Of a stretch of 64,000 nt of DNA, positions 1 to 64,000 are shown one piece after another (the stretch's first letter is position 1; each line of letters starts with the position of its first letter). Position numbers and translations under genes: made by a program. The notes below the pieces were generated by a model. It had not been told where the DNA came from. It saw nothing but the letters and a program-made list of their open reading frames with translations, and did not search any database. The stretch comes from Candidatus Zixiibacteriota bacterium (lineage in GTDB: Bacteria > Zixibacteria > MSB-5A5 > GN15 > FEB-12). Location of the stretch: positions 486,926 through 550,925 of the forward strand of contig DAOSXA010000003.1 of assembly GCA_035380245.1 (NCBI GenBank), read 5' to 3'.

Positions 1-2
1 CT

Positions 3-995
3 TTGTGGAACTGGTTCACCGGCAGCCGGGCGGATTCACCGAATAATATCGGATATTCGGAGCGTGCTGCTTACCCTGCGATTCCCGATTCCTGCCTGCA
101 TACCTATCGGGCTTTCCCGGTGCTGTTACGCGGCAACGAAAACGATACTTTGCCGGATCACAATGCTGCCTATTATCTGAAGCTGGACGATATCAACAAT
201 ACCTGGTACGATACGACGTTTTGGATCTGTAACGACGGCTCGTTCCCCAACTGTAGTGATTCCACCAAAGTAACCGACACTATCGATAATCCTTATGATA
301 TCGTGCATATTGATTCACTGTTTACTATCTGGTTGCTGAACGGTGATCCCGGTGATTCTGATAATCCTACCCTTCCGGAGGGATGGGGAGTGAATATCGT
401 CTACCAGTCTGAGATTGATCCCGACTCGATGGTGATCGATGCTTTTCTCGTTCCCGATGATGCCGTCAACCGTCTCGATTTGATAAATCCCAGGCAGTAT
501 TCCTCACTTACGTTCATCATGACGCCGGCCTCATCGGAGAAGCAGTTCTATGACAATATCCACTATCGTTCGCAATTGATGGGGTACTACATCCCTGAGA
601 AGGTTGGCGTGGACTCCAGTCTCATCGATGTCATGGCGTCCGTTCTGGTTCCTTTTCCGAATCCTTGTGTGATCAGTGAGATGGATGAACCAAAAGTTAC
701 GTTCAAGTTCCAGATGCCGACTGATGAAACCAGCTATCCTGTTTACGATGTCAGTATCGATCCCTTGCTGATAGTCGATATCTACTCACTGGCCGGGGAA
801 AGAGTGGCGACCGTCGGAGACATCGTTAAGCGCAATTCCCGCCGAGGGCTGTATTACACCGAATGGGATCTGACTAACGAAGCCGGGCGTGAAGTCGCCT
901 CGGGAATCTATTTGGTTTATGCACGTCTGTTCACCCGTGAAGGATTAACCGAAATGCTCGCGGAGGGCACCGCGAAGGTGGCCGTTATCCGATGA
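3..995 (+). CDS. Secreted protein, C-terminal fragment (5' end outside the window) with a T9SS/FlgD-Ig-like C-terminal sorting domain
   Basis: The frame is open to the window edge. The last ~80 aa (FPNPCV..VDIYSLAGERVATV..YYTEWDLTNEAGREVASGIYLVYARL..AKVAVIR) fit the beta-sandwich tail pattern of T9SS type-A / FlgD-Ig domains. The stop overlaps the next start (ATGA at 992-995). Confidence 0.5.
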   Translation: MWNWFTGSRADSPNNIGYSERAAYPAIPDSCLHTYRAFPVLLRGNENDTLPDHNAAYYLKLDDINNTWYDTTFWICNDGSFPNCSDSTKVTDTIDNPYDIVHIDSLFTIWLLNGDPGDSDNPTLPEGWGVNIVYQSEIDPDSMVIDAFLVPDDAVNRLDLINPRQYSSLTFIMTPASSEKQFYDNIHYRSQLMGYYIPEKVGVDSSLIDVMASVLVPFPNPCVISEMDEPKVTFKFQMPTDETSYPVYDVSIDPLLIVDIYSLAGERVATVGDIVKRNSRRGLYYTEWDLTNEAGREVASGIYLVYARLFTREGLTEMLAEGTAKVAVIR

Positions 996-1516
996 ATCGG
1001 ATCGGCCTCATTGCTCGCATTGCGGTTTTCTCGGCATTAATCTATGTGCTTGGTTTGGGTACGACCTTATTACCCAATGTCAATCCGGCCTTCTTTATAA
1101 TTTTTGTCGCCGGTATGATCTGGGGCTTAGTCCCCGGTGTGCTGGTCGGTGCTGTCGGCATGGGGTTATGGACTTTGTTTCATCCCTTCGGTCCAGCCAT
1201 GCCGCCGATTATGCTGGCTCAGGTATCGGGCGCCGCCGCCTCGGGAGTAATCGGGGCTTTCTTCGATCTGACGGACTGGCAATCTTACGGTTTGTGGCGT
1301 CGGTCGTTGATCCTGGTGCTGTATAGCCTGATGTGTACGGTGTTGTTCTATCTTCCGGTCACAGTAGTTGATGCTTATCTGTTTCAGCCGTTCTGGCCGC
1401 GGTTTATCGGTGGACTACCCTGGGTACTGATCGGCATGGCATCGAACGCCGTTATTTTCCCTTTGCTTTTTCCCGCGGCGCGTCTTTTATATCTCAAGGA
1501 AAGACGTTGCCAATGA
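992..1516 (+). CDS. Small polytopic membrane protein, ECF-transporter S-component-like
   Basis: 174 aa with about 5-6 hydrophobic helices. The N-terminus IARIAVFSALIYVLG resembles substrate-capture (S) components. It is translationally coupled on both sides (ATGA overlaps at 992 and 1513). Confidence 0.35.
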   Translation: MNRIGLIARIAVFSALIYVLGLGTTLLPNVNPAFFIIFVAGMIWGLVPGVLVGAVGMGLWTLFHPFGPAMPPIMLAQVSGAAASGVIGAFFDLTDWQSYGLWRRSLILVLYSLMCTVLFYLPVTVVDAYLFQPFWPRFIGGLPWVLIGMASNAVIFPLLFPAARLLYLKERRCQ

Positions 1517-3540
1517 AAAATCTGCTTGTATTGTTATCGCTGTTGCTGGTGACTTCACCTGTGTTCGGACAGGAGGTCGACAGTGCTCAAGTCGCTATAG
1601 ACACAACTTCAACGGTGGTGATCCCGGCGTCTGATTCTTCGTTTGTCTCGGATTCATCTCTCGTGCCTGATTCGCTTGCCGCGGGAGCGGATTCATTATT
1701 GGCGGACTCGCTAACATTCGAGGAACGTCTGGAGCGTTATAGGCAGACGTTGATCCGTCGCAAACCGAGGCTTTCCTCTCGTGACAGTCTCCTTGTTTAT
1801 TTTGCTTCAAACCGCTTGAATGTTGCCGATCAAAGGAAGCGGTCGTTTTATCATGATGCCGGTGATTATCTCAAGTTCGATCCGGGGTTTTTCGTAAATG
1901 ACGCCAGATTCACGCCGACTCGAAAGACCATACAGCCGTATGGGCTTTCCGGGCCGCGCATGAGTTATGTTATTGACGGCTGGACCATGCAGCCGTTCGG
2001 TCATGTTATCGAACCGGATGGCCTGGTCGATGTCAACGCTTTACCGACGGCATTCGACGAATCACTGTACATCGTTCCGGGGGCTGCGGGGATCCTGTTC
2101 GGAGCGGACCAGTCGGTTGCCGCTTTGGTAACCGAACCGATGAAGCCGACCGACAGTATTTCGCACAGTTCCATCCTGGGGGAAGAAGGGGATCTCGGAT
2201 GGTCCTGGGTGCGAGGGCGATTCACTCGCAATTTCCATGACGGTCGCCAGACTCATGCCTCGGTGGAATACCGGGACGGTGACGGCTATAACGGTGTCGG
2301 CGATCACTCTTACAATTATGTTGGTGATTTCTATTTCCCCATCGGTCTTACCTGGGGGGCTCAGGCGCGAGGTCAGCTTTATCGCGACAATGGTGTTCTT
2401 TATCCTCATGTGATGTTAAATGGTGTAGCATACCGCCGTTTCAGCCGCGAGAGTCGGGGGGAGCTGATAATCGAGAAAAACAACGAGGCCGGCGATGCTC
2501 GTCTGGCGCTTGGATATAAGTATCTCAGTCAATTTGCATCCATGAACGATATTTATCTGGCCAACCGTCGCTATACCGGTCACGCGGGGTATTTTGAAGC
2601 GACCAAGGTGATGGGGAACAACCTTTTCGAGGCTCGAATCGGCGGAACCAGTCTGGAATACGATAACTGGTATCATCGTTACGAACGATCTCAAGCTGAT
2701 TTGCGGATTGTTTTGGCGCATTTATCGCACGGGCTCACCTGGGCGCTGGTGGGAGGTGGGCGCTATGATGATGAGTTTGATCTTCAACCACTCGGCGCTC
2801 TGATCGTAACTCGTGAGACCAATCGGTCCTATTTGTTGTTGTCGGCCGGTTATGCTGAGCGAGCGCCTACGCTGTACGAACGTTTTCTGCATTTCCGGAC
2901 ACTCTCGATTTTCGGCTCTTCTTCCATCAACTACGCCGAATCGGGAAACGATGATCTGGTAGCGGAAAAGCAGTTGATCGGCAGCGCCGTTTACGAATAC
3001 GGCAGCCGTACGACAGCGTTGCGACTTTCCGTTACCGGCGGACGGATAACCGACGGGATCGACTGGCGGAACTACGAGACAAACGACGAAGACATAACCT
3101 ATGACCTTTTCACCCCTGAAAACGGTGATGTTGACTTCGTTGATTTTTCGGTCTCCGAAAGACTGCAACTCAATCGGTATATGAACCTGTCCGGGGGTGT
3201 TGCCGTTCACTCCATTTCCTACGAAAACCTGGATACGACTTATTATACACCTGATTTCCAGTCGTATGCCGGACTGGAGTTGCATCTGCCCTGGGACAGT
3301 CGCAAAGTAGACTTTTACGGTTATGCCGAGTTGGTTTATATCGGTCCCTACGACGGTTATGAGGATCTCGAATTGGGTGACTATCCGCTGATTAACGGCA
3401 AACTCACGCTTGAGATGGGGCCGTTTCGTTTCTTTACGGTTTTCGAAAACATTACCAGTCAGACTTACCGGACACGAGACTATTTCCATAACACCGATCA
3501 GTTTTTCTATTACGGTATTGCCTGGCACTTCCTCGATTAG
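1513..3540 (+). CDS. TonB-dependent-receptor-like outer-membrane beta-barrel protein
   Basis: Signal peptide MKNLLVLLSLLLVTSPVFGQ. Plug-like segment (YGLSGPRMSYVIDGWTMQPF). AGYAERAPTLYERF resembles the conserved TBDR barrel motif. Alternating beta-strand pattern with an aromatic-rich C-terminus. The ATG at 1513 is preferred over the TTG at 1507. Confidence 0.5.
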   Translation: MKNLLVLLSLLLVTSPVFGQEVDSAQVAIDTTSTVVIPASDSSFVSDSSLVPDSLAAGADSLLADSLTFEERLERYRQTLIRRKPRLSSRDSLLVYFASNRLNVADQRKRSFYHDAGDYLKFDPGFFVNDARFTPTRKTIQPYGLSGPRMSYVIDGWTMQPFGHVIEPDGLVDVNALPTAFDESLYIVPGAAGILFGADQSVAALVTEPMKPTDSISHSSILGEEGDLGWSWVRGRFTRNFHDGRQTHASVEYRDGDGYNGVGDHSYNYVGDFYFPIGLTWGAQARGQLYRDNGVLYPHVMLNGVAYRRFSRESRGELIIEKNNEAGDARLALGYKYLSQFASMNDIYLANRRYTGHAGYFEATKVMGNNLFEARIGGTSLEYDNWYHRYERSQADLRIVLAHLSHGLTWALVGGGRYDDEFDLQPLGALIVTRETNRSYLLLSAGYAERAPTLYERFLHFRTLSIFGSSSINYAESGNDDLVAEKQLIGSAVYEYGSRTTALRLSVTGGRITDGIDWRNYETNDEDITYDLFTPENGDVDFVDFSVSERLQLNRYMNLSGGVAVHSISYENLDTTYYTPDFQSYAGLELHLPWDSRKVDFYGYAELVYIGPYDGYEDLELGDYPLINGKLTLEMGPFRFFTVFENITSQTYRTRDYFHNTDQFFYYGIAWHFLD

Positions 3541-3586
3541 ATTCGGGGCTGCTTGACATGTATCAGGGCGGGCGCTTAATTCAATT

Positions 3587-4147
3587 ATGCAACAGTTGAC
3601 CTTAACACGCGATGAAGCCTATCGTAAAACGGTCGAGCAATTAGGGACCGGCAATCTGCTGAAGCATGTCCTGGCGGTAGAAGCCGGTATGCGGCGCCTG
3701 GCGGAACATCTGGAACAGGATGTTGAAATGTGGGGATTAACCGGTCTCATCCATGATCTGGACTACGAAAAGACCAAGGATGATCCGGATCGTCACGGGT
3801 TCATGACCTGTGAATGGTTGAGTCAATGTCGACTTCCATCCGAAATGCTCCATGCGATCAAAGCTCATCCCGGCCATATCCCGTGTGATAACCTCATGGA
3901 TTGGGCTTTGTATGCGGTTGATCCCGCTTCAGGCTTTATCGTTGCCTGCGCTTTGATGCACCCCGACAAGAAGCTCGATGCGATCGATATCGATTTCATG
4001 GTTCGTCGATTTGGTGAGAAACGTTTCGCCGCGGGCGCCTCGCGTGAGAATATGGCGGCCTGCTCCAATCTTGGACTCACTCTCGAGCAGTTTCTGATTT
4101 TGGTACAAGAGGGTATGTTGCGTATCCGAACCGATCTGGGGCTTTAG
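3587..4147 (+). CDS. HD-domain metal-dependent phosphohydrolase
   Basis: 186 aa with H..HD signature (LLKHVLAVE ... GLIHDLDYEK ... DRHG), typical of small stand-alone HD hydrolases. Confidence 0.65.
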   Translation: MQQLTLTRDEAYRKTVEQLGTGNLLKHVLAVEAGMRRLAEHLEQDVEMWGLTGLIHDLDYEKTKDDPDRHGFMTCEWLSQCRLPSEMLHAIKAHPGHIPCDNLMDWALYAVDPASGFIVACALMHPDKKLDAIDIDFMVRRFGEKRFAAGASRENMAACSNLGLTLEQFLILVQEGMLRIRTDLGL

Positions 4148-4150
4148 GCC

Positions 4151-5485
4151 GTGAACACCGAACGGAGCATCCTGCGCCGCGACGTTATTGCCTGGTCGTT
4201 GTACGACTTTGCCAACACTATTTTTTCCATGAACATCATCTCGCTTTATCTGAAGCGTCATATCGTTGAAGATTTGGGATTCGGCGACCGCCATTTCGAT
4301 ATCCCGTACTCGATATCAATGCTGGCTGCGGCGTTGGTTTTACCGGCTCTCGGGGCGATTTCCGACCAGGCCGGGAAGAAGAAAGCGTTTCTGTTTCTGT
4401 TTACACTTACCTGTTGTATCGCGACCGGTCTTTTAGCGTTCGTTCCCGTGGGAGCAATTGCCGTTACGATCGTGTTGCTCATCACGGCCAACTTCTCTTA
4501 TGAGGCGGGGCAACCGTTCTATAACGCCCTGCTGTATTCAGTGGCCGAAGGACGCCAGGCACGGTTCGTCTCGGGAGTTGGGGTGGCTATGGGTTATGTA
4601 GGTTCGGTTGGCGGGATGTTGCTGGTGTTGCCGTTCGTGACCGGCTCACTCTTTTCCTGGGATGTGCCGCTGCTCGAAGCGGGAGGGAAGACGGCGGCAT
4701 TTATTCCTACAGCGGTGCTCTTTTTCCTGTTTGCTCTTCCCACGTTTCTTTGGGTGAAGGAAAAACGATCCCGGACGGTCTCAACACCGGGGCTGATCCG
4801 GGCGTATAAGGAGGTATGGGAATCACTGAGGGATACCCGACGCTATCCCGGGGTACTCCGTTTTTTGATTGCGGATTATTTCATTGAGGATGCTGTCGCT
4901 GTCGTTATCATAAATATGGGTTTGTATGCCTCAGTGGTGATTGGCTTTCATGAGGAACTAATAACCATGTTTCTCGTTGTATCGACCGTCTCCGCCGTGA
5001 TCGGGTCGTTCATAATAGGTAAGGTGGCGACAATCGTAAGTTTGAAGAAACTGATGGTCGTGATCGTGGCCGGCTGGCTAGCCGGTCTGGTGCTGTTTGT
5101 TTTCACTGCGAGTCAGTCAATGATTTGGATTTTAGGTTCGCTGATAGGCATCCTTCTTGGCGGTCTATGGACCGTATCGCGACCCTTGCTGGCCGAACTG
5201 GTGCCTGAGAATGAACTGGGTCGTTTTTTCGGTCTTTTCTCACTCTCCGGACGTGCGGCAGCAGTGCTGGGACCGCTTATCTGGACCGCATCGGTGTACC
5301 TCTTCAATGCTAACCGGTTCCTCGGCGGGCAAGTCGTTGAGATTTTCAAGATTGGCCCTGAGCAATACGACCAGCTACCTTATCGGGCGGCGGTCCTTTC
5401 GTTGGTGGTGATGATGGCGATCGGACTCTTTATTTTCCGCAAAGTCCCGGAAACCGGAGATATGGATTATGCAAAAAAAGGCTGA
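4151..5485 (+). CDS. MFS transporter, UMF1/Atg22-like family
   Basis: 444 aa, about 12 TM segments. The N-terminal AWSLYDFANTIFSMNIISLYL matches the UMF1-family opening motif. GTG start. Confidence 0.7.
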   Translation: MNTERSILRRDVIAWSLYDFANTIFSMNIISLYLKRHIVEDLGFGDRHFDIPYSISMLAAALVLPALGAISDQAGKKKAFLFLFTLTCCIATGLLAFVPVGAIAVTIVLLITANFSYEAGQPFYNALLYSVAEGRQARFVSGVGVAMGYVGSVGGMLLVLPFVTGSLFSWDVPLLEAGGKTAAFIPTAVLFFLFALPTFLWVKEKRSRTVSTPGLIRAYKEVWESLRDTRRYPGVLRFLIADYFIEDAVAVVIINMGLYASVVIGFHEELITMFLVVSTVSAVIGSFIIGKVATIVSLKKLMVVIVAGWLAGLVLFVFTASQSMIWILGSLIGILLGGLWTVSRPLLAELVPENELGRFFGLFSLSGRAAAVLGPLIWTASVYLFNANRFLGGQVVEIFKIGPEQYDQLPYRAAVLSLVVMMAIGLFIFRKVPETGDMDYAKKG

Positions 5486-6527
5486 CGGCTCCTGTCAATA
5501 TACCGGTGTGATTCACGTTCACACGACCGAGTCCGACGGCACCAAATCTCTGGAAGAAGTGGTGGCGATTGGTCGAGAAACCGGCCTCGAATTCATGCTC
5601 TTTTCGGATCACATGAATCTCAACAATCGCGAGGCCGGTAAAGAAGGCTTTTACGGCGATACCCTGGTCCTGATCGGTTACGAACACAACGATCTCGATG
5701 ACTGCCATCATTATCTGCTGTTCGATTCTCCCCGGGTTTATCCGAAAGACATGACCGCAGCACAGTACGTAGCGGCCGGAGCCGCCGACGGGGCTCTCGG
5801 TATTCTGGCTCACCCCGACGAAATAAGAGAGGCGATTGTCGAGCATCCTGCTTATCCCTGGAAAGATTGGTCTGTCAGGGGATACAACGGTATCGAACTA
5901 TGGAATCAGATGTCCGAATGGATGGAGAAGCTCACGCCCTCGAACAAACTTATCATGGCGTTTTCCCCGCGTAAGTCGATGGTCGGTCCGACCGATCGCA
6001 TTCTTCGTAAATGGGACGAATTGAACCGGTCGCGCAAAGTGGTCGGCATCGCCGGGGTGGATGCCCACGCTTTTCCGATCAAAGTCGGCCCACTCACCGT
6101 TGAGATATTTCCGTATAAAGTCCATTTCCGTTCCCTGCGTTGCTACATCGCTTTACCGGAAGAATTAAGTCGCGATCTTGACCGGGCTCGTCTCCAATTA
6201 TATGCAGCCATAAGAGAATGTCGGCTTTATTTCGCCAACGTTCGTTGGGGCGATGCCGAGAACTTCGAATTCTGGTGTGAAAACTCACGACGCAAGGTCG
6301 GCAGCGGCGGTGAACTGAACCTCGAAGATGGAAAAACCGTGATTGAGGTGAAAACACCCGAAGCGGCCCGGTTGAACCTGGTCCGAAACGGTGAGAGTAT
6401 TTTTTGTGAGAAAACGGATCATATCACATATGAACTGTCCGAACCGGGTTTATATCGTGTAGAAGCCTGGAAGGGAAGACGCGGCTGGATTTTTTCTAAC
6501 CATATTAGAGTCGGAGGGGAGTCCTGA
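5469..6527 (+). CDS. PHP-domain (CehA/McbA-like) metallohydrolase
   Basis: The N-terminal GVIHVHTTESDG, then FSDH and VDAHAF, fit PHP metal-binding His/Asp motifs. It overlaps the MFS gene by 17 nt. Confidence 0.65.
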   Translation: MQKKADGSCQYTGVIHVHTTESDGTKSLEEVVAIGRETGLEFMLFSDHMNLNNREAGKEGFYGDTLVLIGYEHNDLDDCHHYLLFDSPRVYPKDMTAAQYVAAGAADGALGILAHPDEIREAIVEHPAYPWKDWSVRGYNGIELWNQMSEWMEKLTPSNKLIMAFSPRKSMVGPTDRILRKWDELNRSRKVVGIAGVDAHAFPIKVGPLTVEIFPYKVHFRSLRCYIALPEELSRDLDRARLQLYAAIRECRLYFANVRWGDAENFEFWCENSRRKVGSGGELNLEDGKTVIEVKTPEAARLNLVRNGESIFCEKTDHITYELSEPGLYRVEAWKGRRGWIFSNHIRVGGES

Positions 6528-6568
6528 GTCCGGCCGATATCATAACGCATCTGCTGTTTCTCAGTCGG

Positions 6569-6940
6569 GTGCATCAATCGCCGGTGAGGATTAACGGCGG
6601 TGAAAAACTAGTTTGTAAGTTTGTCATCATTGAGCATAACAACGAGCCCTGGTTAGTGGTTGGTCCGGTGGCGGAATTCCCATATCATGCGAACCTGGTC
6701 GATCGCTATTGTGACATCAAAAACGTCGCCTCGACCTGGGTTCACAAGCCCGATCTGCTTAGGATATTCGACGCTGATGTCCATGTAGCCGGGGGAGGGT
6801 GGCTTGATTTGGATCCGGTCGATTCATCCATAAAACTTTATGGAAACTCCACTGCTTATGGCGGTTTTAATCGTCACACCGCTCGCTCGGCAATAAGCTC
6901 AGACGGGCGTTTTCACGCCTATGAAATCATTCCCGGCTGA
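6569..6940 (+). CDS. PHPT1/Janus-family-like protein (candidate 14-kDa-type phosphohistidine phosphatase)
   Basis: 123 aa, GTG start. By-eye alignment to human PHPT1: CKFVIIEH ~ FKYVLIRVH; FPYHANLVDRY ~ AEYHADIYDKV (catalytic His position); VAGGGWLDL..SSIKLYGNSTAYGGFNRH ~ CLGGGRISH..KKIHVYGYSMAYGPAQH. Length also matches (~125 aa). Confidence 0.45.
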   Translation: MHQSPVRINGGEKLVCKFVIIEHNNEPWLVVGPVAEFPYHANLVDRYCDIKNVASTWVHKPDLLRIFDADVHVAGGGWLDLDPVDSSIKLYGNSTAYGGFNRHTARSAISSDGRFHAYEIIPG

Positions 6941-7105
6941 TGCCGCATTAGCTGTCAATTTGTGATAAAAGTAGCAATCTCGGGGCTGTTGGTTAAATAG
7001 GAGTAATTTGTAAGCAATTGGCTTTCAGGTTATTGAGTGAACGGTTTCAGCCCGAATGAGATAATCGCCACGACCAAAAAGACCAGATGACGCTCTTAAA
7101 AATTC

Positions 7106-7134
7106 TTGACATTGCAAAACAGAATGGCTACAGT
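7106..7134 (+). promoter_or_regulatory. Candidate sigma70-type promoter of the nuo operon
   Basis: TTGACA (7106-7111), 17-nt spacer, TACAGT (7129-7134), about 40 nt upstream of the nuoA ATG. Sequence match only. Confidence 0.3.
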
Positions 7135-7174
7135 TACCAAAATAATTTGCGTAGTGTGGAGTGTATGACACCGC

Positions 7175-7531
7175 ATGTTTGATACTATTTATCCCATTCT
7201 GTTTCTGATGCTCTGCGGGGTTGTTATGGCTGTGGCATTCTTGCTCCTCTCTTCGTACGTGGGCAAGCGAACCCGGCTAGGTAAAAAGAATGACCCTTAC
7301 GAATGTGGTGTGGAGCCGGTAGGTACCACCCGGAATCCGGTGCCGGTTAAATTCTACCTGGTGGCCATTCTATTTATCCTTTTTGATATAGAAATCATCT
7401 TTTTATATCCCTGGGCGGTGATCTCCCGTCGTCTCGGCATCTTCGGTTTTGTTGAAATGCTGGTATTCATTATCATCCTCCTGGTAGGTTACTTTTACGT
7501 TCTGGGACGAGGAGCCCTCAAATGGGAATAG
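7175..7531 (+). CDS. nuoA: NADH-quinone oxidoreductase subunit A
   Basis: 118 aa, 3 TM, YECGVEP and [12 protein letters not shown] motifs. First gene of the nuo array. Confidence 0.9.
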
Positions 7532-8022
7532 AAGAGAAAATCCCCGATTCGATCTTATTGACCTCGCTGGATAAAATGGTGAACTGGGCGCACAAGCGCT
7601 CCATGTGGCCTCTAACTTTCGGTTTGGCCTGTTGCGCTATCGAGATGATGTCAACGGCTGCCTCCCATTATGATCTGGCCAGATTCGGGATGGAGGTGTA
7701 TCGTCCGTCACCGCGCCAGGCCGATCTGATGATCGTTGCCGGTCGGGTGTCGCTTAAGATGGCTCCGGTGATCAAGACGCTTTATGAGCAAATGCCCAAT
7801 CCCAAATGGGTGATTGCGATGGGCGCATGCGCTTCCTGTGGCGGGGTATTCAATAACTATGCTGTGGTACAGGGTGTCGATCGCATTGTCCCGGTTGATA
7901 TATATGTGCCGGGATGTCCGCCGCGACCGGAGCAGCTCATGAACGGTTTTATGAAGCTGTTCGAAAAAGTCGATAAGGACTCCATGAAAAATTACCGTGA
8001 GTCCTGGGGTCGTAAGATTTAA
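7522..8022 (+). CDS. nuoB: NADH-quinone oxidoreductase subunit B
   Basis: [18 protein letters not shown] and VPGCPPRPE, the N2 [4Fe-4S] cysteine motifs. Confidence 0.95.
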
Positions 8023-8047
8023 GAGGATAACAGGGATTCGATTCGGT

Positions 8048-8563
8048 ATGGAAGAGAAAATTAGAGGCTTTCTAAAGGAACGGTTCCCGGAGGCGGTACT
8101 CAAAGAAGAAGAGTTTCGCGGCGATCTCAGTTTCTTCATCAAGCCCGAAGCCCTGGTCGACATCTGTCAGGCTCTGCTGGAAAGCACCGATCTGGATGTC
8201 AAATACCTCTGCGATATAACCACCGTTGACTGGCTGGGACATGAAAGCGAGTCCGAGGGCCGCTTCGAGATGGTCTATAATCTGTATTCTCTTAGCGGCA
8301 AATACCGTTTCTTTCTTAAAGCCCGTATATCCGGTAACAATCCCAAAATCGCGACGTTGTGTGATCTGTGGCCGTCGGCTAACTGGCTGGAACGTGAAGT
8401 CTGGGATTTGTTCGGTATCACTTTCGAAGGACACCCCGATCTGACCCGCATTCTGTTGCCGGATGAGTTCGAGGGATACCCGCTCCGTAAAGACCATGAG
8501 TTACATTATGAGCAGCCAATGTTTAGCTGGAACAAGGACGATCCGCCCGAGGTGATAAAATAA
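8048..8563 (+). CDS. nuoC: NADH-quinone oxidoreductase subunit C
   Basis: ANWLEREVWDLFGITFEGHPDLTRILL signature. The ATG at 8048 (MEEKIRGF) is chosen because the longer ORF start (7997) overlaps the nuoB end. Confidence 0.9.
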   Translation: MEEKIRGFLKERFPEAVLKEEEFRGDLSFFIKPEALVDICQALLESTDLDVKYLCDITTVDWLGHESESEGRFEMVYNLYSLSGKYRFFLKARISGNNPKIATLCDLWPSANWLEREVWDLFGITFEGHPDLTRILLPDEFEGYPLRKDHELHYEQPMFSWNKDDPPEVIK

Positions 8564-9735
8564 TGTCGGAGTCAAGGATCCTTACCGTAAACATGGGGCC
8601 GCAGCACCCGTCGACCCACGGTGTGCTTCGGGTGGTGCTTGAGCTGGATGGTGAGACGGTTATCTCGGCTCGTCCCGTAGTCGGTTATCTCCATACCGGC
8701 ATCGAAAAGACTCTGGAATCGAAGCTTTATAATAAAGCCATTCCATGCACCGACCGGATGGATTATCTCGCCCCCATGAGTAACAACCTGGGCTATTGCC
8801 TGGCGGTCGAGAAGCTCATGGAGATCGATGTCCCGGACAAGGTCAAATGGGCTCGCGTTATCCTGGCTGAATTAACGCGTATCAACTCGCACCTGGTCTG
8901 GCTGGGTACGCATGCCATGGACCTCGGCGCTTTGTCGATGATGCTCTATACATTCCGTGAGAGAGAGTCAATTATCGACGTTTACGAGGCTTGTGCCGGA
9001 CAACGCATGATGACTACTTATATCCGCATTGGCGGGCTGGCGTGGGATCTTCCGTCCGATTTCGACAAGAAGGTTCGTACCGCTTGCGACAACGTCGAAC
9101 GCGGTATTGAAGATTACGAGAAGCTGCTCACCGGCAATCAGATTTTCCTTAACCGCACCAAGGGAATTGCCGTTATTTCAGCCGAAGACGCCATTGCCTG
9201 GTCACTTTCGGGACCGATGCTTCGCGGCAGCGGTGTTAAACGCGATGTCCGTAAGGATGACCCCTATTCCGGATATGAGAATTTCGATTTCGATGTTTGT
9301 CTCGGCAAGACCGGTGATGCCTTCGATCGGTACAAACTTCGTGTCGATGAAATGCGCCAGTCAATAAGAATCATCCGTCAGGCGCTGGACGGCATACCCG
9401 AGGGGCCGTATCGTGCTCATGTTCCGGGAGTCGTTCTGCCACCTAAGGAAGATATTCTATACAAGATGGAATCGTTGATATTCCATTTCAAGATCATTAC
9501 CGAAGGTTTCAAGGCGCCGACCGGCTCGGTGTATCAGGGAATCGAGTCGCCCAAGGGTGAACTCGGATTCTATATTACCGGCGACGGTACGACCAAGGCG
9601 CGTCGCGTACGAGTGCGGCCACCCTGTTTTATCAATCTGGCTTGTCTGCCGGTCCTCTGTGAGGGAAGTCTGTTGGCCGACGTCGTGTGTGCCGTTGGAA
9701 CCATTGATATTGTGCTGGGAGAAGTTGACCGATGA
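8563..9735 (+). CDS. nuoD: NADH-quinone oxidoreductase subunit D
   Basis: NMGPQHPSTHGVLR N-terminus, 390 aa, TAATG overlap with nuoC. Separate from nuoC (not fused). Confidence 0.95.
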   Translation: MSESRILTVNMGPQHPSTHGVLRVVLELDGETVISARPVVGYLHTGIEKTLESKLYNKAIPCTDRMDYLAPMSNNLGYCLAVEKLMEIDVPDKVKWARVILAELTRINSHLVWLGTHAMDLGALSMMLYTFRERESIIDVYEACAGQRMMTTYIRIGGLAWDLPSDFDKKVRTACDNVERGIEDYEKLLTGNQIFLNRTKGIAVISAEDAIAWSLSGPMLRGSGVKRDVRKDDPYSGYENFDFDVCLGKTGDAFDRYKLRVDEMRQSIRIIRQALDGIPEGPYRAHVPGVVLPPKEDILYKMESLIFHFKIITEGFKAPTGSVYQGIESPKGELGFYITGDGTTKARRVRVRPPCFINLACLPVLCEGSLLADVVCAVGTIDIVLGEVDR

Positions 9736-10208
9736 TTCTCACTGAAGAGTCAGTCGCCCGCATAAAGGAGAAGGCCGCCCGGTATCCGTCGGCCAAGTCG
9801 GCGATTTTGCCGGCCATAACCGTGGCTTATCGTCAGGTCGGGCATCTCAATAACGAAATTTATCACGAGATCTCCAAAATCATCGGCGTACCGTACGTTG
9901 AGATCGCCGAGGCCGCTACTTTCTATACGATGTTCCCCAAGGAGCCGGTCGGCAAGTACCTCATTCAGGTTTGCCACAATATCTCCTGCTCGTTGTTGGG
10001 CGCCGACGGTCTGATCAGTTACCTGGAGCAGAAACTCGGGATAAAGAAGGGGGAGACCACCTCCGACGGCCTGTTCACTTTGATCTCGGTCGAGTGTCTG
10101 GGATCCTGTGCAACGGCCCCGATGATGCAGATTAACCAGGATTACTATGAGAATCTGACCCGCGAAAAAGTGGATCAGATATTGGAAGAGCTTAGGAGCA
10201 AGGCCTGA
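9732..10208 (+). CDS. nuoE: NADH-quinone oxidoreductase subunit E (thioredoxin-like [2Fe-2S])
   Basis: CHNISCSLLG ... ECLGSCATAPMMQIN cysteine pattern; 158 aa. Confidence 0.95.
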   Translation: MILTEESVARIKEKAARYPSAKSAILPAITVAYRQVGHLNNEIYHEISKIIGVPYVEIAEAATFYTMFPKEPVGKYLIQVCHNISCSLLGADGLISYLEQKLGIKKGETTSDGLFTLISVECLGSCATAPMMQINQDYYENLTREKVDQILEELRSKA

Positions 10209-11542
10209 TGTTCTACTCACCCGTAAGAACCAATGCCGCAGAGGTTGCCAAGAGCGACCGGCTTCATCTCTTCAGATATGTCGAAGATCCGGATCAGGTC
10301 AATATCGACACCTACGTCAAGCACGGCGGCTGGGCAATCTGGCCGAAGGTGCTGAAAGAGTGGAGCGCTGAAAACGTTCAACTGGAGGTGAAGAATTCCG
10401 GATTGCGCGGTCGCGGCGGCGCCGGTTTCCCGACCGGAGTCAAATGGGGTTTTCTGCCCAAGGGGCTCAACAAACCGGTTTACCTGTGTTGCAACGCCGA
10501 TGAATCCGAACCCGGAACCTGTAAGGATCGTGTCATACTCGAACGTGACCCGCATGCTGTGATCGAAGGGATGTGCATTGCCGCTTATGCCATTGGCTGC
10601 CATCTCATGTTTATCTATATCCGCGGAGAGTTCGCTCATTGCGCCGATATGATCGAGAAAGCTCTGGGTGAAGCTTACAAGGCCGGGCATCTCGGTAAGA
10701 ACATACACGGTAGTGGTTACGACCTTGACATGATCGTCCATACCGGCGGCGGTGCTTATATCTGTGGTGAGGAAACGGCGCTTCTTAACTCGCTCGAAGG
10801 CGAGCGCGGGATGTCCCGAATAAAACCGCCGTTCCCGGCGGTGGAAGGTCTTTATTCTTGTCCGACCATCATAAACAACGTTGAGTCGTTGACGGCCGTA
10901 ACGCACATCATTCGCAACGGAGCCGCCTGGTACAAGCAGATGGGGACGGAGAAGTCCACGGGCTCGAAGATTTTCTCGCTCAGCGGGCATGTCAACAATC
11001 CCGGGAATTACGAGGTCGAACTCGGCTTTTCGCTCAAGAAGTTAATCTATGACCCGGAATACGGCGGCGGTATTCGAGGCGGCAAGAAGTTGAAGGGGGT
11101 GATCCCGGGCGGATCATCGACACCTTTCCTGACGGCCGAGACATTCGATATCAACCTTGACTATGAATCACTCGCCGCGGCCGGCTCGATGCTCGGTTCC
11201 GGGGCGGTGATTGTATTTAACGAAGACACCTGTATTGTCTGGGTGATCAAAAAGCTGATCCATTTCTATCGTCACGAATCCTGCGGCAAGTGTACGCCTT
11301 GTCGTGAAGGCACCGGCTGGCTCGAACAGATCATCAATCGAATCGAAGCCGGTAAAGGTCAACCGGGTGATGTGGAATTGATCGAAGAAATTTGTGGCAA
11401 TATCCTGGGTCGGACGGTTTGTCCGCTGGGTGATGCGGCGGTAATGCCGGTTCTGTCGGCCATCAAGAACTGGCGCGATGAATGGCAGTACCATATTGAC
11501 AACAAGAAATGCCTGGTGAAGACGGAGTTCCCTTTTAACTAG
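10208..11542 (+). CDS. nuoF: NADH-quinone oxidoreductase subunit F (FMN/NADH-binding)
   Basis: GRGGAGFPTGVKW (FMN/NADH site) and ESCGKCTPCREG (N3 cluster). Confidence 0.95.
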   Translation: MFYSPVRTNAAEVAKSDRLHLFRYVEDPDQVNIDTYVKHGGWAIWPKVLKEWSAENVQLEVKNSGLRGRGGAGFPTGVKWGFLPKGLNKPVYLCCNADESEPGTCKDRVILERDPHAVIEGMCIAAYAIGCHLMFIYIRGEFAHCADMIEKALGEAYKAGHLGKNIHGSGYDLDMIVHTGGGAYICGEETALLNSLEGERGMSRIKPPFPAVEGLYSCPTIINNVESLTAVTHIIRNGAAWYKQMGTEKSTGSKIFSLSGHVNNPGNYEVELGFSLKKLIYDPEYGGGIRGGKKLKGVIPGGSSTPFLTAETFDINLDYESLAAAGSMLGSGAVIVFNEDTCIVWVIKKLIHFYRHESCGKCTPCREGTGWLEQIINRIEAGKGQPGDVELIEEICGNILGRTVCPLGDAAVMPVLSAIKNWRDEWQYHIDNKKCLVKTEFPFN

Positions 11543-11550
11543 ACGAAGCC

Positions 11551-14109
11551 ATGGCGGAAGAGACGAAAAAAGATACAGCGGCAGTACCCACTGTCACATT
11601 GACGATCGATGACCGCACGGTAACGGTCCCCAAGGGGACAACCGTACTGGAAGCGGCGCGCGGTGTGGGAATACATATCCCCACATTTTGCTGGCATCCC
11701 AAGCTGAAGCCGGCCGGGTCCTGTCGTATGTGCTATGTTGAAATCGAGAAATGGCCGAAGCTGGCTGTTTCCTGTGCTACTGATGCGACCGACGGGATGG
11801 TGGTGCACACGAATTCGGATCTGGTTCTCAGAGGACGTCGAGCCGTGCTCGAATTCCTCCTGACGAATCACCCGCTGGACTGTCCCACGTGTGATAAGGG
11901 GGGAGAATGCGAACTGCAAAATCTCACCTTTGCCCACGGTATCGATACCAGCCGGTTTGAGTTCACTAAATACCGCTTTGTCGATGAGGGGATGTCGACC
12001 ACGTTCGACGACCTCAAAATCGGACCGGAAATAGTGCTCAATCGGAACCGTTGTATCTTGTGCTACAGATGTGTTCGCGCCAACAAGCAGGCGTTCGGAG
12101 AATACGACCTGGGTGTTTATGAGCGCGGTAATATGGCTCAGATCAATGCCGCTCCCGGTGAGCAGGTCGATAATCCTTTTTCCGGCAACCTGCCCGAGAT
12201 TTGTCCGGTTGGGGCTTTGACCAACAGTGACTGGCGCTACAAAATCAGGGTTTGGCTGACCAAGACTTCACCCTCGATCTGCAATTTCACCAGCAGCGGC
12301 TCGAACACGCTCTTCTATAAAGATCAACACAAGAATCACATATATCGTACGACATCGCGGCGCAACGACGACATCGATGACGGCTGGATAGCCGACGTAA
12401 CTCGTTATGGCTATCAGATCATCACTTCTCCGGACCGCTTAAAACAGCCGCTGATCAGACGGGACGGCAAGCAGGTCCCGGCCTCATGGGATGAGGCGAT
12501 CAGCCTTATTGCACAACGTTTTGTTGAGATAAAGGAGCGCAAGGGAGCGGTATGTATCGCCGGACTGGCAGCTCCGAACCTGGATAACAAGGCGTTGTAT
12601 TCTTTTAACAAGTTCTTCCGGAAAATCCTTGGTTCGAACAACATCGATTTCAGACAAGACTATCGGTGGTTGCCGGAGGAGCCTGATTCGGTATTCAGCA
12701 AACTCTGCAATCAACCGTTTAAAATCGCCGATATTGATACCTCAGATGTTATAGTTTGTTTCGCGACCGATTTGATTCGCGAGCATCCGAATGAATATCT
12801 GCGTGTCCGCAAGGCGCGGAATTTCCACAAACCGCGCATTTACTCGCTCAATCCGTATGCCGTCAAGGCGGCTGATGTCGCCGATCTGGAATTGGTTTAT
12901 CGGATCGGACAGGACGAAGCGGCTCTGGCCGGAATTGGTCTGGCGGCGATCGAACAATCCCTGGCTGATCCCGGCAAGGCCGGTCAGTTTAAGGAGTCTT
13001 GCGGTTATGGCTCTCTTGCCGAGGCTGCTCAGGCTGCCGGTCTCGAACCTGATGAGTTGAAAGTTGTTGCGCGCGCCCTTGCCGAGGGTCGCAAAATTAC
13101 TTTCATGATCGGTGAATTGGCCGCTCGCTCGAAAGCACGCGAAATTATCGGTGCTGCGGTCTCTAATCTAAATCTGCTGATGAGCCTGAGTGAGCGCGGA
13201 CAATTAGCCGTTTTAGCTCGCTATGCCAATTCGCGTGGAGCCGAAATGCTGGGAGTGGTTCCCAATCCGCCCGAAGCACTCAAAGCGAAGTTAACCGAGC
13301 TTTGGGGGAGTTATCCCGAATCGGCGGCGCACAATACCGATGCTATGCTCAATCTGATGAAGAAGGAAGAGATTGACGCTTGCCTGATCGTGGGCGGCAA
13401 TCCGATGTCCATATATCCTGACAAGGAGTTCACTCGGGAAGGTCTCGAGAAACTGGATTTCCTGGTTGTAGCCGACATGTTCGAGACGGAGACGACCGAA
13501 TTGGCCGATGTCGTATTGCCGCTGGGCAGTTGGGCTGAGGTCGAGGGTGATTTCATCAATCTTGAAGGCGTCAAACAGACCGCCTCAAAAGCCTTGAATC
13601 CGGTGGAACAATCCAAATCGGCGGAAGAACTAATCCGCCTTATCGCTCAGGCGATGGATGAGTCCGCACTGGGAGAAGAAGCGATTCTGACCGATGAGAT
13701 TGCTCAGGCACTGGCGGTTTATAAGCCTTCCGTTTTGCCGGACAAGATGATCAAGGTGACACCCGAATCGGAAGAGGTTTCGGCGGAGTATCCGCATCCG
13801 GTTCTGATTTGCGACGATCCTCATCATTGCGGATATGTGACCGAAAAAGCTCCCTCGCTGGTCAATTTTGCCGGTGAGGCTTATGTCGAGTTGTCACAGG
13901 AAATGGCCGATCGGTACGGTCTGGAAAACGGTACTTCCGTTCGGTTGGTATCGCCGACCGGTAAAGTGATACTCCCGGTCAAAATATCCGAGCATGTTGA
14001 GAACGATGTCCTGCTGTTGCCGCGTAACTTCTCGGCGGTTGCAGTGACATCACTGTTGCTTCGCAAGCTGCGAGTGGACCGAGTCAACCTAAGTAAAGTG
14101 GATGAATGA
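11551..14109 (+). CDS. nuoG: NADH-quinone oxidoreductase subunit G
   Basis: 852 aa. N-terminal 2Fe-2S (CWHPKLKPAGSCRMCYVEI), HPLDCPTCDKGGECELQ, RCILCYRCVR, then a molybdopterin-oxidoreductase-like domain. Confidence 0.9.
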   Translation: MAEETKKDTAAVPTVTLTIDDRTVTVPKGTTVLEAARGVGIHIPTFCWHPKLKPAGSCRMCYVEIEKWPKLAVSCATDATDGMVVHTNSDLVLRGRRAVLEFLLTNHPLDCPTCDKGGECELQNLTFAHGIDTSRFEFTKYRFVDEGMSTTFDDLKIGPEIVLNRNRCILCYRCVRANKQAFGEYDLGVYERGNMAQINAAPGEQVDNPFSGNLPEICPVGALTNSDWRYKIRVWLTKTSPSICNFTSSGSNTLFYKDQHKNHIYRTTSRRNDDIDDGWIADVTRYGYQIITSPDRLKQPLIRRDGKQVPASWDEAISLIAQRFVEIKERKGAVCIAGLAAPNLDNKALYSFNKFFRKILGSNNIDFRQDYRWLPEEPDSVFSKLCNQPFKIADIDTSDVIVCFATDLIREHPNEYLRVRKARNFHKPRIYSLNPYAVKAADVADLELVYRIGQDEAALAGIGLAAIEQSLADPGKAGQFKESCGYGSLAEAAQAAGLEPDELKVVARALAEGRKITFMIGELAARSKAREIIGAAVSNLNLLMSLSERGQLAVLARYANSRGAEMLGVVPNPPEALKAKLTELWGSYPESAAHNTDAMLNLMKKEEIDACLIVGGNPMSIYPDKEFTREGLEKLDFLVVADMFETETTELADVVLPLGSWAEVEGDFINLEGVKQTASKALNPVEQSKSAEELIRLIAQAMDESALGEEAILTDEIAQALAVYKPSVLPDKMIKVTPESEEVSAEYPHPVLICDDPHHCGYVTEKAPSLVNFAGEAYVELSQEMADRYGLENGTSVRLVSPTGKVILPVKISEHVENDVLLLPRNFSAVAVTSLLLRKLRVDRVNLSKVDE

Positions 14110-15097
14110 CGGCATGTGGGAAACCATCATCATAGCATCGATTAAAATAATCGCGGTCCTGATTGTCGTTCTGACCGGATGCGCTTATGCGACGTTGTTC
14201 GAACGCCGTCTGCTGGCTCGCATGCAGCATCGTATGGGGCCGACCTGGGCAGGTCCCAGTGGTATCCTGCAGCCGATTGCCGATGCCGTGAAGCTGATTT
14301 TTAAGGAAGATATCTCTCCGGACAATGTCGAAAAGTGGACCTATACGCTGGCCCCGGTAATTTCGTTTATCCCGGCCTTTCTCACCTTCGCCGTTGTTCC
14401 GTTTTCGAGTGATATGACCTTTTTCGGATACGAAGTCACCGGTGTGATTTCGGATCTTAATATCGGTATCCTTTGGGTATTCGCCGTAACTTCGCTGGGA
14501 GTGTACGGTATCGTTCTGGCTGGTTGGTCGTCGGGATCGAAGTATTCTCTGCTTGGCGGAATCCGTTCTTCGGCCCAGATGATTTCTTACGAGGTCGGCT
14601 ACGGATTGTCGATCATCGGAGTGCTGTTGATTGCCAACACGCTTTCGATGAGAGAACTGGTCGATCAGCAGGCTTCTTTCTTCGATTGGTTCATCTTCCG
14701 GCAACCGCTCGGTTTCCTGCTCTTTTTGACATGTGCCATTGCCGAGACCAACCGTCTTCCGTTCGATTTGCCCGAAGCGGAAGCAGAATTGGTGGCCGGT
14801 TACCATACGGAATACTCTTCGATGAAGTTCGCGATGTTCTTTATCGGTGAATATGCCTCGATGATTGCCGTATCCTCGGTTGCGGCGACCATATTCCTCG
14901 GCGGCTGGCACGGACCGTTTTTGCCGCCGGTTATCTGGTTCCTGATCAAAGTTTTGATCTTCATGACTATCTATGTCTGGTTACGCGGCACTTTCCCGCG
15001 TTTCCGCTATGACCAATTGATGAACTTCGGCTGGAAAATAATTTTCCCGCTGGCGTTGGCGAACACGCTTATAACGGCAGCCGTGGTGATGCTGTAG
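14102..15097 (+). CDS. nuoH: NADH-quinone oxidoreductase subunit H
   Basis: Polytopic. RMQHRMGPTWAGPSGILQPIADAVKL and AETNRLPFDLPEAEAELVAGYHTEYS signatures. Confidence 0.95.
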   Translation: MNDGMWETIIIASIKIIAVLIVVLTGCAYATLFERRLLARMQHRMGPTWAGPSGILQPIADAVKLIFKEDISPDNVEKWTYTLAPVISFIPAFLTFAVVPFSSDMTFFGYEVTGVISDLNIGILWVFAVTSLGVYGIVLAGWSSGSKYSLLGGIRSSAQMISYEVGYGLSIIGVLLIANTLSMRELVDQQASFFDWFIFRQPLGFLLFLTCAIAETNRLPFDLPEAEAELVAGYHTEYSSMKFAMFFIGEYASMIAVSSVAATIFLGGWHGPFLPPVIWFLIKVLIFMTIYVWLRGTFPRFRYDQLMNFGWKIIFPLALANTLITAAVVML

Positions 15098-15113
15098 ATC
15101 GATAGGTTGTTTT

Positions 15114-15620
15114 ATGAAGTCGTTATTACAAGCGCTGAAACATGTGTTTTTCGACATGCCGATAGGGCTGTGGACCACTTTCAAACACGTGTTCAAAAAA
15201 CCGCTGACCCTGGATTACCCGCGCAAGAAGAAGCCGATGTCTCCGCGCTATCGCGGACGTCACTACCTCGAGCGCTATGACGATGGCACCGAGCGCTGTG
15301 TCTGTTGCGGTTTATGCGCCGCGGCCTGTCCCGCTGATGCCATTTATATGGAGCCTAAGGAAAACGAAAAAGGTGAACGCGGCGCCAAGGTTTACGAGAT
15401 AAACCTGCTGCGTTGCATTTTCTGCGGTTTCTGTGAAGAGGCCTGTCCCGAGGAAGCGATATTCCTCGGCCAGGAATATGAGTTCGCGGGTGATAATCGC
15501 AATTCATTCCTCTGGACGAAAGAAGACATGCTGGTGCCGCATCCGCGTAAGGATAATCCGCTCAAGCGGATTTATCGTCGGGTGCGCAAGGTGTATGGAG
15601 TAACGGACAAGCCCAAATGA
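15114..15620 (+). CDS. nuoI: NADH-quinone oxidoreductase subunit I (2x[4Fe-4S])
   Basis: CVCCGLCAAACP and CIFCGFCEEACP ferredoxin motifs. Confidence 0.95.
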   Translation: MKSLLQALKHVFFDMPIGLWTTFKHVFKKPLTLDYPRKKKPMSPRYRGRHYLERYDDGTERCVCCGLCAAACPADAIYMEPKENEKGERGAKVYEINLLRCIFCGFCEEACPEEAIFLGQEYEFAGDNRNSFLWTKEDMLVPHPRKDNPLKRIYRRVRKVYGVTDKPK

Positions 15621-16177
15621 TGCTCGATACGGTCATATTTGTGTTCTCCGCCATAGTCGCGGTGTTCGGTGCGGTCATGATGATCGGCCAGCGCAATCCG
15701 GTGGCCTCAGTGCTGTATCTGATCGTTTCGATCGTGGCACAGGCGGTTCTCTATGTTCAGCTCGGGGCTCTTTTTCTGAGCGCGGTGCTGATCATTGTGT
15801 ATGCCGGGGCCATTCTCGTGCTGTTTCTGTTCGTCATTATGTTGCTGAATTTACGAAGCAGTGAGGATCTCGGTGAGGGTTCCACGGTCCTGAGTAAAGC
15901 TACCAAATATGTCGTCTCGGTGTTGTTCGTAATTGAGATGGCTATGGTAGTCAGGTCCGGATTATTCGCTAAAGCCGGACCGATCGGCATCATGCCCGAG
16001 CCTTCGACGCATTTCGGAGCGGTCGATACCGTGGCCGAGTTGCTTTATTCCAAATACCTGTATCCGTTCGAGCTTACTTCGATTCTGCTTCTGGCAGCAA
16101 TCGTAGGAGCTGTCGTAATTGCCCGGCGTCATCGGCCCGAAGACCCGAGCCTCGAAGAAGAGAAGGGACAAGAATAA
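15617..16177 (+). CDS. nuoJ: NADH-quinone oxidoreductase subunit J
   Basis: 186 aa, hydrophobic, positioned between nuoI and nuoK, ATGA overlap with nuoI. Confidence 0.85.
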   Translation: MMLDTVIFVFSAIVAVFGAVMMIGQRNPVASVLYLIVSIVAQAVLYVQLGALFLSAVLIIVYAGAILVLFLFVIMLLNLRSSEDLGEGSTVLSKATKYVVSVLFVIEMAMVVRSGLFAKAGPIGIMPEPSTHFGAVDTVAELLYSKYLYPFELTSILLLAAIVGAVVIARRHRPEDPSLEEEKGQE

Positions 16178-16178
16178 G

Positions 16179-16481
16179 ATGTTGACCATTCCCGCCTTCT
16201 TGATGGTAGCGGTCGTATTGTTCGCGATCGGGATAGTCGGTGTAATGATCTCCCGCAATATAATCGTGATGTTCATGTCGGTAGAGCTAATGCTCAATGC
16301 CGCCAACCTGGCCCTTATTGCTTTCTCACGCGCCCTGAATCTGACCGACGGCCATGCCTTCGTGTTCCTTGTGCTCGCGGTAGCGGCCGCTGAGGTAGCG
16401 GTTGGGCTGGCTTTGGTTATCACGATTTACCGTAACCGCGAAACGATCAATATCGATCGTTACGATTTGCTCAAATGGTGA
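16179..16481 (+). CDS. nuoK: NADH-quinone oxidoreductase subunit K
   Basis: The ATG at 16179 (MLTIPAFLMV...) lies immediately after the nuoJ stop. About 100 aa, 3 TM, AAAEVAVGLALV motif. The longer ORF start at 16119 lies inside nuoJ. Confidence 0.9.
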   Translation: MLTIPAFLMVAVVLFAIGIVGVMISRNIIVMFMSVELMLNAANLALIAFSRALNLTDGHAFVFLVLAVAAAEVAVGLALVITIYRNRETINIDRYDLLKW

Positions 16482-16495
16482 GGAGCTGAGAGGAT

Positions 16496-18436
16496 ATGTC
16501 CGAATACCTGTTTCTGGTTCCGCTCTTCCCGCTGATCGGGTTTCTGATCAACGGACTGCTGTTGGGGCGTTTGCCCCGGCCGGTGGTTTCGTTCATTGCC
16601 TGTACCTCGATCGGTTTGTCGTTCGTGCTGTCGCTGTTGCTGTTCTTCGAGCTGAAGAGCCTTCCTGTAGACGGCCGGATTATCGAGCAAACGCTGTTTA
16701 CCTGGATTTCATCCGGTTCGTTCCACGTTAACGTTGCTTTTCTGCTGGATCCTCTCTCAGCGGTCATGATCCTGGTGGTGAGCGGAGTCGGTTTTCTGAT
16801 TCATATATATTCGACCGGTTACATGCACCATGATCCCTGCTTCGGTCGTTATTTCGCTTATCTCAACCTGTTCGCCTTTGCCATGCTGACGCTCGTTTTG
16901 GCGAATAACTACCTCTTCATGTTCGTCGGCTGGGAAGGCGTGGGATTGTGTTCTTACCTCCTGATCGGTTTCTGGTACCATAAGCAGTCCGCCTCCGATG
17001 CCGGTAAGAAGGCTTTCCTGGTCAATCGAATCGGCGACTTCGGTTTCCTGGTCGGCATGTTCATTATTTTCTGGCAGGTCGGCTCACTCGATTTCAAGAC
17101 TGTTATGGCATCGGCGCCGGCAGTGTTCGTTGCCGGAGGCACCTTGATTACGGCTGCCTGTATGTTGATGTTCCTGGGCGCCACCGGTAAATCGGCACAG
17201 ATACCTCTTTATATCTGGTTGCCGGATGCCATGGAGGGTCCGACTCCGGTGTCGGCGTTGATCCACGCCGCCACAATGGTTACCGCCGGTGTCTATATGA
17301 TAGCCCGATCCAATGTCCTCTATATGATGGCTCCCGACGCTCTCATGCTGGTGGCAATCATCGGCGCCGCAACGGCGATTTTCGCGGCTACGATCGGACT
17401 CGCTCAAAACGATATCAAACGCGTGCTGGCCTATTCGACGGTCAGCCAGCTTGGTTATATGTTCCTTGCTTGTGGTGTGGCCGCTTTCACGGCCGGTATT
17501 TTCCACCTGATGACCCATGCTTTCTTCAAGGCGCTCTTGTTCCTGGCCGCCGGTTCGGTGATCCATGCCATGTCGGATGAACAGGATATGCGCAAGATGG
17601 GCGGTTTGAAGAAATACCTCCCGATTACCTACGGGACAATGCTCGCAGCGACTCTGGCGATTTCCGGAATTCCCGGTTTGTCGGGATTCTTCTCGAAGGA
17701 TGAGATTCTCTGGAAGTCGTTCTCATCGCATCACGGGCACTGGTTGCTGTGGGTAGTTGGATTCGTGACCGCCGGTCTGACAGCCTTCTATATGTTCCGT
17801 CTGATTTACCTCACCTTCCACGGTAAGGAACGGATGGATAACCATACCCGTGAACACATTCACGAGTCACCCAAGTCGATGACCATTCCGCTCATTGCCC
17901 TGGCAGTGCTTTCGGTAATCGGCGGTTTTGTGGGCGTCCCGCACATATTCTTCGGCGCTACCAACTATTTCGAGAATTGGCTCGAACCGGTCATGTCCGG
18001 TCCGTCACAACAGGCGGCCGTACATGCCCTGGCCTCGGCCGGGGGAGACACCGGGATGGAAGTAACGTTGATGACGGCAACGGTGATTCTGGTGTTGCTT
18101 GCCATCTTCGTGGCGCGGTTGTTCTACAAGCAAAAGCCGGAACTGGCAACACAATGGCAACAGAAGTTGTCCGGTGTGCATCGGGTGTTGCTTAACAAGT
18201 ATTATGTAGATGAGCTGTACGGTGCCGCAGTGGTAAAGCCCTTGATCGGTTTTTCAAAATTCCTCTGGCATGTGTTCGATGAAAGTATCATCGATGGCCT
18301 GATCAACGGCCTTGCTTCGGTTTACAGCGAGATGTCGCAAAGACTTCGTCACTGTCAGACCGGTCGAGTGCGCACCTACGCAACGGTATTTGTCATCGGA
18401 GTTGTGGCCCTGGTGGCCTACCTGCTGTTAGGATAG
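16496..18436 (+). CDS. nuoL: NADH-quinone oxidoreductase subunit L
   Basis: 646 aa antiporter-like subunit (WEGVGLCSYLLIGFW, SALIHAATMVTAGVY) with a C-terminal lateral-helix region. Confidence 0.95.
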   Translation: MSEYLFLVPLFPLIGFLINGLLLGRLPRPVVSFIACTSIGLSFVLSLLLFFELKSLPVDGRIIEQTLFTWISSGSFHVNVAFLLDPLSAVMILVVSGVGFLIHIYSTGYMHHDPCFGRYFAYLNLFAFAMLTLVLANNYLFMFVGWEGVGLCSYLLIGFWYHKQSASDAGKKAFLVNRIGDFGFLVGMFIIFWQVGSLDFKTVMASAPAVFVAGGTLITAACMLMFLGATGKSAQIPLYIWLPDAMEGPTPVSALIHAATMVTAGVYMIARSNVLYMMAPDALMLVAIIGAATAIFAATIGLAQNDIKRVLAYSTVSQLGYMFLACGVAAFTAGIFHLMTHAFFKALLFLAAGSVIHAMSDEQDMRKMGGLKKYLPITYGTMLAATLAISGIPGLSGFFSKDEILWKSFSSHHGHWLLWVVGFVTAGLTAFYMFRLIYLTFHGKERMDNHTREHIHESPKSMTIPLIALAVLSVIGGFVGVPHIFFGATNYFENWLEPVMSGPSQQAAVHALASAGGDTGMEVTLMTATVILVLLAIFVARLFYKQKPELATQWQQKLSGVHRVLLNKYYVDELYGAAVVKPLIGFSKFLWHVFDESIIDGLINGLASVYSEMSQRLRHCQTGRVRTYATVFVIGVVALVAYLLLG

Positions 18437-20035
18437 ATGATGGGAGACCATATTCTTACATTAATCACCTTCCTGCCGACTATCGGTGTGTTGTTGTTGC
18501 TTCTGGTGCCTAAAGAGCGCTTCGACACCATAAGATCGGTAAGCCTGATAGTATCGTTTGTCACCATGCTGTTGTCGTTCCTGCTCTGGGGGATGTTCGA
18601 CCCGATGGGTAACGGCATGCAGTTCGAGATCGATCAGCCCTGGATTACCGCTTTTGGAATCCAGTATCATCTCGGCATTGACGGCATTTCACTGTTGTTG
18701 ATCCTGTTGACCACGATTCTTTCCGTGCTGGCTATTCTCGCTTCTTGGAAGTCGATCCAGAAAGGAGTGAAGGGATACTTTGTCTCAATGCTTCTTCTGG
18801 AAACCGGTATGCTCGGTGTCTTCTGTGCCTTGGACTTGTTCATGTTCTACGTGTTCTGGGAAGTCATGCTGGTACCGATGTATTTCCTCATCGGTGTCTG
18901 GGGCGGACCGAAACGAGTCTATGCCGCGATCAAGTTCGTTTTGTTCACGATGTTCGGATCGCTGCTCATGCTGGTTGCGCTGATCTACCTGATGTTCCAG
19001 TATCAGGCTTATGCGGGAGTTTTCTCGCTCGATATGGTGAAACTGGCCGAGATGCCGCTGGCGCACAACGTGCAGCTTTATTTGTTCGGAGCGTTCGCCC
19101 TGGCCTTTGCCATCAAGGTACCTCTCTGGCCGTTGCACACATGGTTGCCTGACGCACACGTACAGGCTCCGACGGCCGGTTCGGTTATTCTGGCGGGTGT
19201 GTTGCTCAAAATGGGTACCTACGGTTTTATCCGGATTTGTCTGCCGATGTTCCCGGAGGCAACCCTTGTTTATATGCCGTATATCAGCGTGCTGGCATTG
19301 ATCGCGATTATCTACGGAGCGCTGGTGGCCATGGTCCAGAAGGATGTCAAATCGCTGGTGGCGTTTTCATCGGTGTCCCACATGGGTTTCGTTATGCTGG
19401 GAATGTTCGCTCTTAATATGCAGGGACTACAGGGATCGGTTCTGCAAATGATCAACCACGGTGTTTCGACCGGCGCCCTGTTCCTTGTGGTAGGTATGAT
19501 TTACGACCGTCGTCATACACGTTTGATTTCTGATTTCGGCGGCCTGGCCAAAGTTATGCCGGTGTTCTCGGCCATATTCATGATAGTCACGCTTTCGTCG
19601 ATAGGCCTTCCGTTCACGAATGGTTTCGTCGGCGAGTTTCTGATATTACTAGGTACGTTCGATTCCAACACGGTCTATGGTGTTATAGCAGCTTCAGGTG
19701 TAATTCTGTCCGCCTGCTATATGCTCTGGATGTACCAGCGGGTGATCTTCGGCAAGGTGACCAATCCGGAAAACGAGAAGCTCAAGGATCTGGACTGGCG
19801 TGAGAAAATTATCCTGATCCCGCTGCTTATTCTGATCTTCTGGATTGGAATCTATCCGTCACCCTTCCTGGAGCGGATGAAGCCGGCGTTGGAAAAGGTC
19901 ATGATGCAGGTTGATCAGGCTCGAACCGCACAGGCCCCGTCGGGAGCTCAGGATACCCGGGTATTCGTTGCAGATGAGGGCTCGGCTGAACTTCATGAAT
20001 GCAGCTTGAGCAAGGGGGGGCCGTGCCTGAAGTAA
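18437..20035 (+). CDS. nuoM: NADH-quinone oxidoreductase subunit M
   Basis: 532 aa antiporter-like subunit (FYVFWEVMLVPMYFLIGVWGG, HTWLPDAHVQAPTAGSVILAG). Carries a ~50-aa soluble C-terminal extension. Confidence 0.95.
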   Translation: MMGDHILTLITFLPTIGVLLLLLVPKERFDTIRSVSLIVSFVTMLLSFLLWGMFDPMGNGMQFEIDQPWITAFGIQYHLGIDGISLLLILLTTILSVLAILASWKSIQKGVKGYFVSMLLLETGMLGVFCALDLFMFYVFWEVMLVPMYFLIGVWGGPKRVYAAIKFVLFTMFGSLLMLVALIYLMFQYQAYAGVFSLDMVKLAEMPLAHNVQLYLFGAFALAFAIKVPLWPLHTWLPDAHVQAPTAGSVILAGVLLKMGTYGFIRICLPMFPEATLVYMPYISVLALIAIIYGALVAMVQKDVKSLVAFSSVSHMGFVMLGMFALNMQGLQGSVLQMINHGVSTGALFLVVGMIYDRRHTRLISDFGGLAKVMPVFSAIFMIVTLSSIGLPFTNGFVGEFLILLGTFDSNTVYGVIAASGVILSACYMLWMYQRVIFGKVTNPENEKLKDLDWREKIILIPLLILIFWIGIYPSPFLERMKPALEKVMMQVDQARTAQAPSGAQDTRVFVADEGSAELHECSLSKGGPCLK

Positions 20036-20081
20036 TGATCGAATTGCGGTTGGCTTCGGAAGTAGTTGAGGCTTATGAGGC

Positions 20082-21563
20082 ATGGCGGGATATACCGTCA
20101 TGGATGGAACAGATATGATAGACTTTACCTCGGCATCGATTAGCTTTGACATGCTCTACCCGGAAATCAGTCTCCTGGTAGCGGCGTTCGTGATCCTTCT
20201 GATTTCGTTTTCTCGTCAATTGGGTCGCGCTGCCGGAGTCATTGCGATGGTCGGCATTATCGTCTCCATGCTGCTCGCGCTGGGTGAGTGGGGGCATCAA
20301 ACCTCGGGATTCTTCGGCATGGTCACCTGCGATAACTTCGGCGCAGCATTCAAGGTTATCTTTAACGGTATTGCCGCTCTGGCTCTGCTTATTTCGATTC
20401 GCTACTTTCACGAGAAAAAAATCGCTCGCCCCGAGTTTTACGCCCTGTTGCTGATCTCCACGGTCGGAATGATGGTCATGGCCAATACCACGGATCTGAT
20501 CGTCATGTTCGTCGGTCTTGAGATAATGTCCGTTCCGCTTTATGTGATGGCCGGATTTGCGCGACGTTCACTGGAATCGAATGAAGCCGGTATCAAGTAT
20601 TTCTTGATGGGCGCTTTTGCCAGTGGCTTCCTTCTGCTGGGTATCGCCTTCATCTTCGGAGCGTCCGGGACCACCGATCTGAGACGCATCGTAGCCGACT
20701 TCTCGTTTATCGTGTCCAATTATCCACTGTACATGTATTCGGGAGTCGGGTTAGTGTTGATCGGATTCGGCTTCAAGGTCGGCGCCGTGCCGTTCCACAG
20801 TTGGATTCCGGATGTCTATCAGGGGGCTCCTACGCCGGTGACCGCGTTCTTTTCGGTTGGTCCGAAAGCTGCCGGTTTTGCCGTAATGATGAGAATTTTC
20901 CTGTACGGTTTCGACCAGATGCAGGTTCTTTCGATGCTCTTCTGGATTTTATCGGTGCTGACCATGACCGTTGGAAACGTGTTCGCCCTGCGTCAGGAGA
21001 ATGTCAAGCGGATGCTGGCTTATTCCTCGATTTCCCATGCCGGTTACATTATGGTGGCGCTGGCGGTTGGGGGAAAGGCCTCGATCTCGGCGGCCATGTT
21101 CTATTTAATCGGTTATGCGCTGTTCAACACCGGCGCTTTTGCCATTATAACCATGCTTGAGATTCGCCAGGGAAGTAAGGCTATGATTAGCGAAATAGCC
21201 GGTATGGCCAAAGTGCACCCATATCTGAGTGCCGCTCTGGCTTTGTTTATGTTCTCCCTGGCCGGTTTCCCGCCGACCGTAGGATTCTTCGGGAAGTTCT
21301 ATATCTTCTCGGCTGCCGTCAAAGCCGGTTTCATCTGGTTGGCGGTAATCGGTGTGATGAACTCATTCATTTCGGTTTATTACTATCTCAGAGTTATTAA
21401 AGCCGCTTACCTCGATTCACCCGAAGGTAACTTCCTGCCGGTTAAGCTCTCACCGAGCCTGATGCTGGTGGTTGTCATTGCTGCGCTTGGGACACTGGGG
21501 CTCGGTTTCTTCCCCGAGACGGTTATCGAGATTACGCAGCGAGCACTCTTTGCCTTCCTGTAA
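20082..21563 (+). CDS. nuoN: NADH-quinone oxidoreductase subunit N
   Basis: Antiporter-like subunit (FVGLEIMSVPLYVMAGF, HSWIPDVYQGAPTPVTAF). Start uncertain: ATG at 20082, or at 20115 (MIDFTS...). Confidence 0.9.
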   Translation: MAGYTVMDGTDMIDFTSASISFDMLYPEISLLVAAFVILLISFSRQLGRAAGVIAMVGIIVSMLLALGEWGHQTSGFFGMVTCDNFGAAFKVIFNGIAALALLISIRYFHEKKIARPEFYALLLISTVGMMVMANTTDLIVMFVGLEIMSVPLYVMAGFARRSLESNEAGIKYFLMGAFASGFLLLGIAFIFGASGTTDLRRIVADFSFIVSNYPLYMYSGVGLVLIGFGFKVGAVPFHSWIPDVYQGAPTPVTAFFSVGPKAAGFAVMMRIFLYGFDQMQVLSMLFWILSVLTMTVGNVFALRQENVKRMLAYSSISHAGYIMVALAVGGKASISAAMFYLIGYALFNTGAFAIITMLEIRQGSKAMISEIAGMAKVHPYLSAALALFMFSLAGFPPTVGFFGKFYIFSAAVKAGFIWLAVIGVMNSFISVYYYLRVIKAAYLDSPEGNFLPVKLSPSLMLVVVIAALGTLGLGFFPETVIEITQRALFAFL

Positions 21564-21582
21564 TTTTCGAAGGCAGAAAATC

Positions 21583-21620
21583 AAAAAAAACCGGTGGTTG
21601 TCACGATCACCGGTTTTTCT
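21583..21620. terminator. Bidirectional rho-independent terminator between nuoN (+) and the protease gene (-)
   Basis: A8 run, stem ACCGGTG (21590-21596) / CACCGGT (21608-21614), then T5. The A-tract and T-tract flanks allow termination in both directions. Confidence 0.75.
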
Positions 21621-21643
21621 TATTGGTCTCGGATTGAACCGGT

Positions 21644-24379
21644 CTATTGGGACATCCAGAATTTGCAAGGCTCCGGTCCGCTGTTGAACATATAGTTTAC
21701 GAGGTATACCAGGTCGCTGATATCCGGTCCGCCGCCGCTGCAGTTCATGTCGGCGGCTTCCATGGGAATCGGTTCCAGTCCGCCCTGGAACATGTAGGAG
21801 ACCAGGTACACAAGGTCACTGATGTCGATGCTTGCCTCGCCGTTGACGTTGCCGGCCATTACCAGTTCCTGACCGGCCCATTTGAAGCGGATAACCTGTC
21901 CCGTATTGACACCGGTATAACTCTCGCCTACAGCGGTTTTATAATTTAACGCCGCACAGCCCTCAGTGCCGATACCCACCGCCACCGTACTGCTGATGCT
22001 GCTGATTCCGACATCGTTGTATTGGAAGAATATCTCGCCGAATCTGGTTAGGATTATTTCGAAGTTAATGGTCGTATCGCCGGAATCGTAAAAGCTGCCC
22101 GGATGATACCATTCAATTACCATCTTATCGTATCCCGGCGGATTGTAGAGATAGACGCCCGCTTCCGGATTGACCTCATCGTCGATGATCAGGTCACCGT
22201 AGAACGGGGCTACAACCGTAGCGTAAGGGGCTCCGGGAATGTCAATACTCGAGAAGTAACCGCTGACGTTGATGTTGGTGTCGGTAAATGAAATGGCTCC
22301 GTTCACACCGATGAAGAAACGAACGAAACTGGTATCGTAAAACGGGAAAGCGAAACCGATATTACGCGGTCCGGCTGAGCCGTCGTCGAGCGGATCTGCA
22401 AAGCCCGGATTGTAAAATGAGCTGTTATTGATTTTGGCCCCGAGTGTTTTAGCTGATATCCAGTCGAAAACCGGACCGTTGGGATCATCAGAACTAATGA
22501 CATCGTAAGTCAGATCGTTACAAGGCACCGTAAGGTAAACCGGTACATTAGTAATGGAATCTAATGGTAGCCCGGAGGTTCCCCATTGTATCTCAAGTAA
22601 TCCTTTATAGCGCTCCAGCCGGTTTTCTACCTGGGTAGCATCCAACTCAACCAATATCTCAATAGAATCCGCTGCTGCGATTACCCCTGAAGAGGGACTG
22701 GCGCTTAACCATTCCGCCGGATCCTTTACGTCCAGAGTGTCCTGAGTTGTAATCTCAAAGTCCAAGGCATTGGTTATGGACCGGTTATACAACCAAAGTG
22801 ATATATCGGCCACGGTACTGTCGTCGATCAAGGTGTCGATTAAAATCGGGTTGGTATACAGCGAAGGAGGCGGCGACAGGGCTGGGATCGCTGCGGCGAG
22901 ATTGGGACGTGGTCCTATATGGGCCGTAGTATCACCGGCCTGAGTCGTACCGGTTTGGACCAGGATGGAACGGATCATATCCGAGGTCAGATTAACGCCA
23001 TAGTTCGCCTTGTAATAACCCTGAAGACAGACAGAAGCGCCGGTTACTATCGGCGAGGCCGAGGAGGTACCACTGAAGGAAGAAGTGTAATACTGATTTA
23101 TATCATCATTGCCGTCGAATAGAGAACCGTATCCGGTGGAGTAAACACCTGATCCGTAACCCTGCAGGTTAACTCTTTCACCGTAATTCGAAAAAGATTG
23201 TCGGATTCGATCTTGCCCTGAAGCCGGGGGATAACCGGCGCCAACGATGATGGCGTGGGAGTTGCGGTAGGTCGTGTCGAATACCTGTTCGTAGATTACA
23301 TCATCGAAATCCTCCGCCCCGTTACCGGCGGCCTCGACAACCACGATTCCCTTAGCCCAGGCATATTGAATAGCGTCGAAATTAGCTTGCCAGTATTCCA
23401 TGCAGATATAACCAAGTTGATCCAGGCGAGCAGTGAAATCATAGCGCGGCCCGGGGGCATGCAGCTCGATCAGAATATGGTCGCCCGGTTCCAGGTTATC
23501 GATTGCCGTGTACAAGGCCTCGGCCGTTGACTGCACTGTCACTGAAACCATCCCCACATCGGCGCCGGGGCAGATACCGGTCATGCCATAACCGTTGTCT
23601 CCCGCGACCATCTCACCAAGCACGGCCGTTCCGTGGTGACCGGTTGTTCCACCACCCGGGTACGAGCCGATTACGCCTCCCAGAGCTTTTTCCAGATCTT
23701 CGTGAGTGGTTTGCCAGTTGTTTTCAATGTCGATAATTTTTACGCCGGAGCCGTTCCCGCCCGGTAAAGTATTGGCATAGTCGGCATCGACACCGTCAGG
23801 GGCTGCCTCACGGTAATCCTGGTCGGCATGATAGTCGGGAGTGGGAGGATCAATATCCTCTGCTTCTTCCGGTTGCGGTTGGAAGTAGGCGATCTCAACG
23901 ATATCCAAAGCGTTGAGTCGATTAATAAGCCCTGCCGCCTCGTTCGGATCGGTCACATCTATACGGTAATAGCCGTTAAGATCGGCCAGCTCATACCCGG
24001 TTTTGTACTGAAGGGCATCGCGCTGCCGGTCAAGCCTGGTTTCATCCTGATCGGCAAACAGACGCCGAAGGCGTTTGTCCATGTAGGGAGACAGGATATC
24101 AACTGCGCCGGCAGGGGAGGTGTCTCCCAGTGCTATCATCCGGCTGTTTCTCAGTCTCACTGCGGCGTCGTCCTTGAACTTCACTACCACGTGCGAGATA
24201 TTGACGTTCGGTCCGATGGCGACATTAGTCGGTTTTTGTGCCGGTACTCGTTCGATAAAAGGGTACTGAGCGGCGATTGTATCATTCGTTCGGGTTTGGG
24301 CGGTCATGATCGAGGTCAGGACTAATATGACGGTTATCCCGCCAATGAGCAGGAAGGGGATCGCGGATCTGACTTTCAT
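21644..24379 (-). CDS. Secreted subtilisin-like (S8) serine protease with propeptide, large middle region and C-terminal dockerin-like repeats
   Basis: Asp (VKIIDIENNW), His (GHHGTAVLGE) and Ser (SGTSSASPIVTG) appear in D-H-S order. Signal peptide MKVRSAIPFLLIGGITVILVL. The C-terminus has two EF-hand-like repeats (NGEASIDISDLVYLVSYMF / GGGPDISDLVYLVNYMF). The start at 24379 is preferred (GGAG RBS) over 24394. Confidence 0.8.
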   Translation of the reverse strand: MKVRSAIPFLLIGGITVILVLTSIMTAQTRTNDTIAAQYPFIERVPAQKPTNVAIGPNVNISHVVVKFKDDAAVRLRNSRMIALGDTSPAGAVDILSPYMDKRLRRLFADQDETRLDRQRDALQYKTGYELADLNGYYRIDVTDPNEAAGLINRLNALDIVEIAYFQPQPEEAEDIDPPTPDYHADQDYREAAPDGVDADYANTLPGGNGSGVKIIDIENNWQTTHEDLEKALGGVIGSYPGGGTTGHHGTAVLGEMVAGDNGYGMTGICPGADVGMVSVTVQSTAEALYTAIDNLEPGDHILIELHAPGPRYDFTARLDQLGYICMEYWQANFDAIQYAWAKGIVVVEAAGNGAEDFDDVIYEQVFDTTYRNSHAIIVGAGYPPASGQDRIRQSFSNYGERVNLQGYGSGVYSTGYGSLFDGNDDINQYYTSSFSGTSSASPIVTGASVCLQGYYKANYGVNLTSDMIRSILVQTGTTQAGDTTAHIGPRPNLAAAIPALSPPPSLYTNPILIDTLIDDSTVADISLWLYNRSITNALDFEITTQDTLDVKDPAEWLSASPSSGVIAAADSIEILVELDATQVENRLERYKGLLEIQWGTSGLPLDSITNVPVYLTVPCNDLTYDVISSDDPNGPVFDWISAKTLGAKINNSSFYNPGFADPLDDGSAGPRNIGFAFPFYDTSFVRFFIGVNGAISFTDTNINVSGYFSSIDIPGAPYATVVAPFYGDLIIDDEVNPEAGVYLYNPPGYDKMVIEWYHPGSFYDSGDTTINFEIILTRFGEIFFQYNDVGISSISSTVAVGIGTEGCAALNYKTAVGESYTGVNTGQVIRFKWAGQELVMAGNVNGEASIDISDLVYLVSYMFQGGLEPIPMEAADMNCSGGGPDISDLVYLVNYMFNSGPEPCKFWMSQ

Positions 24380-24559
24380 TTTAGCTCCGAGCATGTTGCA
24401 GTATGGCGATGGTGGGGCGAATCCGAACTGGAATCCGGCTCCATCATAAATATAACCTTAAACGGTTATAAGGCAAAAACTGTTTTACCGAACGCAAAAA
24501 CGCCTGTCTGTCAGGTTATCGGCAGGATAAAGGGCCGGATCAAGCTTGGAGAGGTCGAA

Positions 24560-25963
24560 TTAAACCTTTTGCAACTTATGCTCGTGGCAGTGCTTTCCGT
24601 TTATTTCCGACGGCTTAACCGGATAATCACCGGAGAAGCAACTGGAACAGAAAGTCGTGTCCGGTAACGAAGACATCGACAGCATTCCCTCAAGCGACAG
24701 ATATCGCAACGAGTCCGCTCCGAGGTACTTTTCGATTTCCTCGACCGACTGTCGTGAAGCGATCAGTTCTTCTTTCGTCGGCATATCGATGCCGTAGTAG
24801 CAGGGGGCGATAATCGGCGGTGATGAAACGCGGAAATGAACCTCTTTGGCGCCGGCTTCACGAATCATCTTGACCATTTTCTTGGAGGTTGTTCCGCGCA
24901 CGATCGAGTCATCGACCACCACCACGCGGCGACCGTTAAGGACGCCCTTAACCGGATTGAATTTGACCTTGACGTCCAGGTCTCGAATCGCCTGATGGGG
25001 ATCGATAAAGGAGCGACCGACGTAGTGGTTGCGGATAAGGCCGATCTCGAATTTAATTCCGGATTCCTCGGCGAAACCCAGGGTCGCGGTATTGGCGGAG
25101 TCGGGGATACCGATGACGATATCGGCTTCGACCGGATGCTCCCGCGCCAACTGGCGTCCCAGACGGCGGCGGATCTTATCGACGTTTTCGCCAAAAACCT
25201 TGGAGTCCGGTCGGGAGAAGTAGATATACTCAAAAATGCAAAAAGCGTGTTTGGTGTGATTCCCGTGCGGGTAATACGATTTCAGTCCCTTGTCCGATAT
25301 CTCCAGGATCTCGCCCGGTTCGACATCCCGCACGTATTTGGCGCCGATGATATCGAAAGCACAAGTTTCCGAGGCAACCACCCAGGAGCTACGATACTTG
25401 CCCAGGGCGAGAGGACGGAAGCCGTATGGATCGCGGGCCGCAATGACTGAATTCTCTGTCAGGAAAACCAGCGAATAGGAACCGCGCACCTGTTTGAGGG
25501 CATCGCAAATGCGTTCCACTCTGGTTTTCTTGCGGGAATGAGTGGTGAGATGAAGGATGACCTCGGTGTCGGAGGTGGTTTGGAAAATCGCTCCCTGGGC
25601 GTCCAACTGACTTCTAAGATCGGCCGAGTTGGTGAGATTGCCGTTGTGGGCAATCGCCAGGCAGCGTGACCGGTTGGTTATCAGAAACGGCTGGATGTTT
25701 ATCAGTGACGAGGCCCCGGTCGTGGAGTAGCGGGTGTGTCCGATGGCAACGTTGCCGCTGAGTTTATCGAATGTGGCTTCGCCCGAAAACACTTCCGAGA
25801 CTTCGCCCATACCCTTGTGCAGGTGAATTGTCCCGTTGTCCGAAGTCACGATTCCGGCTGATTCCTGTCCCCGATGTTGAAGGGCGTAGAGTCCGAAATA
25901 TGTCAGCTTGGATGCCCGGGAATGTCCGTATATCCCAAATACCCCGCAGTTGTCATGTATCAT
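24560..25963 (-). CDS. purF: Amidophosphoribosyltransferase (glutamine PRPP amidotransferase), Fe-S type
   Basis: A short propeptide is followed by the Ntn nucleophile CGVFGIYG. PRPP-binding VVVVDDSIVRGTT. C-terminal cysteines (APCYYGID, CSSCFSGDYP). The ATG at 25963 is chosen; a GTG at 25975 with a GGAGG upstream is an alternative. The 58-codon extension to 26137 was rejected. Confidence 0.9.
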   Translation of the reverse strand: MIHDNCGVFGIYGHSRASKLTYFGLYALQHRGQESAGIVTSDNGTIHLHKGMGEVSEVFSGEATFDKLSGNVAIGHTRYSTTGASSLINIQPFLITNRSRCLAIAHNGNLTNSADLRSQLDAQGAIFQTTSDTEVILHLTTHSRKKTRVERICDALKQVRGSYSLVFLTENSVIAARDPYGFRPLALGKYRSSWVVASETCAFDIIGAKYVRDVEPGEILEISDKGLKSYYPHGNHTKHAFCIFEYIYFSRPDSKVFGENVDKIRRRLGRQLAREHPVEADIVIGIPDSANTATLGFAEESGIKFEIGLIRNHYVGRSFIDPHQAIRDLDVKVKFNPVKGVLNGRRVVVVDDSIVRGTTSKKMVKMIREAGAKEVHFRVSSPPIIAPCYYGIDMPTKEELIASRQSVEEIEKYLGADSLRYLSLEGMLSMSSLPDTTFCSSCFSGDYPVKPSEINGKHCHEHKLQKV

Positions 25964-26006
25964 CTCGTCCAGCACGTTGCCGCACCTCCATATGTGAAAA
26001 ACCAAC

Positions 26007-26035
26007 AATCTATGTTTTTCGGTCGAGCTTGTCAA
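26007..26035 (-). promoter_or_regulatory. Candidate sigma70-type promoter of purF
   Basis: On the minus strand: TTGACA (26035-26030), 17-nt spacer, TAGATT (26012-26007). Sequence match only. Confidence 0.4.
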
Positions 26036-26255
26036 ACATTTGTGTAACAAGCTGCATCCAGTTCTCTTGCGTACTGCAAGGACTTGCGTTTTGCAATCAA
26101 ATCTGCTCAGAAATACGCCACAATTATGCTGCCTCAACGGCCGAAAATGCCTATATTACAGGGTCTTTCATGATTTTACTGCACGGTGAAACGAATCCAG
26201 GACCAGGGCACTTGATTTGCTCAGATAAGTTGTAAATACTTTTTTTCAGACAGCT

Positions 26256-27032
26256 ATGGATAAGAACCAGGACCGATTCGAAATACTGCGAGAACTGGCG
26301 CTTGGCGGCGCCCAGGCCGAAGATATGGCCTCAGTGGCCAGAATAGCTCTCGGTCAGGCAGCCCGTCTAGTCGGTCTCAATGCCGCTGCTTTGTTCTTGT
26401 TCGACGACAAGATGGAGCCGGTGATTTCGGTCAACCATGCCGTCAATCAAGCTTCCCGAGAAACTCTGGAAAAGCTCGAATCGGAACTGCTCTCCGATCT
26501 GCGTAAGAAACGACAGTTACTTTCAGCTTACATGTCGTTCGGCGGAGAAACGCCGTATCATTCCTTTACGCTGCCTCTCACGCACGGCGGACGGACTTTC
26601 GGGGCCGTTATCGGACTCCAGGAAGGGAAGCGGACGCTTATTGCCGAGGATGGTTTTCTTGAGGCTCTTGCGGCGTTGTTAGCATTATCGTACGCCGCCG
26701 GTGATGTCCCTGAGCTTAAGAAGGCCTCTGAAGAAAGCTACGAAAAATACAAGCTCGAGGGCATTCGCGAGGTGGCGGTTACGGCCAATCATGAAATCAA
26801 CGGAATCGTGATGGCTATTATGGGGCATGTCCGATTATTGCTCGATCGTCGCAGCGATCTTGACGATGAACTGGTGCAGAAACTCAAGACGATCGAGAAA
26901 TCGGCCGAGAAGATCAGCGATGTAACCTGGGGGTTGTCGCAGATCAAGAAAGTGGATTCGATCAATTACGGGGACGGTATCGTCATGCAACGATTACCGA
27001 AACGCGAACGGCCGTCCGACCAGGATAAATAA
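26256..27032 (+). CDS. GAF-like plus HisKA/DHp-like domain protein lacking an ATPase domain
   Basis: 258 aa. The N-terminal ~140 aa are GAF-like. The C-terminal helical hairpin has an H-box-like TANHEINGIVMAIMGHVRLL. There are no N/G1/G2 boxes, and the ORF ends about 60 aa after the H-box. Confidence 0.5.
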   Translation: MDKNQDRFEILRELALGGAQAEDMASVARIALGQAARLVGLNAAALFLFDDKMEPVISVNHAVNQASRETLEKLESELLSDLRKKRQLLSAYMSFGGETPYHSFTLPLTHGGRTFGAVIGLQEGKRTLIAEDGFLEALAALLALSYAAGDVPELKKASEESYEKYKLEGIREVAVTANHEINGIVMAIMGHVRLLLDRRSDLDDELVQKLKTIEKSAEKISDVTWGLSQIKKVDSINYGDGIVMQRLPKRERPSDQDK

Positions 27033-27062
27033 AGCCGGAACCTTATGGTCCCGGCTTTTTTC
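27031..27062. terminator. Rho-independent terminator between convergent genes
   Basis: AGCCGG (27033-27038) pairs with CCGGCT (27051-27056), followed by T6. It sits between the stop at 27032 (+) and the stop at 27086 (-). Confidence 0.7.
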
Positions 27063-27085
27063 ATACCAAGTTTTATTCGAGCCGA

Positions 27086-28234
27086 TTAAATCACATTAGT
27101 CTCGGTCATTATCTCACCGGTCGTGAACCGTTTGGGGGAGAGGCTTTCAATATCGACCTGGGGCTTCTTCCCGGTTAAAATCTGTGAGGTGACCAAGCCG
27201 GCTGCCGGGGCATGCATGAAACCATGACCGGAAAAGCCGGTCGCGTGGAACATCCCTTCCAGCTCCGTATTGTATCCTATGATACTGCGGTGATCGGGAG
27301 TGACTTCATAGAGCCCGGCCCATTGATTGGCAATCTCAGCCTCTTCGAGTTGTGGAATACGGTCGAGGGCTTTTTCGAGGATGATGTCGGTGTAATCGGG
27401 ATCGACTGAAATATCGGTCGACGGTTGCACGGCCGGATCGGCCCAACCGAGCAGCATGCCCTTCGATTCCTTATGACAATAGAGACCGGATTTTACGTCT
27501 ACGACCATCGGAAAATCGGGACGGATGAACGAGAGCGGACCGGTGGTAACGATCTGACGACGGATCGGTTCGACCCGAACTTCGACACCGGCCAGTTTCC
27601 CCACGTACTTCGATAAAGGACCGGCACAGTCTATGACCAAAGGTGTAGAAATATCACCCTGGTTGGTCTTTACGCCCGTGACTTTACCCGACTCGACCAC
27701 GATTCCGGTCGCCTCGGTCTCGATGGCGATTTCAGCGCCATGCTCGCGGGCCGCTTTTTCGTAACCGGTCAGAAATTCGGCCGGGTCCCCCAGTCCGTCA
27801 TCCGGGCAGAACGTGGCCAGTTGAATCCCCTCGAGTGAAACCTGCGGGGCGATTTGCTTGATATCTTCCGGTTTGAGCAGGGAGACATTCAAGCCCAGCG
27901 ATTTCTGAAGTTCATAATCGGCCGTGAATCGTTTGATAGCGTCCTCTTCTTCGAGGAGGAACATGTACCCGACCTGATCGAATAAAGCATCATGTCCGGT
28001 TTCATCTTTGAAACGAGTGAATATCTCAGCGGAGAGCATCGACATCCGTATATTGGTCTTGTCGGAGAACTGCGCTCTGATTCCTCCGGCAGCCTTACAG
28101 GTGGAGCCGGTACCAAGAAGCGTTTCTTTCTCCAGGAGGACTACATTGCCGTATTTCTCGCGGGCCAGATAGAAGGCCACCGAGACCCCTATTATTCCAC
28201 CGCCGATAATGACGGCATCAGCTTGTTTACGCAT
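27086..28234 (-). CDS. FAD-dependent oxidoreductase (DAO family; sarcosine oxidase beta / glycine oxidase-like)
   Basis: N-terminal Rossmann motif DAVIIGGGIIGVSVAFYLA. C-terminal FHATGFSGHGFMHAPAAG, typical of the DAO family. Substrate not assignable. The start at 28234 (MRKQADAV...) is preferred over 28312. Confidence 0.7.
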   Translation of the reverse strand: MRKQADAVIIGGGIIGVSVAFYLAREKYGNVVLLEKETLLGTGSTCKAAGGIRAQFSDKTNIRMSMLSAEIFTRFKDETGHDALFDQVGYMFLLEEEDAIKRFTADYELQKSLGLNVSLLKPEDIKQIAPQVSLEGIQLATFCPDDGLGDPAEFLTGYEKAAREHGAEIAIETEATGIVVESGKVTGVKTNQGDISTPLVIDCAGPLSKYVGKLAGVEVRVEPIRRQIVTTGPLSFIRPDFPMVVDVKSGLYCHKESKGMLLGWADPAVQPSTDISVDPDYTDIILEKALDRIPQLEEAEIANQWAGLYEVTPDHRSIIGYNTELEGMFHATGFSGHGFMHAPAAGLVTSQILTGKKPQVDIESLSPKRFTTGEIMTETNVI

Positions 28235-28404
28235 TGAACCAACCTCACAGAATCTGTTAGCAACCAAAGCCAACAGTCCGGTAAGTATCTTGAAATTAAG
28301 CTGGAAAGTCAAGCCCGGACGCCCGCTCTCGGATTGATTCCCGGTACGAAACAGCTATTATTTCCTTGTCGAGCGACCATCAAAAAGATAGATTGGCCCC
28401 TGCA

Positions 28405-30156
28405 ATGTTTAGTCGTACGATCGCCAAACTTCAGAATAAGTATAAGTTCACCGGAACTCATGTTCTTATCCTTATGGCTTCCGTTGTGGGGCTTGCAACC
28501 GGTCTCGGGGCGATTGGTTTTCGCTGGTTGATCGAGTACTTCAACAACCTCTTTTTCGGACTGACCGATCAGATTCTGACCGATGCCGTCGGCACCGGCG
28601 GTTACAAGTATTGGTTGCCGTTGATTCCAATGGTCGGCGGCTTGCTCGTCGGTCCTATTGTTTTTAAGTTTGCCGCCGAAGCCAAGGGGCACGGGGTTCC
28701 CGAAGTAATGAACGCCGTAGCCCGACTGGGCGGTATCATCCGCGCCAGGGTGGCCGTGGCCAAAACCATAGCCTCAGCTATATGTATCGGCTCCGGTGGT
28801 TCAGCCGGACGCGAGGGACCGATTGTCCAGATCGGTTCGGCGGTCGGATCGTCGATCGGACAGCTTTTCCGTATGTCCGGCGACCGTGTCAAAATTCTCG
28901 TTGGCTGCGGAGCGGCAGCCGGCATTTCGGCGGTCTTTAACGCTCCTATCGCCGGCGTCATTTTTTCATTGGAAATCATCCTCGGTGATTTCGCTATTAA
29001 GACTTTCTCCCCGGTTATTATTTCATCCGTTATCGCTTCGGTCGTCACACGTTCAGTGCTGGGAAATCACCCGGCATTTGATGTCCCCGAGTACTCACTC
29101 GTGTCGGTTTGGGAAGTCCCCCTGTATGCCGGAATGGGCATCCTGCTGGGAGGGCTCGGGACCGCTTTCACCCGAGTGCTCGACTGGTTCGAAGATGTCT
29201 TCGACGGGATGAAAATACCCAATGTCTTTAAGCCGGCTCTGGGCGGTATTCTGCTGGGTACTATCGCCATATTCTATCCTCAAATTCTGGCTGACGGATA
29301 TGAAACGATCAAGCTGACGCTTTACGGTCAGATCGGTATCACCCTGATGATAATTCTTGTATTCCTGAAGTTGTTGGCAACCTCACTGACTTTGGGCTCG
29401 GGTAACTCGGGTGGTATTTTTGCTCCGTCGCTGTTCATGGGGGCCGTGGCTGGCGGCGTTTTTGGTGTGGTCGTCAATTATTTCTTCCCCAATACGACAG
29501 CGACTCCGGGAGCTTATGCATTGGTCGGGATGGCGGGCATGGTGGCTGCTGCTACCCATGCTCCGATTACGGCCCTCCTGATCATTTTTGAGATGACCTC
29601 CGACTATCGCATTATTCTGCCTCTGATGGTAACCGTCGTCTTTGCCGGGCTGGTGGCAGGCAAGCTGTTCGAGTATTCAATCTATACGGTCAAGCTGGCC
29701 AAACGCGGGATCGACATCCGCGGTGGTAAAGATATCAACGTGCTGCGCTCGCATAAGGTCTCGGAGATCATGGATAGAGATTTCCAGTCGGTGCCGGCGG
29801 CGACACCGCTGGCGACTATCTTCCACGCTATTGAACATTCCAAGGAATCGTATTTCATCGTAACCGATTCGAAAGGATTGCTCCGCGGCGTTCTCTCGTT
29901 CCAGGATATCCGATCGATGTTGACTCATCACGAACTTGATTTTCTCGTAATAGCCCAGGATCTTGTTCGACCGCGGCCGATAACTCTCTGTGCCGACGAT
30001 GATCTCGAGAAAGCCTACAACCTGTTTGGCTTGCAGGACCTCAAGCTGATCCCGGTAGTGGAAAACGGCGAGCAGAATACGGTAATCGGTGTCCTGCGCC
30101 GTGAAGATATGCTGGCTTACTACAACCGCCAGTTGATAGATACTCTGCGTCAATAA
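28405..30156 (+). CDS. ClC-family chloride channel / H+-Cl- exchanger with C-terminal CBS pair
   Basis: Selectivity-filter motifs GSGGSAGREGP, GVIFSLE and GIFAPSLF. The C-terminal ~140 aa look like tandem CBS domains. The start could instead be the TTG at 28366. Confidence 0.85.
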   Translation: MFSRTIAKLQNKYKFTGTHVLILMASVVGLATGLGAIGFRWLIEYFNNLFFGLTDQILTDAVGTGGYKYWLPLIPMVGGLLVGPIVFKFAAEAKGHGVPEVMNAVARLGGIIRARVAVAKTIASAICIGSGGSAGREGPIVQIGSAVGSSIGQLFRMSGDRVKILVGCGAAAGISAVFNAPIAGVIFSLEIILGDFAIKTFSPVIISSVIASVVTRSVLGNHPAFDVPEYSLVSVWEVPLYAGMGILLGGLGTAFTRVLDWFEDVFDGMKIPNVFKPALGGILLGTIAIFYPQILADGYETIKLTLYGQIGITLMIILVFLKLLATSLTLGSGNSGGIFAPSLFMGAVAGGVFGVVVNYFFPNTTATPGAYALVGMAGMVAAATHAPITALLIIFEMTSDYRIILPLMVTVVFAGLVAGKLFEYSIYTVKLAKRGIDIRGGKDINVLRSHKVSEIMDRDFQSVPAATPLATIFHAIEHSKESYFIVTDSKGLLRGVLSFQDIRSMLTHHELDFLVIAQDLVRPRPITLCADDDLEKAYNLFGLQDLKLIPVVENGEQNTVIGVLRREDMLAYYNRQLIDTLRQ

Positions 30157-30187
30157 TCCAGTCCGAATCTATTATCCAATCTCAAGC

Positions 30188-30216
30188 TTGATATAGAACG
30201 GTAGAGCGGGTAAATT
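30188..30216 (+). promoter_or_regulatory. Candidate promoter of the M50-HlyD fusion gene (would give a leaderless or near-leaderless mRNA)
   Basis: TTGATA (30188-30193), 17-nt spacer, TAAATT (30211-30216). The ATG at 30223 lies 7 nt after the -10 element and no Shine-Dalgarno sequence precedes it. Confidence 0.3.
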
Positions 30217-30222
30217 AATCTC

Positions 30223-32532
30223 ATGCCGGATTATGCCAGATTGCGCCGCGACCTGATCTCATCACCGATGGAGGTGGATGGGGCCACGGTCTATACGGTC
30301 AAGGATCCCATCCGTGGGACCTTTTTCCGTTTACGCGAACCGGAGCATTGGCTGATCCATCAGTTGGACGGGGTGACCTCGTACGATGAGATTGCCGCCC
30401 GCTTCAAGGAGAAATACGGTTTTAACCTCAGCGCTGAAAATGTAAGGCAGTTCGTGCAAGCGCTGGAGAAACTCTTTTTTCTGGAAAACTGTCGAGCCGA
30501 GCAAGCGGTCTCGCGTACCAGCTATATAGCTGAAGAGCACCGTTCGCTGTGGTCACGTCTGCTTTATGTGCGACTGCGGGCGATCAATCCCAAGCGTTTA
30601 CTGGATCGATTACTGCCCTGGTATCGCCCCTGGCACTCGATGACGGGGTGGCTGCTGCAATTGATTTTGCTGGTCGTAGGGCTGTCGGTACTGGCGGCCA
30701 ATGTCAACACCTTTGCCGTAAATCTTTATTCGGTATTCAACCTCGGTTCGGTGATTGCGATTGTCATTTCGTTCTTCATTCTGATAACGCTTCACGAGTT
30801 TGCCCATGCGGTGGTCTGTCGTTACTACGGGGGAGAGGTAACCGAAATGGGCTTTCTGTTGATGTATTTTCAGCCCTGTTTTTATTGTGATCTCTCGGAT
30901 GCCTGGCTGTTCAAGAACAAGCGGCATCGACTGGCGGTGACTTTTGCCGGTCCCTATTTTCAAATACTCCTGATGGCGGTTGCGGTGCTGGTCTGGCGAG
31001 TTACCGTCCCGGGGATATTGATCAACGATATTGCCCGCATCGTGGCGATTATCTGTTTCGTGACATTGCTGTTTAATTTCAATCCGCTGATCAAGCTGGA
31101 CGGTTATTACCTGCTGTCGGACTGGCTGGATATTCCCAATCTTCGCTCCAAGGCATTCGGTTATGTTTCCAACTGGTTCCGACGGGTAGTTCTGGGCTGG
31201 TCCGAGCCAAAATATCCTGCAACCGGGAGAGAACGGCGGATATTCGGGATATACGCGGTTTTTTCCGGGCTATATACGTTCTTTCTCCTTTTCTGGGTGC
31301 TTCGTGTTATCGGTCGTTTTCTTTATGACTCCATGGGGCCGACCGGATTGTTGTTGTTAGCGGTGCTGATCTTGTTTATTATTCACGGCAGTATCACAGG
31401 CTTTTTCAAGGGACTGATAAAGCACATTGTCCAGATGAAAGAAATCGCTAAAAAACCGCTTAGACTGATCATTCAGTTAATCATCCTGATCGCACTGATA
31501 GTGATATTGTTTTGGGTGCCGTTCACCCAACGAGTCACCGGCGAAGTGGCGGTTCGTCCGGCAGCACAGTTCAGTCTTCTTGTCAATAACTTAGGACTTC
31601 TTGAGAAGCGGCTCCAGAAGGGCGGGGCGGAACCGAGTACGCAATCGTCATACGTTCAAATGACCACCACCGAAATGGCTACCTTGAACCTTAAACCGGT
31701 GGTGGCGGACGGCCAGATGGTGGCGAACGGAGATACGGTGGCAGTGCTGCTGTCAAATCAGGTCACCAGCGATATATCTGCCGGACTGGCGGAGCTGGAG
31801 CAACTTGAGTTCGAACTGGCCCTGCTGCGATCCCCCCCCAAAGCCGAGGAAGTGGCTGAAGCGAAGACCGATGTTGAAGCCGCCGAGGCCAACCTTATGC
31901 AACTCCAACGCGATCTGCAGCGAATCGAAACCCTGAGCGCCAAGAATCTCACGACGGCAGCGCAGTTGGAAACGGCTCGCTCCAGTGTCGATATCGCCCG
32001 GGCTACGCTGAAGAACCGGCAGGCTAAGCTGGAATTACTCAAGTCGCCGCCCAAACCCGAGGAAGAGGCGGTAATCAGATCGCAAATTCAGCGTCAACGT
32101 GCCGACCTTGATTTTCTGTATTCACAGGAAGCGGCCCAGTCGGTTACGACGGAGATCCGGGGAGTGGTGAGCCTTCCGCGTGAAGGAGAGTCGATCCTGC
32201 AGATTACCGATGCCTCTCGGATAGAACTGCTGGTACCGGTTTCGGATTTCGATCTTGGTCTGGTTGAGCCGGGGCAGAGGGTTAAGCTTAAGGTTCGGAC
32301 TTATGTCGATACGGTATTTGTCGGGCAGGTGGTTCATATTCCGGTTACAGCGGTTTCGATAGGTGATCACTCGGTATATCAGGTAGGTGTTTTGGTTAAT
32401 AATCCCGAGGGACGCCTCAAACCGGGAATGAGCGGGTATGCGAAGATCGAGATAAAAGACAGCTCTCTTTTCAGACTAATTCTCAGGAAAATTACTTCAT
32501 TTGTCCGCGTCGAGTTCTGGTCCTGGTGGTAA
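30223..32532 (+). CDS. Fusion protein: PqqD/RRE-like N-domain, site-2-protease (peptidase M50) membrane core and HlyD/membrane-fusion-protein periplasmic adaptor
   Basis: aa ~15-90, FFRLREPEHWLIHQLDGVTSYDEIAARFKEKYGFNLSAENVRQFVQALEKLFFLE, is PqqD-like. HEFAH (nt 30793-30807) and NPLIKLDG are the two S2P zinc motifs, set within multiple TM helices. aa ~455-769 form a coiled-coil hairpin (LLRSPPKAEEV / LLKSPPKPEEE) plus a beta-barrel segment (GQRVKLKVRTY..VGQVVHIP, GMSGYAKIEI), typical of HlyD adaptors. Confidence 0.7.
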   Translation: MPDYARLRRDLISSPMEVDGATVYTVKDPIRGTFFRLREPEHWLIHQLDGVTSYDEIAARFKEKYGFNLSAENVRQFVQALEKLFFLENCRAEQAVSRTSYIAEEHRSLWSRLLYVRLRAINPKRLLDRLLPWYRPWHSMTGWLLQLILLVVGLSVLAANVNTFAVNLYSVFNLGSVIAIVISFFILITLHEFAHAVVCRYYGGEVTEMGFLLMYFQPCFYCDLSDAWLFKNKRHRLAVTFAGPYFQILLMAVAVLVWRVTVPGILINDIARIVAIICFVTLLFNFNPLIKLDGYYLLSDWLDIPNLRSKAFGYVSNWFRRVVLGWSEPKYPATGRERRIFGIYAVFSGLYTFFLLFWVLRVIGRFLYDSMGPTGLLLLAVLILFIIHGSITGFFKGLIKHIVQMKEIAKKPLRLIIQLIILIALIVILFWVPFTQRVTGEVAVRPAAQFSLLVNNLGLLEKRLQKGGAEPSTQSSYVQMTTTEMATLNLKPVVADGQMVANGDTVAVLLSNQVTSDISAGLAELEQLEFELALLRSPPKAEEVAEAKTDVEAAEANLMQLQRDLQRIETLSAKNLTTAAQLETARSSVDIARATLKNRQAKLELLKSPPKPEEEAVIRSQIQRQRADLDFLYSQEAAQSVTTEIRGVVSLPREGESILQITDASRIELLVPVSDFDLGLVEPGQRVKLKVRTYVDTVFVGQVVHIPVTAVSIGDHSVYQVGVLVNNPEGRLKPGMSGYAKIEIKDSSLFRLILRKITSFVRVEFWSWW

Positions 32533-32679
32533 GATCGCCGTTTTATCTAAACCATTACTTTAAGATGTGATTGTAATGTGGTGTGGTGTAGTGGGAGTGG
32601 GTGATAAAATTATCGCGTCGTAAGTGGTGGTGATGTTACAATTTAACAGTATCCGTGTAACTATAATCCACATTTGACC

Positions 32680-32708
32680 TTGACATATTGTGAGTTTGGC
32701 TCTACTTT
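32680..32708 (+). promoter_or_regulatory. Candidate promoter for the small peptide gene
   Basis: TTGACA (32680-32685; an overlapping TTGACC at 32674), 17-nt spacer, TACTTT (32703-32708). Confidence 0.35.
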
Positions 32709-32796
32709 TAGAATTGAGCCCAGGTTTCCTTCCTTTAACGGAATCTTGGTTCGTACGTTTCTAAACAACCTATGGCTGAAACAGGAGGAATTAACC

Positions 32797-32871
32797 ATGA
32801 CCTATGAACTGACTGTTGAAGTTCTTGAGGCTCGCGTAGCGCCCATGGGAATCTCATTGGGCGGCCAGTGA
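32797..32871 (+). CDS. 24-aa peptide MTYELTVEVLEARVAPMGISLGGQ (candidate substrate or signal peptide)
   Basis: The ATG is preceded by AGGAGGA (32783-32789, 7-nt spacer), the strongest SD in the neighbourhood. A TGA stop is followed 30 nt later by a 12-bp-stem terminator. It sits on the same strand as, and 264 nt after, the M50-HlyD gene. No homology evidence is available. Confidence 0.45.
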   Translation: MTYELTVEVLEARVAPMGISLGGQ

Positions 32872-32901
32872 TTCTGGTGACGACTGCGTAGTTACATCAG
32901 A

Positions 32902-32937
32902 AGGCAGGTATTTTCTAAATACCTGCCTATCTTTTTT
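32902..32937. terminator. Strong hairpin terminator shared by the peptide gene (+) and the convergent kinase gene (-)
   Basis: AGGCAGGTATTT (32902-32913), loop TCT, AAATACCTGCCT (32917-32928), then ATCTTTTTT. The kinase stop codon (32927-32929, minus strand) lies inside the 3' arm. Confidence 0.8.
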
Positions 32938-35908
32938 GGGCAATTTTAGTTTTAAGTCCGTTGATTTGATCCACCAACAGCTTTATTTCCGGTCGTGATT
33001 GATAGCATGTTCTCCGGGATACATCGCTCAGCGATAAAGCGACTTGTTTGGCCGCGTTCAGTCCCTTTTTAGCCGCAGCAAACGACTCTTCGTATTCACC
33101 GAGGCTGAGCGCTACTTGAGCCTGAAGCGCCAGAATGTCAACTAGTTCCGGCACCAATCCACACCGATTGGCAGCCGACTCGGCTCGCAGCGCCAGGTCC
33201 CGGGCCTCTTTTATCAGACCATTGGTGCTGTAGATCCGACCGGCCAGAGCCAGGAGTCCTGCTTGCTCGACATCCTCGTGCATTTTTTCGAGGTGAGGCT
33301 GGATGGTTTGTTGGAATTGCGACAGAGTTTCATCGGGCGAGGACGGTAACAAGTGGCTTAAGCGGTTAGCTTCGATCAGAATTCTCTCCCGCTCCATATT
33401 GAGTTCTTGGGCTAGTTCCAGACCACGGTTAATCACACTGTCGTCATCGGTCAGTTTTGATATGAGTATCAAGGCATTCAACAGGTTGGGATTGTCCTGC
33501 TGGTCTTCGGCCTGAGCTGCCGATTTCTTTGCCAGGGTCAGGGCCTCATCATAATTACCAATGAACTGCTGAAGACCGGCGCAAGCATGCCAGTGAATCG
33601 TTTCGAGAAGCTTGTCGTCGATCTCTTCCAGCATGTCAGCGGTTTGATTCAGATCGATCTGAGCTTCACCGAACCGGCCAAGACGTTTCAGGACCGTACC
33701 GCGCATGCAATGGAACGAGGCAACGTGAGGAATATCCTCAAGCTCCCGGCCTAGGGCCAGACCTTCCTCAAGATATCCCAATGAGCGCTGCAACTGCCCG
33801 GCCGTGACCGACAGATGAGACAGATTTTCTAAATTGAACAGGGTTTCCTTTTTTGAACCGATACGCCGGTTGAATTCCAGCGATTCATCGAGACTTTCGA
33901 CCGCTTCCGCATTACGCCCCATGAGGTGGTAGACGTAGCCTAAGTTGTTCAACGTTCTGGCGATTTCACCCTGGTCGCCAATTTCTCGCTTCATTCTCAG
34001 TGATATCTCAAGCAGTCGCACGGATTTGCGATATCGTCCGGTAATGCCGTGCACGGAGCCGACATTGCTCAAGGAAGAAGCCGCGTCGGCGTCAGCGCCG
34101 AGGCGACGCTGTATAGTCAATGCCATGAGATAATAACGGCGGGCTTCGCTCAAGTCACCAGCCACCCAATAGGCATTGCCAAGATTGTTGTAAGTATGTG
34201 AAATCTCTAATTCGTCGTCCAACTCACGGTAGATTTTGAGAGCCTCGTTGAGAGCCTGAAGCGCACCCTTCGAGTCCTGCTTCAGCTTAAATAAATCACC
34301 CAATGACTTGTAGACTATTGCCAGCAGTTTGTCCACCGGACGGTTCCGGTACAATTCAATCAGCGTGTTATAGGCGTTTTGGGCGGCGGTCGTGCGACCA
34401 ACCCCCTTTTGTAAATCACCTTCAGTCAGCAGTAATTTACGAGCCGAGAACGGATCACCGATGGTCCGGGCATAACCAATCACTCGTTTCAACAGGAAGA
34501 TCGCCTCGTCTGCCCGATGGTCTTTTTCAAGCAAAGCTGCCGCCTGAGAAGCGCAACGTTCGGCGGCTTCAAGATTGCCGGCCTGGTGGTACAGCCGGGT
34601 AGCCTGATCGTATCGAGAGTCGTGTTCAGCCTCGGGAGCGAGCTTTTGCGAGATCCTTTGAACGGTTGCCGGTCGAAGCATCGTGAGTAACAGATCCGGC
34701 AAACCGGCCGGATAATTTTCCACTTCAACCGGATTTTCCGTTTGAGAAGGAGACACTCGGTCCGCCTGGCCCATGACGGCCTTGATGATCAAATGTCGTT
34801 TCTCGGTCAGGTCGGCTTCAGCGAAGCTTTGAAGTTGATTCCGTCGATGTCGGCTGGTCCAGTAAGCCTCGGCTGAGAACTGGAATTTAGTGTCGTTGTA
34901 AACCAGAGTCCGGCGGCTGTAATTAACTTCAGCCAATTGTCGCAGACAGAGGCCGTTGTGGTCGGTGATTTTATTGAGATGAACACGTTGCCGAGAGGTG
35001 AGAATGAATCGACTCTCACAAATGCTGTCGAATTCTCCCCAGGGATCGACCAACCATTTGGGACGAAGCACTTGTTCGAATGGATAGGTAGCGCCGCAAT
35101 CACGCAGACGGCAACAAACGTTCCAGGCGGAATCCGGGCGATCCGAGGGATTCACCGATAGAAGGGATGTGACCAGAGTGCATATCGGGCCGGATAGCTC
35201 GGGCTTAACGACCTCAAGTCGCGGGTAGTCCGCTTCAATTATACGACCGTTAATACGCACCGGATCACTGTCGGACTCACTCCAGAAAGGATGCTTACCG
35301 GTGAGTAGCCGATAGGCAATAACACCGAGGGCGAATAAGTCCGAAGCGTGACTGGAACCTTTGCCTGAGATTATTTCTGGAGCCATATAACCGACGGTTC
35401 CGGCTCCGGCGCGGGCCGACTCCGGTTCCGTTTCCAGGCGTCCTAAGGAGAAATCGGACAGCTTAATATAGTGCAGGCGGCCGTCGGCGATTTCCTGCCA
35501 ATCCTCGGGCAGGAATACATTATGGACTTTCAGATCGCCATGTATGAGAGAGCGTGCCCGGAGAAATTCCAGATCGACGGCAATGGCTGAAATGATGTTT
35601 AGCGCCAGAGTCGTGTTGTCGAGACGGCCGATTTGATCGAGGCTGGGGCCCTCGCAGAGCTCTAAAAGGAGCCAGGGAGGATTTTCGCTGTAATCAAGCA
35701 GGCGAACGATCCCCGGAAATCTGAGACCGCCGATAAGGTAATTTTCACGAGCGGCGAGACGCCCGAAATCTACTTCTTCAGGAGTGGCATCAGGTAGAGG
35801 CGTTTTTAGCGCAGCTTCGTGCTTTCGCCCCGGGCAGGAAACGCGCACTACCTCGGCGGTACCTCCCTTGCCTAACGGAGCGATGACCCGAAAACCGGCC
35901 ATATTCAT
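32927..35908 (-). CDS. Ser/Thr protein kinase (non-RD) with a long C-terminal TPR array
   Basis: Kinase motifs: LGKGGTAEV (G-loop), AALK, HGDLKVHNVF (catalytic loop with G in place of R), KLSDFSLG (DFG-like), GTVGYMAPE. The remaining ~650 aa contain many TPR-like repeats (e.g. AYNTLIELY, YNNLGNAYWVAGDLSEARRYY, LNNLGYVYHLMGRNAEAVESL). Confidence 0.8.
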   Translation of the reverse strand: MNMAGFRVIAPLGKGGTAEVVRVSCPGRKHEAALKTPLPDATPEEVDFGRLAARENYLIGGLRFPGIVRLLDYSENPPWLLLELCEGPSLDQIGRLDNTTLALNIISAIAVDLEFLRARSLIHGDLKVHNVFLPEDWQEIADGRLHYIKLSDFSLGRLETEPESARAGAGTVGYMAPEIISGKGSSHASDLFALGVIAYRLLTGKHPFWSESDSDPVRINGRIIEADYPRLEVVKPELSGPICTLVTSLLSVNPSDRPDSAWNVCCRLRDCGATYPFEQVLRPKWLVDPWGEFDSICESRFILTSRQRVHLNKITDHNGLCLRQLAEVNYSRRTLVYNDTKFQFSAEAYWTSRHRRNQLQSFAEADLTEKRHLIIKAVMGQADRVSPSQTENPVEVENYPAGLPDLLLTMLRPATVQRISQKLAPEAEHDSRYDQATRLYHQAGNLEAAERCASQAAALLEKDHRADEAIFLLKRVIGYARTIGDPFSARKLLLTEGDLQKGVGRTTAAQNAYNTLIELYRNRPVDKLLAIVYKSLGDLFKLKQDSKGALQALNEALKIYRELDDELEISHTYNNLGNAYWVAGDLSEARRYYLMALTIQRRLGADADAASSLSNVGSVHGITGRYRKSVRLLEISLRMKREIGDQGEIARTLNNLGYVYHLMGRNAEAVESLDESLEFNRRIGSKKETLFNLENLSHLSVTAGQLQRSLGYLEEGLALGRELEDIPHVASFHCMRGTVLKRLGRFGEAQIDLNQTADMLEEIDDKLLETIHWHACAGLQQFIGNYDEALTLAKKSAAQAEDQQDNPNLLNALILISKLTDDDSVINRGLELAQELNMERERILIEANRLSHLLPSSPDETLSQFQQTIQPHLEKMHEDVEQAGLLALAGRIYSTNGLIKEARDLALRAESAANRCGLVPELVDILALQAQVALSLGEYEESFAAAKKGLNAAKQVALSLSDVSRRTCYQSRPEIKLLVDQINGLKTKIAQKR

Positions 35909-35917
35909 AGGCCGGCC

Positions 35918-37726
35918 TTAGGTCTGCTTGGAATGTTTGGGCTGGAAGCGGGGAAGAATGACCCGGAAGCATGTTCCCAGGCCGTGGGTCGATTCTGCCT
36001 CGATAGTACCGTGATGGTTCTCGATGATCTTGCGGCAATTGGCCAGACCGAGTCCATGCCCGCCCTTTTTGGTCGTGAAGTGCAGGGTGAAGATCCGGTC
36101 CAGGGTTTCTTTGGCCATACCGACGCCGTTGTCGGTTACTTCCACCACCACCTTCTCATCTTCAGCGCGATAAAAAGCTTTCAAGCCGATTTCGCGTTTG
36201 AATTCCATGCCGGACTCTTCCTCTTTAATCGCCCGCTCTTCAATGGCATCGGCGGCATTGTTAAGCAGGTTCAAAAGCACCTGCTGAACCTGTCCGACAT
36301 CCATCTCGACATTGGGGAGATCGTGTCCGAGGTCAATGGTGAAATGAGACCGCTTGAAACGCGGCTGCACCCGGAGCGAGAACAGGAGGTCCTCGACCAG
36401 GTGTTTGATGTCATAACTTATGTATTCCGGCTCCGGTTTGGCAAAGTCCATCAGATTGTCGACGAAACGTTTGATCTTGAAGATATTGTCGACGATCATC
36501 TTGGCGTTAAACTTGGCTTTGTCGTGGTTGTCCCGGTCGATATTCAGCGAAAGCAACTCAGCGTTGGTGGAAGCCAGGGCCAGATGGTTATTCAACTCAT
36601 GGGCGATGGAGGCAGCCATTTCTCCCTTGGCGGCCAGCTTCTCGGAGAGGATGAGATATTTCTCCATGACCACTTTCTCAGTGATGTCTTCGAGAGCCAG
36701 AATGATGCCGTCGCGGCCGTTAGGCAGCGATGAAATCGGGTGCAGCTTGAGGGAGAGGACCTTCTCTACGTAATTGGTGTTGTAGAAAAAGCGCGAATCC
36801 GATAAATCCTGCTGAGTCTGGAGGACATTATCGATGATATTGCGCCAACGCAGACGCTCCTCGTCGGGGATAATATCCAGAAACAGCGAGGCGGTTTCAG
36901 CGTCGGTCATGCTGCGGATGTCCTCGCGGTTGATATCGAAAATTTCCAGGGCCACCGGATTCATGGTAGCGATTCGGCCGTCGGAGTCGACAACCACGAT
37001 TCCAACCGGTGATAATTTGATAACCGACTCATTGTACTGCTTCATGCTCAGGAGGGTATTATAGAGCTCGGCGTTGTACAGGGCATTGGCTACCAATTGG
37101 GCATACAATTCGAACTGATACAGGTCGGATTTCAGGAATACCTTGGTCTGGCTGGAATTGTCGACGTAAATCACGCCGATAATCTGTTGCTTGACCTTGA
37201 TTGGAACGCACATGATCGAACGCAGATGAAGTTCCAGCACCGATGCCTGAGTGGAATAACGGTCATCGGCGAGGGCGTCCGAAGTGTACACTGATTTTCC
37301 GCTGGTGACAACCTGCGAGGCGATGGAACTGCTGATCCGGAATCCTTCGCTGGAGATATCTTCCTTGGCCAGATTATGCCGCATGCGAACTTTCAGCTCA
37401 CCTTCTTCGTCGAGCAGCATGATCAGTCCGCGTTCGGCCTGCATCAGTTCGATCGCCTTTTGCATGACGATACGAAGGACGTCATCGGCGACCAGTGAAG
37501 AGTTCACCGCCAGTGAGGCTTCCAGAAGTGCTCGTAAATCCTCGACCGCTTTCGAGGATTCACCGTCGCTCAATTCGATGCGTGGATTCGCCTCGGCGAC
37601 TTCTTCCAGTGTTGCTTCCAGATCGGCGAAAATATCGGCGGCCTGGTTGGCATCAGGGTCCGGCGTCGCGCCTAACTGTTCGGTCACGATTCGTCCGGTA
37701 GCATTGGAGTCTTTAGTCTTGCTCAT
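35918..37726 (-). CDS. Cytoplasmic GAF-PAS sensor histidine kinase
   Basis: GAF-like region (aa ~70-215), PAS-like region (SPVGIVVVDSDGRIATMNPVALEIF), H-box ASIAHELNNHL, N-box LLNLLNNAADAI, G1 DNGVGM, G2 GGHGLGL. No TM segments seen. Confidence 0.85.
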   Translation of the reverse strand: MSKTKDSNATGRIVTEQLGATPDPDANQAADIFADLEATLEEVAEANPRIELSDGESSKAVEDLRALLEASLAVNSSLVADDVLRIVMQKAIELMQAERGLIMLLDEEGELKVRMRHNLAKEDISSEGFRISSSIASQVVTSGKSVYTSDALADDRYSTQASVLELHLRSIMCVPIKVKQQIIGVIYVDNSSQTKVFLKSDLYQFELYAQLVANALYNAELYNTLLSMKQYNESVIKLSPVGIVVVDSDGRIATMNPVALEIFDINREDIRSMTDAETASLFLDIIPDEERLRWRNIIDNVLQTQQDLSDSRFFYNTNYVEKVLSLKLHPISSLPNGRDGIILALEDITEKVVMEKYLILSEKLAAKGEMAASIAHELNNHLALASTNAELLSLNIDRDNHDKAKFNAKMIVDNIFKIKRFVDNLMDFAKPEPEYISYDIKHLVEDLLFSLRVQPRFKRSHFTIDLGHDLPNVEMDVGQVQQVLLNLLNNAADAIEERAIKEEESGMEFKREIGLKAFYRAEDEKVVVEVTDNGVGMAKETLDRIFTLHFTTKKGGHGLGLANCRKIIENHHGTIEAESTHGLGTCFRVILPRFQPKHSKQT

Positions 37727-37832
37727 TGAAGTCCGTACTTCCTCCTGAGTAATATCTTGTTTCTTTATCGGCCGACAGGGAGAAACAGTTAACCGGAAAT
37801 CGCTGAAGAATTGTCTTAAGACTTTGTCCGGC

Positions 37833-38483
37833 TTATTCTTTTGTTGGAAGATCGGAAATCTTGAAAGGTTCTGAGCGGGTTGAGAAGTCGCTACGACCGT
37901 AGCCGGTCAGCTCAAGGAATGATGCAAACAAGAAACGGAGCGGTGATGAGCCGCTTGAGGCGGGATCGCTTGATTCTGGTAAGTTAAAGGTAGTCATTGA
38001 AATACAAGCTGCGTTGAGAGTCAGGCAGTAGCGGTTGTGGTTGTTAATCCGATCGTTTAAGGCTATTGATATGAGGATTGAATCGGCCAGAAAACGGTGC
38101 AGTTTGGCTAGCGATGAAAACGAATGCAAGAGTGAATCAGCTGAATCCGAGGGATTCCACTCGAACCGGTCGGTGATCAGGCGATAGTTTAGCTCGAACG
38201 AACCGGATTCCTCAACTACCGCTCGCTCCCCCCACAATCGGCGGGGTTGAACCAGCCGCACGTTGTAATCGACCTGTAAATCTACTCCTTCCCTGAGTCC
38301 TTCAACCCGGCGCGAAGTCAGCAAGCTGGAGAAATCAATCCAGATCACCAGATTCGAGTCGGTTCGGTACAGGTCAAAATCAAGACTACCGGATTCTTCG
38401 GCATCGGTCGAGGTTGCTATCAAGAACCAAAGCAACAGACCGGAAAGAACCCGGCTGAAAAATATGCCGGCACGGTGACCCAT
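37833..38483 (-). CDS. Exported DUF4390-like protein
   Basis: Signal peptide. The core pattern LVIWIDFSSLLTSRRVEGLREGVDLQVDYNVRLVQPRRLWGERAVVEESGSFELNYRLITDRF resembles the DUF4390 proteins found next to ntrYX-type systems. Assigned from memory of the family pattern. Confidence 0.35.
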   Translation of the reverse strand: MGHRAGIFFSRVLSGLLLWFLIATSTDAEESGSLDFDLYRTDSNLVIWIDFSSLLTSRRVEGLREGVDLQVDYNVRLVQPRRLWGERAVVEESGSFELNYRLITDRFEWNPSDSADSLLHSFSSLAKLHRFLADSILISIALNDRINNHNRYCLTLNAACISMTTFNLPESSDPASSGSSPLRFLFASFLELTGYGRSDFSTRSEPFKISDLPTKE

Positions 38484-38497
38484 TGTGTATTAACAGC

Positions 38498-40285
38498 TTA
38501 GAATTTATGGCTAAAGCGTACGTATAACTCCGGGTCGTTGTCGGTGCTGCGATCGAGGCGTTTTGCCGCCGTTACTCTGAGGTCGCTGCCAAGATAGACA
38601 GATACGCCAACCGATTGCTTGAGTTCCTCAAAATAAACTTGTTCATCCTCAGGCATTAAGGCTGGGTCGGTGTTGTCGACATCCACCACCCCGGCATCGT
38701 AGTGAAGCGATACAGCCAGATCGGTTCGCGGGAAGCTCTGACGTAATTCGGCATTTGCCATCATGAACATATCGCCGACAAATTCCTTCTGATCGTATCC
38801 CCGAAGAGTTCCGAGACCACCCAGATAGTAAAGCTTGTGCATCGGTACTTCACCATCGCTGTCGCCGGTTACTCCCCTTAAAAGGAGCATCTTGTGGCGG
38901 TCCAGGCGCTGGTAGCGGGCTACCGACAGCCAATAACGCTTATAGTCGAAGTCGGAATCCAGATCGGGATGGGAGTATTCCATACGAGCCTGGATATTCC
39001 AGCCGGAGCGTTCGAACATGTGTCGCTCATTGCGTGTGTCCAGTTGCAGGTTGACGGCCACGAAACCGTCAATAGAGCCATCCAGGGTTTCAATCCCCGC
39101 CGCTCGGGTGGCCGAGTCGACCATGGCGAAATTCTCCTGGAACGGATCCCCGCCGAACAACGCCCAGAGGTTGTGGTGGGCATCCAGCCAGCGCGATTTT
39201 ACATTATTGTAACTGGCGGTGATCGTCAGTGCCTTAAATGGAGCAAAGCCCAGGGATACTTGAGAGCCTTCGGCCTCCCACCAGTCCTTGTAGTCCTTGC
39301 GAGCCAGGATTGAGGTTATCGAGTTCTCATCCGGTCCGATCACCCAGTCATCATCTGCTGCCAGATCGCGATAATACCGAGCCCCGATTTTGAGGTCGAT
39401 TTTACGCCACAGGTCCTGTTCGATACCCAGATCGAAACGCCAGCGTTCGGAGGCGAAAGCGTAGCCGACTTTACCCCAGAAGGTCGGAATGGAGATATCA
39501 TCATCATGGTATTTCTGACCCCACCAGGCGGAGAAGCCGTCGACCCGGTTATATCCCATATTAACCTGTGTTGAGAACCGGTCGTAATGAGTGGCCAAAT
39601 GGCTTCGATAAGAACGCCGCCGCTTGTGAGCGGTATAAGACTCTCCATATACGGTGGCATCGGGCGCGACATCGATCTGCCCCGTTACCGCAACCATATC
39701 GCCGCGGACCACGGCCTCGGGACCGACATAGATATCGCCGAACAAGGATACGACATCCTTGTTTACTTCACCGTAAACCTCGACATCGCCAATTATGCTG
39801 AATACGGCACCCCGGACGAATTCCTCTTCGTCAATAATTACTGCCCGCTCGAATTCGATTCTGTTTCCACGTCGCAATTGGGACAATCGAGTCGATGATG
39901 CCGAGCGTGAAAGAGCGGTAATGTAGCAGGTATCGTTTTCATATCGTATATGAATATCATGAATATCATCCAGTGATCGGGTAACGCCGTCGATAGTCAG
40001 TCCGGCGTCACTGAACAACACCTGGTCCTTTATTGAAACCCGGTTTGTTTCGATATTAAGATCGTTGCGTTCGAAGTTGACCCGATGGCCGGTTCCCTGA
40101 TCGTCGGAAAAAGCGATCGTTACATCGTTTTTGAGAAACGAAATCGTGAATAAGGTGTCAAAGGTGGTTCGCGGTTCGTAGGTTTTATAATCTCCGTCGT
40201 CAGCTCCTGAAGAAGAACCGACCGTCAGAACCGTAACCATGAGAATTGTTGTCAGCAGATATTTCATATCGAATCTATTTAGCAT
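38498..40285 (-). CDS. Omp85/surface-antigen-type outer-membrane beta-barrel with an N-terminal bactofilin-like beta-helical segment
   Basis: The C-terminal barrel has LYYLGGLGTLRGYDQKEF (Omp85 motif) and a terminal ..YVRFSHKF beta-signal. aa ~175-235, IIGDVEVYGEVNKDVVSLFGDIYVGPEAVVRGDMVAVTGQIDVAPDATVYGE, form bactofilin-like repeats. No obvious POTRA domain. The start at 40285 follows GGAGG (6 nt). Confidence 0.6.
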   Translation of the reverse strand: MLNRFDMKYLLTTILMVTVLTVGSSSGADDGDYKTYEPRTTFDTLFTISFLKNDVTIAFSDDQGTGHRVNFERNDLNIETNRVSIKDQVLFSDAGLTIDGVTRSLDDIHDIHIRYENDTCYITALSRSASSTRLSQLRRGNRIEFERAVIIDEEEFVRGAVFSIIGDVEVYGEVNKDVVSLFGDIYVGPEAVVRGDMVAVTGQIDVAPDATVYGESYTAHKRRRSYRSHLATHYDRFSTQVNMGYNRVDGFSAWWGQKYHDDDISIPTFWGKVGYAFASERWRFDLGIEQDLWRKIDLKIGARYYRDLAADDDWVIGPDENSITSILARKDYKDWWEAEGSQVSLGFAPFKALTITASYNNVKSRWLDAHHNLWALFGGDPFQENFAMVDSATRAAGIETLDGSIDGFVAVNLQLDTRNERHMFERSGWNIQARMEYSHPDLDSDFDYKRYWLSVARYQRLDRHKMLLLRGVTGDSDGEVPMHKLYYLGGLGTLRGYDQKEFVGDMFMMANAELRQSFPRTDLAVSLHYDAGVVDVDNTDPALMPEDEQVYFEELKQSVGVSVYLGSDLRVTAAKRLDRSTDNDPELYVRFSHKF

Positions 40286-40310
40286 TGCTGCCTCCGTTTT
40301 TCTATAGCTA

Positions 40311-40328
40311 TACAACAAATCGCATGCC
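40311..40328 (-). promoter_or_regulatory. Candidate sigma54 (-24/-12) promoter upstream of the Omp85-like gene
   Basis: The minus strand reads TGGCATGCGATTTGTT, against the consensus TGGCAC-N5-TTGC. GG/TTG spacing is correct. There is one mismatch in each element, including -12 C to T. It lies ~25 nt upstream of the start, directly downstream of a sigma54-dependent activator gene. Confidence 0.3.
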
Positions 40329-40415
40329 AACAAGTCAACGTTGGAAATACGTTGAATTTACCGATGCGAACAAGCCCGACCGTGGCAATTTAACATGGTT
40401 GGTAACAAAATCTGT

Positions 40416-41759
40416 TCACTGTTCCGCCTTTATGGCATAGTCACGAATTTTACGCGAAAGGTTAGCCCGGTCGATTTTAAGGCGGCGAGCAGCTTCAGCG
40501 ATGTTGCCGTCGCATTTCGCAAGCGTTTCGGCGATAAGACTGCGTTCGAACCGAGCCATACTCGCATTTAAACCGATTTCATCGGAGTCGGCATTTCGGC
40601 TGCTTCCTGCGCCTAGTTGTTCACGAAGCTCGTTCAATCCGATCGCTCGTCCCGGATAAACAATCGCAAGGCGTTCGATCAGGTTCCGTAACTGGCGTAC
40701 GTTGCCCGGCCAGTCGAGAGTGGTCAGGAAGGAAATAGCCTCGGCGCTCAGGGCGGTCTGACCGTCAGGTGCCAGTTTTCGCAAAAATTCTCCGACCAGA
40801 AGAGGGATATCATCGGGTCGATCTCGAAGCAACGGGACTTCGACCGAAAGGACGCTTATACGATAAAACAGGTCCTCGCGAAACAATCGCTCTTGAACGA
40901 GTTCGGGAAGGTTGCGATTAGTAGCGCAAAGCACGCGAATATCGACCACCCGTTTTTCGACCGCGCCGATAGTCTCGATCTCACCGGTTTCTAAAACCCG
41001 CAGAAGTTTGGCCTGACAGGGAAGAGGCAGATCGCCAATCTCGTCGAGAAAAATCGTTCCTTCATCCGCCAGGGCGAACTTGCCGGGATAGTCTTTGACC
41101 GCTCCTGTGAATGATCCCTTGATATGGCCGAACAACTCCGATTCGAACAGTGTTTCCGGGATGCCCGGACAGTTGACCTTGATCAACGGTTTATTGCGTC
41201 GAGGCGAAGCCAAATGAAGGCGTGTCGCCACCAGTTCCTTGCCGGTGCCGTTGGCCCCGGTGATCAGGACGGTGGCATCGCTCGGAGCCGCCTGTGCAAT
41301 CTGTCGGTTGAGGCGCTCCATCAGGCGCGACCGGCCGATCATCGGCGACTCCCGGTCCACCTCGTCCGCCATCACCGATCGCTGGCGGTCGACTCGCACC
41401 AGCATCATCGCCGCCCGAACCGAAGCAACCAGTCGATCCGGTGCGACCGGCTTTTCGAGATAATCCACCGCTCCGAGTCGGACCGCTTCAAGCGCCACCG
41501 ATATCTCCGATTGTCCCGAAACCACCAGTACGCGGGGGGAGTGTTGTTTCTTTTGTAATTCTTCGAGCAGGGCTATGCCGGAGCGACCGGGAAGATTCAA
41601 ATCGAGCAGGATCAGATCGATTGCGGATCGTTCCATAGCTCGCAGGGCTTCTTCGGAGTCGTTCGCAGGAATGCAGACATAACCTTCATCCTGGAGCAGG
41701 GAAGCGAACGATGAGACAATGTTGGGTTCGTCGTCGACGATGAGAATTTTCTCAGTCAT
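40416..41759 (-). CDS. Sigma54-dependent response regulator (NtrC/NtrX family)
   Basis: Receiver domain (ILIVDDEPNI, DLILLDLNLPG). AAA+ domain with Walker A GANGTGKE, ESELFGH.KGSFTGA (GAFTGA-type) and the RVLCATN region. C-terminal Fis-type HTH (GNIAEAARRLKIDRANLSRKI). Confidence 0.9.
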   Translation of the reverse strand: MTEKILIVDDEPNIVSSFASLLQDEGYVCIPANDSEEALRAMERSAIDLILLDLNLPGRSGIALLEELQKKQHSPRVLVVSGQSEISVALEAVRLGAVDYLEKPVAPDRLVASVRAAMMLVRVDRQRSVMADEVDRESPMIGRSRLMERLNRQIAQAAPSDATVLITGANGTGKELVATRLHLASPRRNKPLIKVNCPGIPETLFESELFGHIKGSFTGAVKDYPGKFALADEGTIFLDEIGDLPLPCQAKLLRVLETGEIETIGAVEKRVVDIRVLCATNRNLPELVQERLFREDLFYRISVLSVEVPLLRDRPDDIPLLVGEFLRKLAPDGQTALSAEAISFLTTLDWPGNVRQLRNLIERLAIVYPGRAIGLNELREQLGAGSSRNADSDEIGLNASMARFERSLIAETLAKCDGNIAEAARRLKIDRANLSRKIRDYAIKAEQ

Positions 41760-43194
41760 TTTCTACTCCTGCCCGAGGAAGGCTGATCGTGATTTGTGTG
41801 CCGAGGTCAGGCTCTGATTGGATTGTCAAAGTTCCGCCCGCATCGGTCACGATCTTTTCAACGATGGCCAGTCCCAGACCGTGGCCTTGTTGTTTGGTGC
41901 TGAAATACGGCAATCGCGCCGATTCGACGGTTTCCGGGTTCATTCCCCGACCGCTGTCACGGACGCACAAATGGATGGTGTCACCCTTGTCTGCGGCAGA
42001 TATCTCGATAAGGTCGCTTATACCGGTGGCATCAAGCGCATTTCTCAGCAGATTGTGAATGACCTCGCGAAAATAGGTTTCATCCAGATTCACCGGCAAA
42101 GAAGACGCGGTACAGGTGACACGAAAATCACGATCGGTCATCTGGTCGCGATACAACTCCGCCATCGAGGTAACCAGTTGGTTCAAGTTGCAAGCGGTCG
42201 GTTTGGGATCGGGCATTTTGGCCAACTGACTGAACCGGTCCGCCAGTTGTTGCAAATGACTCACTTCTTCCGATGCCGCTCTTAACGGTTCGCTGAGTTG
42301 AGCGTTCAAATCCGATTCCGCACTGAGTTTCTGGATCCGATGGAGCGAAATCAGGATCGGTTGTAACGGATTTTTCAACTCATGTGCGAAACGTCGAGCT
42401 ACGGTGCGCCAGGCGGCGACGCGTTCTGTCTGAGCCAGTCTCTGTGTGGTCTCCTGCAGGCGGGCTGACATTCGATTGAAACTCTCTACTAAAGTAGCCA
42501 GTTCGCCTTCGGCGTCGACGGATAACTGTTCTCCAAACTGCCCGTTGGTGATTCGTCCTGCTGCGATGTCCAGTTCGGCGATGGGACGAGCAAGACCGCC
42601 CGCCATGCGTCGCGAGAAAAACCAGGCCAGCAGGCTGGTGATCGCCAGCACGGCAAGAAGCAGAAGTCCGATGAACAGCGTGTAATACGATTTGATTTCT
42701 CCGGACTGGTTTACCGATCCATGCTCTGACTCCTGCAATTTTTGCATGTAATCAGCCGAATGTAAGAAACCGGCTAAATAACGCTTCTCTCCCAAGGTGC
42801 GTGCTACATATTGGATCGTCAGCGTATCCAGTCGCAACAAGCCGACCTCATTGTCTCGGGCATGACCCTTGCAGAATGAACTCAGATCATCATTGGCAAC
42901 GAGACTGTACAGCGTTCCCGGTTGTGTGGTGGTCGTACTCTCAATGTACAAGAAGTCAGCGGCCAAGGGTAAATTCACAGCATGGTCGCCGGCTTCCAGA
43001 ATAACGTTTTCAAGCACCATGTTAAGTCGCTGATGCAGCAAGCGTACCTGCCGATGTTCACCGGATTTATCGCTGCTGAGGAGATCGGTGGTTTCGGAGG
43101 CGATATAATAGCCCAACAACGCTATCAGAACGGAGGGAATTATCGAGAAGAGCAGAAAGAGCCGAAACAGTCTTGAGCCGAATGCCGATTTCAT
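41752..43194 (-). CDS. Membrane sensor histidine kinase, NtrY-like (HAMP-HisKA-HATPase)
   Basis: Two TM segments flank a ~150-aa periplasmic domain. HAMP region. H-box RRFAHELKNPLQPI, N-box IHNLLRNALDA, G1 DSGRGM, G2 GHGLGLAIV. 8-nt overlap with the RR gene. Confidence 0.85.
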   Translation of the reverse strand: MKSAFGSRLFRLFLLFSIIPSVLIALLGYYIASETTDLLSSDKSGEHRQVRLLHQRLNMVLENVILEAGDHAVNLPLAADFLYIESTTTTQPGTLYSLVANDDLSSFCKGHARDNEVGLLRLDTLTIQYVARTLGEKRYLAGFLHSADYMQKLQESEHGSVNQSGEIKSYYTLFIGLLLLAVLAITSLLAWFFSRRMAGGLARPIAELDIAAGRITNGQFGEQLSVDAEGELATLVESFNRMSARLQETTQRLAQTERVAAWRTVARRFAHELKNPLQPILISLHRIQKLSAESDLNAQLSEPLRAASEEVSHLQQLADRFSQLAKMPDPKPTACNLNQLVTSMAELYRDQMTDRDFRVTCTASSLPVNLDETYFREVIHNLLRNALDATGISDLIEISAADKGDTIHLCVRDSGRGMNPETVESARLPYFSTKQQGHGLGLAIVEKIVTDAGGTLTIQSEPDLGTQITISLPRAGVEND

Positions 43195-43766
43195 TGCGAT
43201 TCGTTTAGATACCTGGTCCGATAATCGGCCAGGGCCTGAATGTGAGCCTCAAAGGCGATTTTATCCGGCAGGGCATCGAACGGGAAGAATCGCACCTCCA
43301 TCGCATCGTCGCCCGCCTTGGCGGTGCCGCCGGCAATGTCGGCCAGAAACAGGATCAAGACGGCATTGGTACGGGGGTCGTCATCGCCGGAGTATACATC
43401 GAATAACTCCGTCAGTTTCACGTCCAGCGAGGTTTCTTCCTTCAATTCCCGGACGGTGCACTCACGCGGCGATTCGGACCATTCCATATAACCGGCGGGC
43501 AGACACCACCAGCCGATGTGCGGGGGATGGGCTCGTTTTACCAGCAGGACACGGTTGTTTTCGACGATAATCGCGCCCGCTGCCGGGATCGGATTCTGAT
43601 AATAAACGAATCCACAGTCTTTATTCGGGCAGGCCATGCGACGGTTGCCGTCCAACTCGCGCTCCACCATCTCGGTACGACAGCGTGGGCACCAGCGATA
43701 ACCCATGTGATTGTCTTTCAGGTCGTTTAGTCGTTCGGGATCGAAATCAGAATGTTGCTCACTCAT
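43191..43766 (-). CDS. NUDIX hydrolase with N-terminal zinc ribbon (NudC-like architecture)
   Basis: CPRC..(17)..CPNKDC zinc ribbon. Nudix box GYMEWSESPRECTVRELKEETSL. It overlaps both neighbours (8 nt and 4 nt). Confidence 0.8.
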   Translation of the reverse strand: MSEQHSDFDPERLNDLKDNHMGYRWCPRCRTEMVERELDGNRRMACPNKDCGFVYYQNPIPAAGAIIVENNRVLLVKRAHPPHIGWWCLPAGYMEWSESPRECTVRELKEETSLDVKLTELFDVYSGDDDPRTNAVLILFLADIAGGTAKAGDDAMEVRFFPFDALPDKIAFEAHIQALADYRTRYLNESQ

Positions 43767-46014
43767 TAGTCTGTTGCTGCCTTTCGATTATCTTCAGCGC
43801 TACCAGGGTAGTATCGTCGCGCGGTGGTGAACTCGGATCGTGTTTGTGGACATCGGCCAGAATCGTCTGAATAAGATCGCCTGGATTCACGCGGCGGTTT
43901 TCCGTTACCATATTGCAGACGCGGTCCTCACCGTATTCTTTCCCGTTGTCATCCATAGCCTCCGACAAACCGTCCGTGAACAGGAACAACAGATCGTCCC
44001 GGTTCAATTGCACCGAGGCCGACTCATAATCCATGAACGGAAATGCCCCGATAATCGGACCACCCGTTGACAGATGTTCTACGTTCCCGTCGGATCGAGC
44101 CAGAATCGGGTAATTATGTCCGGCATTGCAATACCGTAATGTCAAGTTATCGGTGTCCAGTTCACCGTAGAACAGAGTCACATATTTTTCGGCGGACGTA
44201 TTCTCCGCCATTTGCTGATTGATATTTCTAAGCATAGTTGCGATCGGGGTGCCGTTGCGCACTTCACTGCGAATCATCGCCTGGGTCTGGGCGATCATCA
44301 ACGCCGCCGGCATGCCCTTGCCCGAGGCGTCGGCGATTACGATCCCTACTTCATGATCGGATTTCTTAATGAAATCATAAAAGTCTCCTCCAACCGTACG
44401 TGACGGGGTAGAGGTGGCGCTGATTTCCGAGCAGGGCGTACGAGGCGGTTCCGACGGGAGCAGGTCGACCTGGATCTGCCGGGCCATGTTGATCTCTTCC
44501 TGGAGACGCAAACGTTCGAGAGATTCAACGTAGAGCCGGGCGTTGGTCAGGGCGGAAACCATTTGATTGGAAAGCACCCCGAGGAGATTGAAATCCTCCG
44601 AGGAATATCGGTACCCGGCGGCTTTACCGGTCAGGGCGACGAATCCCAGCATGTGGTCGGCATCTTTCAGCGGCAGAATCATACGTACCCCGCGACTCTC
44701 CAGAATGGCTGCGAGTTCGGAGCCTGCGCGGTACTCGGACAACGAATGATAATAAGTGGGTGCTTCGAGCAGATTGATGCCGCGCAACATCAGGTCCTCA
44801 CGGTCGGTGACAATCCTTCTCGGATAACGGTCGCTCGGCAGAATGGTGTATTCCTTGATCTCATCGTCGTACAAATCGAAATAAACCTGATCCACCAGAA
44901 GCGCCGTTTTAAGCGTTTCCTCAATTACCTTTCTCAACTGCTTCGGATCGAAACTAGAAATTACCTGTCGTGAAAATCGTTCGATGACGTTGCGATGGTC
45001 CGTTCGCACGCGCATGAACATCGCCTTGACGCCGTTGTCGATCCAGTTGTTGATCGGCTGGAAAAACAACAGGATCAGGATAATAAAACCGTAACTGACC
45101 ATTTCGGCCTGGTCGCCGAACATGGGCGTCAGGATTCGTTCGGCGCGTACCACGGCCAGGACATACAAACCCACCAGCGCCGCGGAGGTAATGGTCGTTA
45201 CAAAACTTTGTTTGAAGACCATTTGCACGTCGAGGAACTGGTGACGGATCGTGGCAACGACGAGCATCGCCGCACCGAACAGCATGCCGGCTATCAACAG
45301 GCTTGAAGATAGCCCCTGCGAAAGACCGCCCCGGGGGAAAAACGCGGCGATCTGCACTACAACGAACACCAGCATCGAGCCTCGGATTCCCCATTGGACC
45401 CACCTGGTCTGAGTTTGCAGACGCGGATTGGTTACGCGGCGAGCGCTGGTTTCGAGGAAAAAGATCGCTATGAAGACATAGAGGAGGTTGATCGCTCCGA
45501 ACACGATTTCTTCGTATCCGTGAAGGGCTCCGATCAAAAGTCGCAACCATGAGAAGAATCTGGCCAGGGGAGTGACGATTAGCGCCGTCAGGCCGGTTCG
45601 CTCCGGTCCTCCGGAGAAGACATCAAGACCACTCACGATATCCGCGAAAAACAGCACGATGACAACGTGCATGATCTGCGGAAGGAATACCAGCCAGCGC
45701 AGTCGCGATATCCGGCTGCCGGAAGTAACATCGGCCGGGAAGAGCCAGACAAAATAAAGCAGGCTCGGGAAAAACAACTCCCAGAGATGGCGCAGACCGA
45801 AAAGAGTAGAACCTTCGAGATTGCCAGAGAGAGATTGATGACTGATCGCCGCCAAACCCATGAAAATCGGCCCGAGTCCCGCAAAGAACAACATAGCTCC
45901 CGTGGCGCGATTCAACCGGTTGGCGAAATTGTCACGAGTAATCGTAACCGCCAGGAAGACAAGGAATCCGCCCGTCAGAAGGTAGCAGATTGTTTTTGCA
46001 AGCTCGAAACTCAT
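43759..46014 (-). CDS. Polytopic-membrane sensor - GAF - PP2C (SpoIIE/RsbU-type) Ser/Thr phosphatase
   Basis: About 9-10 N-terminal TM helices, a central GAF-like domain, and a C-terminal PP2C domain (GGDFYDF, VIADASGKGMPAAL, FTDGLSEA, DDTTLVALK). Confidence 0.8.
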   Translation of the reverse strand: MSFELAKTICYLLTGGFLVFLAVTITRDNFANRLNRATGAMLFFAGLGPIFMGLAAISHQSLSGNLEGSTLFGLRHLWELFFPSLLYFVWLFPADVTSGSRISRLRWLVFLPQIMHVVIVLFFADIVSGLDVFSGGPERTGLTALIVTPLARFFSWLRLLIGALHGYEEIVFGAINLLYVFIAIFFLETSARRVTNPRLQTQTRWVQWGIRGSMLVFVVVQIAAFFPRGGLSQGLSSSLLIAGMLFGAAMLVVATIRHQFLDVQMVFKQSFVTTITSAALVGLYVLAVVRAERILTPMFGDQAEMVSYGFIILILLFFQPINNWIDNGVKAMFMRVRTDHRNVIERFSRQVISSFDPKQLRKVIEETLKTALLVDQVYFDLYDDEIKEYTILPSDRYPRRIVTDREDLMLRGINLLEAPTYYHSLSEYRAGSELAAILESRGVRMILPLKDADHMLGFVALTGKAAGYRYSSEDFNLLGVLSNQMVSALTNARLYVESLERLRLQEEINMARQIQVDLLPSEPPRTPCSEISATSTPSRTVGGDFYDFIKKSDHEVGIVIADASGKGMPAALMIAQTQAMIRSEVRNGTPIATMLRNINQQMAENTSAEKYVTLFYGELDTDNLTLRYCNAGHNYPILARSDGNVEHLSTGGPIIGAFPFMDYESASVQLNRDDLLFLFTDGLSEAMDDNGKEYGEDRVCNMVTENRRVNPGDLIQTILADVHKHDPSSPPRDDTTLVALKIIERQQQTNE

Positions 46015-46040
46015 GGTTCGTGGCTGCTATAGAATAACGT

Positions 46041-46463
46041 TCAACTCAATTTCTTGGTAATGGTGACTCGCGTTCCCCTGGAAGAAGGATTAACATCGAC
46101 CTTATCCATCAGGGAGCGAACAATGAATATCCCGCGACCGACATCCTTAAGCAGGTTCTCATCACTGATCGGATTAGCGATGCCGTCCGGGTTGAATCCG
46201 CGGCCCTGGTCGCTCACTTCGATCGAGACTTCATCACCCGATTTAACGACTTTAACCGTTACCGAAAGATCCACCGAGAGCTTATTCCCGTGAGTGATGG
46301 CGTTGTTGACCAGCTCGGAAACTGATATGGCGACATCGGCAATGAAGGATTCATCAGCGTTCCAGCCGCGCAACAGGCCCTCTACGAACATATCGACATC
46401 GCTGAGAAACTGGTGGTCGGAAGGGATGACAATCGTGTTTCCCACGATCTTGGGTTTCTGCAT
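46041..46463 (-). CDS. Anti-sigma-factor-type Ser kinase (RsbW/SpoIIAB-like HATPase)
   Basis: N-box ELVNNAITHGN, G1 DQGRGF, G2 GRGIFIVRSL; about 140 aa. The start at 46463 (MQKPKIV...) is preferred. Confidence 0.8.
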   Translation of the reverse strand: MQKPKIVGNTIVIPSDHQFLSDVDMFVEGLLRGWNADESFIADVAISVSELVNNAITHGNKLSVDLSVTVKVVKSGDEVSIEVSDQGRGFNPDGIANPISDENLLKDVGRGIFIVRSLMDKVDVNPSSRGTRVTITKKLS

Positions 46464-46544
46464 TATATGTGCGTCTCCTAACAAAAGCGGCAGGCTGCTC
46501 GCAGCCAACCTGCCTTCATGATCTCAATGAATAATCATCCGCTG

Positions 46545-46883
46545 TTATTGGAACGATTGAACCGCCTCGTCGACCGTTTCATAAGCCTCGAAAACCGACG
46601 CCAGCTTCGTTATTTTGAGCAGCGAACGGATTTTTTCGGTCACACGGGCTAGTTTGAGTTGACCATCGCTGTTGCGCAGTGTCGTGAAACCCTGGATCAA
46701 AATTCCCAGGCCGGTTGAATTCATCCACTCAACACCGGCAAGATCGATGACGACTTTTTTCTTATCTCCCTGGATACACTCATAGAGTTTATCATGAAGC
46801 AGGCTGGCGTCCGGACCACCCATTATCTTACCTTTCGGCTCGAGGATGACCACACTGCCTTCTTCGCGAGCTGTAAGTTTCAT
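46545..46883 (-). CDS. STAS-domain anti-anti-sigma factor (RsbV/SpoIIAA-like)
   Basis: 112 aa. VVIDLAGVEWMNSTGLGILI contains the conserved phosphorylatable Ser context. Confidence 0.85.
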   Translation of the reverse strand: MKLTAREEGSVVILEPKGKIMGGPDASLLHDKLYECIQGDKKKVVIDLAGVEWMNSTGLGILIQGFTTLRNSDGQLKLARVTEKIRSLLKITKLASVFEAYETVDEAVQSFQ

Positions 46884-47110
46884 GAATCCGATTCCTCCGC
46901 CACATGGGCGTTATATATAAAGGACAGTTCTATTACGTTGTTGTTTCAACACTTGTTCCGTCGCTGCCGTCGGAACGAAACCGACGCCAACGGCGGAGAT
47001 ATTCCAAACCAAACTACTAAGTAGCCATTCGCCTCCAACAAGTCAAGGTTTTTGACCGTCCGCCCCTTGTAATTACTTGATTGATAGCTACTTGCCTTGT
47101 GGCAATAGCT

Positions 47111-47143
47111 AAAAAAAGAGGCGACCAGGATGATCGCCTCTTT
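47111..47143 (-). terminator. Rho-independent terminator of the OFOR/Nuo-like operon
   Basis: The minus strand reads AGAGGCGA-TCATCCTGG-TCGCCTCT followed by T7, 28 nt after the stop at 47171. Confidence 0.8.
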
Positions 47144-47170
47144 ACCGTGTATTCTCAAAGACGTTCGTTA

Positions 47171-47608
47171 TTAGACGGCCGTCTTATGCTTACGAGCTTT
47201 AATCGGCCGGAAGCTGAGTGCTTTAGTCGGGCAGAAATGAGCACAGACCGGATCGCCGCCGCAAAGGTCGCATTTTACGATCATGTCGTGCTGTGTATCG
47301 TGAAGCGAAGCGCCGAACGGACAAGCCGCTACGCAAGCGCCGCACTTGACGCATTTCTCCTGATTCAACTCGATGGCCCCGGTCTCCTCGTTGAGAGTGA
47401 GGGCTTCGACCAGGCAACTCTTAACGCAGGCCGGATCGTCACAATGCAGACAAACAACCGGTGTAAACAGGTCCGGTTTGCCTGCCGGCAGGGGATAGAT
47501 ACGGCTGCGGCCGGGTTTACCGTTGATCGAATGAGCGAAGGCACAGGCCATTTCACAGGTGCGGCAGCCGGTGCACAGGTCCGGTACTACTACCAGGCGA
47601 GATTTCAT
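47171..47608 (-). CDS. Polyferredoxin ([4Fe-4S] multi-cluster, HycB/DmsB-like)
   Basis: CTGCRTCEMAC, CLHCDDPACVKSC, CVKCGACVAACP, CDLCGGDPVCAHFCP: four cluster motifs in ~145 aa. ATGA overlap with the upstream gene. The start at 47608 is preferred. Confidence 0.8.
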   Translation of the reverse strand: MKSRLVVVPDLCTGCRTCEMACAFAHSINGKPGRSRIYPLPAGKPDLFTPVVCLHCDDPACVKSCLVEALTLNEETGAIELNQEKCVKCGACVAACPFGASLHDTQHDMIVKCDLCGGDPVCAHFCPTKALSFRPIKARKHKTAV

Positions 47609-48381
47609 GACTGCTCCTCCCGTGCCCAGCCGACCACCGCTCCCATCGTCAAGGAAAGCTCCTTGCGGTGACAGGCATCGCACTTCTCGAAGTATTCCAT
47701 CGGTATGCCGCGACGCTCGCTCAGAGCCTCGGCAAACTCACGTGTTATCGTGGTTGCGCCGCACTCTTTGCAGGTGAGCAGCTCGAACGTTTTGCCCCAG
47801 ATGGTCCGTTTGCCGTTGACGTCGGTGAATTTAATCACATGAGTCGGGCAGTTGAGCGCACAGCTAAGGCACCCGACACAATCCGGGGGGGCTTCCTTCA
47901 TCGGTGGGGCGACTTCTTTGGTATGGCCGCGACCGACGGTAGAAATGGCGTTGAACCCCAACCGCGAACAGATTCTGGTGCACAAACCACAGAGAATGCA
48001 ATTGTCGCCGTTGACCACCGGTTCGTAGCTGGTTTCATTGACGCCGTACTGAGCGGCCATTTCTCTAATTTCCGGCGAGCCGGGGCATCGAGCCAGCAGC
48101 AGATCGATCAAGGTTTTACGCAGCTCGATCACTTTAGCCGAATGCGTATGGACAATGAGGTCCTGCTCGACCGGGTACAGGCAGGAAGTAACGTAGTTCT
48201 TCCAACCGTTCCAGGACTCTTTGGTGATCTCGACCGTGCAAAGCCTGCAGGCTCCGAACGGTTCGACCGCCTCATGATGGCAAAGGGCGGGGATGTCTAT
48301 CCCCATGCGGCGAATTACCGCCAGAAGCATCTCACCTTCTTCGGCCTGGACCACTCTTCCGTTTATAGTCAGACTTACCAT
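47605..48381 (-). CDS. [2Fe-2S]/[4Fe-4S] protein resembling the N-terminal third of NuoG/HydA, with no catalytic domain
   Basis: The N-terminal LTINGRVVQAEEGEMLL..ALCHHEAVEPFGACRLCTVE is a plant-type 2Fe-2S as in NuoG/HydA. CILCGLCTRIC and CVGCLSCALNCP are present. At only 258 aa it has no H-cluster or molybdopterin domain. Confidence 0.7.
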   Translation of the reverse strand: MVSLTINGRVVQAEEGEMLLAVIRRMGIDIPALCHHEAVEPFGACRLCTVEITKESWNGWKNYVTSCLYPVEQDLIVHTHSAKVIELRKTLIDLLLARCPGSPEIREMAAQYGVNETSYEPVVNGDNCILCGLCTRICSRLGFNAISTVGRGHTKEVAPPMKEAPPDCVGCLSCALNCPTHVIKFTDVNGKRTIWGKTFELLTCKECGATTITREFAEALSERRGIPMEYFEKCDACHRKELSLTMGAVVGWAREEQS

Positions 48382-48391
48382 TCAGTATCTC

Positions 48392-50248
48392 CTAAACAAC
48401 CTCGATGGCATTGTGCTGACAGACGGCGTAGCAGGCGCCGCATTTGTCACACTTGTCCTGATTGATGAAATGAGGTTCCTTTTTCTTACCGGTGATCGCT
48501 TCATGGGCGCAGGCAGAAATACAGGCCATGCAGCCGTTACAGATCTCCGGATCGATTTTATAGGTAATAAGCGCCCGACAAACACCGGCCGGACACCGCT
48601 TGTCGCGGATGTGCGCCAGGTATTCATCGCGGAAATAACGAATTGTCGACAGGAACGGATTCGGGCCGGATTTCCCCAGTCCGCAAAGCGAACCGATCAC
48701 GATATTTTCCGAGAGTTTCTCCATTTTGTCGAGATCTTCCTCGGTCGCGCGGCCTTCGCTCACCGCTACCGCCAGGGCGTGCAACTGGTACAAACCTTCG
48801 CGGCAGGGGACACACTTACCGCAGGATTCATCGATGAGGAATTGGAGGAAGTATTTCGCGACATCGACCACGCAGGTGCGGTCGTCCATCACGATCATTC
48901 CGCCGGAGCCCATCATCGAACCAGCCTGAGTCAGGGTGTCGAAATCGACCGACAAATCGAGTTTCTCTTCCGGCAAACAACCGCCCGAGGGGCCGCCGGT
49001 CTGGACCGCTTTGAACGGCCGGTCTTTGATTACACCACCACCGATATCGTAGATGATCTGTTTCAGGGTGGTGCCCATCGGCACTTCGATCAACCCGGTG
49101 TTGCGCACCTTGCCGACGAGTGAGAAAGCCTTGGTTCCGGTAGATTTGGCCGTACCGATCGAGGAGAACCACTTGCCGCCTTTGGCGATGATCACCGGGA
49201 CGTTGGCATAGCTCTCGACATTGTTCAGCACGGTCGGTTTGTCGAACAAACCCTTTTGAACCGAACGGATATATTTGGCTCGCGGTTCGCCGACCTCACC
49301 CGCCACCGACAGCATGAGAGCCGAAGACTCGCCGCAAACGAAAGCACCGCCGCCGCGACTGACATGGATGTCGAAATCGAAGCCGGTTCCAAGAATGTTT
49401 TCTCCCAGCAGTCCCAGGGCCTGCGCTTGTTCGATAGCTTTCTGCAGGTTGACAACCGCCAGGGGATACTCCTCGCGGACGTAAATGTACCCGTTGTGGG
49501 AGCCGACCGCCCAGGCGGCGATAATCATCCCTTCGATCACCGAATGCGGATCGCCTTCCATAATGGCGCGATCCATGAACGCGCCGGGGTCGCCCTCGTC
49601 GCCGTTGCAGATCACGTAACGGGGTTCATCGTCGATCTTCGCGCAAGTAGCCCACTTGCGTCCGGTCGGGAAACCGCCGCCGCCGCGACCACGCAGACCG
49701 GAGGCGATAACCTCGTCGATCACTTCCTGCGGTTTCATCTTCGAAAGCGCCTTCGCCATCGCTTCGTAACCGCCGATGGCGATGTACTCGTCGATGTCGC
49801 ACTGGCGAATCTTGCCGATGTTCCGCAGGGCGATCCGGTTCTGCAGTTTGTAGAACGGGATTTCTTTGTAGTCGGTGTAGGTCTTGCCGTCGGCGGCATT
49901 GGTATAGAGCAACCGCTCGACAATCTCTTTCTTTTTAATCGAGGTTTCTATGATCTCCTCGACATCCCTGACTTTCACTTTCGTGTAGAACACGCCGTCC
50001 GGTTCGATAATAACCAACGGTCCCTGCTCGCAGAAACCATGACAACCGGTTTCCTTGAGAGCCTCGACCGAGAATCCCTTGATCTTTTTATCCTTGATGA
50101 CCTTATGGAATTCGTCGCTGATCTTCTTAGCGCCGTTGGCCAGACATCCCGGACCGCAGCATATCAGCACCGTTCGAGGGTGCTTGTTCATCCTCTCCAG
50201 ATTTGTCTTCCGGAGATCCTTAAGCTGACTAATGGTCTCGATTCGCAT
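48392..50248 (-). CDS. NuoF-like NAD(H)/FMN subunit of HydB/HndC architecture
   Basis: N-terminal thioredoxin-like 2Fe-2S (CCGPGC..CHGFCEQGP), RGRGGGGFPTGRKW, ESCGKCVPCREG, and C-terminal 2x[4Fe-4S] (CNGCMACISAC, CDKCGACYAVC). Confidence 0.85.
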   Translation of the reverse strand: MRIETISQLKDLRKTNLERMNKHPRTVLICCGPGCLANGAKKISDEFHKVIKDKKIKGFSVEALKETGCHGFCEQGPLVIIEPDGVFYTKVKVRDVEEIIETSIKKKEIVERLLYTNAADGKTYTDYKEIPFYKLQNRIALRNIGKIRQCDIDEYIAIGGYEAMAKALSKMKPQEVIDEVIASGLRGRGGGGFPTGRKWATCAKIDDEPRYVICNGDEGDPGAFMDRAIMEGDPHSVIEGMIIAAWAVGSHNGYIYVREEYPLAVVNLQKAIEQAQALGLLGENILGTGFDFDIHVSRGGGAFVCGESSALMLSVAGEVGEPRAKYIRSVQKGLFDKPTVLNNVESYANVPVIIAKGGKWFSSIGTAKSTGTKAFSLVGKVRNTGLIEVPMGTTLKQIIYDIGGGVIKDRPFKAVQTGGPSGGCLPEEKLDLSVDFDTLTQAGSMMGSGGMIVMDDRTCVVDVAKYFLQFLIDESCGKCVPCREGLYQLHALAVAVSEGRATEEDLDKMEKLSENIVIGSLCGLGKSGPNPFLSTIRYFRDEYLAHIRDKRCPAGVCRALITYKIDPEICNGCMACISACAHEAITGKKKEPHFINQDKCDKCGACYAVCQHNAIEVV

Positions 50249-50249
50249 A

Positions 50250-50714
50250 TCAGTCCTTCTTGTTTGTCTTGACCAGTCGCTTGACGTTTGCGACGGTCAC
50301 GCCGCCGTGGAACTCATCGTTGACCGCCACCACCGGAGCCATGGCGCAGGCGCCGACGCATGCGACCACCTCGATCGAGAATTTCCCGTCTTCGGTGGTC
50401 TCTCCAGCTTTGATCTTGAGCAGATTCTCAAGTTGTTGCTGAATTTGCTTGGAGCCGCGAATATGGCAGGTGGTGCCGACGCATATGCGAATAACCTTCT
50501 CACCTTTAGGATTCAGGCTAAAGGCGTTATAGAAGGTAGAAACCGAGAATACCTTCGAAAGCGGAACACCCAGACGTTTGGCTGTCTCCTCGAGCGCGTG
50601 GCAGGGGAGAAAATTGTACTCCTTCTGGATATCCTGCAGAACGGCTATTAATGATTCCGGAGCACTCGGGTAGCGGTCAAAAATCTCCGGAAGTTTAGAG
50701 AAATCGTGTTTCAT
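50250..50714 (-). CDS. NuoE-like thioredoxin-type [2Fe-2S] subunit (HydC/HndA-like)
   Basis: CVGTTCHIRG ... ACVGACAMAPVV cysteine pattern; 154 aa. ATGA overlap with the OFOR gamma gene. Confidence 0.85.
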   Translation of the reverse strand: MKHDFSKLPEIFDRYPSAPESLIAVLQDIQKEYNFLPCHALEETAKRLGVPLSKVFSVSTFYNAFSLNPKGEKVIRICVGTTCHIRGSKQIQQQLENLLKIKAGETTEDGKFSIEVVACVGACAMAPVVAVNDEFHGGVTVANVKRLVKTNKKD

Positions 50715-51274
50715 GCCTTTACCTTCCGACCGAGAACTTCCCGGGACAGTTTGTATCCCTCTTCGAGAGCTTTCATGTTGACCGGCAGGGCTTCTTTCTT
50801 TTTGCCCAGCTTCAACTTGATCGTATCCTTGATGGTGTCGTATCCGACCACCTCAGTGGCGCCGATAAACGCACCCAGTACGGCGATATTGGCCGCTTTG
50901 GGATTACCGATTTTCATGGCGATATCGTTGGCCGGAACGAGCAGTTCGGTAATATCGTCACGATCGGTGGTAACGTCGATCAGGGAGCTGTTGACGATCG
51001 AAAGACCCTGCGGTTTGATCCTCGGGACAAACTTATCGAATGAGGGACGATTGAACACCACCGCACAACGGGGGTTGCTGATGATCGGCGAACCGATCCG
51101 GGTGTCTGAAATAACCACCATGCAATAGGCGGTGCCGCCACGCATCTCCGGGCCGTACGAGGGAATCCAGGCTACCTGTTTTCCTTCGGCGATACCGGCG
51201 TAAGCCAGCAATTGTCCGGCGGTCATGATGCCCTGGCCGCCGAAACCGGCAAAGAGAACTTCATACTGTTTCAT
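50711..51274 (-). CDS. 2-oxoacid:ferredoxin oxidoreductase, gamma subunit
   Basis: The N-terminus MKQYEVLFAGFGGQGIMTAGQLLA is typical of OFOR gamma; about 187 aa. The start at 51274 is preferred. Confidence 0.85.
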   Translation of the reverse strand: MKQYEVLFAGFGGQGIMTAGQLLAYAGIAEGKQVAWIPSYGPEMRGGTAYCMVVISDTRIGSPIISNPRCAVVFNRPSFDKFVPRIKPQGLSIVNSSLIDVTTDRDDITELLVPANDIAMKIGNPKAANIAVLGAFIGATEVVGYDTIKDTIKLKLGKKKEALPVNMKALEEGYKLSREVLGRKVKA

Positions 51275-52038
51275 TGGCCGCCTCCATCCTCGACGTAGTC
51301 CTTGTAACAACCCAGCGGATAGTAGGCGAGCATGTTGTTCTTAAGCCATTCCTGTGCCGCGCTCGGGGTCAATCCCCAGTTGGTCGGACATGTCGAGAGG
51401 ACTTCGACCAGGGTGAAGCACTTCCCGGCTTTTTGCAGTGTAAAAGCCTTCTTGATGGCTCGTTTGGCTTGAACGATATGTTTGGGATCGTGTACCGATA
51501 CCCGCTCGATGTAGGCGGGGGTTTGGAGCGACGACAACAATTCCGACATGCGAATCGGCCATCCCACCAGGGCGTTGTTACGTCCGAACGGACAGGTCGT
51601 GGTAACCTGACCGCTCAGCGTGGTCGGAGCCATCTGTCCTCCGGTCATGCCGTAAATAGCGTTATTGACGAAGATCGTAGTGAACTTCTCCCCGCGATTG
51701 GCGGCGTGAACGATTTCGCCCATACCGATCGAGGCCAGATCGCCGTCGCCCTGATAGGTGAAAACGATCATGTCCGGTCGGATGCGTTTGAACCCGGTCG
51801 CCAGTGCCGGAGCGCGGCCGTGCGGGGCTTCCAGGAAATCGGTTTTGAGATAATTGTAGCAGAGCACCGAGCAGCCCACCGGGGCGACACCGCAGGTATT
51901 TTCTCGTTCGCCGATTTCATCGATAGCTTCGGCCACCAGACGATGAATCACACCGTGGGTACAACCGGGGCAGTAGTGGGTGACATTGTCATACATTGCC
52001 TCGGGCCGATCGAACAGTATTGTATTATCTGTTTTCAT
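51271..52038 (-). CDS. 2-oxoacid:ferredoxin oxidoreductase, beta (TPP-binding) subunit
   Basis: CPGCTHG cysteines. TPP motif GDGDLASIGMGEIVHAANRGEKFTTIFVNNAIYGMTGGQ. The start at 52038 (MKTDNTILF...) is preferred over the Arg-rich extension to 52191. Confidence 0.9.
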   Translation of the reverse strand: MKTDNTILFDRPEAMYDNVTHYCPGCTHGVIHRLVAEAIDEIGERENTCGVAPVGCSVLCYNYLKTDFLEAPHGRAPALATGFKRIRPDMIVFTYQGDGDLASIGMGEIVHAANRGEKFTTIFVNNAIYGMTGGQMAPTTLSGQVTTTCPFGRNNALVGWPIRMSELLSSLQTPAYIERVSVHDPKHIVQAKRAIKKAFTLQKAGKCFTLVEVLSTCPTNWGLTPSAAQEWLKNNMLAYYPLGCYKDYVEDGGGQ

Positions 52039-52045
52039 ATCAACC

Positions 52046-53143
52046 TCAGGCTTTCTTCTTTCGGGTCGTCGTTTTCTTCGTGCCGACGATCTGATGAATC
52101 TGTTCTTTGACCTCTTCCGGTGAAGGAACGATACCGCCGGTGCGGCCGTAGAAATGAACTTTCTTCTTGCCGACCACCGACCGGACCACATCCTCGTACA
52201 TCTGCGCCGTGCTCATCTCGACCACCAGCGCGGCCTTGATGTTTTTCTTGGCGACTTCGTTGTATATCTGTTCCTCACAAAGGGGGAAGAGGGTGATGGG
52301 ACGAAGCAACCCGACGGAAATTCCTTCGTCGGCCAGTTCATCGATAGCGGTCTGGCAAATACGGGCCATTGTCCCGTAGGAAATGATCAGCACCTGGTTT
52401 TTGTCCGAGACACGGTATTTTTCGAATCTGATTTCTTCTCGGGCCATTTGCCGGTACTTGTCCTGAAGCATCCAGCTATTTTTCTCCAGGCCGACCGGGT
52501 CGAGGAAGAGCGATTTGATAATTCTCGGATTACGTCCGGCACAACCGGTCGCGGCCCATTCGTCCGTTGAGGGCAACTCCGGTTCGGTGTAATTCTCGGG
52601 GAATTCTACCGCTTCCATCATCTGGCCGATCATACCGTCGCCGATCATCATGACCGGATTGCGGTATTTATCCGCCAGATGGAAGGACAACATCATCAGG
52701 TCGACCGCTTCCTGAATCGATGACGGCGCCAGGACGAGCACACGATAATCACCGTGTCCGCCGCCCTTGACCGCCTGATTGTAGTCAGACTGAGCCGGGA
52801 GGATACCGCCCAGGCCGGGACCGCCGCGCATGATGTTGACGATCACGACCGGGAGAGATGCTCCCGCCATGTAAGAGATTGCCTCCTGCATCAGGCTGAT
52901 GCCCGGGCTGGAGGAAGTAGTGAAACAGCGTTTGCCGGTCGACGCAGCGCCGAAAAGCATGTTGGCCACGGCCAACTCGCTTTCGCCCTGCAGAAACACG
53001 CCGCCGACCTCGGGCATCCGCCGCGCCAGGTATTCCGCTACCTCCGTCTGAGGCGTAATCGGATAGCAGAAGTAGTTGGTCGCGCCGGCCCGGATGGCAG
53101 CCTCGGCAATCGCTTCGTTTCCTTTCATAAGTATTTTTGCCAT
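52046..53143 (-). CDS. 2-oxoacid:ferredoxin oxidoreductase, alpha subunit
   Basis: The N-terminus MAKILMKGNEAIAEAAIRAGATNYFCYPITPQTE is typical of OFOR alpha; about 365 aa. The start at 53143 is preferred. Confidence 0.9.
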   Translation of the reverse strand: MAKILMKGNEAIAEAAIRAGATNYFCYPITPQTEVAEYLARRMPEVGGVFLQGESELAVANMLFGAASTGKRCFTTSSSPGISLMQEAISYMAGASLPVVIVNIMRGGPGLGGILPAQSDYNQAVKGGGHGDYRVLVLAPSSIQEAVDLMMLSFHLADKYRNPVMMIGDGMIGQMMEAVEFPENYTEPELPSTDEWAATGCAGRNPRIIKSLFLDPVGLEKNSWMLQDKYRQMAREEIRFEKYRVSDKNQVLIISYGTMARICQTAIDELADEGISVGLLRPITLFPLCEEQIYNEVAKKNIKAALVVEMSTAQMYEDVVRSVVGKKKVHFYGRTGGIVPSPEEVKEQIHQIVGTKKTTTRKKKA

Positions 53144-53168
53144 ATCTTCAATCCCTGTTCCGTACCGG

Positions 53169-53402
53169 CTAGTACTCGTAGAGTTCGTAAACCAGGCCGT
53201 TGCTGTGCACCGTGATTGCCACATCGGGGCAGGTCAGGGCGCAGATACGACAGCCGATGCATCGCGATGGATCATGAACTTTGGCGTAAAAGTAACCCCG
53301 CACCGTTATCTCTTTGGACATCGAGATAATTTTCTGAGGGCAGGCTTTTACGCATAACTCACAACCTTTGCAATGGTTCTTGTCTATGGTTATTCCCGGC
53401 AT
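53169..53402 (-). CDS. 2-oxoacid:ferredoxin oxidoreductase, delta (2x[4Fe-4S] ferredoxin) subunit
   Basis: CKGCELCVKACP and CIGCRICALTCP; about 77 aa. The ATG at 53402 follows GAGGTG (6 nt). Confidence 0.85.
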   Translation of the reverse strand: MPGITIDKNHCKGCELCVKACPQKIISMSKEITVRGYFYAKVHDPSRCIGCRICALTCPDVAITVHSNGLVYELYEY

Positions 53403-53425
53403 TAACGGCACCTCTATCTATTTAG

Positions 53426-54160
53426 CTAAGTGCTGTTCCGTGTGGATTGCTCCCAAGGCTTGAGCAGTTGGCGCTCAAGCGGCAGAACAGCCGTGTCAAA
53501 AGCTTCAGTGTTTATTTTCTTAAGTACATTTGCCAAAGCAGCAATAAAACTAACCTCGACTCCGGCCTCACGGGCGACTTCGATCGAGAGGCGATATCCG
53601 CGTTCAATCATTTCGGCGTCGGTCTGTTCGAGCAGATGAGTGTTTGAAATAATCCCGGTGAAACGGAGTTTGGAGGAGGCTTCAATTTTGGCGATCATTT
53701 GCAGGGAAGAACGAAGGTCGGATGTGAACGGGCGGTTGGCGTTAAGCACCAGCAGCATCTCATAACTGCCGGGAGTGAAAGCATCGTTCAGCGAACTGAG
53801 AACGCGTGCTCCGACATCGTCACCACCCACATCCAGAATGAGGTAGCCTTCGTGTTTTTGTATCGATCCCTTTACTTCCGGAAGAATAATCGGCAGTTCC
53901 GAGTGAAACTGCTCACCGGTCGGATTGATCGAACGAACTCCCAGCGCCTCTAATTGTTTGGTGGCTTCTCGGGATCGGAAGTAGGGATTTACAATATCAA
54001 GATCGGCGATGGCTACCGGCTTCGATTGACTGCGAGCCAGGAAAGCAGCCAGATTCACCGAGACTTCCGATTTACCGCTGCCGTAACCGCCGACAATGAT
54101 CAGAATCGGCCGTGTGAATGCGGGCATACGATATTTGCGGTTGGTACGGTCCGATGACAT
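53426..54160 (-). CDS. P-loop NTPase of unknown function, first gene of the OFOR operon
   Basis: Walker A GGYGSGKSE, Walker-B-like YLILDVGGDD; 244 aa with a MinD/CooC-like layout. No closer assignment possible by eye. Confidence 0.45.
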   Translation of the reverse strand: MSSDRTNRKYRMPAFTRPILIIVGGYGSGKSEVSVNLAAFLARSQSKPVAIADLDIVNPYFRSREATKQLEALGVRSINPTGEQFHSELPIILPEVKGSIQKHEGYLILDVGGDDVGARVLSSLNDAFTPGSYEMLLVLNANRPFTSDLRSSLQMIAKIEASSKLRFTGIISNTHLLEQTDAEMIERGYRLSIEVAREAGVEVSFIAALANVLKKINTEAFDTAVLPLERQLLKPWEQSTRNST

Positions 54161-54263
54161 CTGTGCTTGCTCCCGACTCCTATTACAAACGGTATCAACG
54201 GATTAGGATACCGTAATGTGGAGTGTTCCGGTCTGTAAAATCCTACAAAACCAGTCCTGTTAG

Positions 54264-54292
54264 AATATCGTAACCGCGTACCCTGAAGTCAA
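54264..54292 (-). promoter_or_regulatory. Candidate promoter of the P-loop/OFOR/Nuo-like operon
   Basis: The minus strand reads TTGACT (54292-54287), 17-nt spacer, GATATT (54269-54264). Confidence 0.4.
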
Positions 54293-54327
54293 GTATCTAT
54301 GTGAAAATAATAACGTTTATATTCGGT

Positions 54328-54356
54328 TTGACGGCTCCTGTTCGATTGACTATATT
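54328..54356 (+). promoter_or_regulatory. Candidate divergent promoter for the lipoprotein / citryl-CoA-lyase-like genes
   Basis: TTGACG (54328-54333), 17-nt spacer, TATATT (54351-54356), 19 nt before the ATG at 54375. Confidence 0.45.
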
Positions 54357-54374
54357 GTGACCCGATATTGATTT

Positions 54375-55238
54375 ATGGCGATCAAACGACGGGACTGTGA
54401 TAGTTCCGCAAACCTATGTTGGGTATTTTTGCTAAATCGTAGAATCCTGATTATCGCTCTGTTTTGCCTCCTATCGTTGATGGTGTTGGTATTTGCCGGT
54501 TGCTCCGGTTCGAATAACGCCGGCGAGGGGGTTGAAAACAACAAATACGACGGCTGGAAAACCGCTTCTTATGAGAATGTCAAGGTGATCTATCCGCCCG
54601 GTCATCTTCATGCCGACAAGATGCAGGAGTACGCTCGTTTGTATCGTCGGCAGGTTGAAATGGACTGCCAGGTGCTGACATTGCCGATACCGGCCGAGAC
54701 GCTGGTGGTTTATCATTACACCGGATTCGGTCAGGGGCGAGAGATGACCGGACATGAATATCCATACGCAGAGGATACGGTTATTCACTTCTGGCTACCG
54801 AGCTATCGCGGCACCACCGTCATGCAGTACGTTCTGCAGCATTGGATCAACAAGGAACCGCAGTACAAATTTCTCAAACATGGTCTATTGGCCATGCTTG
54901 ATGCTTCCGGTCAGAACTACCATCAGATGACCTGGGACCTCTATCAGAAAGGGGAACTGGAGTCTTTGGCGGAACTGGCCGTTGATTCCACGGTCGACTC
55001 GAATCTGGAACGCAAACAGACTGCTGAGGGAGCCTCGTTTGTTGACTTTATGCTCGTTCAATATGGACCCAAGGGGCTTGGTTTGCTCTATCGCGCCGAA
55101 TCGCCGATCGAGATAGTCGTGCCCGGTGTCCTGGAGATCGAACTTGACAGCCTTCAAACCAACTGGCTCAACTTTGTCAAAAAAGTCGTGAGCGGGCAAT
55201 ATCAGCTCCCAAGTTCCGATTCGACCGATGGTAACTAA
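54375..55238 (+). CDS. Hypothetical lipoprotein
   Basis: Signal peptide with lipobox (LSLMVLVFAGCSG). No recognisable catalytic motif. An alternative TTG start at 54429 gives a more canonical signal peptide. Confidence 0.5.
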   Translation: MAIKRRDCDSSANLCWVFLLNRRILIIALFCLLSLMVLVFAGCSGSNNAGEGVENNKYDGWKTASYENVKVIYPPGHLHADKMQEYARLYRRQVEMDCQVLTLPIPAETLVVYHYTGFGQGREMTGHEYPYAEDTVIHFWLPSYRGTTVMQYVLQHWINKEPQYKFLKHGLLAMLDASGQNYHQMTWDLYQKGELESLAELAVDSTVDSNLERKQTAEGASFVDFMLVQYGPKGLGLLYRAESPIEIVVPGVLEIELDSLQTNWLNFVKKVVSGQYQLPSSDSTDGN

Positions 55239-55261
55239 CCTTATTTTCGGGAACGTAAGCA

Positions 55262-56026
55262 ATGGCTGACGAGAAATGGAAGACCGGGATAACCGATATC
55301 GGACCCGGCAAGATCCGCGTCAAGGGCTACTCCATAACCGATATCATGGAGCATTTGTCCTACGCCGAAGCTGTTTATTTGATTCTAAAGGGTGAACGTC
55401 CGTCCGAGGCCGAGGCGGCTCTTATGAATGCGATTCTGGTGGCCTCGATCGATCATGGGGCGTCACCGCCGTCGGTGCTGGGCACGCGCACGGTGATGTC
55501 CGGCGGCAATTCACTCAACGCGGCGATTGCCGGGGGCGTACTCGTCATCGGCGATACTCATGGCGGAGCGATCGAACAGTCGGCCCGCATTATGCAGGAA
55601 TGGGCCGCCAAAGAAGGCGATCCAACCGCTTTAGCCGGACAGATTGTCGACTGGCTCAAAGAAAGCAAGCGACGCATGCCCGGTTTCGGTCATCGTCTGC
55701 ACAAGGTCGACCCGCGTACCGGGAAGCTGTTCGAGATTGCCGAGCGTTATGGTTATCACGGCCGTCATATTGATCTCTGCAAAGCAATCGAAAAAGCTCT
55801 CGCTGAGAAAACGGGGAAAGAACTCCCGATCAATGTCGACGGTGCTATCGCTGCGGTTATTTCCGATATGGGCTTTGACTGGCGACTGGGCAAGGGATTT
55901 TTCATTATCTCACGAGTACCCGGTTTACTGGCGCATGCCTATGAAGAAATGACCCGCGAGAAGCCGATGCGCAAACTCGGGCCGTTACCGTACGAATACG
56001 ATGGTCCCGGCGAACGCGAGTTATAG
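55262..56026 (+). CDS. Citrate-synthase-family small protein, citryl-CoA-lyase-like
   Basis: At 254 aa it is too short for citrate synthase. It carries the family catalytic motif GFGHRLHKVDPR plus DHGASPPS and GLLAHAYEE. The size and motifs match stand-alone citryl-CoA lyase or the C-terminal domain of ATP-citrate lyase. Confidence 0.6.
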   Translation: MADEKWKTGITDIGPGKIRVKGYSITDIMEHLSYAEAVYLILKGERPSEAEAALMNAILVASIDHGASPPSVLGTRTVMSGGNSLNAAIAGGVLVIGDTHGGAIEQSARIMQEWAAKEGDPTALAGQIVDWLKESKRRMPGFGHRLHKVDPRTGKLFEIAERYGYHGRHIDLCKAIEKALAEKTGKELPINVDGAIAAVISDMGFDWRLGKGFFIISRVPGLLAHAYEEMTREKPMRKLGPLPYEYDGPGEREL

Positions 56027-56052
56027 CCGTTTCGAGATCGAAAAGAAACAAT

Positions 56053-56081
56053 AAGGGCGAGTCCGGGACTCGCCCTTTTTG
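56053..56081. terminator. Rho-independent terminator between convergent genes
   Basis: GGGCGAGTC (56055-56063), loop CGG, GACTCGCCC (56067-56075), then T5. Confidence 0.8.
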
Positions 56082-56085
56082 TCTG

Positions 56086-56511
56086 CTACACTGCCGTAGT
56101 TTTCCGACGAGTCAGGTCGATTTGTCCCGAGGTCGGGATATCGATTGACGAGGCATTACCCGAGAAAGCCATCACTCCTAAAGCGACTAAATTCAGGAAG
56201 GGGACCAATACCAGCAAGCCCCAGACATTGCTGTATCCGGCGGCCCGAGCTATTTCCATCCAGATGATGGCATAAGCGGCGATATTGATGATCGGGATTA
56301 AGGTGAGCACCAGCCACCACCATTCTTTGCCGGCCATTTCGACCATCAGAACCCATTGCAGCACGGGAACGAACGACCACCAGGCTTTCTCTTTGCAGCC
56401 GACCTTCTGAGCTATTTTATATTGGGTGAAGGCGAAGTACAAATAGAGGCCGAGGCAAAACAGCCAGAAAAAAGCACCTATGCCGCCGCTGTTATAAGCA
56501 GTCTCGTACAT
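56086..56511 (-). CDS. Small Trp-rich integral membrane protein
   Basis: About 141 aa, 4 TM (WWSFVPVLQWVLMVEMAGKEWWWLVLTLIPIINI). The start at 56511 follows AAGGAGGA (4 nt). Confidence 0.55.
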   Translation of the reverse strand: MYETAYNSGGIGAFFWLFCLGLYLYFAFTQYKIAQKVGCKEKAWWSFVPVLQWVLMVEMAGKEWWWLVLTLIPIINIAAYAIIWMEIARAAGYSNVWGLLVLVPFLNLVALGVMAFSGNASSIDIPTSGQIDLTRRKTTAV

Positions 56512-56676
56512 CTTATCCTCCTTGGGGGTAAAACCGGGCGCAATGTAGCCCGTATCTGACATCTAGATCGGTCGAGATGAGGCTAAACCTATGTCCTATC
56601 TTGGGACATTCTTCGGTTTGTTTTTCAACGCCTGATAAACCTTGTTTTGCCTTATGGGGAGCGATATCATGGCCCC

Positions 56677-57846
56677 ATGGCGTTGACTTGTGCAAAAACG
56701 GAACAGGTCCGGGGCCTTCTGGAGGAACTGGATCTGGATCTTTGGCTGGTGGCGGTGAGAGAAACGCCGGTCATGGCTGATCCGGTCATTCCCCTGGTGA
56801 TAGGTTGCCAGTTGACCTGGGAATCGTTTTTTGCTTTTTGTCGTAATGGCCATAACGTGGCCCTGGTCGGCAACTTCGACGTCGAAAACCTCAAGCGACA
56901 TGAAGGCTTCGACGATGTCCGCGCTTACACGGCCGGAGTCGGCGAAGACCTTCGTCGGTTGCTCCGAGAAATCGACCCGACACAGATCGCGTTGAACTAT
57001 TCACCCGACGATCCCAGCGCCGATGGTCTCACTCACGGCATGTTTCTTCAGTTGCATCGATATCTCGGAGCGACACCTTACGTTGATCGTTTCGTATCGG
57101 CTGAGAAGCTCTGTGGCAAGTTGCGCTCCCGTAAATTGCCCGAAGAAATTGCTCGTATCGTCAAGGCCGCCGACCTTTCCCTTGAGGCCTGGAATCGGTT
57201 GTGTCACCGTCTGAGGACCGGTCAAAGCGAGCGGGAAGTGGGAGCGATGCTCGATGGTCTGATTTCTGAGTCAGGCGGATGCAATTCTTTCCCGACTATC
57301 GTCAACGCCGGCGACAAGAGTGCTCCCGGTCACGGTTTGCCGACCGATGCCCGACTGTCGGGCGGAGACCTGTTACACGTTGATTTCGGTGTGCGCCTGA
57401 ACGACTATTGCAGCGATCTTCAGCGGCTGGTCTATTTTCGTCGTTCCAACGAAGCGACACCTCCGCCTGAGTTGATCGAGGCCTTCAATCAGGTGCGTGA
57501 TATTATTACCGAAACCGCTCGGTTGTGTCGTCCCGGTATCAAGGGCTTTGAGATCGACGATGTCGCCCGTCGTATGCTCAGCGATAACGGTTACGAGGAA
57601 TACCAGCATGCCCTGGGCCATCAACTGGGTCGTTCGGTTCACGACGGCGGGGGATTGATCGGTCCGATGTGGGAGAGATACGGCGAAGCACCGCTCGTTC
57701 CGCTGGAATCAGGTAACGTATTCACGCTGGAATTGGAAATCATTTTGCCCGGCATTGGCTGTGTCGGCCTTGAAGAGGATGTCGTCGTTGAAGAGACCGG
57801 AGGGAGGTTCCTTTGCCCGCGACAGATGGAGTTGCATGTGCTATGA
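56677..57846 (+). CDS. M24-family metallopeptidase (Xaa-Pro aminopeptidase / creatinase fold)
   Basis: Pita-bread metal ligands occur in order: LLHVDFG, DYCSDLQR, HALGHQLG, FTLELE, VGLEEDVVV. The ATG at 56677 is preferred over the TTG at 56647. Confidence 0.8.
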   Translation: MALTCAKTEQVRGLLEELDLDLWLVAVRETPVMADPVIPLVIGCQLTWESFFAFCRNGHNVALVGNFDVENLKRHEGFDDVRAYTAGVGEDLRRLLREIDPTQIALNYSPDDPSADGLTHGMFLQLHRYLGATPYVDRFVSAEKLCGKLRSRKLPEEIARIVKAADLSLEAWNRLCHRLRTGQSEREVGAMLDGLISESGGCNSFPTIVNAGDKSAPGHGLPTDARLSGGDLLHVDFGVRLNDYCSDLQRLVYFRRSNEATPPPELIEAFNQVRDIITETARLCRPGIKGFEIDDVARRMLSDNGYEEYQHALGHQLGRSVHDGGGLIGPMWERYGEAPLVPLESGNVFTLELEIILPGIGCVGLEEDVVVEETGGRFLCPRQMELHVL

Positions 57847-58688
57847 AGAAGATTATCGTTTTATCAATACTGTCGATCGTGTCTCTTGGCCTGTGGCATT
57901 GCGGTCCGCCTCAATCTGCGGAGGAGGTCAGCCCCTACGCTGCCTGCTACCCGTACGATCTCCAAACGGCGGTCAACGACGGCAGCATTACCGTGATGTG
58001 GAGATCTCAGTATAATCGCAACATCAGCGGATACAACATCTATATCAGCGATGATCCGGTAGCCGCCAATTATCCCGGGACCGATTTACCGTCGTTGATT
58101 AAGCCGTTCAATCATACCGTTTATGCCGGTGATACCGATCCCTCCGACAGTGTCGAACATTTTGAAGCCGCCGGTCTCGAAAACGGCAAGCCTTACTACG
58201 TTTCGGTTCGAATCGTTTTCCCGGATCGTTCGGTTTCCAAACCGACGAAAGAAAAACGAGTGATCTGTGGACCCCAGGGAGAAATCGAGTTGTCCATTCG
58301 CTATGCCGGTGAGCATGACGGTTTTTCATTCGAGTCAAATACTTATATCCCGGCCGGTGATGTTGACAACGACCTGTATTTCTTCAGCAAGGACGGCCAT
58401 GATTATCTTGCCTCTCCCAGCCATCTCGATGCTTTTCTCAGTTACAGCAAACTGAAATCGGTCGGCGAAGGCGGCGACCTCGATCAAGTGACCGAACGTC
58501 TGCCAAAGATCAGTTCCCGCCCGGTAGATGACCGTATTGAGGTCAAGGTGAATCAATGGGTCTGGATCGTCACCGGCGAAGGCAACAACGCCCTGGTGAA
58601 AGTTCTGGATATAAGCGGATCGGGCAAGGAGCGTCGTATCAAGCTGTTTTATGCTTTTACGCCGTCCCGTGAACTGCCCGTGTTTTAG
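57843..58688 (+). CDS. Exported hypothetical protein with an Fn3-like segment
   Basis: Signal peptide MKKIIVLSILSIVSLGLWHCG. GSITVMWRS..ISGYNIYISD..GKPYYVSVRIV is Fn3-like. ATGA overlap with the M24 gene. Confidence 0.5.
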   Translation: MKKIIVLSILSIVSLGLWHCGPPQSAEEVSPYAACYPYDLQTAVNDGSITVMWRSQYNRNISGYNIYISDDPVAANYPGTDLPSLIKPFNHTVYAGDTDPSDSVEHFEAAGLENGKPYYVSVRIVFPDRSVSKPTKEKRVICGPQGEIELSIRYAGEHDGFSFESNTYIPAGDVDNDLYFFSKDGHDYLASPSHLDAFLSYSKLKSVGEGGDLDQVTERLPKISSRPVDDRIEVKVNQWVWIVTGEGNNALVKVLDISGSGKERRIKLFYAFTPSRELPVF

Positions 58689-58712
58689 TTTCATGCCGGG
58701 GGAGAAGGTTTA

Positions 58713-59597
58713 ATGCGACAACGACTCGAAGTCGATTTCAATACACCCATGATCCTCGACGGCGGCACCGGGACGGAACTGACCCGTCGAGGCTGGACAA
58801 TCGGTTCCTGCCTCGAAAGCTGGGCAATCGATCATACCGGTATCGTCACCGAGGTGCAACGAGGTTTTATCGAAGCCGGCGCCGGAGTGCTCCTGACCTG
58901 TACGTTCGGTGCTAATAGATTCCGCCTTGGTGCTTATGGTCAGTCCGATCAGGTGGCTGTCTGTAATCGGCAATTGGCTGAAGTAGCCTTGCAATCGGCG
59001 AAAACAACCGACACCGTAATAGCGGGAGATATCGGCCCTACGGGCGAACGGTATGAGACCATGGCCGATGACGGTTTCGTGGCCGTTTCAAAGGCATTTC
59101 AGGAACAAGCGGAAGCTCTTATCACTTCCGGAGTCGACCTTCTGTTTATCGAAACGATGGTTTCGTTGGGTGAAGCCCAGGCCGCCCTTCGCGGTTGTCG
59201 AAAAGCGATTGATATCCTGGGTATGTCTGTCCCCATAGCTGTTTGTCTGGTGTTCGGTGATGATCTCGTTACGCTTGACCAGGCCGACCCGGAGGAGGTT
59301 TTTTCCATTTTGAGCGAGGAAGGCGCCGATGCTGTCGGTTGTAACTGTACGCCTACCGGGGAGAAAATGATTGAGATCATCCGGCGGTTTCGAGCAAGCG
59401 GTGACCTGCCGCTTATCGCCAAGCCCTCCGCGGGATTACCTGAGGTAATAGACGGTGTTGCGCACTATCCTGTCAGTCCCGAGCAGTTTGCTAATGATGG
59501 CCTGGGTCTGCGCGCTGCCGGAGCAACGTGGGTCGGCGGTTGCTGCGGGGCATCGCCTGACCATATTCGAGCTCTGTCGACAGCGCTAAACCGGTAA
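58713..59597 (+). CDS. Homocysteine S-methyltransferase-domain protein (stand-alone)
   Basis: ILDGGTGTEL N-terminal motif. Zinc-ligand cysteines in GCNCTP and GGCCGASPDHI. 294 aa, with no cobalamin-binding domain. Confidence 0.8.
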   Translation: MRQRLEVDFNTPMILDGGTGTELTRRGWTIGSCLESWAIDHTGIVTEVQRGFIEAGAGVLLTCTFGANRFRLGAYGQSDQVAVCNRQLAEVALQSAKTTDTVIAGDIGPTGERYETMADDGFVAVSKAFQEQAEALITSGVDLLFIETMVSLGEAQAALRGCRKAIDILGMSVPIAVCLVFGDDLVTLDQADPEEVFSILSEEGADAVGCNCTPTGEKMIEIIRRFRASGDLPLIAKPSAGLPEVIDGVAHYPVSPEQFANDGLGLRAAGATWVGGCCGASPDHIRALSTALNR

Positions 59598-59804
59598 CTT
59601 ACTTTCTAAGTAAGTTTAAAATACCCCCATCTGCAATGCAAACAACTTACATGTCTAATGATAGAGTTCTTCTCGGCCGGATAAATAATCTCATCGGGCC
59701 GGGGAGTCTAATGACATATGTTACAAATGCCGATATTCATAGAATAATGCAGCATAACTATTTGTTGACCTAAATGAAAGATTGACTCACGTTTAGCTTG
59801 ACCA

Positions 59805-60800
59805 TTGGAATTAGTAATATCAGGGGATAAACTTTTGGCCTTTAGCAAAGATGCTCTCAAGATTGACGCTGCCCGGATGTTCGAGGAACTCAGTCGGACG
59901 GTAGTCTCACAGATCAGTGATAAGCTTAAAAAAACAGGCGCCGTGATCGGTATTTCGGGGGGAATAGATTCTTCGGTCTGCGCCGCCCTTTGTGCTCGTG
60001 CTCTCGGACCGGAACGAGTCATTGGCATTATGATGCCTGAAAAGGATTCTTCGCCGGAGTCGGCCCAACTGGCCGGTATGCTGGCCGACAAATTCGGGTT
60101 CGAGACCGTGACCGAATGCATCACCGACGGACTCGACGGAATGGGTTGTTATCGACGGCGCGATGAGGCTATCAGGACGATTTTCCCGGAATACGATTCC
60201 TCGTACAAAATGAAAATCATCAATCCGGGAAGCATCACCGATAAGCGGTCTTATAATTTCTTCCAGGTCAGTATCGAAGATCCCCAGGGCAAGCAACAAG
60301 TCAAGCGGATGCCGCTTAAGGCCTATCTTCAGGTTGTGGCTGCTTCCAACCTGAAACAGCGACTGCGTATGACCACTCTTTACTACCATGCCGAAAAGCG
60401 CAACTGGGCGGTAGTGGGGACAGGTAACAAGGATGAACACGAGCAGGGATTTTTTGTCAAATACGGCGACGGCGGGGCCGATCTGAAACCGATCGCTCAC
60501 TTGTTCAAAGTTCAGGTCTATCAGTTGGCCGAATATCTTGGCGTTCCGCAGGAGATTATCGAGCGTCAGCCGACCACCGACACTTACAGCGCCGAAGTTA
60601 CCCAGGAAGAATTTTTCTTCGGGTTGGATTTTTATCACATGGACATGCTCTGGTATGCGATGGAGAACGATATCGCTCCCTCGGAAGTCGCACCGGTACT
60701 CGGCTTGACCGAAGAGCAGGTTGAACGCGGTTATCAGAATATCCAGCGGAAAATTACCGCCACGGAATATCTTCGCATGCCCCCGCTGGAGGTAGTGTGA
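59805..60800 (+). CDS. nadE: NAD+ synthetase (PP-loop ATP pyrophosphatase)
   Basis: GISGGIDSSV PP-loop, and the VVGTGNKDEHEQGFFVKYGDGGADLKPI signature. TTG start at 59805 (an ATG at 59877 would truncate conserved N-terminal residues). Confidence 0.85.
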   Translation: MELVISGDKLLAFSKDALKIDAARMFEELSRTVVSQISDKLKKTGAVIGISGGIDSSVCAALCARALGPERVIGIMMPEKDSSPESAQLAGMLADKFGFETVTECITDGLDGMGCYRRRDEAIRTIFPEYDSSYKMKIINPGSITDKRSYNFFQVSIEDPQGKQQVKRMPLKAYLQVVAASNLKQRLRMTTLYYHAEKRNWAVVGTGNKDEHEQGFFVKYGDGGADLKPIAHLFKVQVYQLAEYLGVPQEIIERQPTTDTYSAEVTQEEFFFGLDFYHMDMLWYAMENDIAPSEVAPVLGLTEEQVERGYQNIQRKITATEYLRMPPLEVV

Positions 60801-60865
60801 GCGGAAATCTTTTTATAATCCACCAGTTTTCCGGCTTTTCATGGAGTAACAGAGGATAGGGAGTC

Positions 60866-62848
60866 ATGTGCGGGATTGCCGGCTATTTCCGTCTGGTTGA
60901 ACCAGGCCCTCCCGATCATGCCTTAATCCAGCGTATGGTTGGGGCGATCCGGCATCGGGGACCGGACGAGTTCGGTGCTTATTTCAGCGATCGTTGCGGT
61001 CTTGGTCAGGCCCGGCTTTCGATTATCGATCTTGCCGGAGGCTCGCAACCGCTTGCCAACGAGGACAACACTCTCTGGATCACTTTCAACGGTGAGATAT
61101 TCAACTACCTCGAACTGCGAGGGGAATTAGTCGCGGCCGGGCATCGTTTCCGTACGCAGTCCGATACCGAAGTTATCGTTCATGCCTATGAAGAGTGGGG
61201 GACCGGGTGTCTCGATCGTTTCAACGGTCAGTTTGCCTTTGTAATCTACGACTCCCGAAAGCAGCAGATTTTTGCCGCCCGTGACCGGCTTGGCATTCGG
61301 CCTCTTTTTTATGCCGACAAGGATGGTGTTTTCTATTTTGCCTCGGAAATCAAATCGATTTTTTGCCGGTCGGCATTGACGCGGGAGATCGATCCGATCG
61401 GGCTCGATCAAATTTTCACCTGGTGGACCACTGCCCCCCCGCGTACGGCGTTCAAGGGGATAAACGAGTTGGCGGCCGGGCAGTATCTGACTATCTCCGA
61501 CGGTAAAATCCGAGTAAGCTCGTATTGGTCACAAAGTTTTCCGACCGAGTTCGATTTTGACCGGTCGCTGTCATCCTGGGCCGAGGAACTACAGGAGCTT
61601 CTGATTGACTCCGTTCGCCTGCGTTTGCGGGCTGATGTCCCTGTCGGAGCATATTTATCGGGCGGGCTGGATTCGTCCGCTACGACCGCTCTGATCAAAC
61701 ATTTCACCGATACCCCGGTGGAGACATTCTCGATAGCTTTCCACGATCAGGCCTACGATGAATCCGGTTATCAGAAGCAGATGGCCGAATATCTCGGAAC
61801 CAGACATCATCAGATTCAATGTGACTACGGTGATATCGCCGCCAACTTCCCCAAAGCGATCTGGCATGCTGAGCGCCCGATCGTGCGCACGGCTCCGACG
61901 CCGTTGTTGATGCTGTCGGCGCTCGTTCGGCAGAACAACTTCAAGGTAGTATTGACCGGTGAAGGCTCCGATGAAATGCTCGGCGGTTACGATATTTTCA
62001 AGGAAACCATGATCCGTCGCTTTTGGGCGCGAAATCCCGATTCGAGCTGGCGACCGCTGTTGTTGCGCCGGCTCTATCCCACACTGCCGTTGTCGCCGGC
62101 CAGGGCAAGGTTCTACCTGGAGACCTTCTACAAGAAGGGCTTGACGGATATTAACCGGTACTACTATTCTCATCAGCAACGGATCAATACCACCCAACGC
62201 ATCAAGGACCTGTTCTGTGATGAGTTCCGAAATCGGGTGGGGGAATCGCATGCCGTAGATGCGTTCGGGATAGATTTACCGGAGGAGTTTCCTGGCTGGC
62301 ATCATCTTTGTCGAGCCCAATATCTCGAAGCTAGGTCGTTGCTGGCGGGATACCTGCTTTCATCACAGGGAGACCGGGTATCGGCCGCCCATGCCGTGGA
62401 AGGCCGTTATCCGTTTCTTGACCACCGCGTAGCGGAATTCGCCTCGAAAATACCGCCCTGGTATAAACTGATGGGTCTCAAGGAAAAGATGGTGCTAAAA
62501 AAGGCTATGAGCCGCGAATTGCCGCGTGAAATTATCGAGCGGGTGAAGCAACCCTACATGGCGCCGGATTCAAACAGCTTTTTCCGGCCGGGTACGCCGG
62601 AATATGTTGACACTTTGCTTAGTGCGGAGAAAGTCGCTCAGGCGGGGATTTTTGCCCCTGACGCGGTTGAGATGCTTCGGGCCAAATGCGTAAAGTTATC
62701 GCATGCCCATTTGTCCTTTAAGGACAATATGTCGTTTATCGGGGTGCTTTCGACCCAGCTTCTTTGGAGTCAGTACATTGATAATTTTACACCCTCTGAT
62801 CCTGTCGACCGAAAGGATTACAGGGTATGGTTAGATGAAACTTCGTGA
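60866..62848 (+). CDS. asnB: Asparagine synthase (glutamine-hydrolysing)-family amidotransferase
   Basis: MCGIAGYF Ntn-Cys, RGPDE, YLSGGLDSS PP-loop; 660 aa. Confidence 0.85.
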   Translation: MCGIAGYFRLVEPGPPDHALIQRMVGAIRHRGPDEFGAYFSDRCGLGQARLSIIDLAGGSQPLANEDNTLWITFNGEIFNYLELRGELVAAGHRFRTQSDTEVIVHAYEEWGTGCLDRFNGQFAFVIYDSRKQQIFAARDRLGIRPLFYADKDGVFYFASEIKSIFCRSALTREIDPIGLDQIFTWWTTAPPRTAFKGINELAAGQYLTISDGKIRVSSYWSQSFPTEFDFDRSLSSWAEELQELLIDSVRLRLRADVPVGAYLSGGLDSSATTALIKHFTDTPVETFSIAFHDQAYDESGYQKQMAEYLGTRHHQIQCDYGDIAANFPKAIWHAERPIVRTAPTPLLMLSALVRQNNFKVVLTGEGSDEMLGGYDIFKETMIRRFWARNPDSSWRPLLLRRLYPTLPLSPARARFYLETFYKKGLTDINRYYYSHQQRINTTQRIKDLFCDEFRNRVGESHAVDAFGIDLPEEFPGWHHLCRAQYLEARSLLAGYLLSSQGDRVSAAHAVEGRYPFLDHRVAEFASKIPPWYKLMGLKEKMVLKKAMSRELPREIIERVKQPYMAPDSNSFFRPGTPEYVDTLLSAEKVAQAGIFAPDAVEMLRAKCVKLSHAHLSFKDNMSFIGVLSTQLLWSQYIDNFTPSDPVDRKDYRVWLDETS

Positions 62849-62983
62849 ATGGCTTAAGCGTTATCGTAAAATGACTTCGCGGGAGGCTTGACATAACCCG
62901 CAAGAGTGCCGATAGATTATACTGACTGTCGTAATATAGCCGACAGTAGTGCAGCAGAGACTACCAGATGACCGGAGGACTTT

Positions 62984-63229
62984 TTGGACATACGCGCTGA
63001 ACTTAGAGATTTCATTGCCGGAAACTTCATGCTGGGTAAAAACCCGGAAGAGTTAACCGACGATGGATCGTTGCTGGAACTGGGAATAATCGACTCGACC
63101 GGAGTTCTGGAATTGGTTGGATTTCTGGAAGAGCGGTTTGGCATGCAGATCAATGATGAAGAACTCGTGCCGGACAATCTCGATTCCATCAGCAACCTTA
63201 TTAAATTCGTTCAATCCAAGGCCTCCTGA
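62984..63229 (+). CDS. Acyl/peptidyl carrier protein
   Basis: 81 aa. LGIIDSTGVLELV contains the DS phosphopantetheine-attachment motif. The TTG start is preceded by GGAGG (7 nt). Confidence 0.7.
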   Translation: MDIRAELRDFIAGNFMLGKNPEELTDDGSLLELGIIDSTGVLELVGFLEERFGMQINDEELVPDNLDSISNLIKFVQSKAS

Positions 63230-63357
63230 CACCTTTGAAACCCGGCTGTGGGTTCGCATCGTTGATCCGGTCCAATTTCTGGTTGTGTCTGAACGGTGGA
63301 AGCGGTAGTTTCCGGCGTTGAAAGAGAATCTGACATTAGGGACCGTCCTGGACTAAG

Positions 63358-63939
63358 ATGGGAATCATTTGCAAGAGAATTCTATTGGGGCTGGGAATCC
63401 TGGCAACATCACCGCTTATTCTATTATGTTGGCTCGAAACCCTGTTGTGTCGCGGCAAGGGTGAGCGAATCTACAGCCAATGTAAGGAGCTGGTGGCAAC
63501 GGTGCCGACCATCGTGGGGCAATACCTTCGGCTCGGGTTTTATTATGTCGTTTGCGAAAGAATCTCACCGGATGTCAGCTTTCTGCTCGGATCGATGGTT
63601 GCTCATAGAGCTACAACCATAGGCGCCCATACGGTTGTCGGGGCGTACTCGATTGTGGGTTGTGCCGATATTGAAGAAAATGTCTTGATCGGTTCCCGGG
63701 TATCTCTTCTGTCAGGTAAATATCAACACGGCACTCCCGAAGAGCGTGCCAACGGCCAGACTACCAACGATACCTATCAGAGAATTCATGTCGGTCGTGG
63801 TTCCTGGATCGGGGAGCAGGCGGTAGTATTGGCGAATGTCGGCGAGAATTGCACGGTTGGGGCCGGTTCGGTGGTTTTAAGAGATACGGTCGACAACGCA
63901 ACGTACATGGGCAATCCGGCTCGCAAAGTCAGTTTATAA
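63358..63939 (+). CDS. Left-handed beta-helix (hexapeptide-repeat) acyl/acetyltransferase with N-terminal TM helix
   Basis: Hexapeptide repeats (IGAHTVVGAYSIVGCADIEENVLIGSRVSLL; VGRGSWIGEQAVVLANVGENCTVGAGSVV). Hydrophobic N-terminus. Confidence 0.75.
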   Translation: MGIICKRILLGLGILATSPLILLCWLETLLCRGKGERIYSQCKELVATVPTIVGQYLRLGFYYVVCERISPDVSFLLGSMVAHRATTIGAHTVVGAYSIVGCADIEENVLIGSRVSLLSGKYQHGTPEERANGQTTNDTYQRIHVGRGSWIGEQAVVLANVGENCTVGAGSVVLRDTVDNATYMGNPARKVSL

Positions 63940-64000
63940 TCTTGATATTGTTAACACCAAAGAACGAGTGAACCGATGTCGAACTTCTGGAAATTAGTTT

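Follow-up and report, generated by a model that had tools for sequence, protein, structure and literature searches.

A conserved 24-codon gene beside an RRE–M50–adaptor fusion gene in Zixibacteria: a candidate leader-plus-octapeptide substrate

The locus lies in a 64,000-nucleotide stretch of contig DAOSXA010000003.1 (the window) from a member of the Zixibacteria, to our knowledge a phylum without a cultured representative. A 24-codon ORF runs on the forward strand from an ATG at 32797 to a TGA at 32869–32871. Its translation is MTYELTVEVLEARVAPMGISLGGQ, as given in the preliminary description of this DNA, which had singled out the Gly-Gly-Gln end; sequence, coordinates and conservation bear that out. 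The product comprises a leader region (residues 1–16, MTYELTVEVLEARVAP, 32797–32844), a predicted RRE-binding tag with LE-x-R-[IV]-A-P at its end, and a predicted core or released product, MGISLGGQ (residues 17–24, 32845–32868); both conservation and the pattern of indels change abruptly right after Pro16. A sigma-70-type promoter precedes the gene on the same strand (32680–32708), with a −35 hexamer TTGACA (32680–32685), a 17-nucleotide spacer and a −10 hexamer TACTTT (32703–32708). It was missed in a consensus scan because the −10 hexamer agrees at just 3 of 6 positions, and the hexamers align with TTGACA and TATACT/TATATT in seven relatives in which the surrounding intergenic DNA is divergent (alignment A5). 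A putative hairpin, CCAGGTTTCC...GGAATCTTGG, can be read directly from the sequence of the 5'-UTR (32720–32749, plus strand). Among 18 5'-UTRs compared by eye, relatives have a hairpin of other sequence at a similar spot 5' of the Shine-Dalgarno site, and RNAalifold found no consensus structure in these 18, the alignment being too divergent. The Shine-Dalgarno sequence AGGAGGA (32783–32789, plus strand) stands 7 nucleotides 5' of the ATG; AGGAGG is invariant in 18 relatives, and AAGGAGGTGA-like sites are present at all 68 peptide ORFs of the family described below. Downstream, an intrinsic terminator with a 12-bp GC-rich hairpin and T-run (AGGCAGGTATTT...AAATACCTGCCT, 32902–32938, plus strand) abuts the stop codon of a convergent kinase gene, and a hairpin AGGCAGGT...ACCTGCCT with T-run is kept in seven relatives. 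An alternative TTG start (32674, giving 65 residues) is not conserved, relatives having a stop or unrelated sequence right before the Met. As judged from these signals, the 24-codon ORF is a separate transcription unit with its own promoter, Shine-Dalgarno sequence and terminator. Rfam gave no match over 32400–33000, and the 24-mer and a 32-residue variant matched no family in Pfam or NCBIfam at permissive E-values.

Upstream on the same strand is a gene for a 769-residue protein (30223–32532) in which an RRE, an M50 protease and a periplasmic adaptor are fused, as assigned from NCBIfam, Pfam (Peptidase_M50, HlyD_D23 and HlyD_3), an AF2 model (pLDDT 80.5) and topology prediction, which gives seven hydrophobic segments with the N terminus in the cytoplasm and the C terminus in the periplasm. 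The RRE (PqqD-like) domain (residues ~10–85, 30250–30477) has three strands followed by three helices in the model. Its best nine matches in a Foldseek search of the PDB are all RREs, including TbiB1 (5v1v_A, TM 0.59/0.69, probability 1.0), TfuB1, CteB and SkfB. By sequence, the domain matches Pfam PqqD with E 0.011, a homologue (P0047) is annotated PqqD, and a profile built on the N-terminal domain gave sub-significant matches in PDB sequences, the best being the RRE proteins TfuB1 and PqqD; the fold comparison decides the assignment. The M50 site-2-protease membrane domain (30592–31515) contains HEFAH at residues 191–195 (nucleotides 30793–30807) and NFNPLIKLDG at residues 285–294 (31075–31104); H191, E192, H195, N285, N287, P288, D293 and G294 do not vary among 31 homologues. 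The MacA/EmrA-like periplasmic adaptor (31519–32529) has a long α-hairpin and matches MacA (9qgy_G, E 3e-15; 3fpp_A) and EmrA (8zar) in Foldseek searches of the PDB. The NCBIfam model daptide_HExxH (NF041824) matches residues 30–389 with E 1e-69 and 235 bits, which is under its 300-bit equivalog cut-off, and the YydH/LiaK model matches weakly (47 bits). On this modelling the protein consists of a cytoplasmic RRE fold, an M50 zinc protease of seven TM segments in which HExxH and LDG are both intact, and a periplasmic MacA-like adaptor.

RRE-M50 proteases of this kind form 2702 clusters (50% identity, E ≤ 1e-30), mostly fused to a MacA-like adaptor, and members are named merely "HlyD family" or "site-2 protease". 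An unfused relative (L106) adjoins genes for a separate MacA-like adaptor and a MacB-like permease, and another family member (L104) lies in a clear RiPP cluster together with genes for radical-SAM and TldD proteins. Searches of the literature turned up neither the M50/HlyD/PqqD-RRE architecture nor an LEERIAP/LEARIAP-type motif, and daptides are the sole characterized branch of the RRE-M50 family that we found.

Homologous peptides were collected in several ways. An amino-acid regular expression recovered 68 peptides in 58 loci and a leader HMM detected such peptides in 60 of 80 loci, all directly 3' of homologues of the 769-residue gene. A peptide-first metagenome scan, with the closer peptide set (A3) as query, added 19 further loci; in all 16 of these with enough upstream DNA, the large gene directly precedes the peptide. 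The other 20 of the 80 homologous loci have no such peptide, and no alternative shared small ORF was seen there; the small-ORF candidates in these loci turned out to be the start of a thioredoxin-like gene. The N-terminal part of the family follows the pattern Y-x-L-x-[VI]-E-x-L-E-x-[RK]-[IV]-A-P, with Y3, L5, L10, E11 and P16 invariant in alignment A2 and E8 also a conserved column. Codon-position entropies are 0.58, 0.35 and 1.50 for positions 1, 2 and 3, and synonymous to nonsynonymous codon differences number 16912:10148 in frame versus 2392:23131 and 796:25415 out of frame, in tests that are partly circular as the loci were picked by an amino-acid regular expression. Absence of a synonymous-site pattern had been named at the outset as grounds for doubting the ORF; subject to that circularity, the pattern is present as an in-frame synonymous excess. 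Within the core, 52 versions use AGY for the Ser and 2 use TCN, all four codons are used at the Gly positions, and S-x-G-G-[QE] is kept through synonymous changes. On comparative evidence, amino-acid-level conservation beside the large gene spans a phylum-level range, Zixibacteria and allies, and the 24-codon gene is real and conserved.

The C terminus of the core is less fixed than the leader. S-x-G-G-Q is common and often internal (GGQFQIGP, GGQLRGGPWG, GGQG, GGE). GGQ is the true C terminus in 25 of the 68 peptides and GGE in three (28/68 together); 17 have residues after GG[QE], either 4–10 more after GGQ (13 peptides) or a single Gly (GG[QE]G, four peptides). The cores of another 13 are of the unrelated S[RK][WY]G type and have D or E as last residue. 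One clade has tandem S[RK][WY]Gx[DE] cores in place of S-x-G-G-Q. Conservation of the Gly-Gly-Gln end, proposed in the preliminary description as a check, thus holds in part: the motif is common, and its terminal position is restricted to those 28. S-x-G-G-Q is also kept across deep divergence; true pheromones usually diversify, and this retention counts against a pheromone role. Family lengths range from 21 to 45 residues overall and from 21 to 35 within Zixibacteria. The paralogous copies that were to be looked for occur in tandem in some genomes (four in L004, five in L007 and seven in L008), an arrangement typical of precursor genes. LE(E/P)RIAP leaders with unrelated cores adjoin distant members of the protease family (L101, L102, L105 and L078).

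Convergent with the peptide gene, on the minus strand, is a gene for a cytoplasmic Ser/Thr kinase of 993 residues that includes a long TPR domain (32927–35908; Pfam Pkinase and TPR_12, no TM segment). It is co-oriented with a gene for a GAF-PAS histidine kinase (35918–37726, minus strand), which is separated from it by a 9-nucleotide gap and is syntenic in most loci. The histidine kinase gene is part of a longer minus-strand signalling operon reaching a SpoIIE gene at 46014, and the Ser/Thr kinase gene is the last gene of a long multi-kinase signalling operon. Catalytic residues of the Ser/Thr kinase are conserved in 43 orthologues. The gene adjoins the peptide in 50 of 52 loci with GGQ-type cores and is absent from loci with S[RK][WY]G cores and from those without a peptide, an association that is confounded by shared ancestry. 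L065 is an apparent exception, its kinase being about 8 kb off in an inverted operon, and L012 and L081 have the peptide with no kinase nearby. The presence of the kinase beside almost every GGQ-type peptide suggests signalling and makes the enzyme a candidate partner of the peptide, either as receptor or as modifier. Neither kinase is predicted to have a TM segment or periplasmic domain, so sensing of an exported peptide would require re-import; no Opp-type importer is encoded nearby in the window. The similarity of the TPR region to NprR is marginal (E 0.005).

The reading that we favor, with a probability of about 0.6, is that the 24-codon gene encodes a leader-plus-octapeptide substrate of the neighboring RRE–M50–adaptor protein and that the pair is an uncharacterized relative of the daptide maturation system. 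That the product is a precursor or substrate of the RRE-M50 protein is its firmest part and very probable. In daptides, the leader motif is ELExMEAP, L(−7) and M(−4) are needed for RRE binding, and an RRE-fused intramembrane peptidase removes the leader by cleavage right after the motif (PMC10036551, 10.1101/2025.07.11.664356); the register of the MpaA leader is L(−7), E/D(−6), A(−2), P(−1) (PMC10036551). The Zixibacterial RRE would bind leader residues 1–16, in which the alternating Y-x-L-x-V suits pairing with the RRE sheet as an added strand; L10 and E11 would correspond to L(−7) and E/D(−6), the residues by which daptide precursors bind the RRE. The earlier impression that LEARVAP feels leader-like is thereby strengthened, the motif being a conserved N-terminal element in the daptide register; the R/K and I/V at leader positions −4 and −3, as against M and E in daptides, count against the analogy. 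Since LEARVAP lies in the ELExMEAP register, cleavage at Pro16 should release MGISLGGQ, and on balance we expect that the M50 site would cut there, directly after Ala15-Pro16, to give this octapeptide of 761.37 Da (calculated). The fused adaptor could couple release to a TolC-like outer-membrane duct, probably with an unlinked MacB-type pump, so that the octapeptide would leave the cell; neither an energizing transporter nor an outer-membrane duct is linked in the window, and export has a little less than an even chance. Leader-guided cleavage and export had been anticipated in general terms, and the idea fits. The peptide would most likely be a signal rather than an antibiotic because there is no linked tailoring enzyme, the core has 6–8 residues with a conserved S-x-G-G-Q, and a cytoplasmic kinase, predicted to be active and having a TPR domain of peptide-binding type, nearly always adjoins the gene. 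Signalling through that kinase is nevertheless a tentative proposal and rather doubtful.

Both specific readings offered in the preliminary description, a double-glycine leader and a Pup-like tail, fail on the family data. A double-glycine-leader peptide of bacteriocin type, cut after GG by a C39 peptidase exporter, would account for the GG near the C terminus and for the variants that extend 4–10 residues past GGQ. However, conservation, indel position and daptide register all place the end of the leader at Pro16; most family members have a single residue after GG; the conserved columns, at residues 3–16, do not follow LSxxELxxIxGG; and at positions −4, −8 and −12, counted from GG, S, P and A stand where the consensus has I, E and L. 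The protease encoded next to the peptide belongs to M50 and not to C39. No ABC signature (LSGGQ) was found by regular expression in any window ORF of at least 100 residues, and no C39 or ABC domain was found in Pfam scans of 46 window proteins, which cover the window apart from the nuo block (7175–21563) and a few short ORFs, or as a recurrent feature of the first 80 loci. The probability of this reading is negligible. A Pup/UBact-like tag, conjugated through its C-terminal Gln or Glu, is highly improbable, and a conjugation role is very unlikely. The alternation of terminal GGQ and GGE resembles that in Pup, and the S[RK][WY]G cores likewise end in D or E. Against this, GGQ or GGE is terminal in a minority and 17 peptides continue past it, the peptide has 24 residues as compared with about 64 for Pup, and its conserved part is the N terminus, which matches a protease-recognition leader and not the Mpa/ligase-binding region of a disordered Pup-type protein of ~60–70 residues. 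The statement that the window has no pafA, dop, mpa or proteasome genes holds for the 46 scanned proteins, none of which matched a Pup_ligase or proteasome domain; nor is there a ligase-like family among the recurrent genes of the loci. The ORF might also be spurious, or an upstream ORF, situated in the 3' region of the large gene, whose role is purely cis-regulatory; it is very short, and gene callers overlook such 24-mers, which are absent from a collection of 15 billion proteins. This is already contradicted by the conservation data and highly improbable, as the amino-acid sequence is conserved with synonymous turnover, the ORF has its own promoter, Shine-Dalgarno sequence and terminator, and the next gene is convergent, which leaves no same-strand downstream target to regulate.

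The remaining alternatives keep the precursor and assign the kinase or the product differently. In one, the peptide is a modified RiPP, its leader recruiting tailoring enzymes encoded elsewhere or the Ser/Thr kinase phosphorylating the core Ser before cleavage and export. LanKC/LanL kinase domains and the paeninodin kinase are precedents for phosphorylation of precursor peptides, the present kinase is cytoplasmic like the precursor and predicted to be an active enzyme, most GGQ-type peptides keep a Ser at core position −5 (it directly follows AP in the S[RK][WY]G type), and distant members of the protease family adjoin radical-SAM, 2OG-oxygenase and methyltransferase genes. However, no tailoring enzyme is encoded in the window or recurs in about 100 Zixibacterial loci, some kinase loci have cores without Ser (L079, IGIRIGGE; L043, IGFIVGDL...), the kinase is missing where the core is of the Ser-containing S[RK][WY]G type, and the kinase gene ends a long signalling operon instead of belonging to a biosynthetic one; we regard modification as unlikely. 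It is somewhat less likely still that the peptide or a fragment of it is an intracellular regulatory ligand that binds the TPR region of the kinase, the RRE-M50 protein setting its level by degradation or expulsion and no extracellular signalling taking place. The tight genomic linkage of peptide and kinase, the cytoplasmic location of both kinases and a TPR region like the LGN/kinesin-light-chain type, a binder of short linear peptides, agree with such a role, but without export it is difficult to account for a fused MacA-like adaptor whose hairpin is of the TolC-docking kind, and the strong promoter, Shine-Dalgarno sequence, terminator and, in some genomes, tandem copies suggest bulk production.

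If the peptide is indeed a substrate of the RRE-M50 protein, a very large, unannotated protease family gains a concrete and testable substrate, and the daptide-type leader (LE...AP) would be a general address tag well beyond Actinomycetota and Bacillota, serving cores of 6 to about 70 residues. The Zixibacterial version, which has the shortest cores and no tailoring genes but is tightly linked to a TPR kinase, is a candidate system of peptide signalling. Genes of 24 codons escape standard gene callers, and finding them needs peptide-first pattern scans. The most far-reaching form of the proposal is an RRNPP-like pheromone circuit built from RiPP parts in a diderm, uncultured phylum, in which the fusion protein would recognize, cut and export an unmodified octapeptide, the cytoplasmic TPR-Ser/Thr kinase would read it with phosphorylation as output, and the LE-x-R-I-A-P tag would mark a large substrate family; we consider it speculative, and unlikely in this full form.

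Among known systems, two were considered and set aside. Pearlin-type logic, in which an M50 protease clips a single modified C-terminal residue (PMC10885120), came into question because only Gln follows GG; there is no linked PEARL/LanB-like enzyme, and many members are extended. The RRE and the similar size brought a cofactor precursor of the PQQ/mycofactocin type into consideration; there is no linked radical-SAM enzyme, and a fused export adaptor is present. Class II bacteriocins and PCAT systems resemble the system proposed here in that an unmodified peptide has its leader recognized and cut, with coupling to export, by one membrane machine with an HlyD-type adaptor. They differ in leader motif, in the use of C39 instead of M50 and in having a fused or linked ABC protein, and the core here is far too short for a pore-forming bacteriocin. 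The epipeptide system (YydF/EpeX with YydH/EpeP) likewise pairs a membrane M50 protease with a small peptide, and EpeP (YydH) is thought both to cleave and to export it (PMC10885120). Here the precursor is unrelated, the protease carries an RRE and an adaptor, and no radical-SAM epimerase is present.

The Eep/RRNPP pheromones of Firmicutes (SHP/Rgg and cCF10/PrgX), in which the M50 protease Eep cuts a pro-peptide and cytoplasmic TPR receptors read the product, offer a functional analogy, not membership, and the resemblance is one of gene content. The pro-peptide has ~20–25 residues, the C-terminal 7–8 of which would be active, an M50 site-2 protease is the predicted processing enzyme, and a gene for a cytoplasmic TPR-type protein lies beside the peptide gene, often convergently. 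In contrast, the leader here is acidic and predicted to be read by an RRE instead of resembling a signal peptide, the protease carries a fused adaptor that would serve passage across an outer membrane, and the TPR protein has a Hanks-type kinase output, not an HTH or phosphatase one, with no linked Opp importer.

With respect to daptides, DapB (DUF-RRE), the dehydrogenase DapC, the aminotransferase DapD and the methyltransferase DapM were not found among the 46 window proteins or as recurrent features of the first 80 loci. The invariant C-terminal Thr that is converted to a diamine in daptides is missing (0 of 68 peptides end in Thr), and the core is 6–8 hydrophilic residues as compared with a hydrophobic helix of about 20–25. 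The host is a diderm candidate phylum, whereas daptides come from Actinomycetota and Bacillota, and the MacA-like periplasmic adaptor fused to the protease, like the score below the NF041824 cut-off, sets the present enzyme apart. In common with MpaP/DapP (Ren et al. 2023, PMC10036551), the enzyme joins an RRE at the N terminus to an M50 site-2-protease domain, with homology over residues 30–389. At L(−7), E(−6), A(−2) and P(−1), though not at −4 and −3, LEARVAP agrees with the precursors MpaA/DapA, and in both systems short precursor genes adjoin the protease gene, sometimes in several copies.

The ORF at positions 32797-32871 on the plus strand of the window reads ATG ACC TAT ... GGC GGC CAG TGA and encodes MTYELTVEVLEARVAPMGISLGGQ, identical to the peptide in the preliminary description. 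It is preceded by a Shine-Dalgarno sequence (AGGAGGA, 7 nt 5' of the ATG) and, about 90 nt 5' of the ORF, by a promoter (TTGACA, 17 nt, TACTTT; 32680-32708), and is followed by a terminator with a 12-bp hairpin and a T-run (32902-32938). The promoter hexamers are the sole well-conserved blocks of an intergenic region that otherwise diverges in relatives, where the -10 hexamer is TATACT or TATATT. A length of 24 codons is weak evidence by itself; the full set of expression signals sets this ORF apart. Because it has its own promoter and the median intergenic distance from the upstream gene is 239 nt over the loci, the peptide gene is a separate transcription unit and not the tail of that gene. 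A 65-aa alternative reading from the TTG at 32674 is not conserved. The 5' UTR contains a hairpin (32720-32749); relatives have hairpins of other sequences at a similar distance 5' of the Shine-Dalgarno sequence, several with CCTCC...GGAGG, which RNAalifold could not align. A GT-rich stretch (GTGATTGTAATGTGGTGTGGTGTAGTGGGAGTGGGTG...GTGGTGGTGATG; 32570-32640), 3' of the large gene and 5' of the peptide promoter, appears as an insertion relative to seven aligned relatives.

Conservation was assessed in 80 genome loci fetched via the upstream 769-aa protein, and in 60 of them a same-strand small ORF with a strong Shine-Dalgarno sequence lies 3' of the homologue. The consensus is M-x-D-Y-K-L-T-V-E-V-L-E-A-R-I-A-P-x-G-x-S-Q-G-G-Q, and Y3, L5, L10, E11, and P16 are invariant in the alignment of relatives. 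A metagenome scan served as an independent test, with the peptide only as query: all 19 confirmed matches are the same kind of ORF, and the large gene is directly upstream in 16/16 loci with enough upstream DNA. The coding signature is clear, with entropies of 0.58, 0.35, and 1.50 at codon positions 1, 2, and 3 and a predominance of synonymous differences in the proposed frame only, a test that is partly circular because loci were chosen by amino acid pattern. The core Ser alternates between AGY and TCN and Gly takes all four codons, with the residues unchanged. A database of 15 billion predicted proteins contains none of the 24-mers and lists variants of at least 30 aa solely as "hypothetical protein."

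The upstream protein (30223-32532, plus strand) has thousands of homologues, mostly under Zixibacterial names, and Pfam assigns it Peptidase_M50 and HlyD domains. Its best NCBIfam match is "daptide biosynthesis intramembrane metalloprotease" (E 1e-69, residues 30-389), at 235 bits and thus below the curated cut-off of 300 bits. The sequences HEFAH (191-195) and NFNPLIKLDG (285-294) are invariant across 31 homologues. The AlphaFold model (pLDDT 80.5) comprises three parts: (i) three strands and three helices (residues 12-83), (ii) a helical membrane domain, and (iii) a long coiled-coil/barrel C-terminal part that matches the MacA and EmrA adaptors. In a PDB fold search with the isolated N-terminal model, the top matches were all RiPP recognition elements (RREs), namely TbiB1 with bound leader, TfuB1, CteB, and SkfB, in agreement with a weak Pfam PqqD match. 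Seven hydrophobic segments give a predicted topology with a cytoplasmic RRE and a periplasmic adaptor.

Among 68 peptides, the C terminus is a terminal GGQ in 25, a terminal GGE in 3, GG[QE]G in 4, and GGQ with a Gly/Trp/Pro-rich extension of 4-10 residues in 13 (e.g. GGQFQIGP, GGQLRGGPWG, GGQWDFGGGWG); 13 have another kind of short core, S[RK][WYF]G.., mostly S[RK][WY]Gx[DE], and 10 have other C termini. Indels fall directly behind Pro16. The N-terminal 16-mer is therefore constant and the short C-terminal part variable, as is typical of a leader with its core. The S[RK][WYF]G cores come from one Zixibacterial clade with 4-7 tandem paralogues per locus instead of a single GGQ-type gene (L008:8462-10168, L004:8488-9584, and L007:8474-9511, L-numbers denoting loci of relatives); these have the same leader as the GGQ-type gene and 6-residue cores such as SRWGTD, SKYGVD, and SRYGAE. 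In the window, the frame past the stop reads TTC TGG TGA (Phe-Trp-stop; 32869-32880), which recalls the aromatic-rich extensions behind GGQ in other members and could be either the remnant of a longer core or a coincidence.

An exhaustive search at E<=1e-30 gave 2702 protease clusters, many of 700-950 aa and some with RRE-M50 only. Beside distant RRE-M50(-adaptor) genes are peptides with a common LE(E/P)RIAP leader and highly different cores: ...LEIERLEERIAP|GGFNPCGGGRHSKSHHSKSHH... (L101:3047-3229), ...LELEKLEPRIAP|GLLGCVSITVPTLC... (L105:495-749), and ...EELEERIAP|SGFGPSNNG... (L078:5552-5689) adjoin the protease gene, as does ...LEVEVLEERIAP|SSLGSGGYEGQPGNQ... (L102:3222-3407), which is also beside a 2OG oxygenase. 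Distant cores include a His/Ser/Lys repeat ending CGC (HSKSHHSKSHH...GCGC), a Gly/Gln/Tyr-rich repeat, and a Cys/Ser/Thr-rich 60-mer. These peptides look like a broad unrecognized precursor family. Because the neighbors of distant members carry the same leader, the LE-x-R-I-A-P tag is general to the protease superfamily, with the window peptide as the form with a minimal core. In L104 (345-7689), radical-SAM and TldD genes lie on both sides of the protease gene, which is flanked on one side by a radical-SAM/SPASM gene and on the other by a B12-radical-SAM gene, followed in turn by two TldD/PmbA genes. L106 (1-7372) has an unfused RRE-M50 gene, with a metallo-beta-lactamase-fold gene and then separate MacA-like and MacB-like genes on one side and a TPR protein and a B12-radical-SAM gene on the other; the fused adaptor plausibly cooperates with a pump of the MacB type. 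Neither L104 nor L106 yielded a precursor. We found no description in the literature of the RRE-M50-adaptor architecture or the LE-x-R-I-A-P motif.

Convergent with the peptide gene is that of a 993-aa protein (32927-35908, minus strand) with an N-terminal Hanks-type kinase domain and a long TPR domain (Pfam), no predicted transmembrane segment, catalytic residues kept in 43 orthologues, and a TPR region resembling the peptide-binding LGN/kinesin-light-chain types. It is the final gene of a long minus-strand signaling operon (35918-46014) that ends at the peptide locus and encodes, in order of transcription, a multi-TM SpoIIE/PP2C phosphatase, NUDIX, an NtrY-like HAMP kinase, a sigma-54 activator, an Omp85-like barrel, DUF4390, a GAF-PAS kinase, and the Ser/Thr kinase-TPR protein; upstream are STAS anti-anti-sigma and HATPase_c_2 anti-sigma-like genes (46041-46883). 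The TPR kinase is adjacent in 50 of 52 loci with GGQ-type cores, 0 of 3 with S[RK][WY]G cores, and 0 of 14 where no peptide was found. In one of the two exceptions (L065), the same operon is inverted and the kinase is ~8 kb off; the tandem-paralogue loci lack the kinase and keep the GAF histidine kinase and DUF4390 gene. Peptide, protease, and kinase persist together where the protease has only 33-41% identity and the other upstream genes differ (L043-L049, L052, L058, L079), which argues for a functional module, with counts inflated by shared ancestry. Elsewhere in the window is a 916-aa S8 subtilase (21644-24394, minus strand) with an N-terminal signal-like segment and a C-terminal tail containing repeated DISDLVYLV(N/S)YMF motifs of dockerin-like or sorting-domain-like appearance; in L060 an S8 protease gene is directly upstream of the M50 gene. 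An asparagine synthase (glutamine-hydrolyzing) homologue beside NAD synthase (60866-62848, plus strand), from the same enzyme family as lasso-peptide cyclases, lies 28 kb away from the peptide, has no linked precursor, and is probably housekeeping.

The ORF is a real, conserved micro-gene, best explained as encoding a leader-plus-octapeptide substrate of the adjacent RRE-M50-adaptor fusion. Beyond conservation and co-location, we infer that the system probably serves small-signal export and that the peptide would act as a short exported signal, since it has a short, unmodified core, the fused adaptor suggests export, and the adjacent TPR kinase could be its reader. Gram-positive pheromones, which the M50 protease Eep cleaves and cytoplasmic TPR receptors detect, offer a parallel. 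This step has weak points: the sensors lie in the cytoplasm, neither an importer nor a pump is linked, and the S-x-G-G-Q conservation is unusually high for a pheromone. The main rival is that the TPR kinase phosphorylates the core Ser, but kinase-linked cores without Ser occur (L079, L043), as do Ser-containing cores without the kinase.

Neither reading in the preliminary description fits the family. A double-glycine leader is at odds with mismatched consensus positions, a conserved region that lies elsewhere, and the lack of a C39/ABC exporter in the window (ABC-signature scan of ORFs; Pfam on scanned proteins). A Pup-like tag is suggested by the GGQ tail, but less than half of the members end in GGQ or GGE and the peptide is too short; as had been stated, the scanned window proteins contain no ligase or proteasome domain, and a role in conjugation is very improbable. 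The preferred reading, a substrate of the RRE-M50-adaptor fusion, offers a handle on a large uncharacterized protease family and possible peptide signaling in an uncultured phylum.

In daptide precursors, the leader has the motif ELExMEAP, RRE binding requires Leu(-7) and Met(-4), an RRE-fused intramembrane peptidase removes the leader, and the mature daptides begin directly behind the motif (PMC10036551; 10.1101/2025.07.11.664356). L10, E11, A15, and P16 of the window peptide fall in the same register at -7, -6, -2, and -1, so the earlier impression that LEARVAP is leader-like was correct and can now be placed. By analogy, cleavage behind Pro16 would release MGISLGGQ. In contrast to daptides, no family member has a terminal Thr, and daptide tailoring genes are absent from the scanned window proteins (Pfam) and not recurrent in the loci; the system is therefore not a daptide. 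The window peptide and its putative protease partner represent a new form of the leader/peptidase pair known from daptides, one that lacks their chemistry.

Follow-up and report, generated by a model that had tools for sequence, protein, structure and literature searches.

Nine minus-strand genes from a Candidatus Zixiibacteriota bacterium, at positions 47171-54160 of the 64,000-nucleotide stretch analysed (the window), probably encode (probability about 0.6) an OFOR-Bfu enzyme of the "Por-Bfu" class, a multisubunit member of the Bfu (HydABC-like) family that would act as a 2-oxoacid:NAD+/ferredoxin oxidoreductase. An earlier sequence-only reading had predicted that 2-oxoacid turnover is coupled to NAD(H) as well as to ferredoxin, and this is the best-supported interpretation: every feature of bifurcating enzymes is retained in BfuB, and the gene beside that of BfuA codes for a WorS-like connector. 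Gene order and analogy with a solved relative suggest that the subunits form one complex.

Organization of the Operon

The tightly packed genes were recovered by an ORF scan with Pfam and NCBIfam searches, and gene prediction by JGI for the source contig yielded the same set. Three ATGA overlaps were confirmed (51271-51274, 50711-50714, and 47605-47608), and the remaining intergenic gaps are each 25 nt or less. The packing and the anatomy read earlier from the letters alone (an OFOR, NuoE- and NuoF-like proteins, a polyferredoxin, and a P-loop protein) were borne out by these searches. The features are as follows.

54264-54292, minus: candidate sigma-70-like promoter, TTGACT-17-GATATT, 9/12 matches, by consensus match only
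53426-54160, minus: P-loop (SIMIBI-class) NTPase, 244 aa, 0 Cys; weak match to Pfam CbiA (CbiA/MinD-type), E 5e-6
53169-53411, minus: OFOR delta, 2x[4Fe-4S] ferredoxin; Fer4 domains (Pfam), 8 Cys in two CxxCxxCxxxC motifs
52046-53143, minus: OFOR alpha, 365 aa; POR_N and PFOR_II (Pfam)
51271-52038, minus: OFOR beta, 255 aa, TPP and [4Fe-4S] site; TPP_enzyme_C (Pfam)
50711-51274, minus: OFOR gamma, 187 aa; Pfam POR, E 7e-38, and TIGR02175 PorC_KorC above cut-off
50250-50714, minus: BfuC (NuoE/HydC-like), [2Fe-2S] cluster C1; Pfam 2Fe-2S_thioredx, full length, E 1e-47
48392-50248, minus: BfuB (HydB/NuoF-like), 618 aa, with FMN/NAD(H) site, B1, Zn/B2 site, B3/B4, and B5; Pfam domains
47605-48381, minus: BfuA type 2 (WorA-like), 258 aa, with [2Fe-2S] A1, [4Fe-4S] A2 and A4, a four-Cys zinc-finger-like motif, and a conserved C-terminal tail; Fer2_4 and 2x[4Fe-4S]
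47171-47608, minus: S subunit, WorS-like polyferredoxin, 145 aa, 16 Cys for 4x[4Fe-4S]; WorS homology
47115-47143, minus: intrinsic terminator, 13-bp stem with 6 GC pairs, 3-nt loop, TTTTTTT run

The promoter candidate lies 5' of the first gene (P-loop), inside a 214-nt divergent intergenic region. The terminator, which is the sole strong one within 46500-54600, lies 28 nt past the stop of the polyferredoxin gene, the last in the unit. The nine genes are predicted to form a single transcription unit, bounded by the one promoter-like site and the one strong terminator, because of the short gaps, the single strong terminator, and synteny across 49 species-level OFOR-linked loci.

Pfam searches of the operon and of ten other large ORFs in the window detected no catalytic gene for a hydrogenase, FDH, AOR, or CODH, in agreement with the earlier statement that a hydrogenase or FDH catalytic subunit is missing. 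Canonical NuoD/E/F/G are encoded in the same window at 8563-14109, with NuoF and NuoG scoring above their NCBIfam cut-offs. The BfuABC genes are dedicated paralogues of respiratory NuoEFG, as had also been proposed.

OFOR Subunits and P-loop Protein

The top NCBIfam matches of the delta subunit are OorD and OGOR_delta, both under cut-off. The alpha subunit scores 504 bits against the PRK07119 "VorB" subfamily (cut-off 399), and its nearest solved chains are 1yd7, 8ys5, and 6n2n, which belong to a 2-ketoacid OFOR and OGORs, with PFORs much more distant. For the beta subunit, the nearest solved chain is OGOR beta 8ys5_C, and the translation contains CPGC, further Cys residues, and a GDGD...NN motif. 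The gamma gene shares an ATGA overlap with its neighbor at each end. These matches indicate that the OFOR of this operon is Kor/Oor/"VorB"-like rather than Por-like.

The P-loop protein gave an AF2 model with a pLDDT of 87.7, which in Foldseek searches of the PDB resembled only generic SRP-GTPase/MinD-like folds (TM about 0.5). In most OFOR-linked loci its gene is found at the corresponding position, but three group-2 loci (L054, L058, and L064) are without it, so the protein is dispensable for coupling; it probably acts as an accessory in assembly or regulation and not as a redox subunit.

Flavin Module and Polyferredoxin

The ligands of cluster C1 in BfuC are Cys78/83/119/123. BfuB consists of an N-terminal thioredoxin-like 2Fe-2S domain, an FMN domain, NADH_4Fe-4S, and a C-terminal 2x Fer4 domain (Pfam). 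Its best solved relatives are the bifurcating HydB of T. kivui (8a6t_B, E 6e-233), A. mobile WorB (9mqx_B), and NiFe-HydB (7t2r_B), and its score against the NCBIfam NuoF equivalog (467.6) falls under the cut-off of 558.65. Judged by its motifs, BfuB has all of the signatures that divide bifurcating from non-bifurcating homologues: the N-terminal [2Fe-2S], the B1 cluster, the Zn/B2 site (Cys459, His546, Cys552, and Cys557, which align to the B2/Zn-site residues), and the C-terminal 2x[4Fe-4S]. Sites B2-B5 are missing in non-bifurcating homologues (Schut 2022, PMC9304861), and the C-terminal 2x[4Fe-4S] domain is the proposed site of ferredoxin binding.

The best solved relative of BfuA is WorA (9mqx_A, E 1e-45, residues 17-242). 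This protein had been described earlier as just the cluster-binding N terminus of NuoG/HydA; cluster binding stands, but identity with a plain NuoG/HydA N terminus was rejected, as BfuA lacks the motif for the His-ligated [4Fe-4S] cluster and ends, as does WorA, in a zinc-finger-like motif (Cys204/207/234/237, aligning to the WorA zinc finger) and a tail. The tail, ELsxxMGxIxxWxRE, is conserved in Zixibacteria.

The start of the polyferredoxin gene overlaps the BfuA stop as ATGA, and the best solved relative of its product is WorS (9mqx_E, E 3e-27). Among NCBIfam profiles, the product best matches the polyferredoxin domain at the N terminus of PadI, which serves as beta subunit in the NAD+-reducing phenylglyoxylate OFOR. 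PadI is a fusion in which positions 9-136 match the window polyferredoxin and positions 224-367 match the window OFOR beta (NCBIfam profile). In the solved Acetomicrobium mobile WorABCSL complex (9MQX), the polyferredoxin WorS wires the catalytic subunit to BfuA (WorA), with WorS cluster S4 placed 10.7 A from WorA cluster A4, and WorS is recruited by a C-terminal element of WorA. By analogy, the window polyferredoxin is presumed to be the wire between the OFOR and BfuA. The longer hydrophobic C-terminal helix of WorS is missing from it, so docking may differ.

Distribution and Phylogeny

Eighty species-level genome loci with BfuB were fetched for comparison, and trees were constructed by neighbor joining only. 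The OFOR-linked BfuBs (49 of the 80 loci) form one clade with a bootstrap of 81/100, and gene order is identical in all 49 as far as the contigs extend. Members include Zixibacteria, Gemmatimonadota, Calditrichota-labelled, and unclassified MAGs, with the Zixibacteria subclade at 100/100. All loci group together with WorB at 98/100, separate from NiFe- and FeFe-HydB. In the sister BfuB clades, the module is partnered with CODH/ACS or MvhD/Hdr genes and never with hydrogenase or FDH partners. The clade of OFOR-linked BfuBs includes two partner-switched exceptions; the lack of hydrogenase or Fdh neighbors in close relatives speaks for the proposed association of the module with OFOR.

Proposed Mechanism and Alternatives

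In the proposed mechanism, OFOR alpha/beta would decarboxylate the 2-oxoacid at its TPP site, and electrons from the substrate would be taken up by the beta [4Fe-4S] cluster. They would then pass through the two delta clusters, the four clusters of the WorS-like polyferredoxin, and BfuA clusters A4, A2, and A1 to the FMN/iron-sulfur bifurcation core of BfuBC. There, the reduction of NAD+ and that of ferredoxin would be obligately coupled, with one NADH and two molecules of reduced ferredoxin formed for every two rounds of 2-oxoacid oxidation, a stoichiometry that we infer. A point against bifurcation is that the 2-oxoacid couple (about -500 mV) does not qualify as a mid-potential donor, and the authors of Por-Bfu themselves note that the thermodynamic rationale is unclear (PMC9304861). 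In Wor-Bfu, NAD+ and ferredoxin are reduced only when both are present, though the donor is also of low potential.

NAD+ reduction by 2-oxoacid oxidation is exergonic without coupling (tabulated potentials), and all electrons might pass to NAD+ via BfuABC with free ferredoxin uninvolved; the enzyme would then function like phenylglyoxylate:NAD+ oxidoreductase or a 2-oxoacid dehydrogenase complex. PadEFGHI, whose beta subunit has an S-like polyferredoxin domain, provides a precedent, and non-bifurcating NuoEF-like modules are known, e.g. in the hydrogenases of S. wolfei and S. aciditrophicus. We nevertheless regard such an enzyme as unlikely, since characterized non-bifurcating homologues are without the N-terminal [2Fe-2S], the Zn/His site, and the C-terminal 2x[4Fe-4S] (the proposed ferredoxin-binding domain), all kept by BfuB and conserved over the 49 OFOR-linked loci at 55-80% identity. 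Equally improbable is that two separate enzymes are co-transcribed, an ordinary ferredoxin-dependent OFOR and a free-standing BfuABC-S that links the ferredoxin and NAD(H) pools by electron exchange or has its partner elsewhere. The OFOR genes and the Bfu genes form two adjoining, unmixed blocks, a delta ferredoxin subunit comes with the OFOR as in free-standing four-subunit OFORs, and Schut et al. raised the same caveat for Codh-Bfu gene clusters. Against this, the sole known role of BfuA and the polyferredoxin is to feed in electrons from a third substrate, the PadI fusion physically joins this polyferredoxin type to OFOR beta, and neither the operon nor the large ORFs of the window offer another catalytic partner. 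Moreover, the OFOR-linked BfuBs are a distinct clade, and the OFOR-Bfu block has been inherited intact in different phyla, its parts having diverged to a similar extent.

The OFOR-Bfu complex could also run mainly in reverse, as a 2-oxoacid synthase in which NADH and reduced ferredoxin drive reductive carboxylation for anabolism or a reductive TCA variant. OFORs are reversible, pyruvate synthesis was suggested for Por-Bfu, for Dehalococcoides (PMC9304861), and the citryl-CoA-lyase-like gene reported earlier 1.1 kb from the operon was found (55262-56026, above the NCBIfam cut-off). With NADH (about -280 mV) as co-donor, however, the mean potential of the donors is raised to about -390 mV, whereas the couple lies near -500 mV, so that carboxylation would cost roughly +21 kJ per two electrons and be harder than with ferredoxin alone (our calculation from tabulated potentials). 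The lyase-like gene lies on the opposite strand; it is kept at the locus in Zixibacteria only and is absent from non-Zixibacteria OFOR-Bfu loci. Neither a citryl-CoA synthetase nor an ATP-citrate lyase turned up near the operon, and Zixibacterium RBG-1 has been judged non-autotrophic. The earlier carboxylation rationale is accordingly weak, and we rate mainly reverse operation lower than either of the preceding alternatives.

The oxidative direction is more likely in the source organism. Half of the electrons from a ferredoxin-type 2-oxoacid oxidation would then go directly to NADH, usable by the complex I encoded in the window; Zixibacterium RBG-1 was reported to be without Rnf and H2-evolving hydrogenases for ferredoxin reoxidation.

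Comparison with Known Systems

The statement that NuoEF-like pairs are known only with hydrogenases, formate dehydrogenases, or Nfn has been superseded. The "Por-Bfu" class was introduced by Schut et al. 2022 (PMC9304861), who described it as four OFOR subunits plus BfuABC and predicted it to be electron-bifurcating, a proposal that has D. mccartyi co-expression data; the class has been purified by nobody so far. The enzyme class was thus already predicted in 2022, with the same mechanism and the pyruvate-synthesis idea, and the concept, implied to be novel by the sequence-only reading, is not new here. Relative to Por-Bfu by the literature's account, the present operon has the WorS-like subunit, the conserved BfuA C-terminal tail, and the Cys-free P-loop protein as extras, and its OFOR resembles Kor, Oor, and "VorB" rather than Por.

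Organization of the operon

An ORF scan of 44-58 kb combined with profile searches confirmed nine consecutive minus-strand genes, which encode a P-loop NTPase, the four subunits of a 2-oxoacid:ferredoxin oxidoreductase (OFOR), the proteins BfuC, BfuB and BfuA, and a polyferredoxin. Gene calling by JGI, done independently on the 720-kb metagenome contig (JGI 3300010350) to which the window belongs, gave the same nine genes, and the closest homologues are labelled Zixibacteria, Zixiibacteriota or GN15. The tight packing and gene identities proposed in the sequence-only reading are therefore borne out by ORF scan, profiles and JGI calls alike, and its three ATGA overlaps are exact; each of the other junctions is ≤25 nt. 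The features, in the direction of transcription, are as follows.

54292-54264, minus strand: promoter-like site in the divergent intergenic region
53426-54160, minus strand: P-loop NTPase, 244 aa, weak CbiA/MinD-type match
53169-53411, minus strand: OFOR delta, two 4Fe-4S motifs
52046-53143, minus strand: OFOR alpha, POR_N and PFOR_II
51271-52038, minus strand: OFOR beta, TPP_enzyme_C
50711-51274, minus strand: OFOR gamma, POR
50250-50714, minus strand: BfuC, NuoE-like [2Fe-2S] protein, full-length 2Fe-2S_thioredx
48392-50248, minus strand: BfuB, NuoF-like, 618 aa, extra N-terminal thioredoxin-like [2Fe-2S] and C-terminal 2x[4Fe-4S]
47605-48381, minus strand: BfuA, 258 aa, [2Fe-2S] and 2x[4Fe-4S]
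47171-47608, minus strand: polyferredoxin, 145 aa, 16 Cys
47143-47115, minus strand: intrinsic terminator, 13-bp stem and T7 run, 28 nt past the last stop codon

The terminator is the only strong intrinsic one within 46.5-54.6 kb. Canonical NuoD, NuoE, NuoF and NuoG are encoded apart from the operon (NuoEFG at ∼9.7-14.1 kb of the window), with NuoF and NuoG above their equivalog cut-offs; the earlier claim that the respiratory genes are separate is thus upheld. Assignment of the operon proteins to respiratory complex I was rejected for both candidates, which lie outside the nuo operon, BfuB scoring 467.6 against the TIGR01959 (NuoF) cut-off of 558.65 and BfuA scoring 67 against the TIGR01973 (NuoG) cut-off of 470. 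A catalytic partner elsewhere in the window was likewise rejected, there being none among the large ORFs scanned.

Beyond the terminator (window 43759-46883, minus strand) lie genes for a STAS anti-sigma antagonist, an RsbW-like kinase and a 751-aa membrane SpoIIE phosphatase, a trio also found downstream of the operon in at least 20 Zixibacteria loci. SpoIIE-family genes additionally occur within clusters of Planctomycetota and Spirochaetota that combine Bfu genes with CO dehydrogenase/acetyl-CoA synthase (CODH/ACS) (L071, 8052-9416; L056, 5323-6474; L-numbers denote genome loci fetched with BfuB). The STAS, RsbW-like and SpoIIE genes may represent a recurrent partner-switching regulator of Bfu operons. 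Divergently upstream of the operon (window 54375-56026, plus strand) are a lipoprotein-like ORF, for which a family match was absent, and a 254-aa gene with a citryl-CoA lyase match (305 bits; cut-off 212), near which no citryl-CoA synthetase was seen. The position of both is kept in Zixibacteria, but not in other lineages that combine OFOR and Bfu genes.

BfuB and BfuC contain the cofactor sites of bifurcating modules

BfuB matches Pfam Complex1_51K and NADH_4Fe-4S, and so contains the FMN/NAD(H) domain and cluster B1, the ligands of which in solved HydB and WorB align with Cys476, Cys479, Cys482 and Cys522 (clusters and metal sites are numbered A1-A5, B1-B5, C1 and S1-S4 in BfuA, BfuB, BfuC and the polyferredoxin, respectively). 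A 2Fe-2S_thioredx domain at residues 24-102 (B5) and two Fer4 domains at residues 564-616 (B3 and B4) have complete motif sets, as anticipated for this protein by the sequence-only reading, which had also given its length as 618 aa. Residues Cys459, His546, Cys552 and Cys557 of the B2/Zn site correspond to C438, H525, C531 and C536 of the NiFe-hydrogenase BfuB of Acetomicrobium mobile. The position of C476 in that protein is occupied by Ser in the window BfuB; the residue is Thr in Thermoanaerobacter kivui HydB and in WorB, in both of which the site is occupied by Zn.

BfuB could be aligned end to end with the solved HydB and WorB chains of bifurcating enzymes, 8a6t_B (E 6e-233), 9mqx_B (E 1e-229) and 7t2r_B (E 1e-220), and is ∼55-56% identical to the T. 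kivui and A. mobile HydB proteins, with every cofactor ligand kept. The N-terminal [2Fe-2S], C-terminal 2x[4Fe-4S] and B2/Zn sites are missing from non-bifurcating homologues (PMC9304861); judged from motifs and alignments, the Bfu-family features that mark bifurcating members are all present in BfuB. BfuC matches 2Fe-2S_thioredx over its full length (E 1e-47), with Cys78, Cys83, Cys119 and Cys123 as C1 ligands.

In NCBI, BfuB is a 599-aa model that starts 19 codons later and is named by domain alone. That homologues are 617-619 aa long, and that the upstream start lies 1 nt past the BfuC stop codon, supports the length of 618 aa.

BfuA and the polyferredoxin resemble WorA and WorS

Among solved proteins, WorA of the WorABCSL complex (9mqx_A, E 1e-45) is by a wide margin the nearest to BfuA. 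Alignment of the two revealed that the HxxxCxxC motif is absent from BfuA, with “LLLARCPGS” at that place, and that BfuA lacks the His-ligated cluster A3 as well as A5, holding only A1, A2 and A4; a Pfam search reported no NADH-G_4Fe-4S_3 domain for it. Four C-terminal cysteines align with the WorA zinc finger and are followed, past the last Cys pair, by a tail of 16 residues in which “ELsxxMGxIxxWxRE” is kept across Zixibacteria. The second group of OFOR-linked loci (described below) and the CODH-linked group, both of which have the polyferredoxin (S) subunit, have conserved BfuA tails of their own. A single-sequence AF2 model of BfuA had a mean pLDDT of 35, and a C-terminal helix was unreadable from it. 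In eight Zixibacterial loci (L011, L023, L025, L029-L032 and L036), the zinc-finger-like motif of BfuA has lost its second Cys pair, but the conserved C-terminal tail is kept.

WorS (9mqx_E, E 3e-27) is the closest solved relative of the polyferredoxin, which contains four [4Fe-4S] motifs and whose gene start overlaps the stop codon of BfuA. At the level of sequence, the operon thus has the parts of a wired complex of WorABCSL type, namely a WorA-like BfuA with both zinc finger and C-terminal tail, and a WorS-like polyferredoxin adjacent to it. In WorS, a longer hydrophobic C-terminal helix links S subunits into a nanowire (PMC12318220). The tail that follows “CPTKAL” in Zixibacteria is only ∼12-15 residues long, basic and poorly conserved, so that an (SL)3 wire is not expected here; in homologues of the second OFOR group, the tail is longer and includes the motif “LPWAMxMP”.

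Positions 9-136 of the NCBIfam profile for PadI, the beta subunit of NADH-dependent phenylglyoxylate dehydrogenase, match the polyferredoxin (E 2e-26), and positions 224-367 match OFOR beta (E 1.5e-10). In this NAD+-reducing OFOR, a polyferredoxin of the S type is therefore joined covalently to the beta subunit, consistent with the polyferredoxin acting as a conduit out of the OFOR.

OFOR substrate and the P-loop protein

The score of OFOR alpha on the PRK07119 “VorB” subfamily model, 504, exceeds the cut-off of 399, with the generic 2-oxoacid and OorA models next best and PorA and archaeal VorA far lower. For alpha and beta together, “VorB” PRK07119, generic 2-oxoacid and Oor/Kor profiles were on top, and the nearest solved chains were Pyrococcus furiosus 2-ketoacid OFOR alpha (1yd7) and the 2-oxoglutarate enzymes 8ys5 and 6n2n, PFOR structures being remote. 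Since these matches are Kor/Oor/“VorB”-like and not Por-like, a “Por” label would be generic for this enzyme. Candidate substrates are 2-oxoglutarate and branched-chain 2-oxoacids, or the enzyme may accept 2-oxoacids broadly.

The P-loop protein is characterized by GxxGSGKS Walker A and DxGGD motifs. An AF2 model built with 44 homologues (pLDDT 87.7) gave only generic SIMIBI matches (SRP GTPases, MinD/Mrp-like) at TM ∼0.5 in a Foldseek search of the PDB, in which no specific fold family was found. The protein has no cysteine, nor is any conserved among the 44 aligned homologues, which argues against a role in carrying a metal or cluster and makes a carrier of CooC, Mrp or HypB type unlikely; the gene is missing from three loci of the second OFOR group. 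The protein is regarded as a putative assembly or regulatory accessory. In the source annotation it is named “cobalamin biosynthesis protein CbiA”, probably a name derived from that of the Pfam family.

Conservation of the OFOR partnership

The NuoF-like protein was searched in one genome per GTDB species, which yielded 80 loci onto which all nine proteins were mapped by tblastn. The same gene order was found in 49/49 loci of the OFOR-linked clade, to the extent that the contigs cover it. In the loci of ≥67% identity (∼35, Zixibacteria or mislabelled MAGs), the full order of P-loop, delta, alpha, beta, gamma, C, B, A and polyferredoxin is kept wherever the contig reaches. A second OFOR group of 56-60% identity (n = 13 loci), which includes a Gemmatimonadota and a Calditrichota-labelled MAG as well as unclassified MAGs, has the same gene set split by small inserted ORFs. 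Between the two groups, identities are 54-61% for alpha, 66-73% for beta, 56-60% for B, 45-54% for A, 42-55% for the polyferredoxin and 41-47% for the P-loop protein; that all parts have diverged alike is consistent with inheritance as a block.

The small ORFs between subunit genes in the second group encode ∼120-130 aa with similar N-termini (L048, 6089-6475; L052, 4170-4556, 7430-7798 and 12935-13294), and an inserted 470-aa ORF in L048 (7326-8738) has a weak AMP-binding match. These accessory genes, being scattered insertions and one weak AMP-binding match, give no clue to the substrate. For L028 (8864-8964), on the Zixiibacteriota chromosome CP070777, no OFOR genes upstream of gamma are seen past a masked run of 100 N; this probably reflects incomplete stored data and not a real loss.

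Other partners were found in more distant loci. In Planctomycetota, Spirochaetota and related MAGs, genes for CooC, a CooF-like polyferredoxin, BfuCBA, CooS and AcsB (acetyl-CoA synthase) form one cluster. There are eighteen such CODH/ACS-Bfu loci (including L056, L061-L066, L068, L070, L071, L073-L076, L079, L083 and L084; for example, L071, 6025-16945), and their BfuB proteins form the sister clade of A. mobile WorB. Codh-Bfu has been recorded in Firmicutes only (clade 49) and without ACS (Schut 2022, PMC9304861). Desulfobacterota loci have MvhD/HdrA-like genes beside the Bfu module.

A neighbour-joining BfuB tree of 81 sequences, rooted on the window NuoF, resolved these partnerships as clades.

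Clades of the BfuB tree (100 bootstraps)
Clade; loci; bootstrap
CODH-linked; 18; 100
Hdr-linked; 11; 100
Zixibacteria; 36; 100
All OFOR-linked, with exceptions L081 and L069; 49 + 2; 81

The two exceptions, L081 (9446-13767) and L069, are nested in the OFOR-linked BfuB clade yet have no OFOR. In L081, BfuC and BfuB form a single protein (792 aa) and BfuA is extended by a fused MvhD-like domain (648 aa); the two loci look like a partner switch.

In a second tree, to which three solved proteins were added (WorB, A. mobile NiFe-HydB and T. kivui HydB), all 80 loci grouped with A. mobile WorB in 98/100 replicates, apart from NiFe-HydB and T. kivui HydB. For the sequences covered, the 80 loci with the three solved proteins, this grouping would fit the placement of Por-Bfu (the enzyme class predicted by Schut 2022) with Wor-, Bam- and Mbh-linked BfuB (Schut clade 45, or 35/44). 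A machine-read 104-aa fragment of Dehalococcoides mccartyi BfuB from the PMC9304861 supplement, used as query, gave short matches alone, of ≤72% identity.

That the operon arose by secondary rearrangement away from a hydrogenase or formate dehydrogenase would place such genes beside orthologous modules in relatives. A Pfam search found no hydrogenase or formate-dehydrogenase catalytic gene among the neighbours of loci without OFOR, and the partners of close relatives are OFOR, CODH/ACS and MvhD/Hdr-like proteins. Rearrangement is accordingly rejected, and the sequence-only reading withstands its own refuting condition; the partnership is old and lineage-defining.

Proposed electron path, energetics and probable direction

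In WorABCSL, cluster S4 is 10.7 Å from A4, and the path A4-A2-A1 leads to the BfuBC core (PMC12318220). By analogy, electrons in the window complex would pass from the TPP site to the beta cluster and the delta clusters, and from there through S1-S4 of the polyferredoxin to A4, A2 and A1; at the FMN/iron-sulfur core of BfuBC, they would part to NAD+ and ferredoxin. In Wor-Bfu, neither acceptor is reduced without the other (cited by PMC9304861).

The potentials given by Schut 2022 (PMC9304861) are −500 mV for pyruvate, −280 mV for physiological NAD and −500 mV for ferredoxin, by which oxidation is downhill to both acceptors. For the reverse direction, we calculate a mean donor potential of ∼−390 mV. 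Compared with ferredoxin as sole donor, this costs carboxylation ∼21 kJ per electron pair, and the oxidative direction is therefore favoured in this organism. A canonical NADH-oxidizing complex I is encoded in the window, and the Zixibacterium RBG-1 genome has been described as without Rnf and H2-evolving hydrogenases for ferredoxin reoxidation. The citryl-CoA-lyase-like neighbour, being on the opposite strand and found there in Zixibacteria only, carries little weight for direction. The anatomy and general mechanism put forward in the sequence-only reading stand, but its link to reductive carboxylation is weakened on both counts, and the novelty that it implied for OFOR-NuoEF coupling is lost to the prior prediction of Por-Bfu (PMC9304861).

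Why low-potential donors use a bifurcating module was called unclear by Schut 2022 (PMC9304861), a question on which OFOR-Bfu bears. A bolder reading is that the polyferredoxin-wired OFOR-Bfu is a distinct machine, occurring widely among Zixibacteria, Gemmatimonadota and uncultured lineages allied to them, in which the 2-oxoacid (∼−500 mV) serves as the middle donor and coupling to NAD+ (∼−280 mV) charges ferredoxin far below −500 mV. This is considered unlikely (a probability of roughly 0.15); if true, the enzyme would supply reductant of unusual strength or, alternatively, strictly gate the pools of NADH and ferredoxin at 1:1, and would not be a mere NADH-producing OFOR.

If the complex with two acceptors set out by analogy to WorABCSL exists, many uncultured sediment and groundwater bacteria would use oxygen-sensitive, ferredoxin-type 2-oxoacid oxidation with half of the electrons delivered straight as NADH, and models of redox balance and energy yield would need to change. 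The system is hidden by annotation names such as NuoF, SLBB-domain protein, 4Fe-4S-binding protein and “CbiA”.

Comparison with known systems

The module is homologous to NuoEFG of complex I in fold and FMN/NADH site, but BfuB is extended at both termini by additional cluster-binding domains. The BfuBC core is shared with the bifurcating [FeFe]- and [NiFe]-hydrogenases HydABC and HydABCSL (8A6T, 7P5H and 7T2R), from which the operon differs in that the H-cluster and NiFe subunit are absent and BfuA is cut to a 258-aa connector.

Phenylglyoxylate dehydrogenase, PadEFGHI (NCBIfam NF045762/64/66), is likewise an OFOR that reduces NAD+, and its PadI contains a polyferredoxin domain homologous to the S subunit of the window. 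Identity of the operon with PadEFGHI was rejected on profile scores far below cut-off (PadG, 74 against 700; PadI, 40 and 93 against 700; PadE, 63 against 300). The NAD-reducing module of Pad is the Pad flavoprotein, whereas that of the operon is NuoEF/HydBC-like, and the polyferredoxin of the operon is a separate protein.

WorABCSL of A. mobile (9MQX; PMC12318220) provides the closest or near-closest solved homologues of BfuC, BfuB, BfuA and the polyferredoxin. The shared features include a BfuA with a 4-Cys zinc finger and no His-ligated cluster, and a polyferredoxin with four [4Fe-4S] motifs. By contrast, the partner in the operon is a TPP-dependent OFOR (alpha, beta, gamma and delta) in place of the tungstopterin subunit WorL, a subunit type absent from the operon and from the large ORFs of the window; moreover, the polyferredoxin tail is shorter and basic, without a hydrophobic helix, and a P-loop gene is present. 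With OFOR-Bfu and its WorS-like connector, the “plug and wire” architecture known from WorABCSL could therefore be tested a second time, on a TPP-based enzyme.

The closest counterpart in gene content is “Por-Bfu (A-G)”, one of the predicted members of the BfuABC family as defined by Schut 2022 (PMC9304861), which combines four pyruvate-oxidoreductase subunits with a type 2 BfuABC in D. mccartyi and syntrophic Proteobacteria. Co-expression of the Por-Bfu genes is known from D. mccartyi 195, and the enzyme was hypothesized to couple pyruvate with NAD(H) and ferredoxin (PMC9304861); no purified enzyme is reported in the searched literature that uses the term. As in Por-Bfu, four OFOR subunits and BfuA, BfuB and BfuC are encoded in one cluster, BfuA is without A3 and A5, BfuB has the full set of bifurcating sites, and the same 2-oxoacid/NAD(H)/ferredoxin coupling is proposed, both systems being predicted enzymes. 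In Por-Bfu, the zinc finger is present in the WorA homologue and the C-terminal helix is missing, which may explain the lack of a WorS homologue (Feng 2025, PMC12318220). Compared with that published description, the operon is set apart by its downstream WorS homologue and its conserved 16-residue BfuA tail. It further differs in the P-loop NTPase gene at its head, in its hosts, which are Zixibacteria and allies, and in an OFOR that is Kor/Oor/“VorB”-like by profile and PDB comparison. The operon thus belongs to a known class, predicted in 2022 and never purified; its WorS-like connector, BfuA tail, P-loop accessory and non-Por type of OFOR distinguish it from that class as published.
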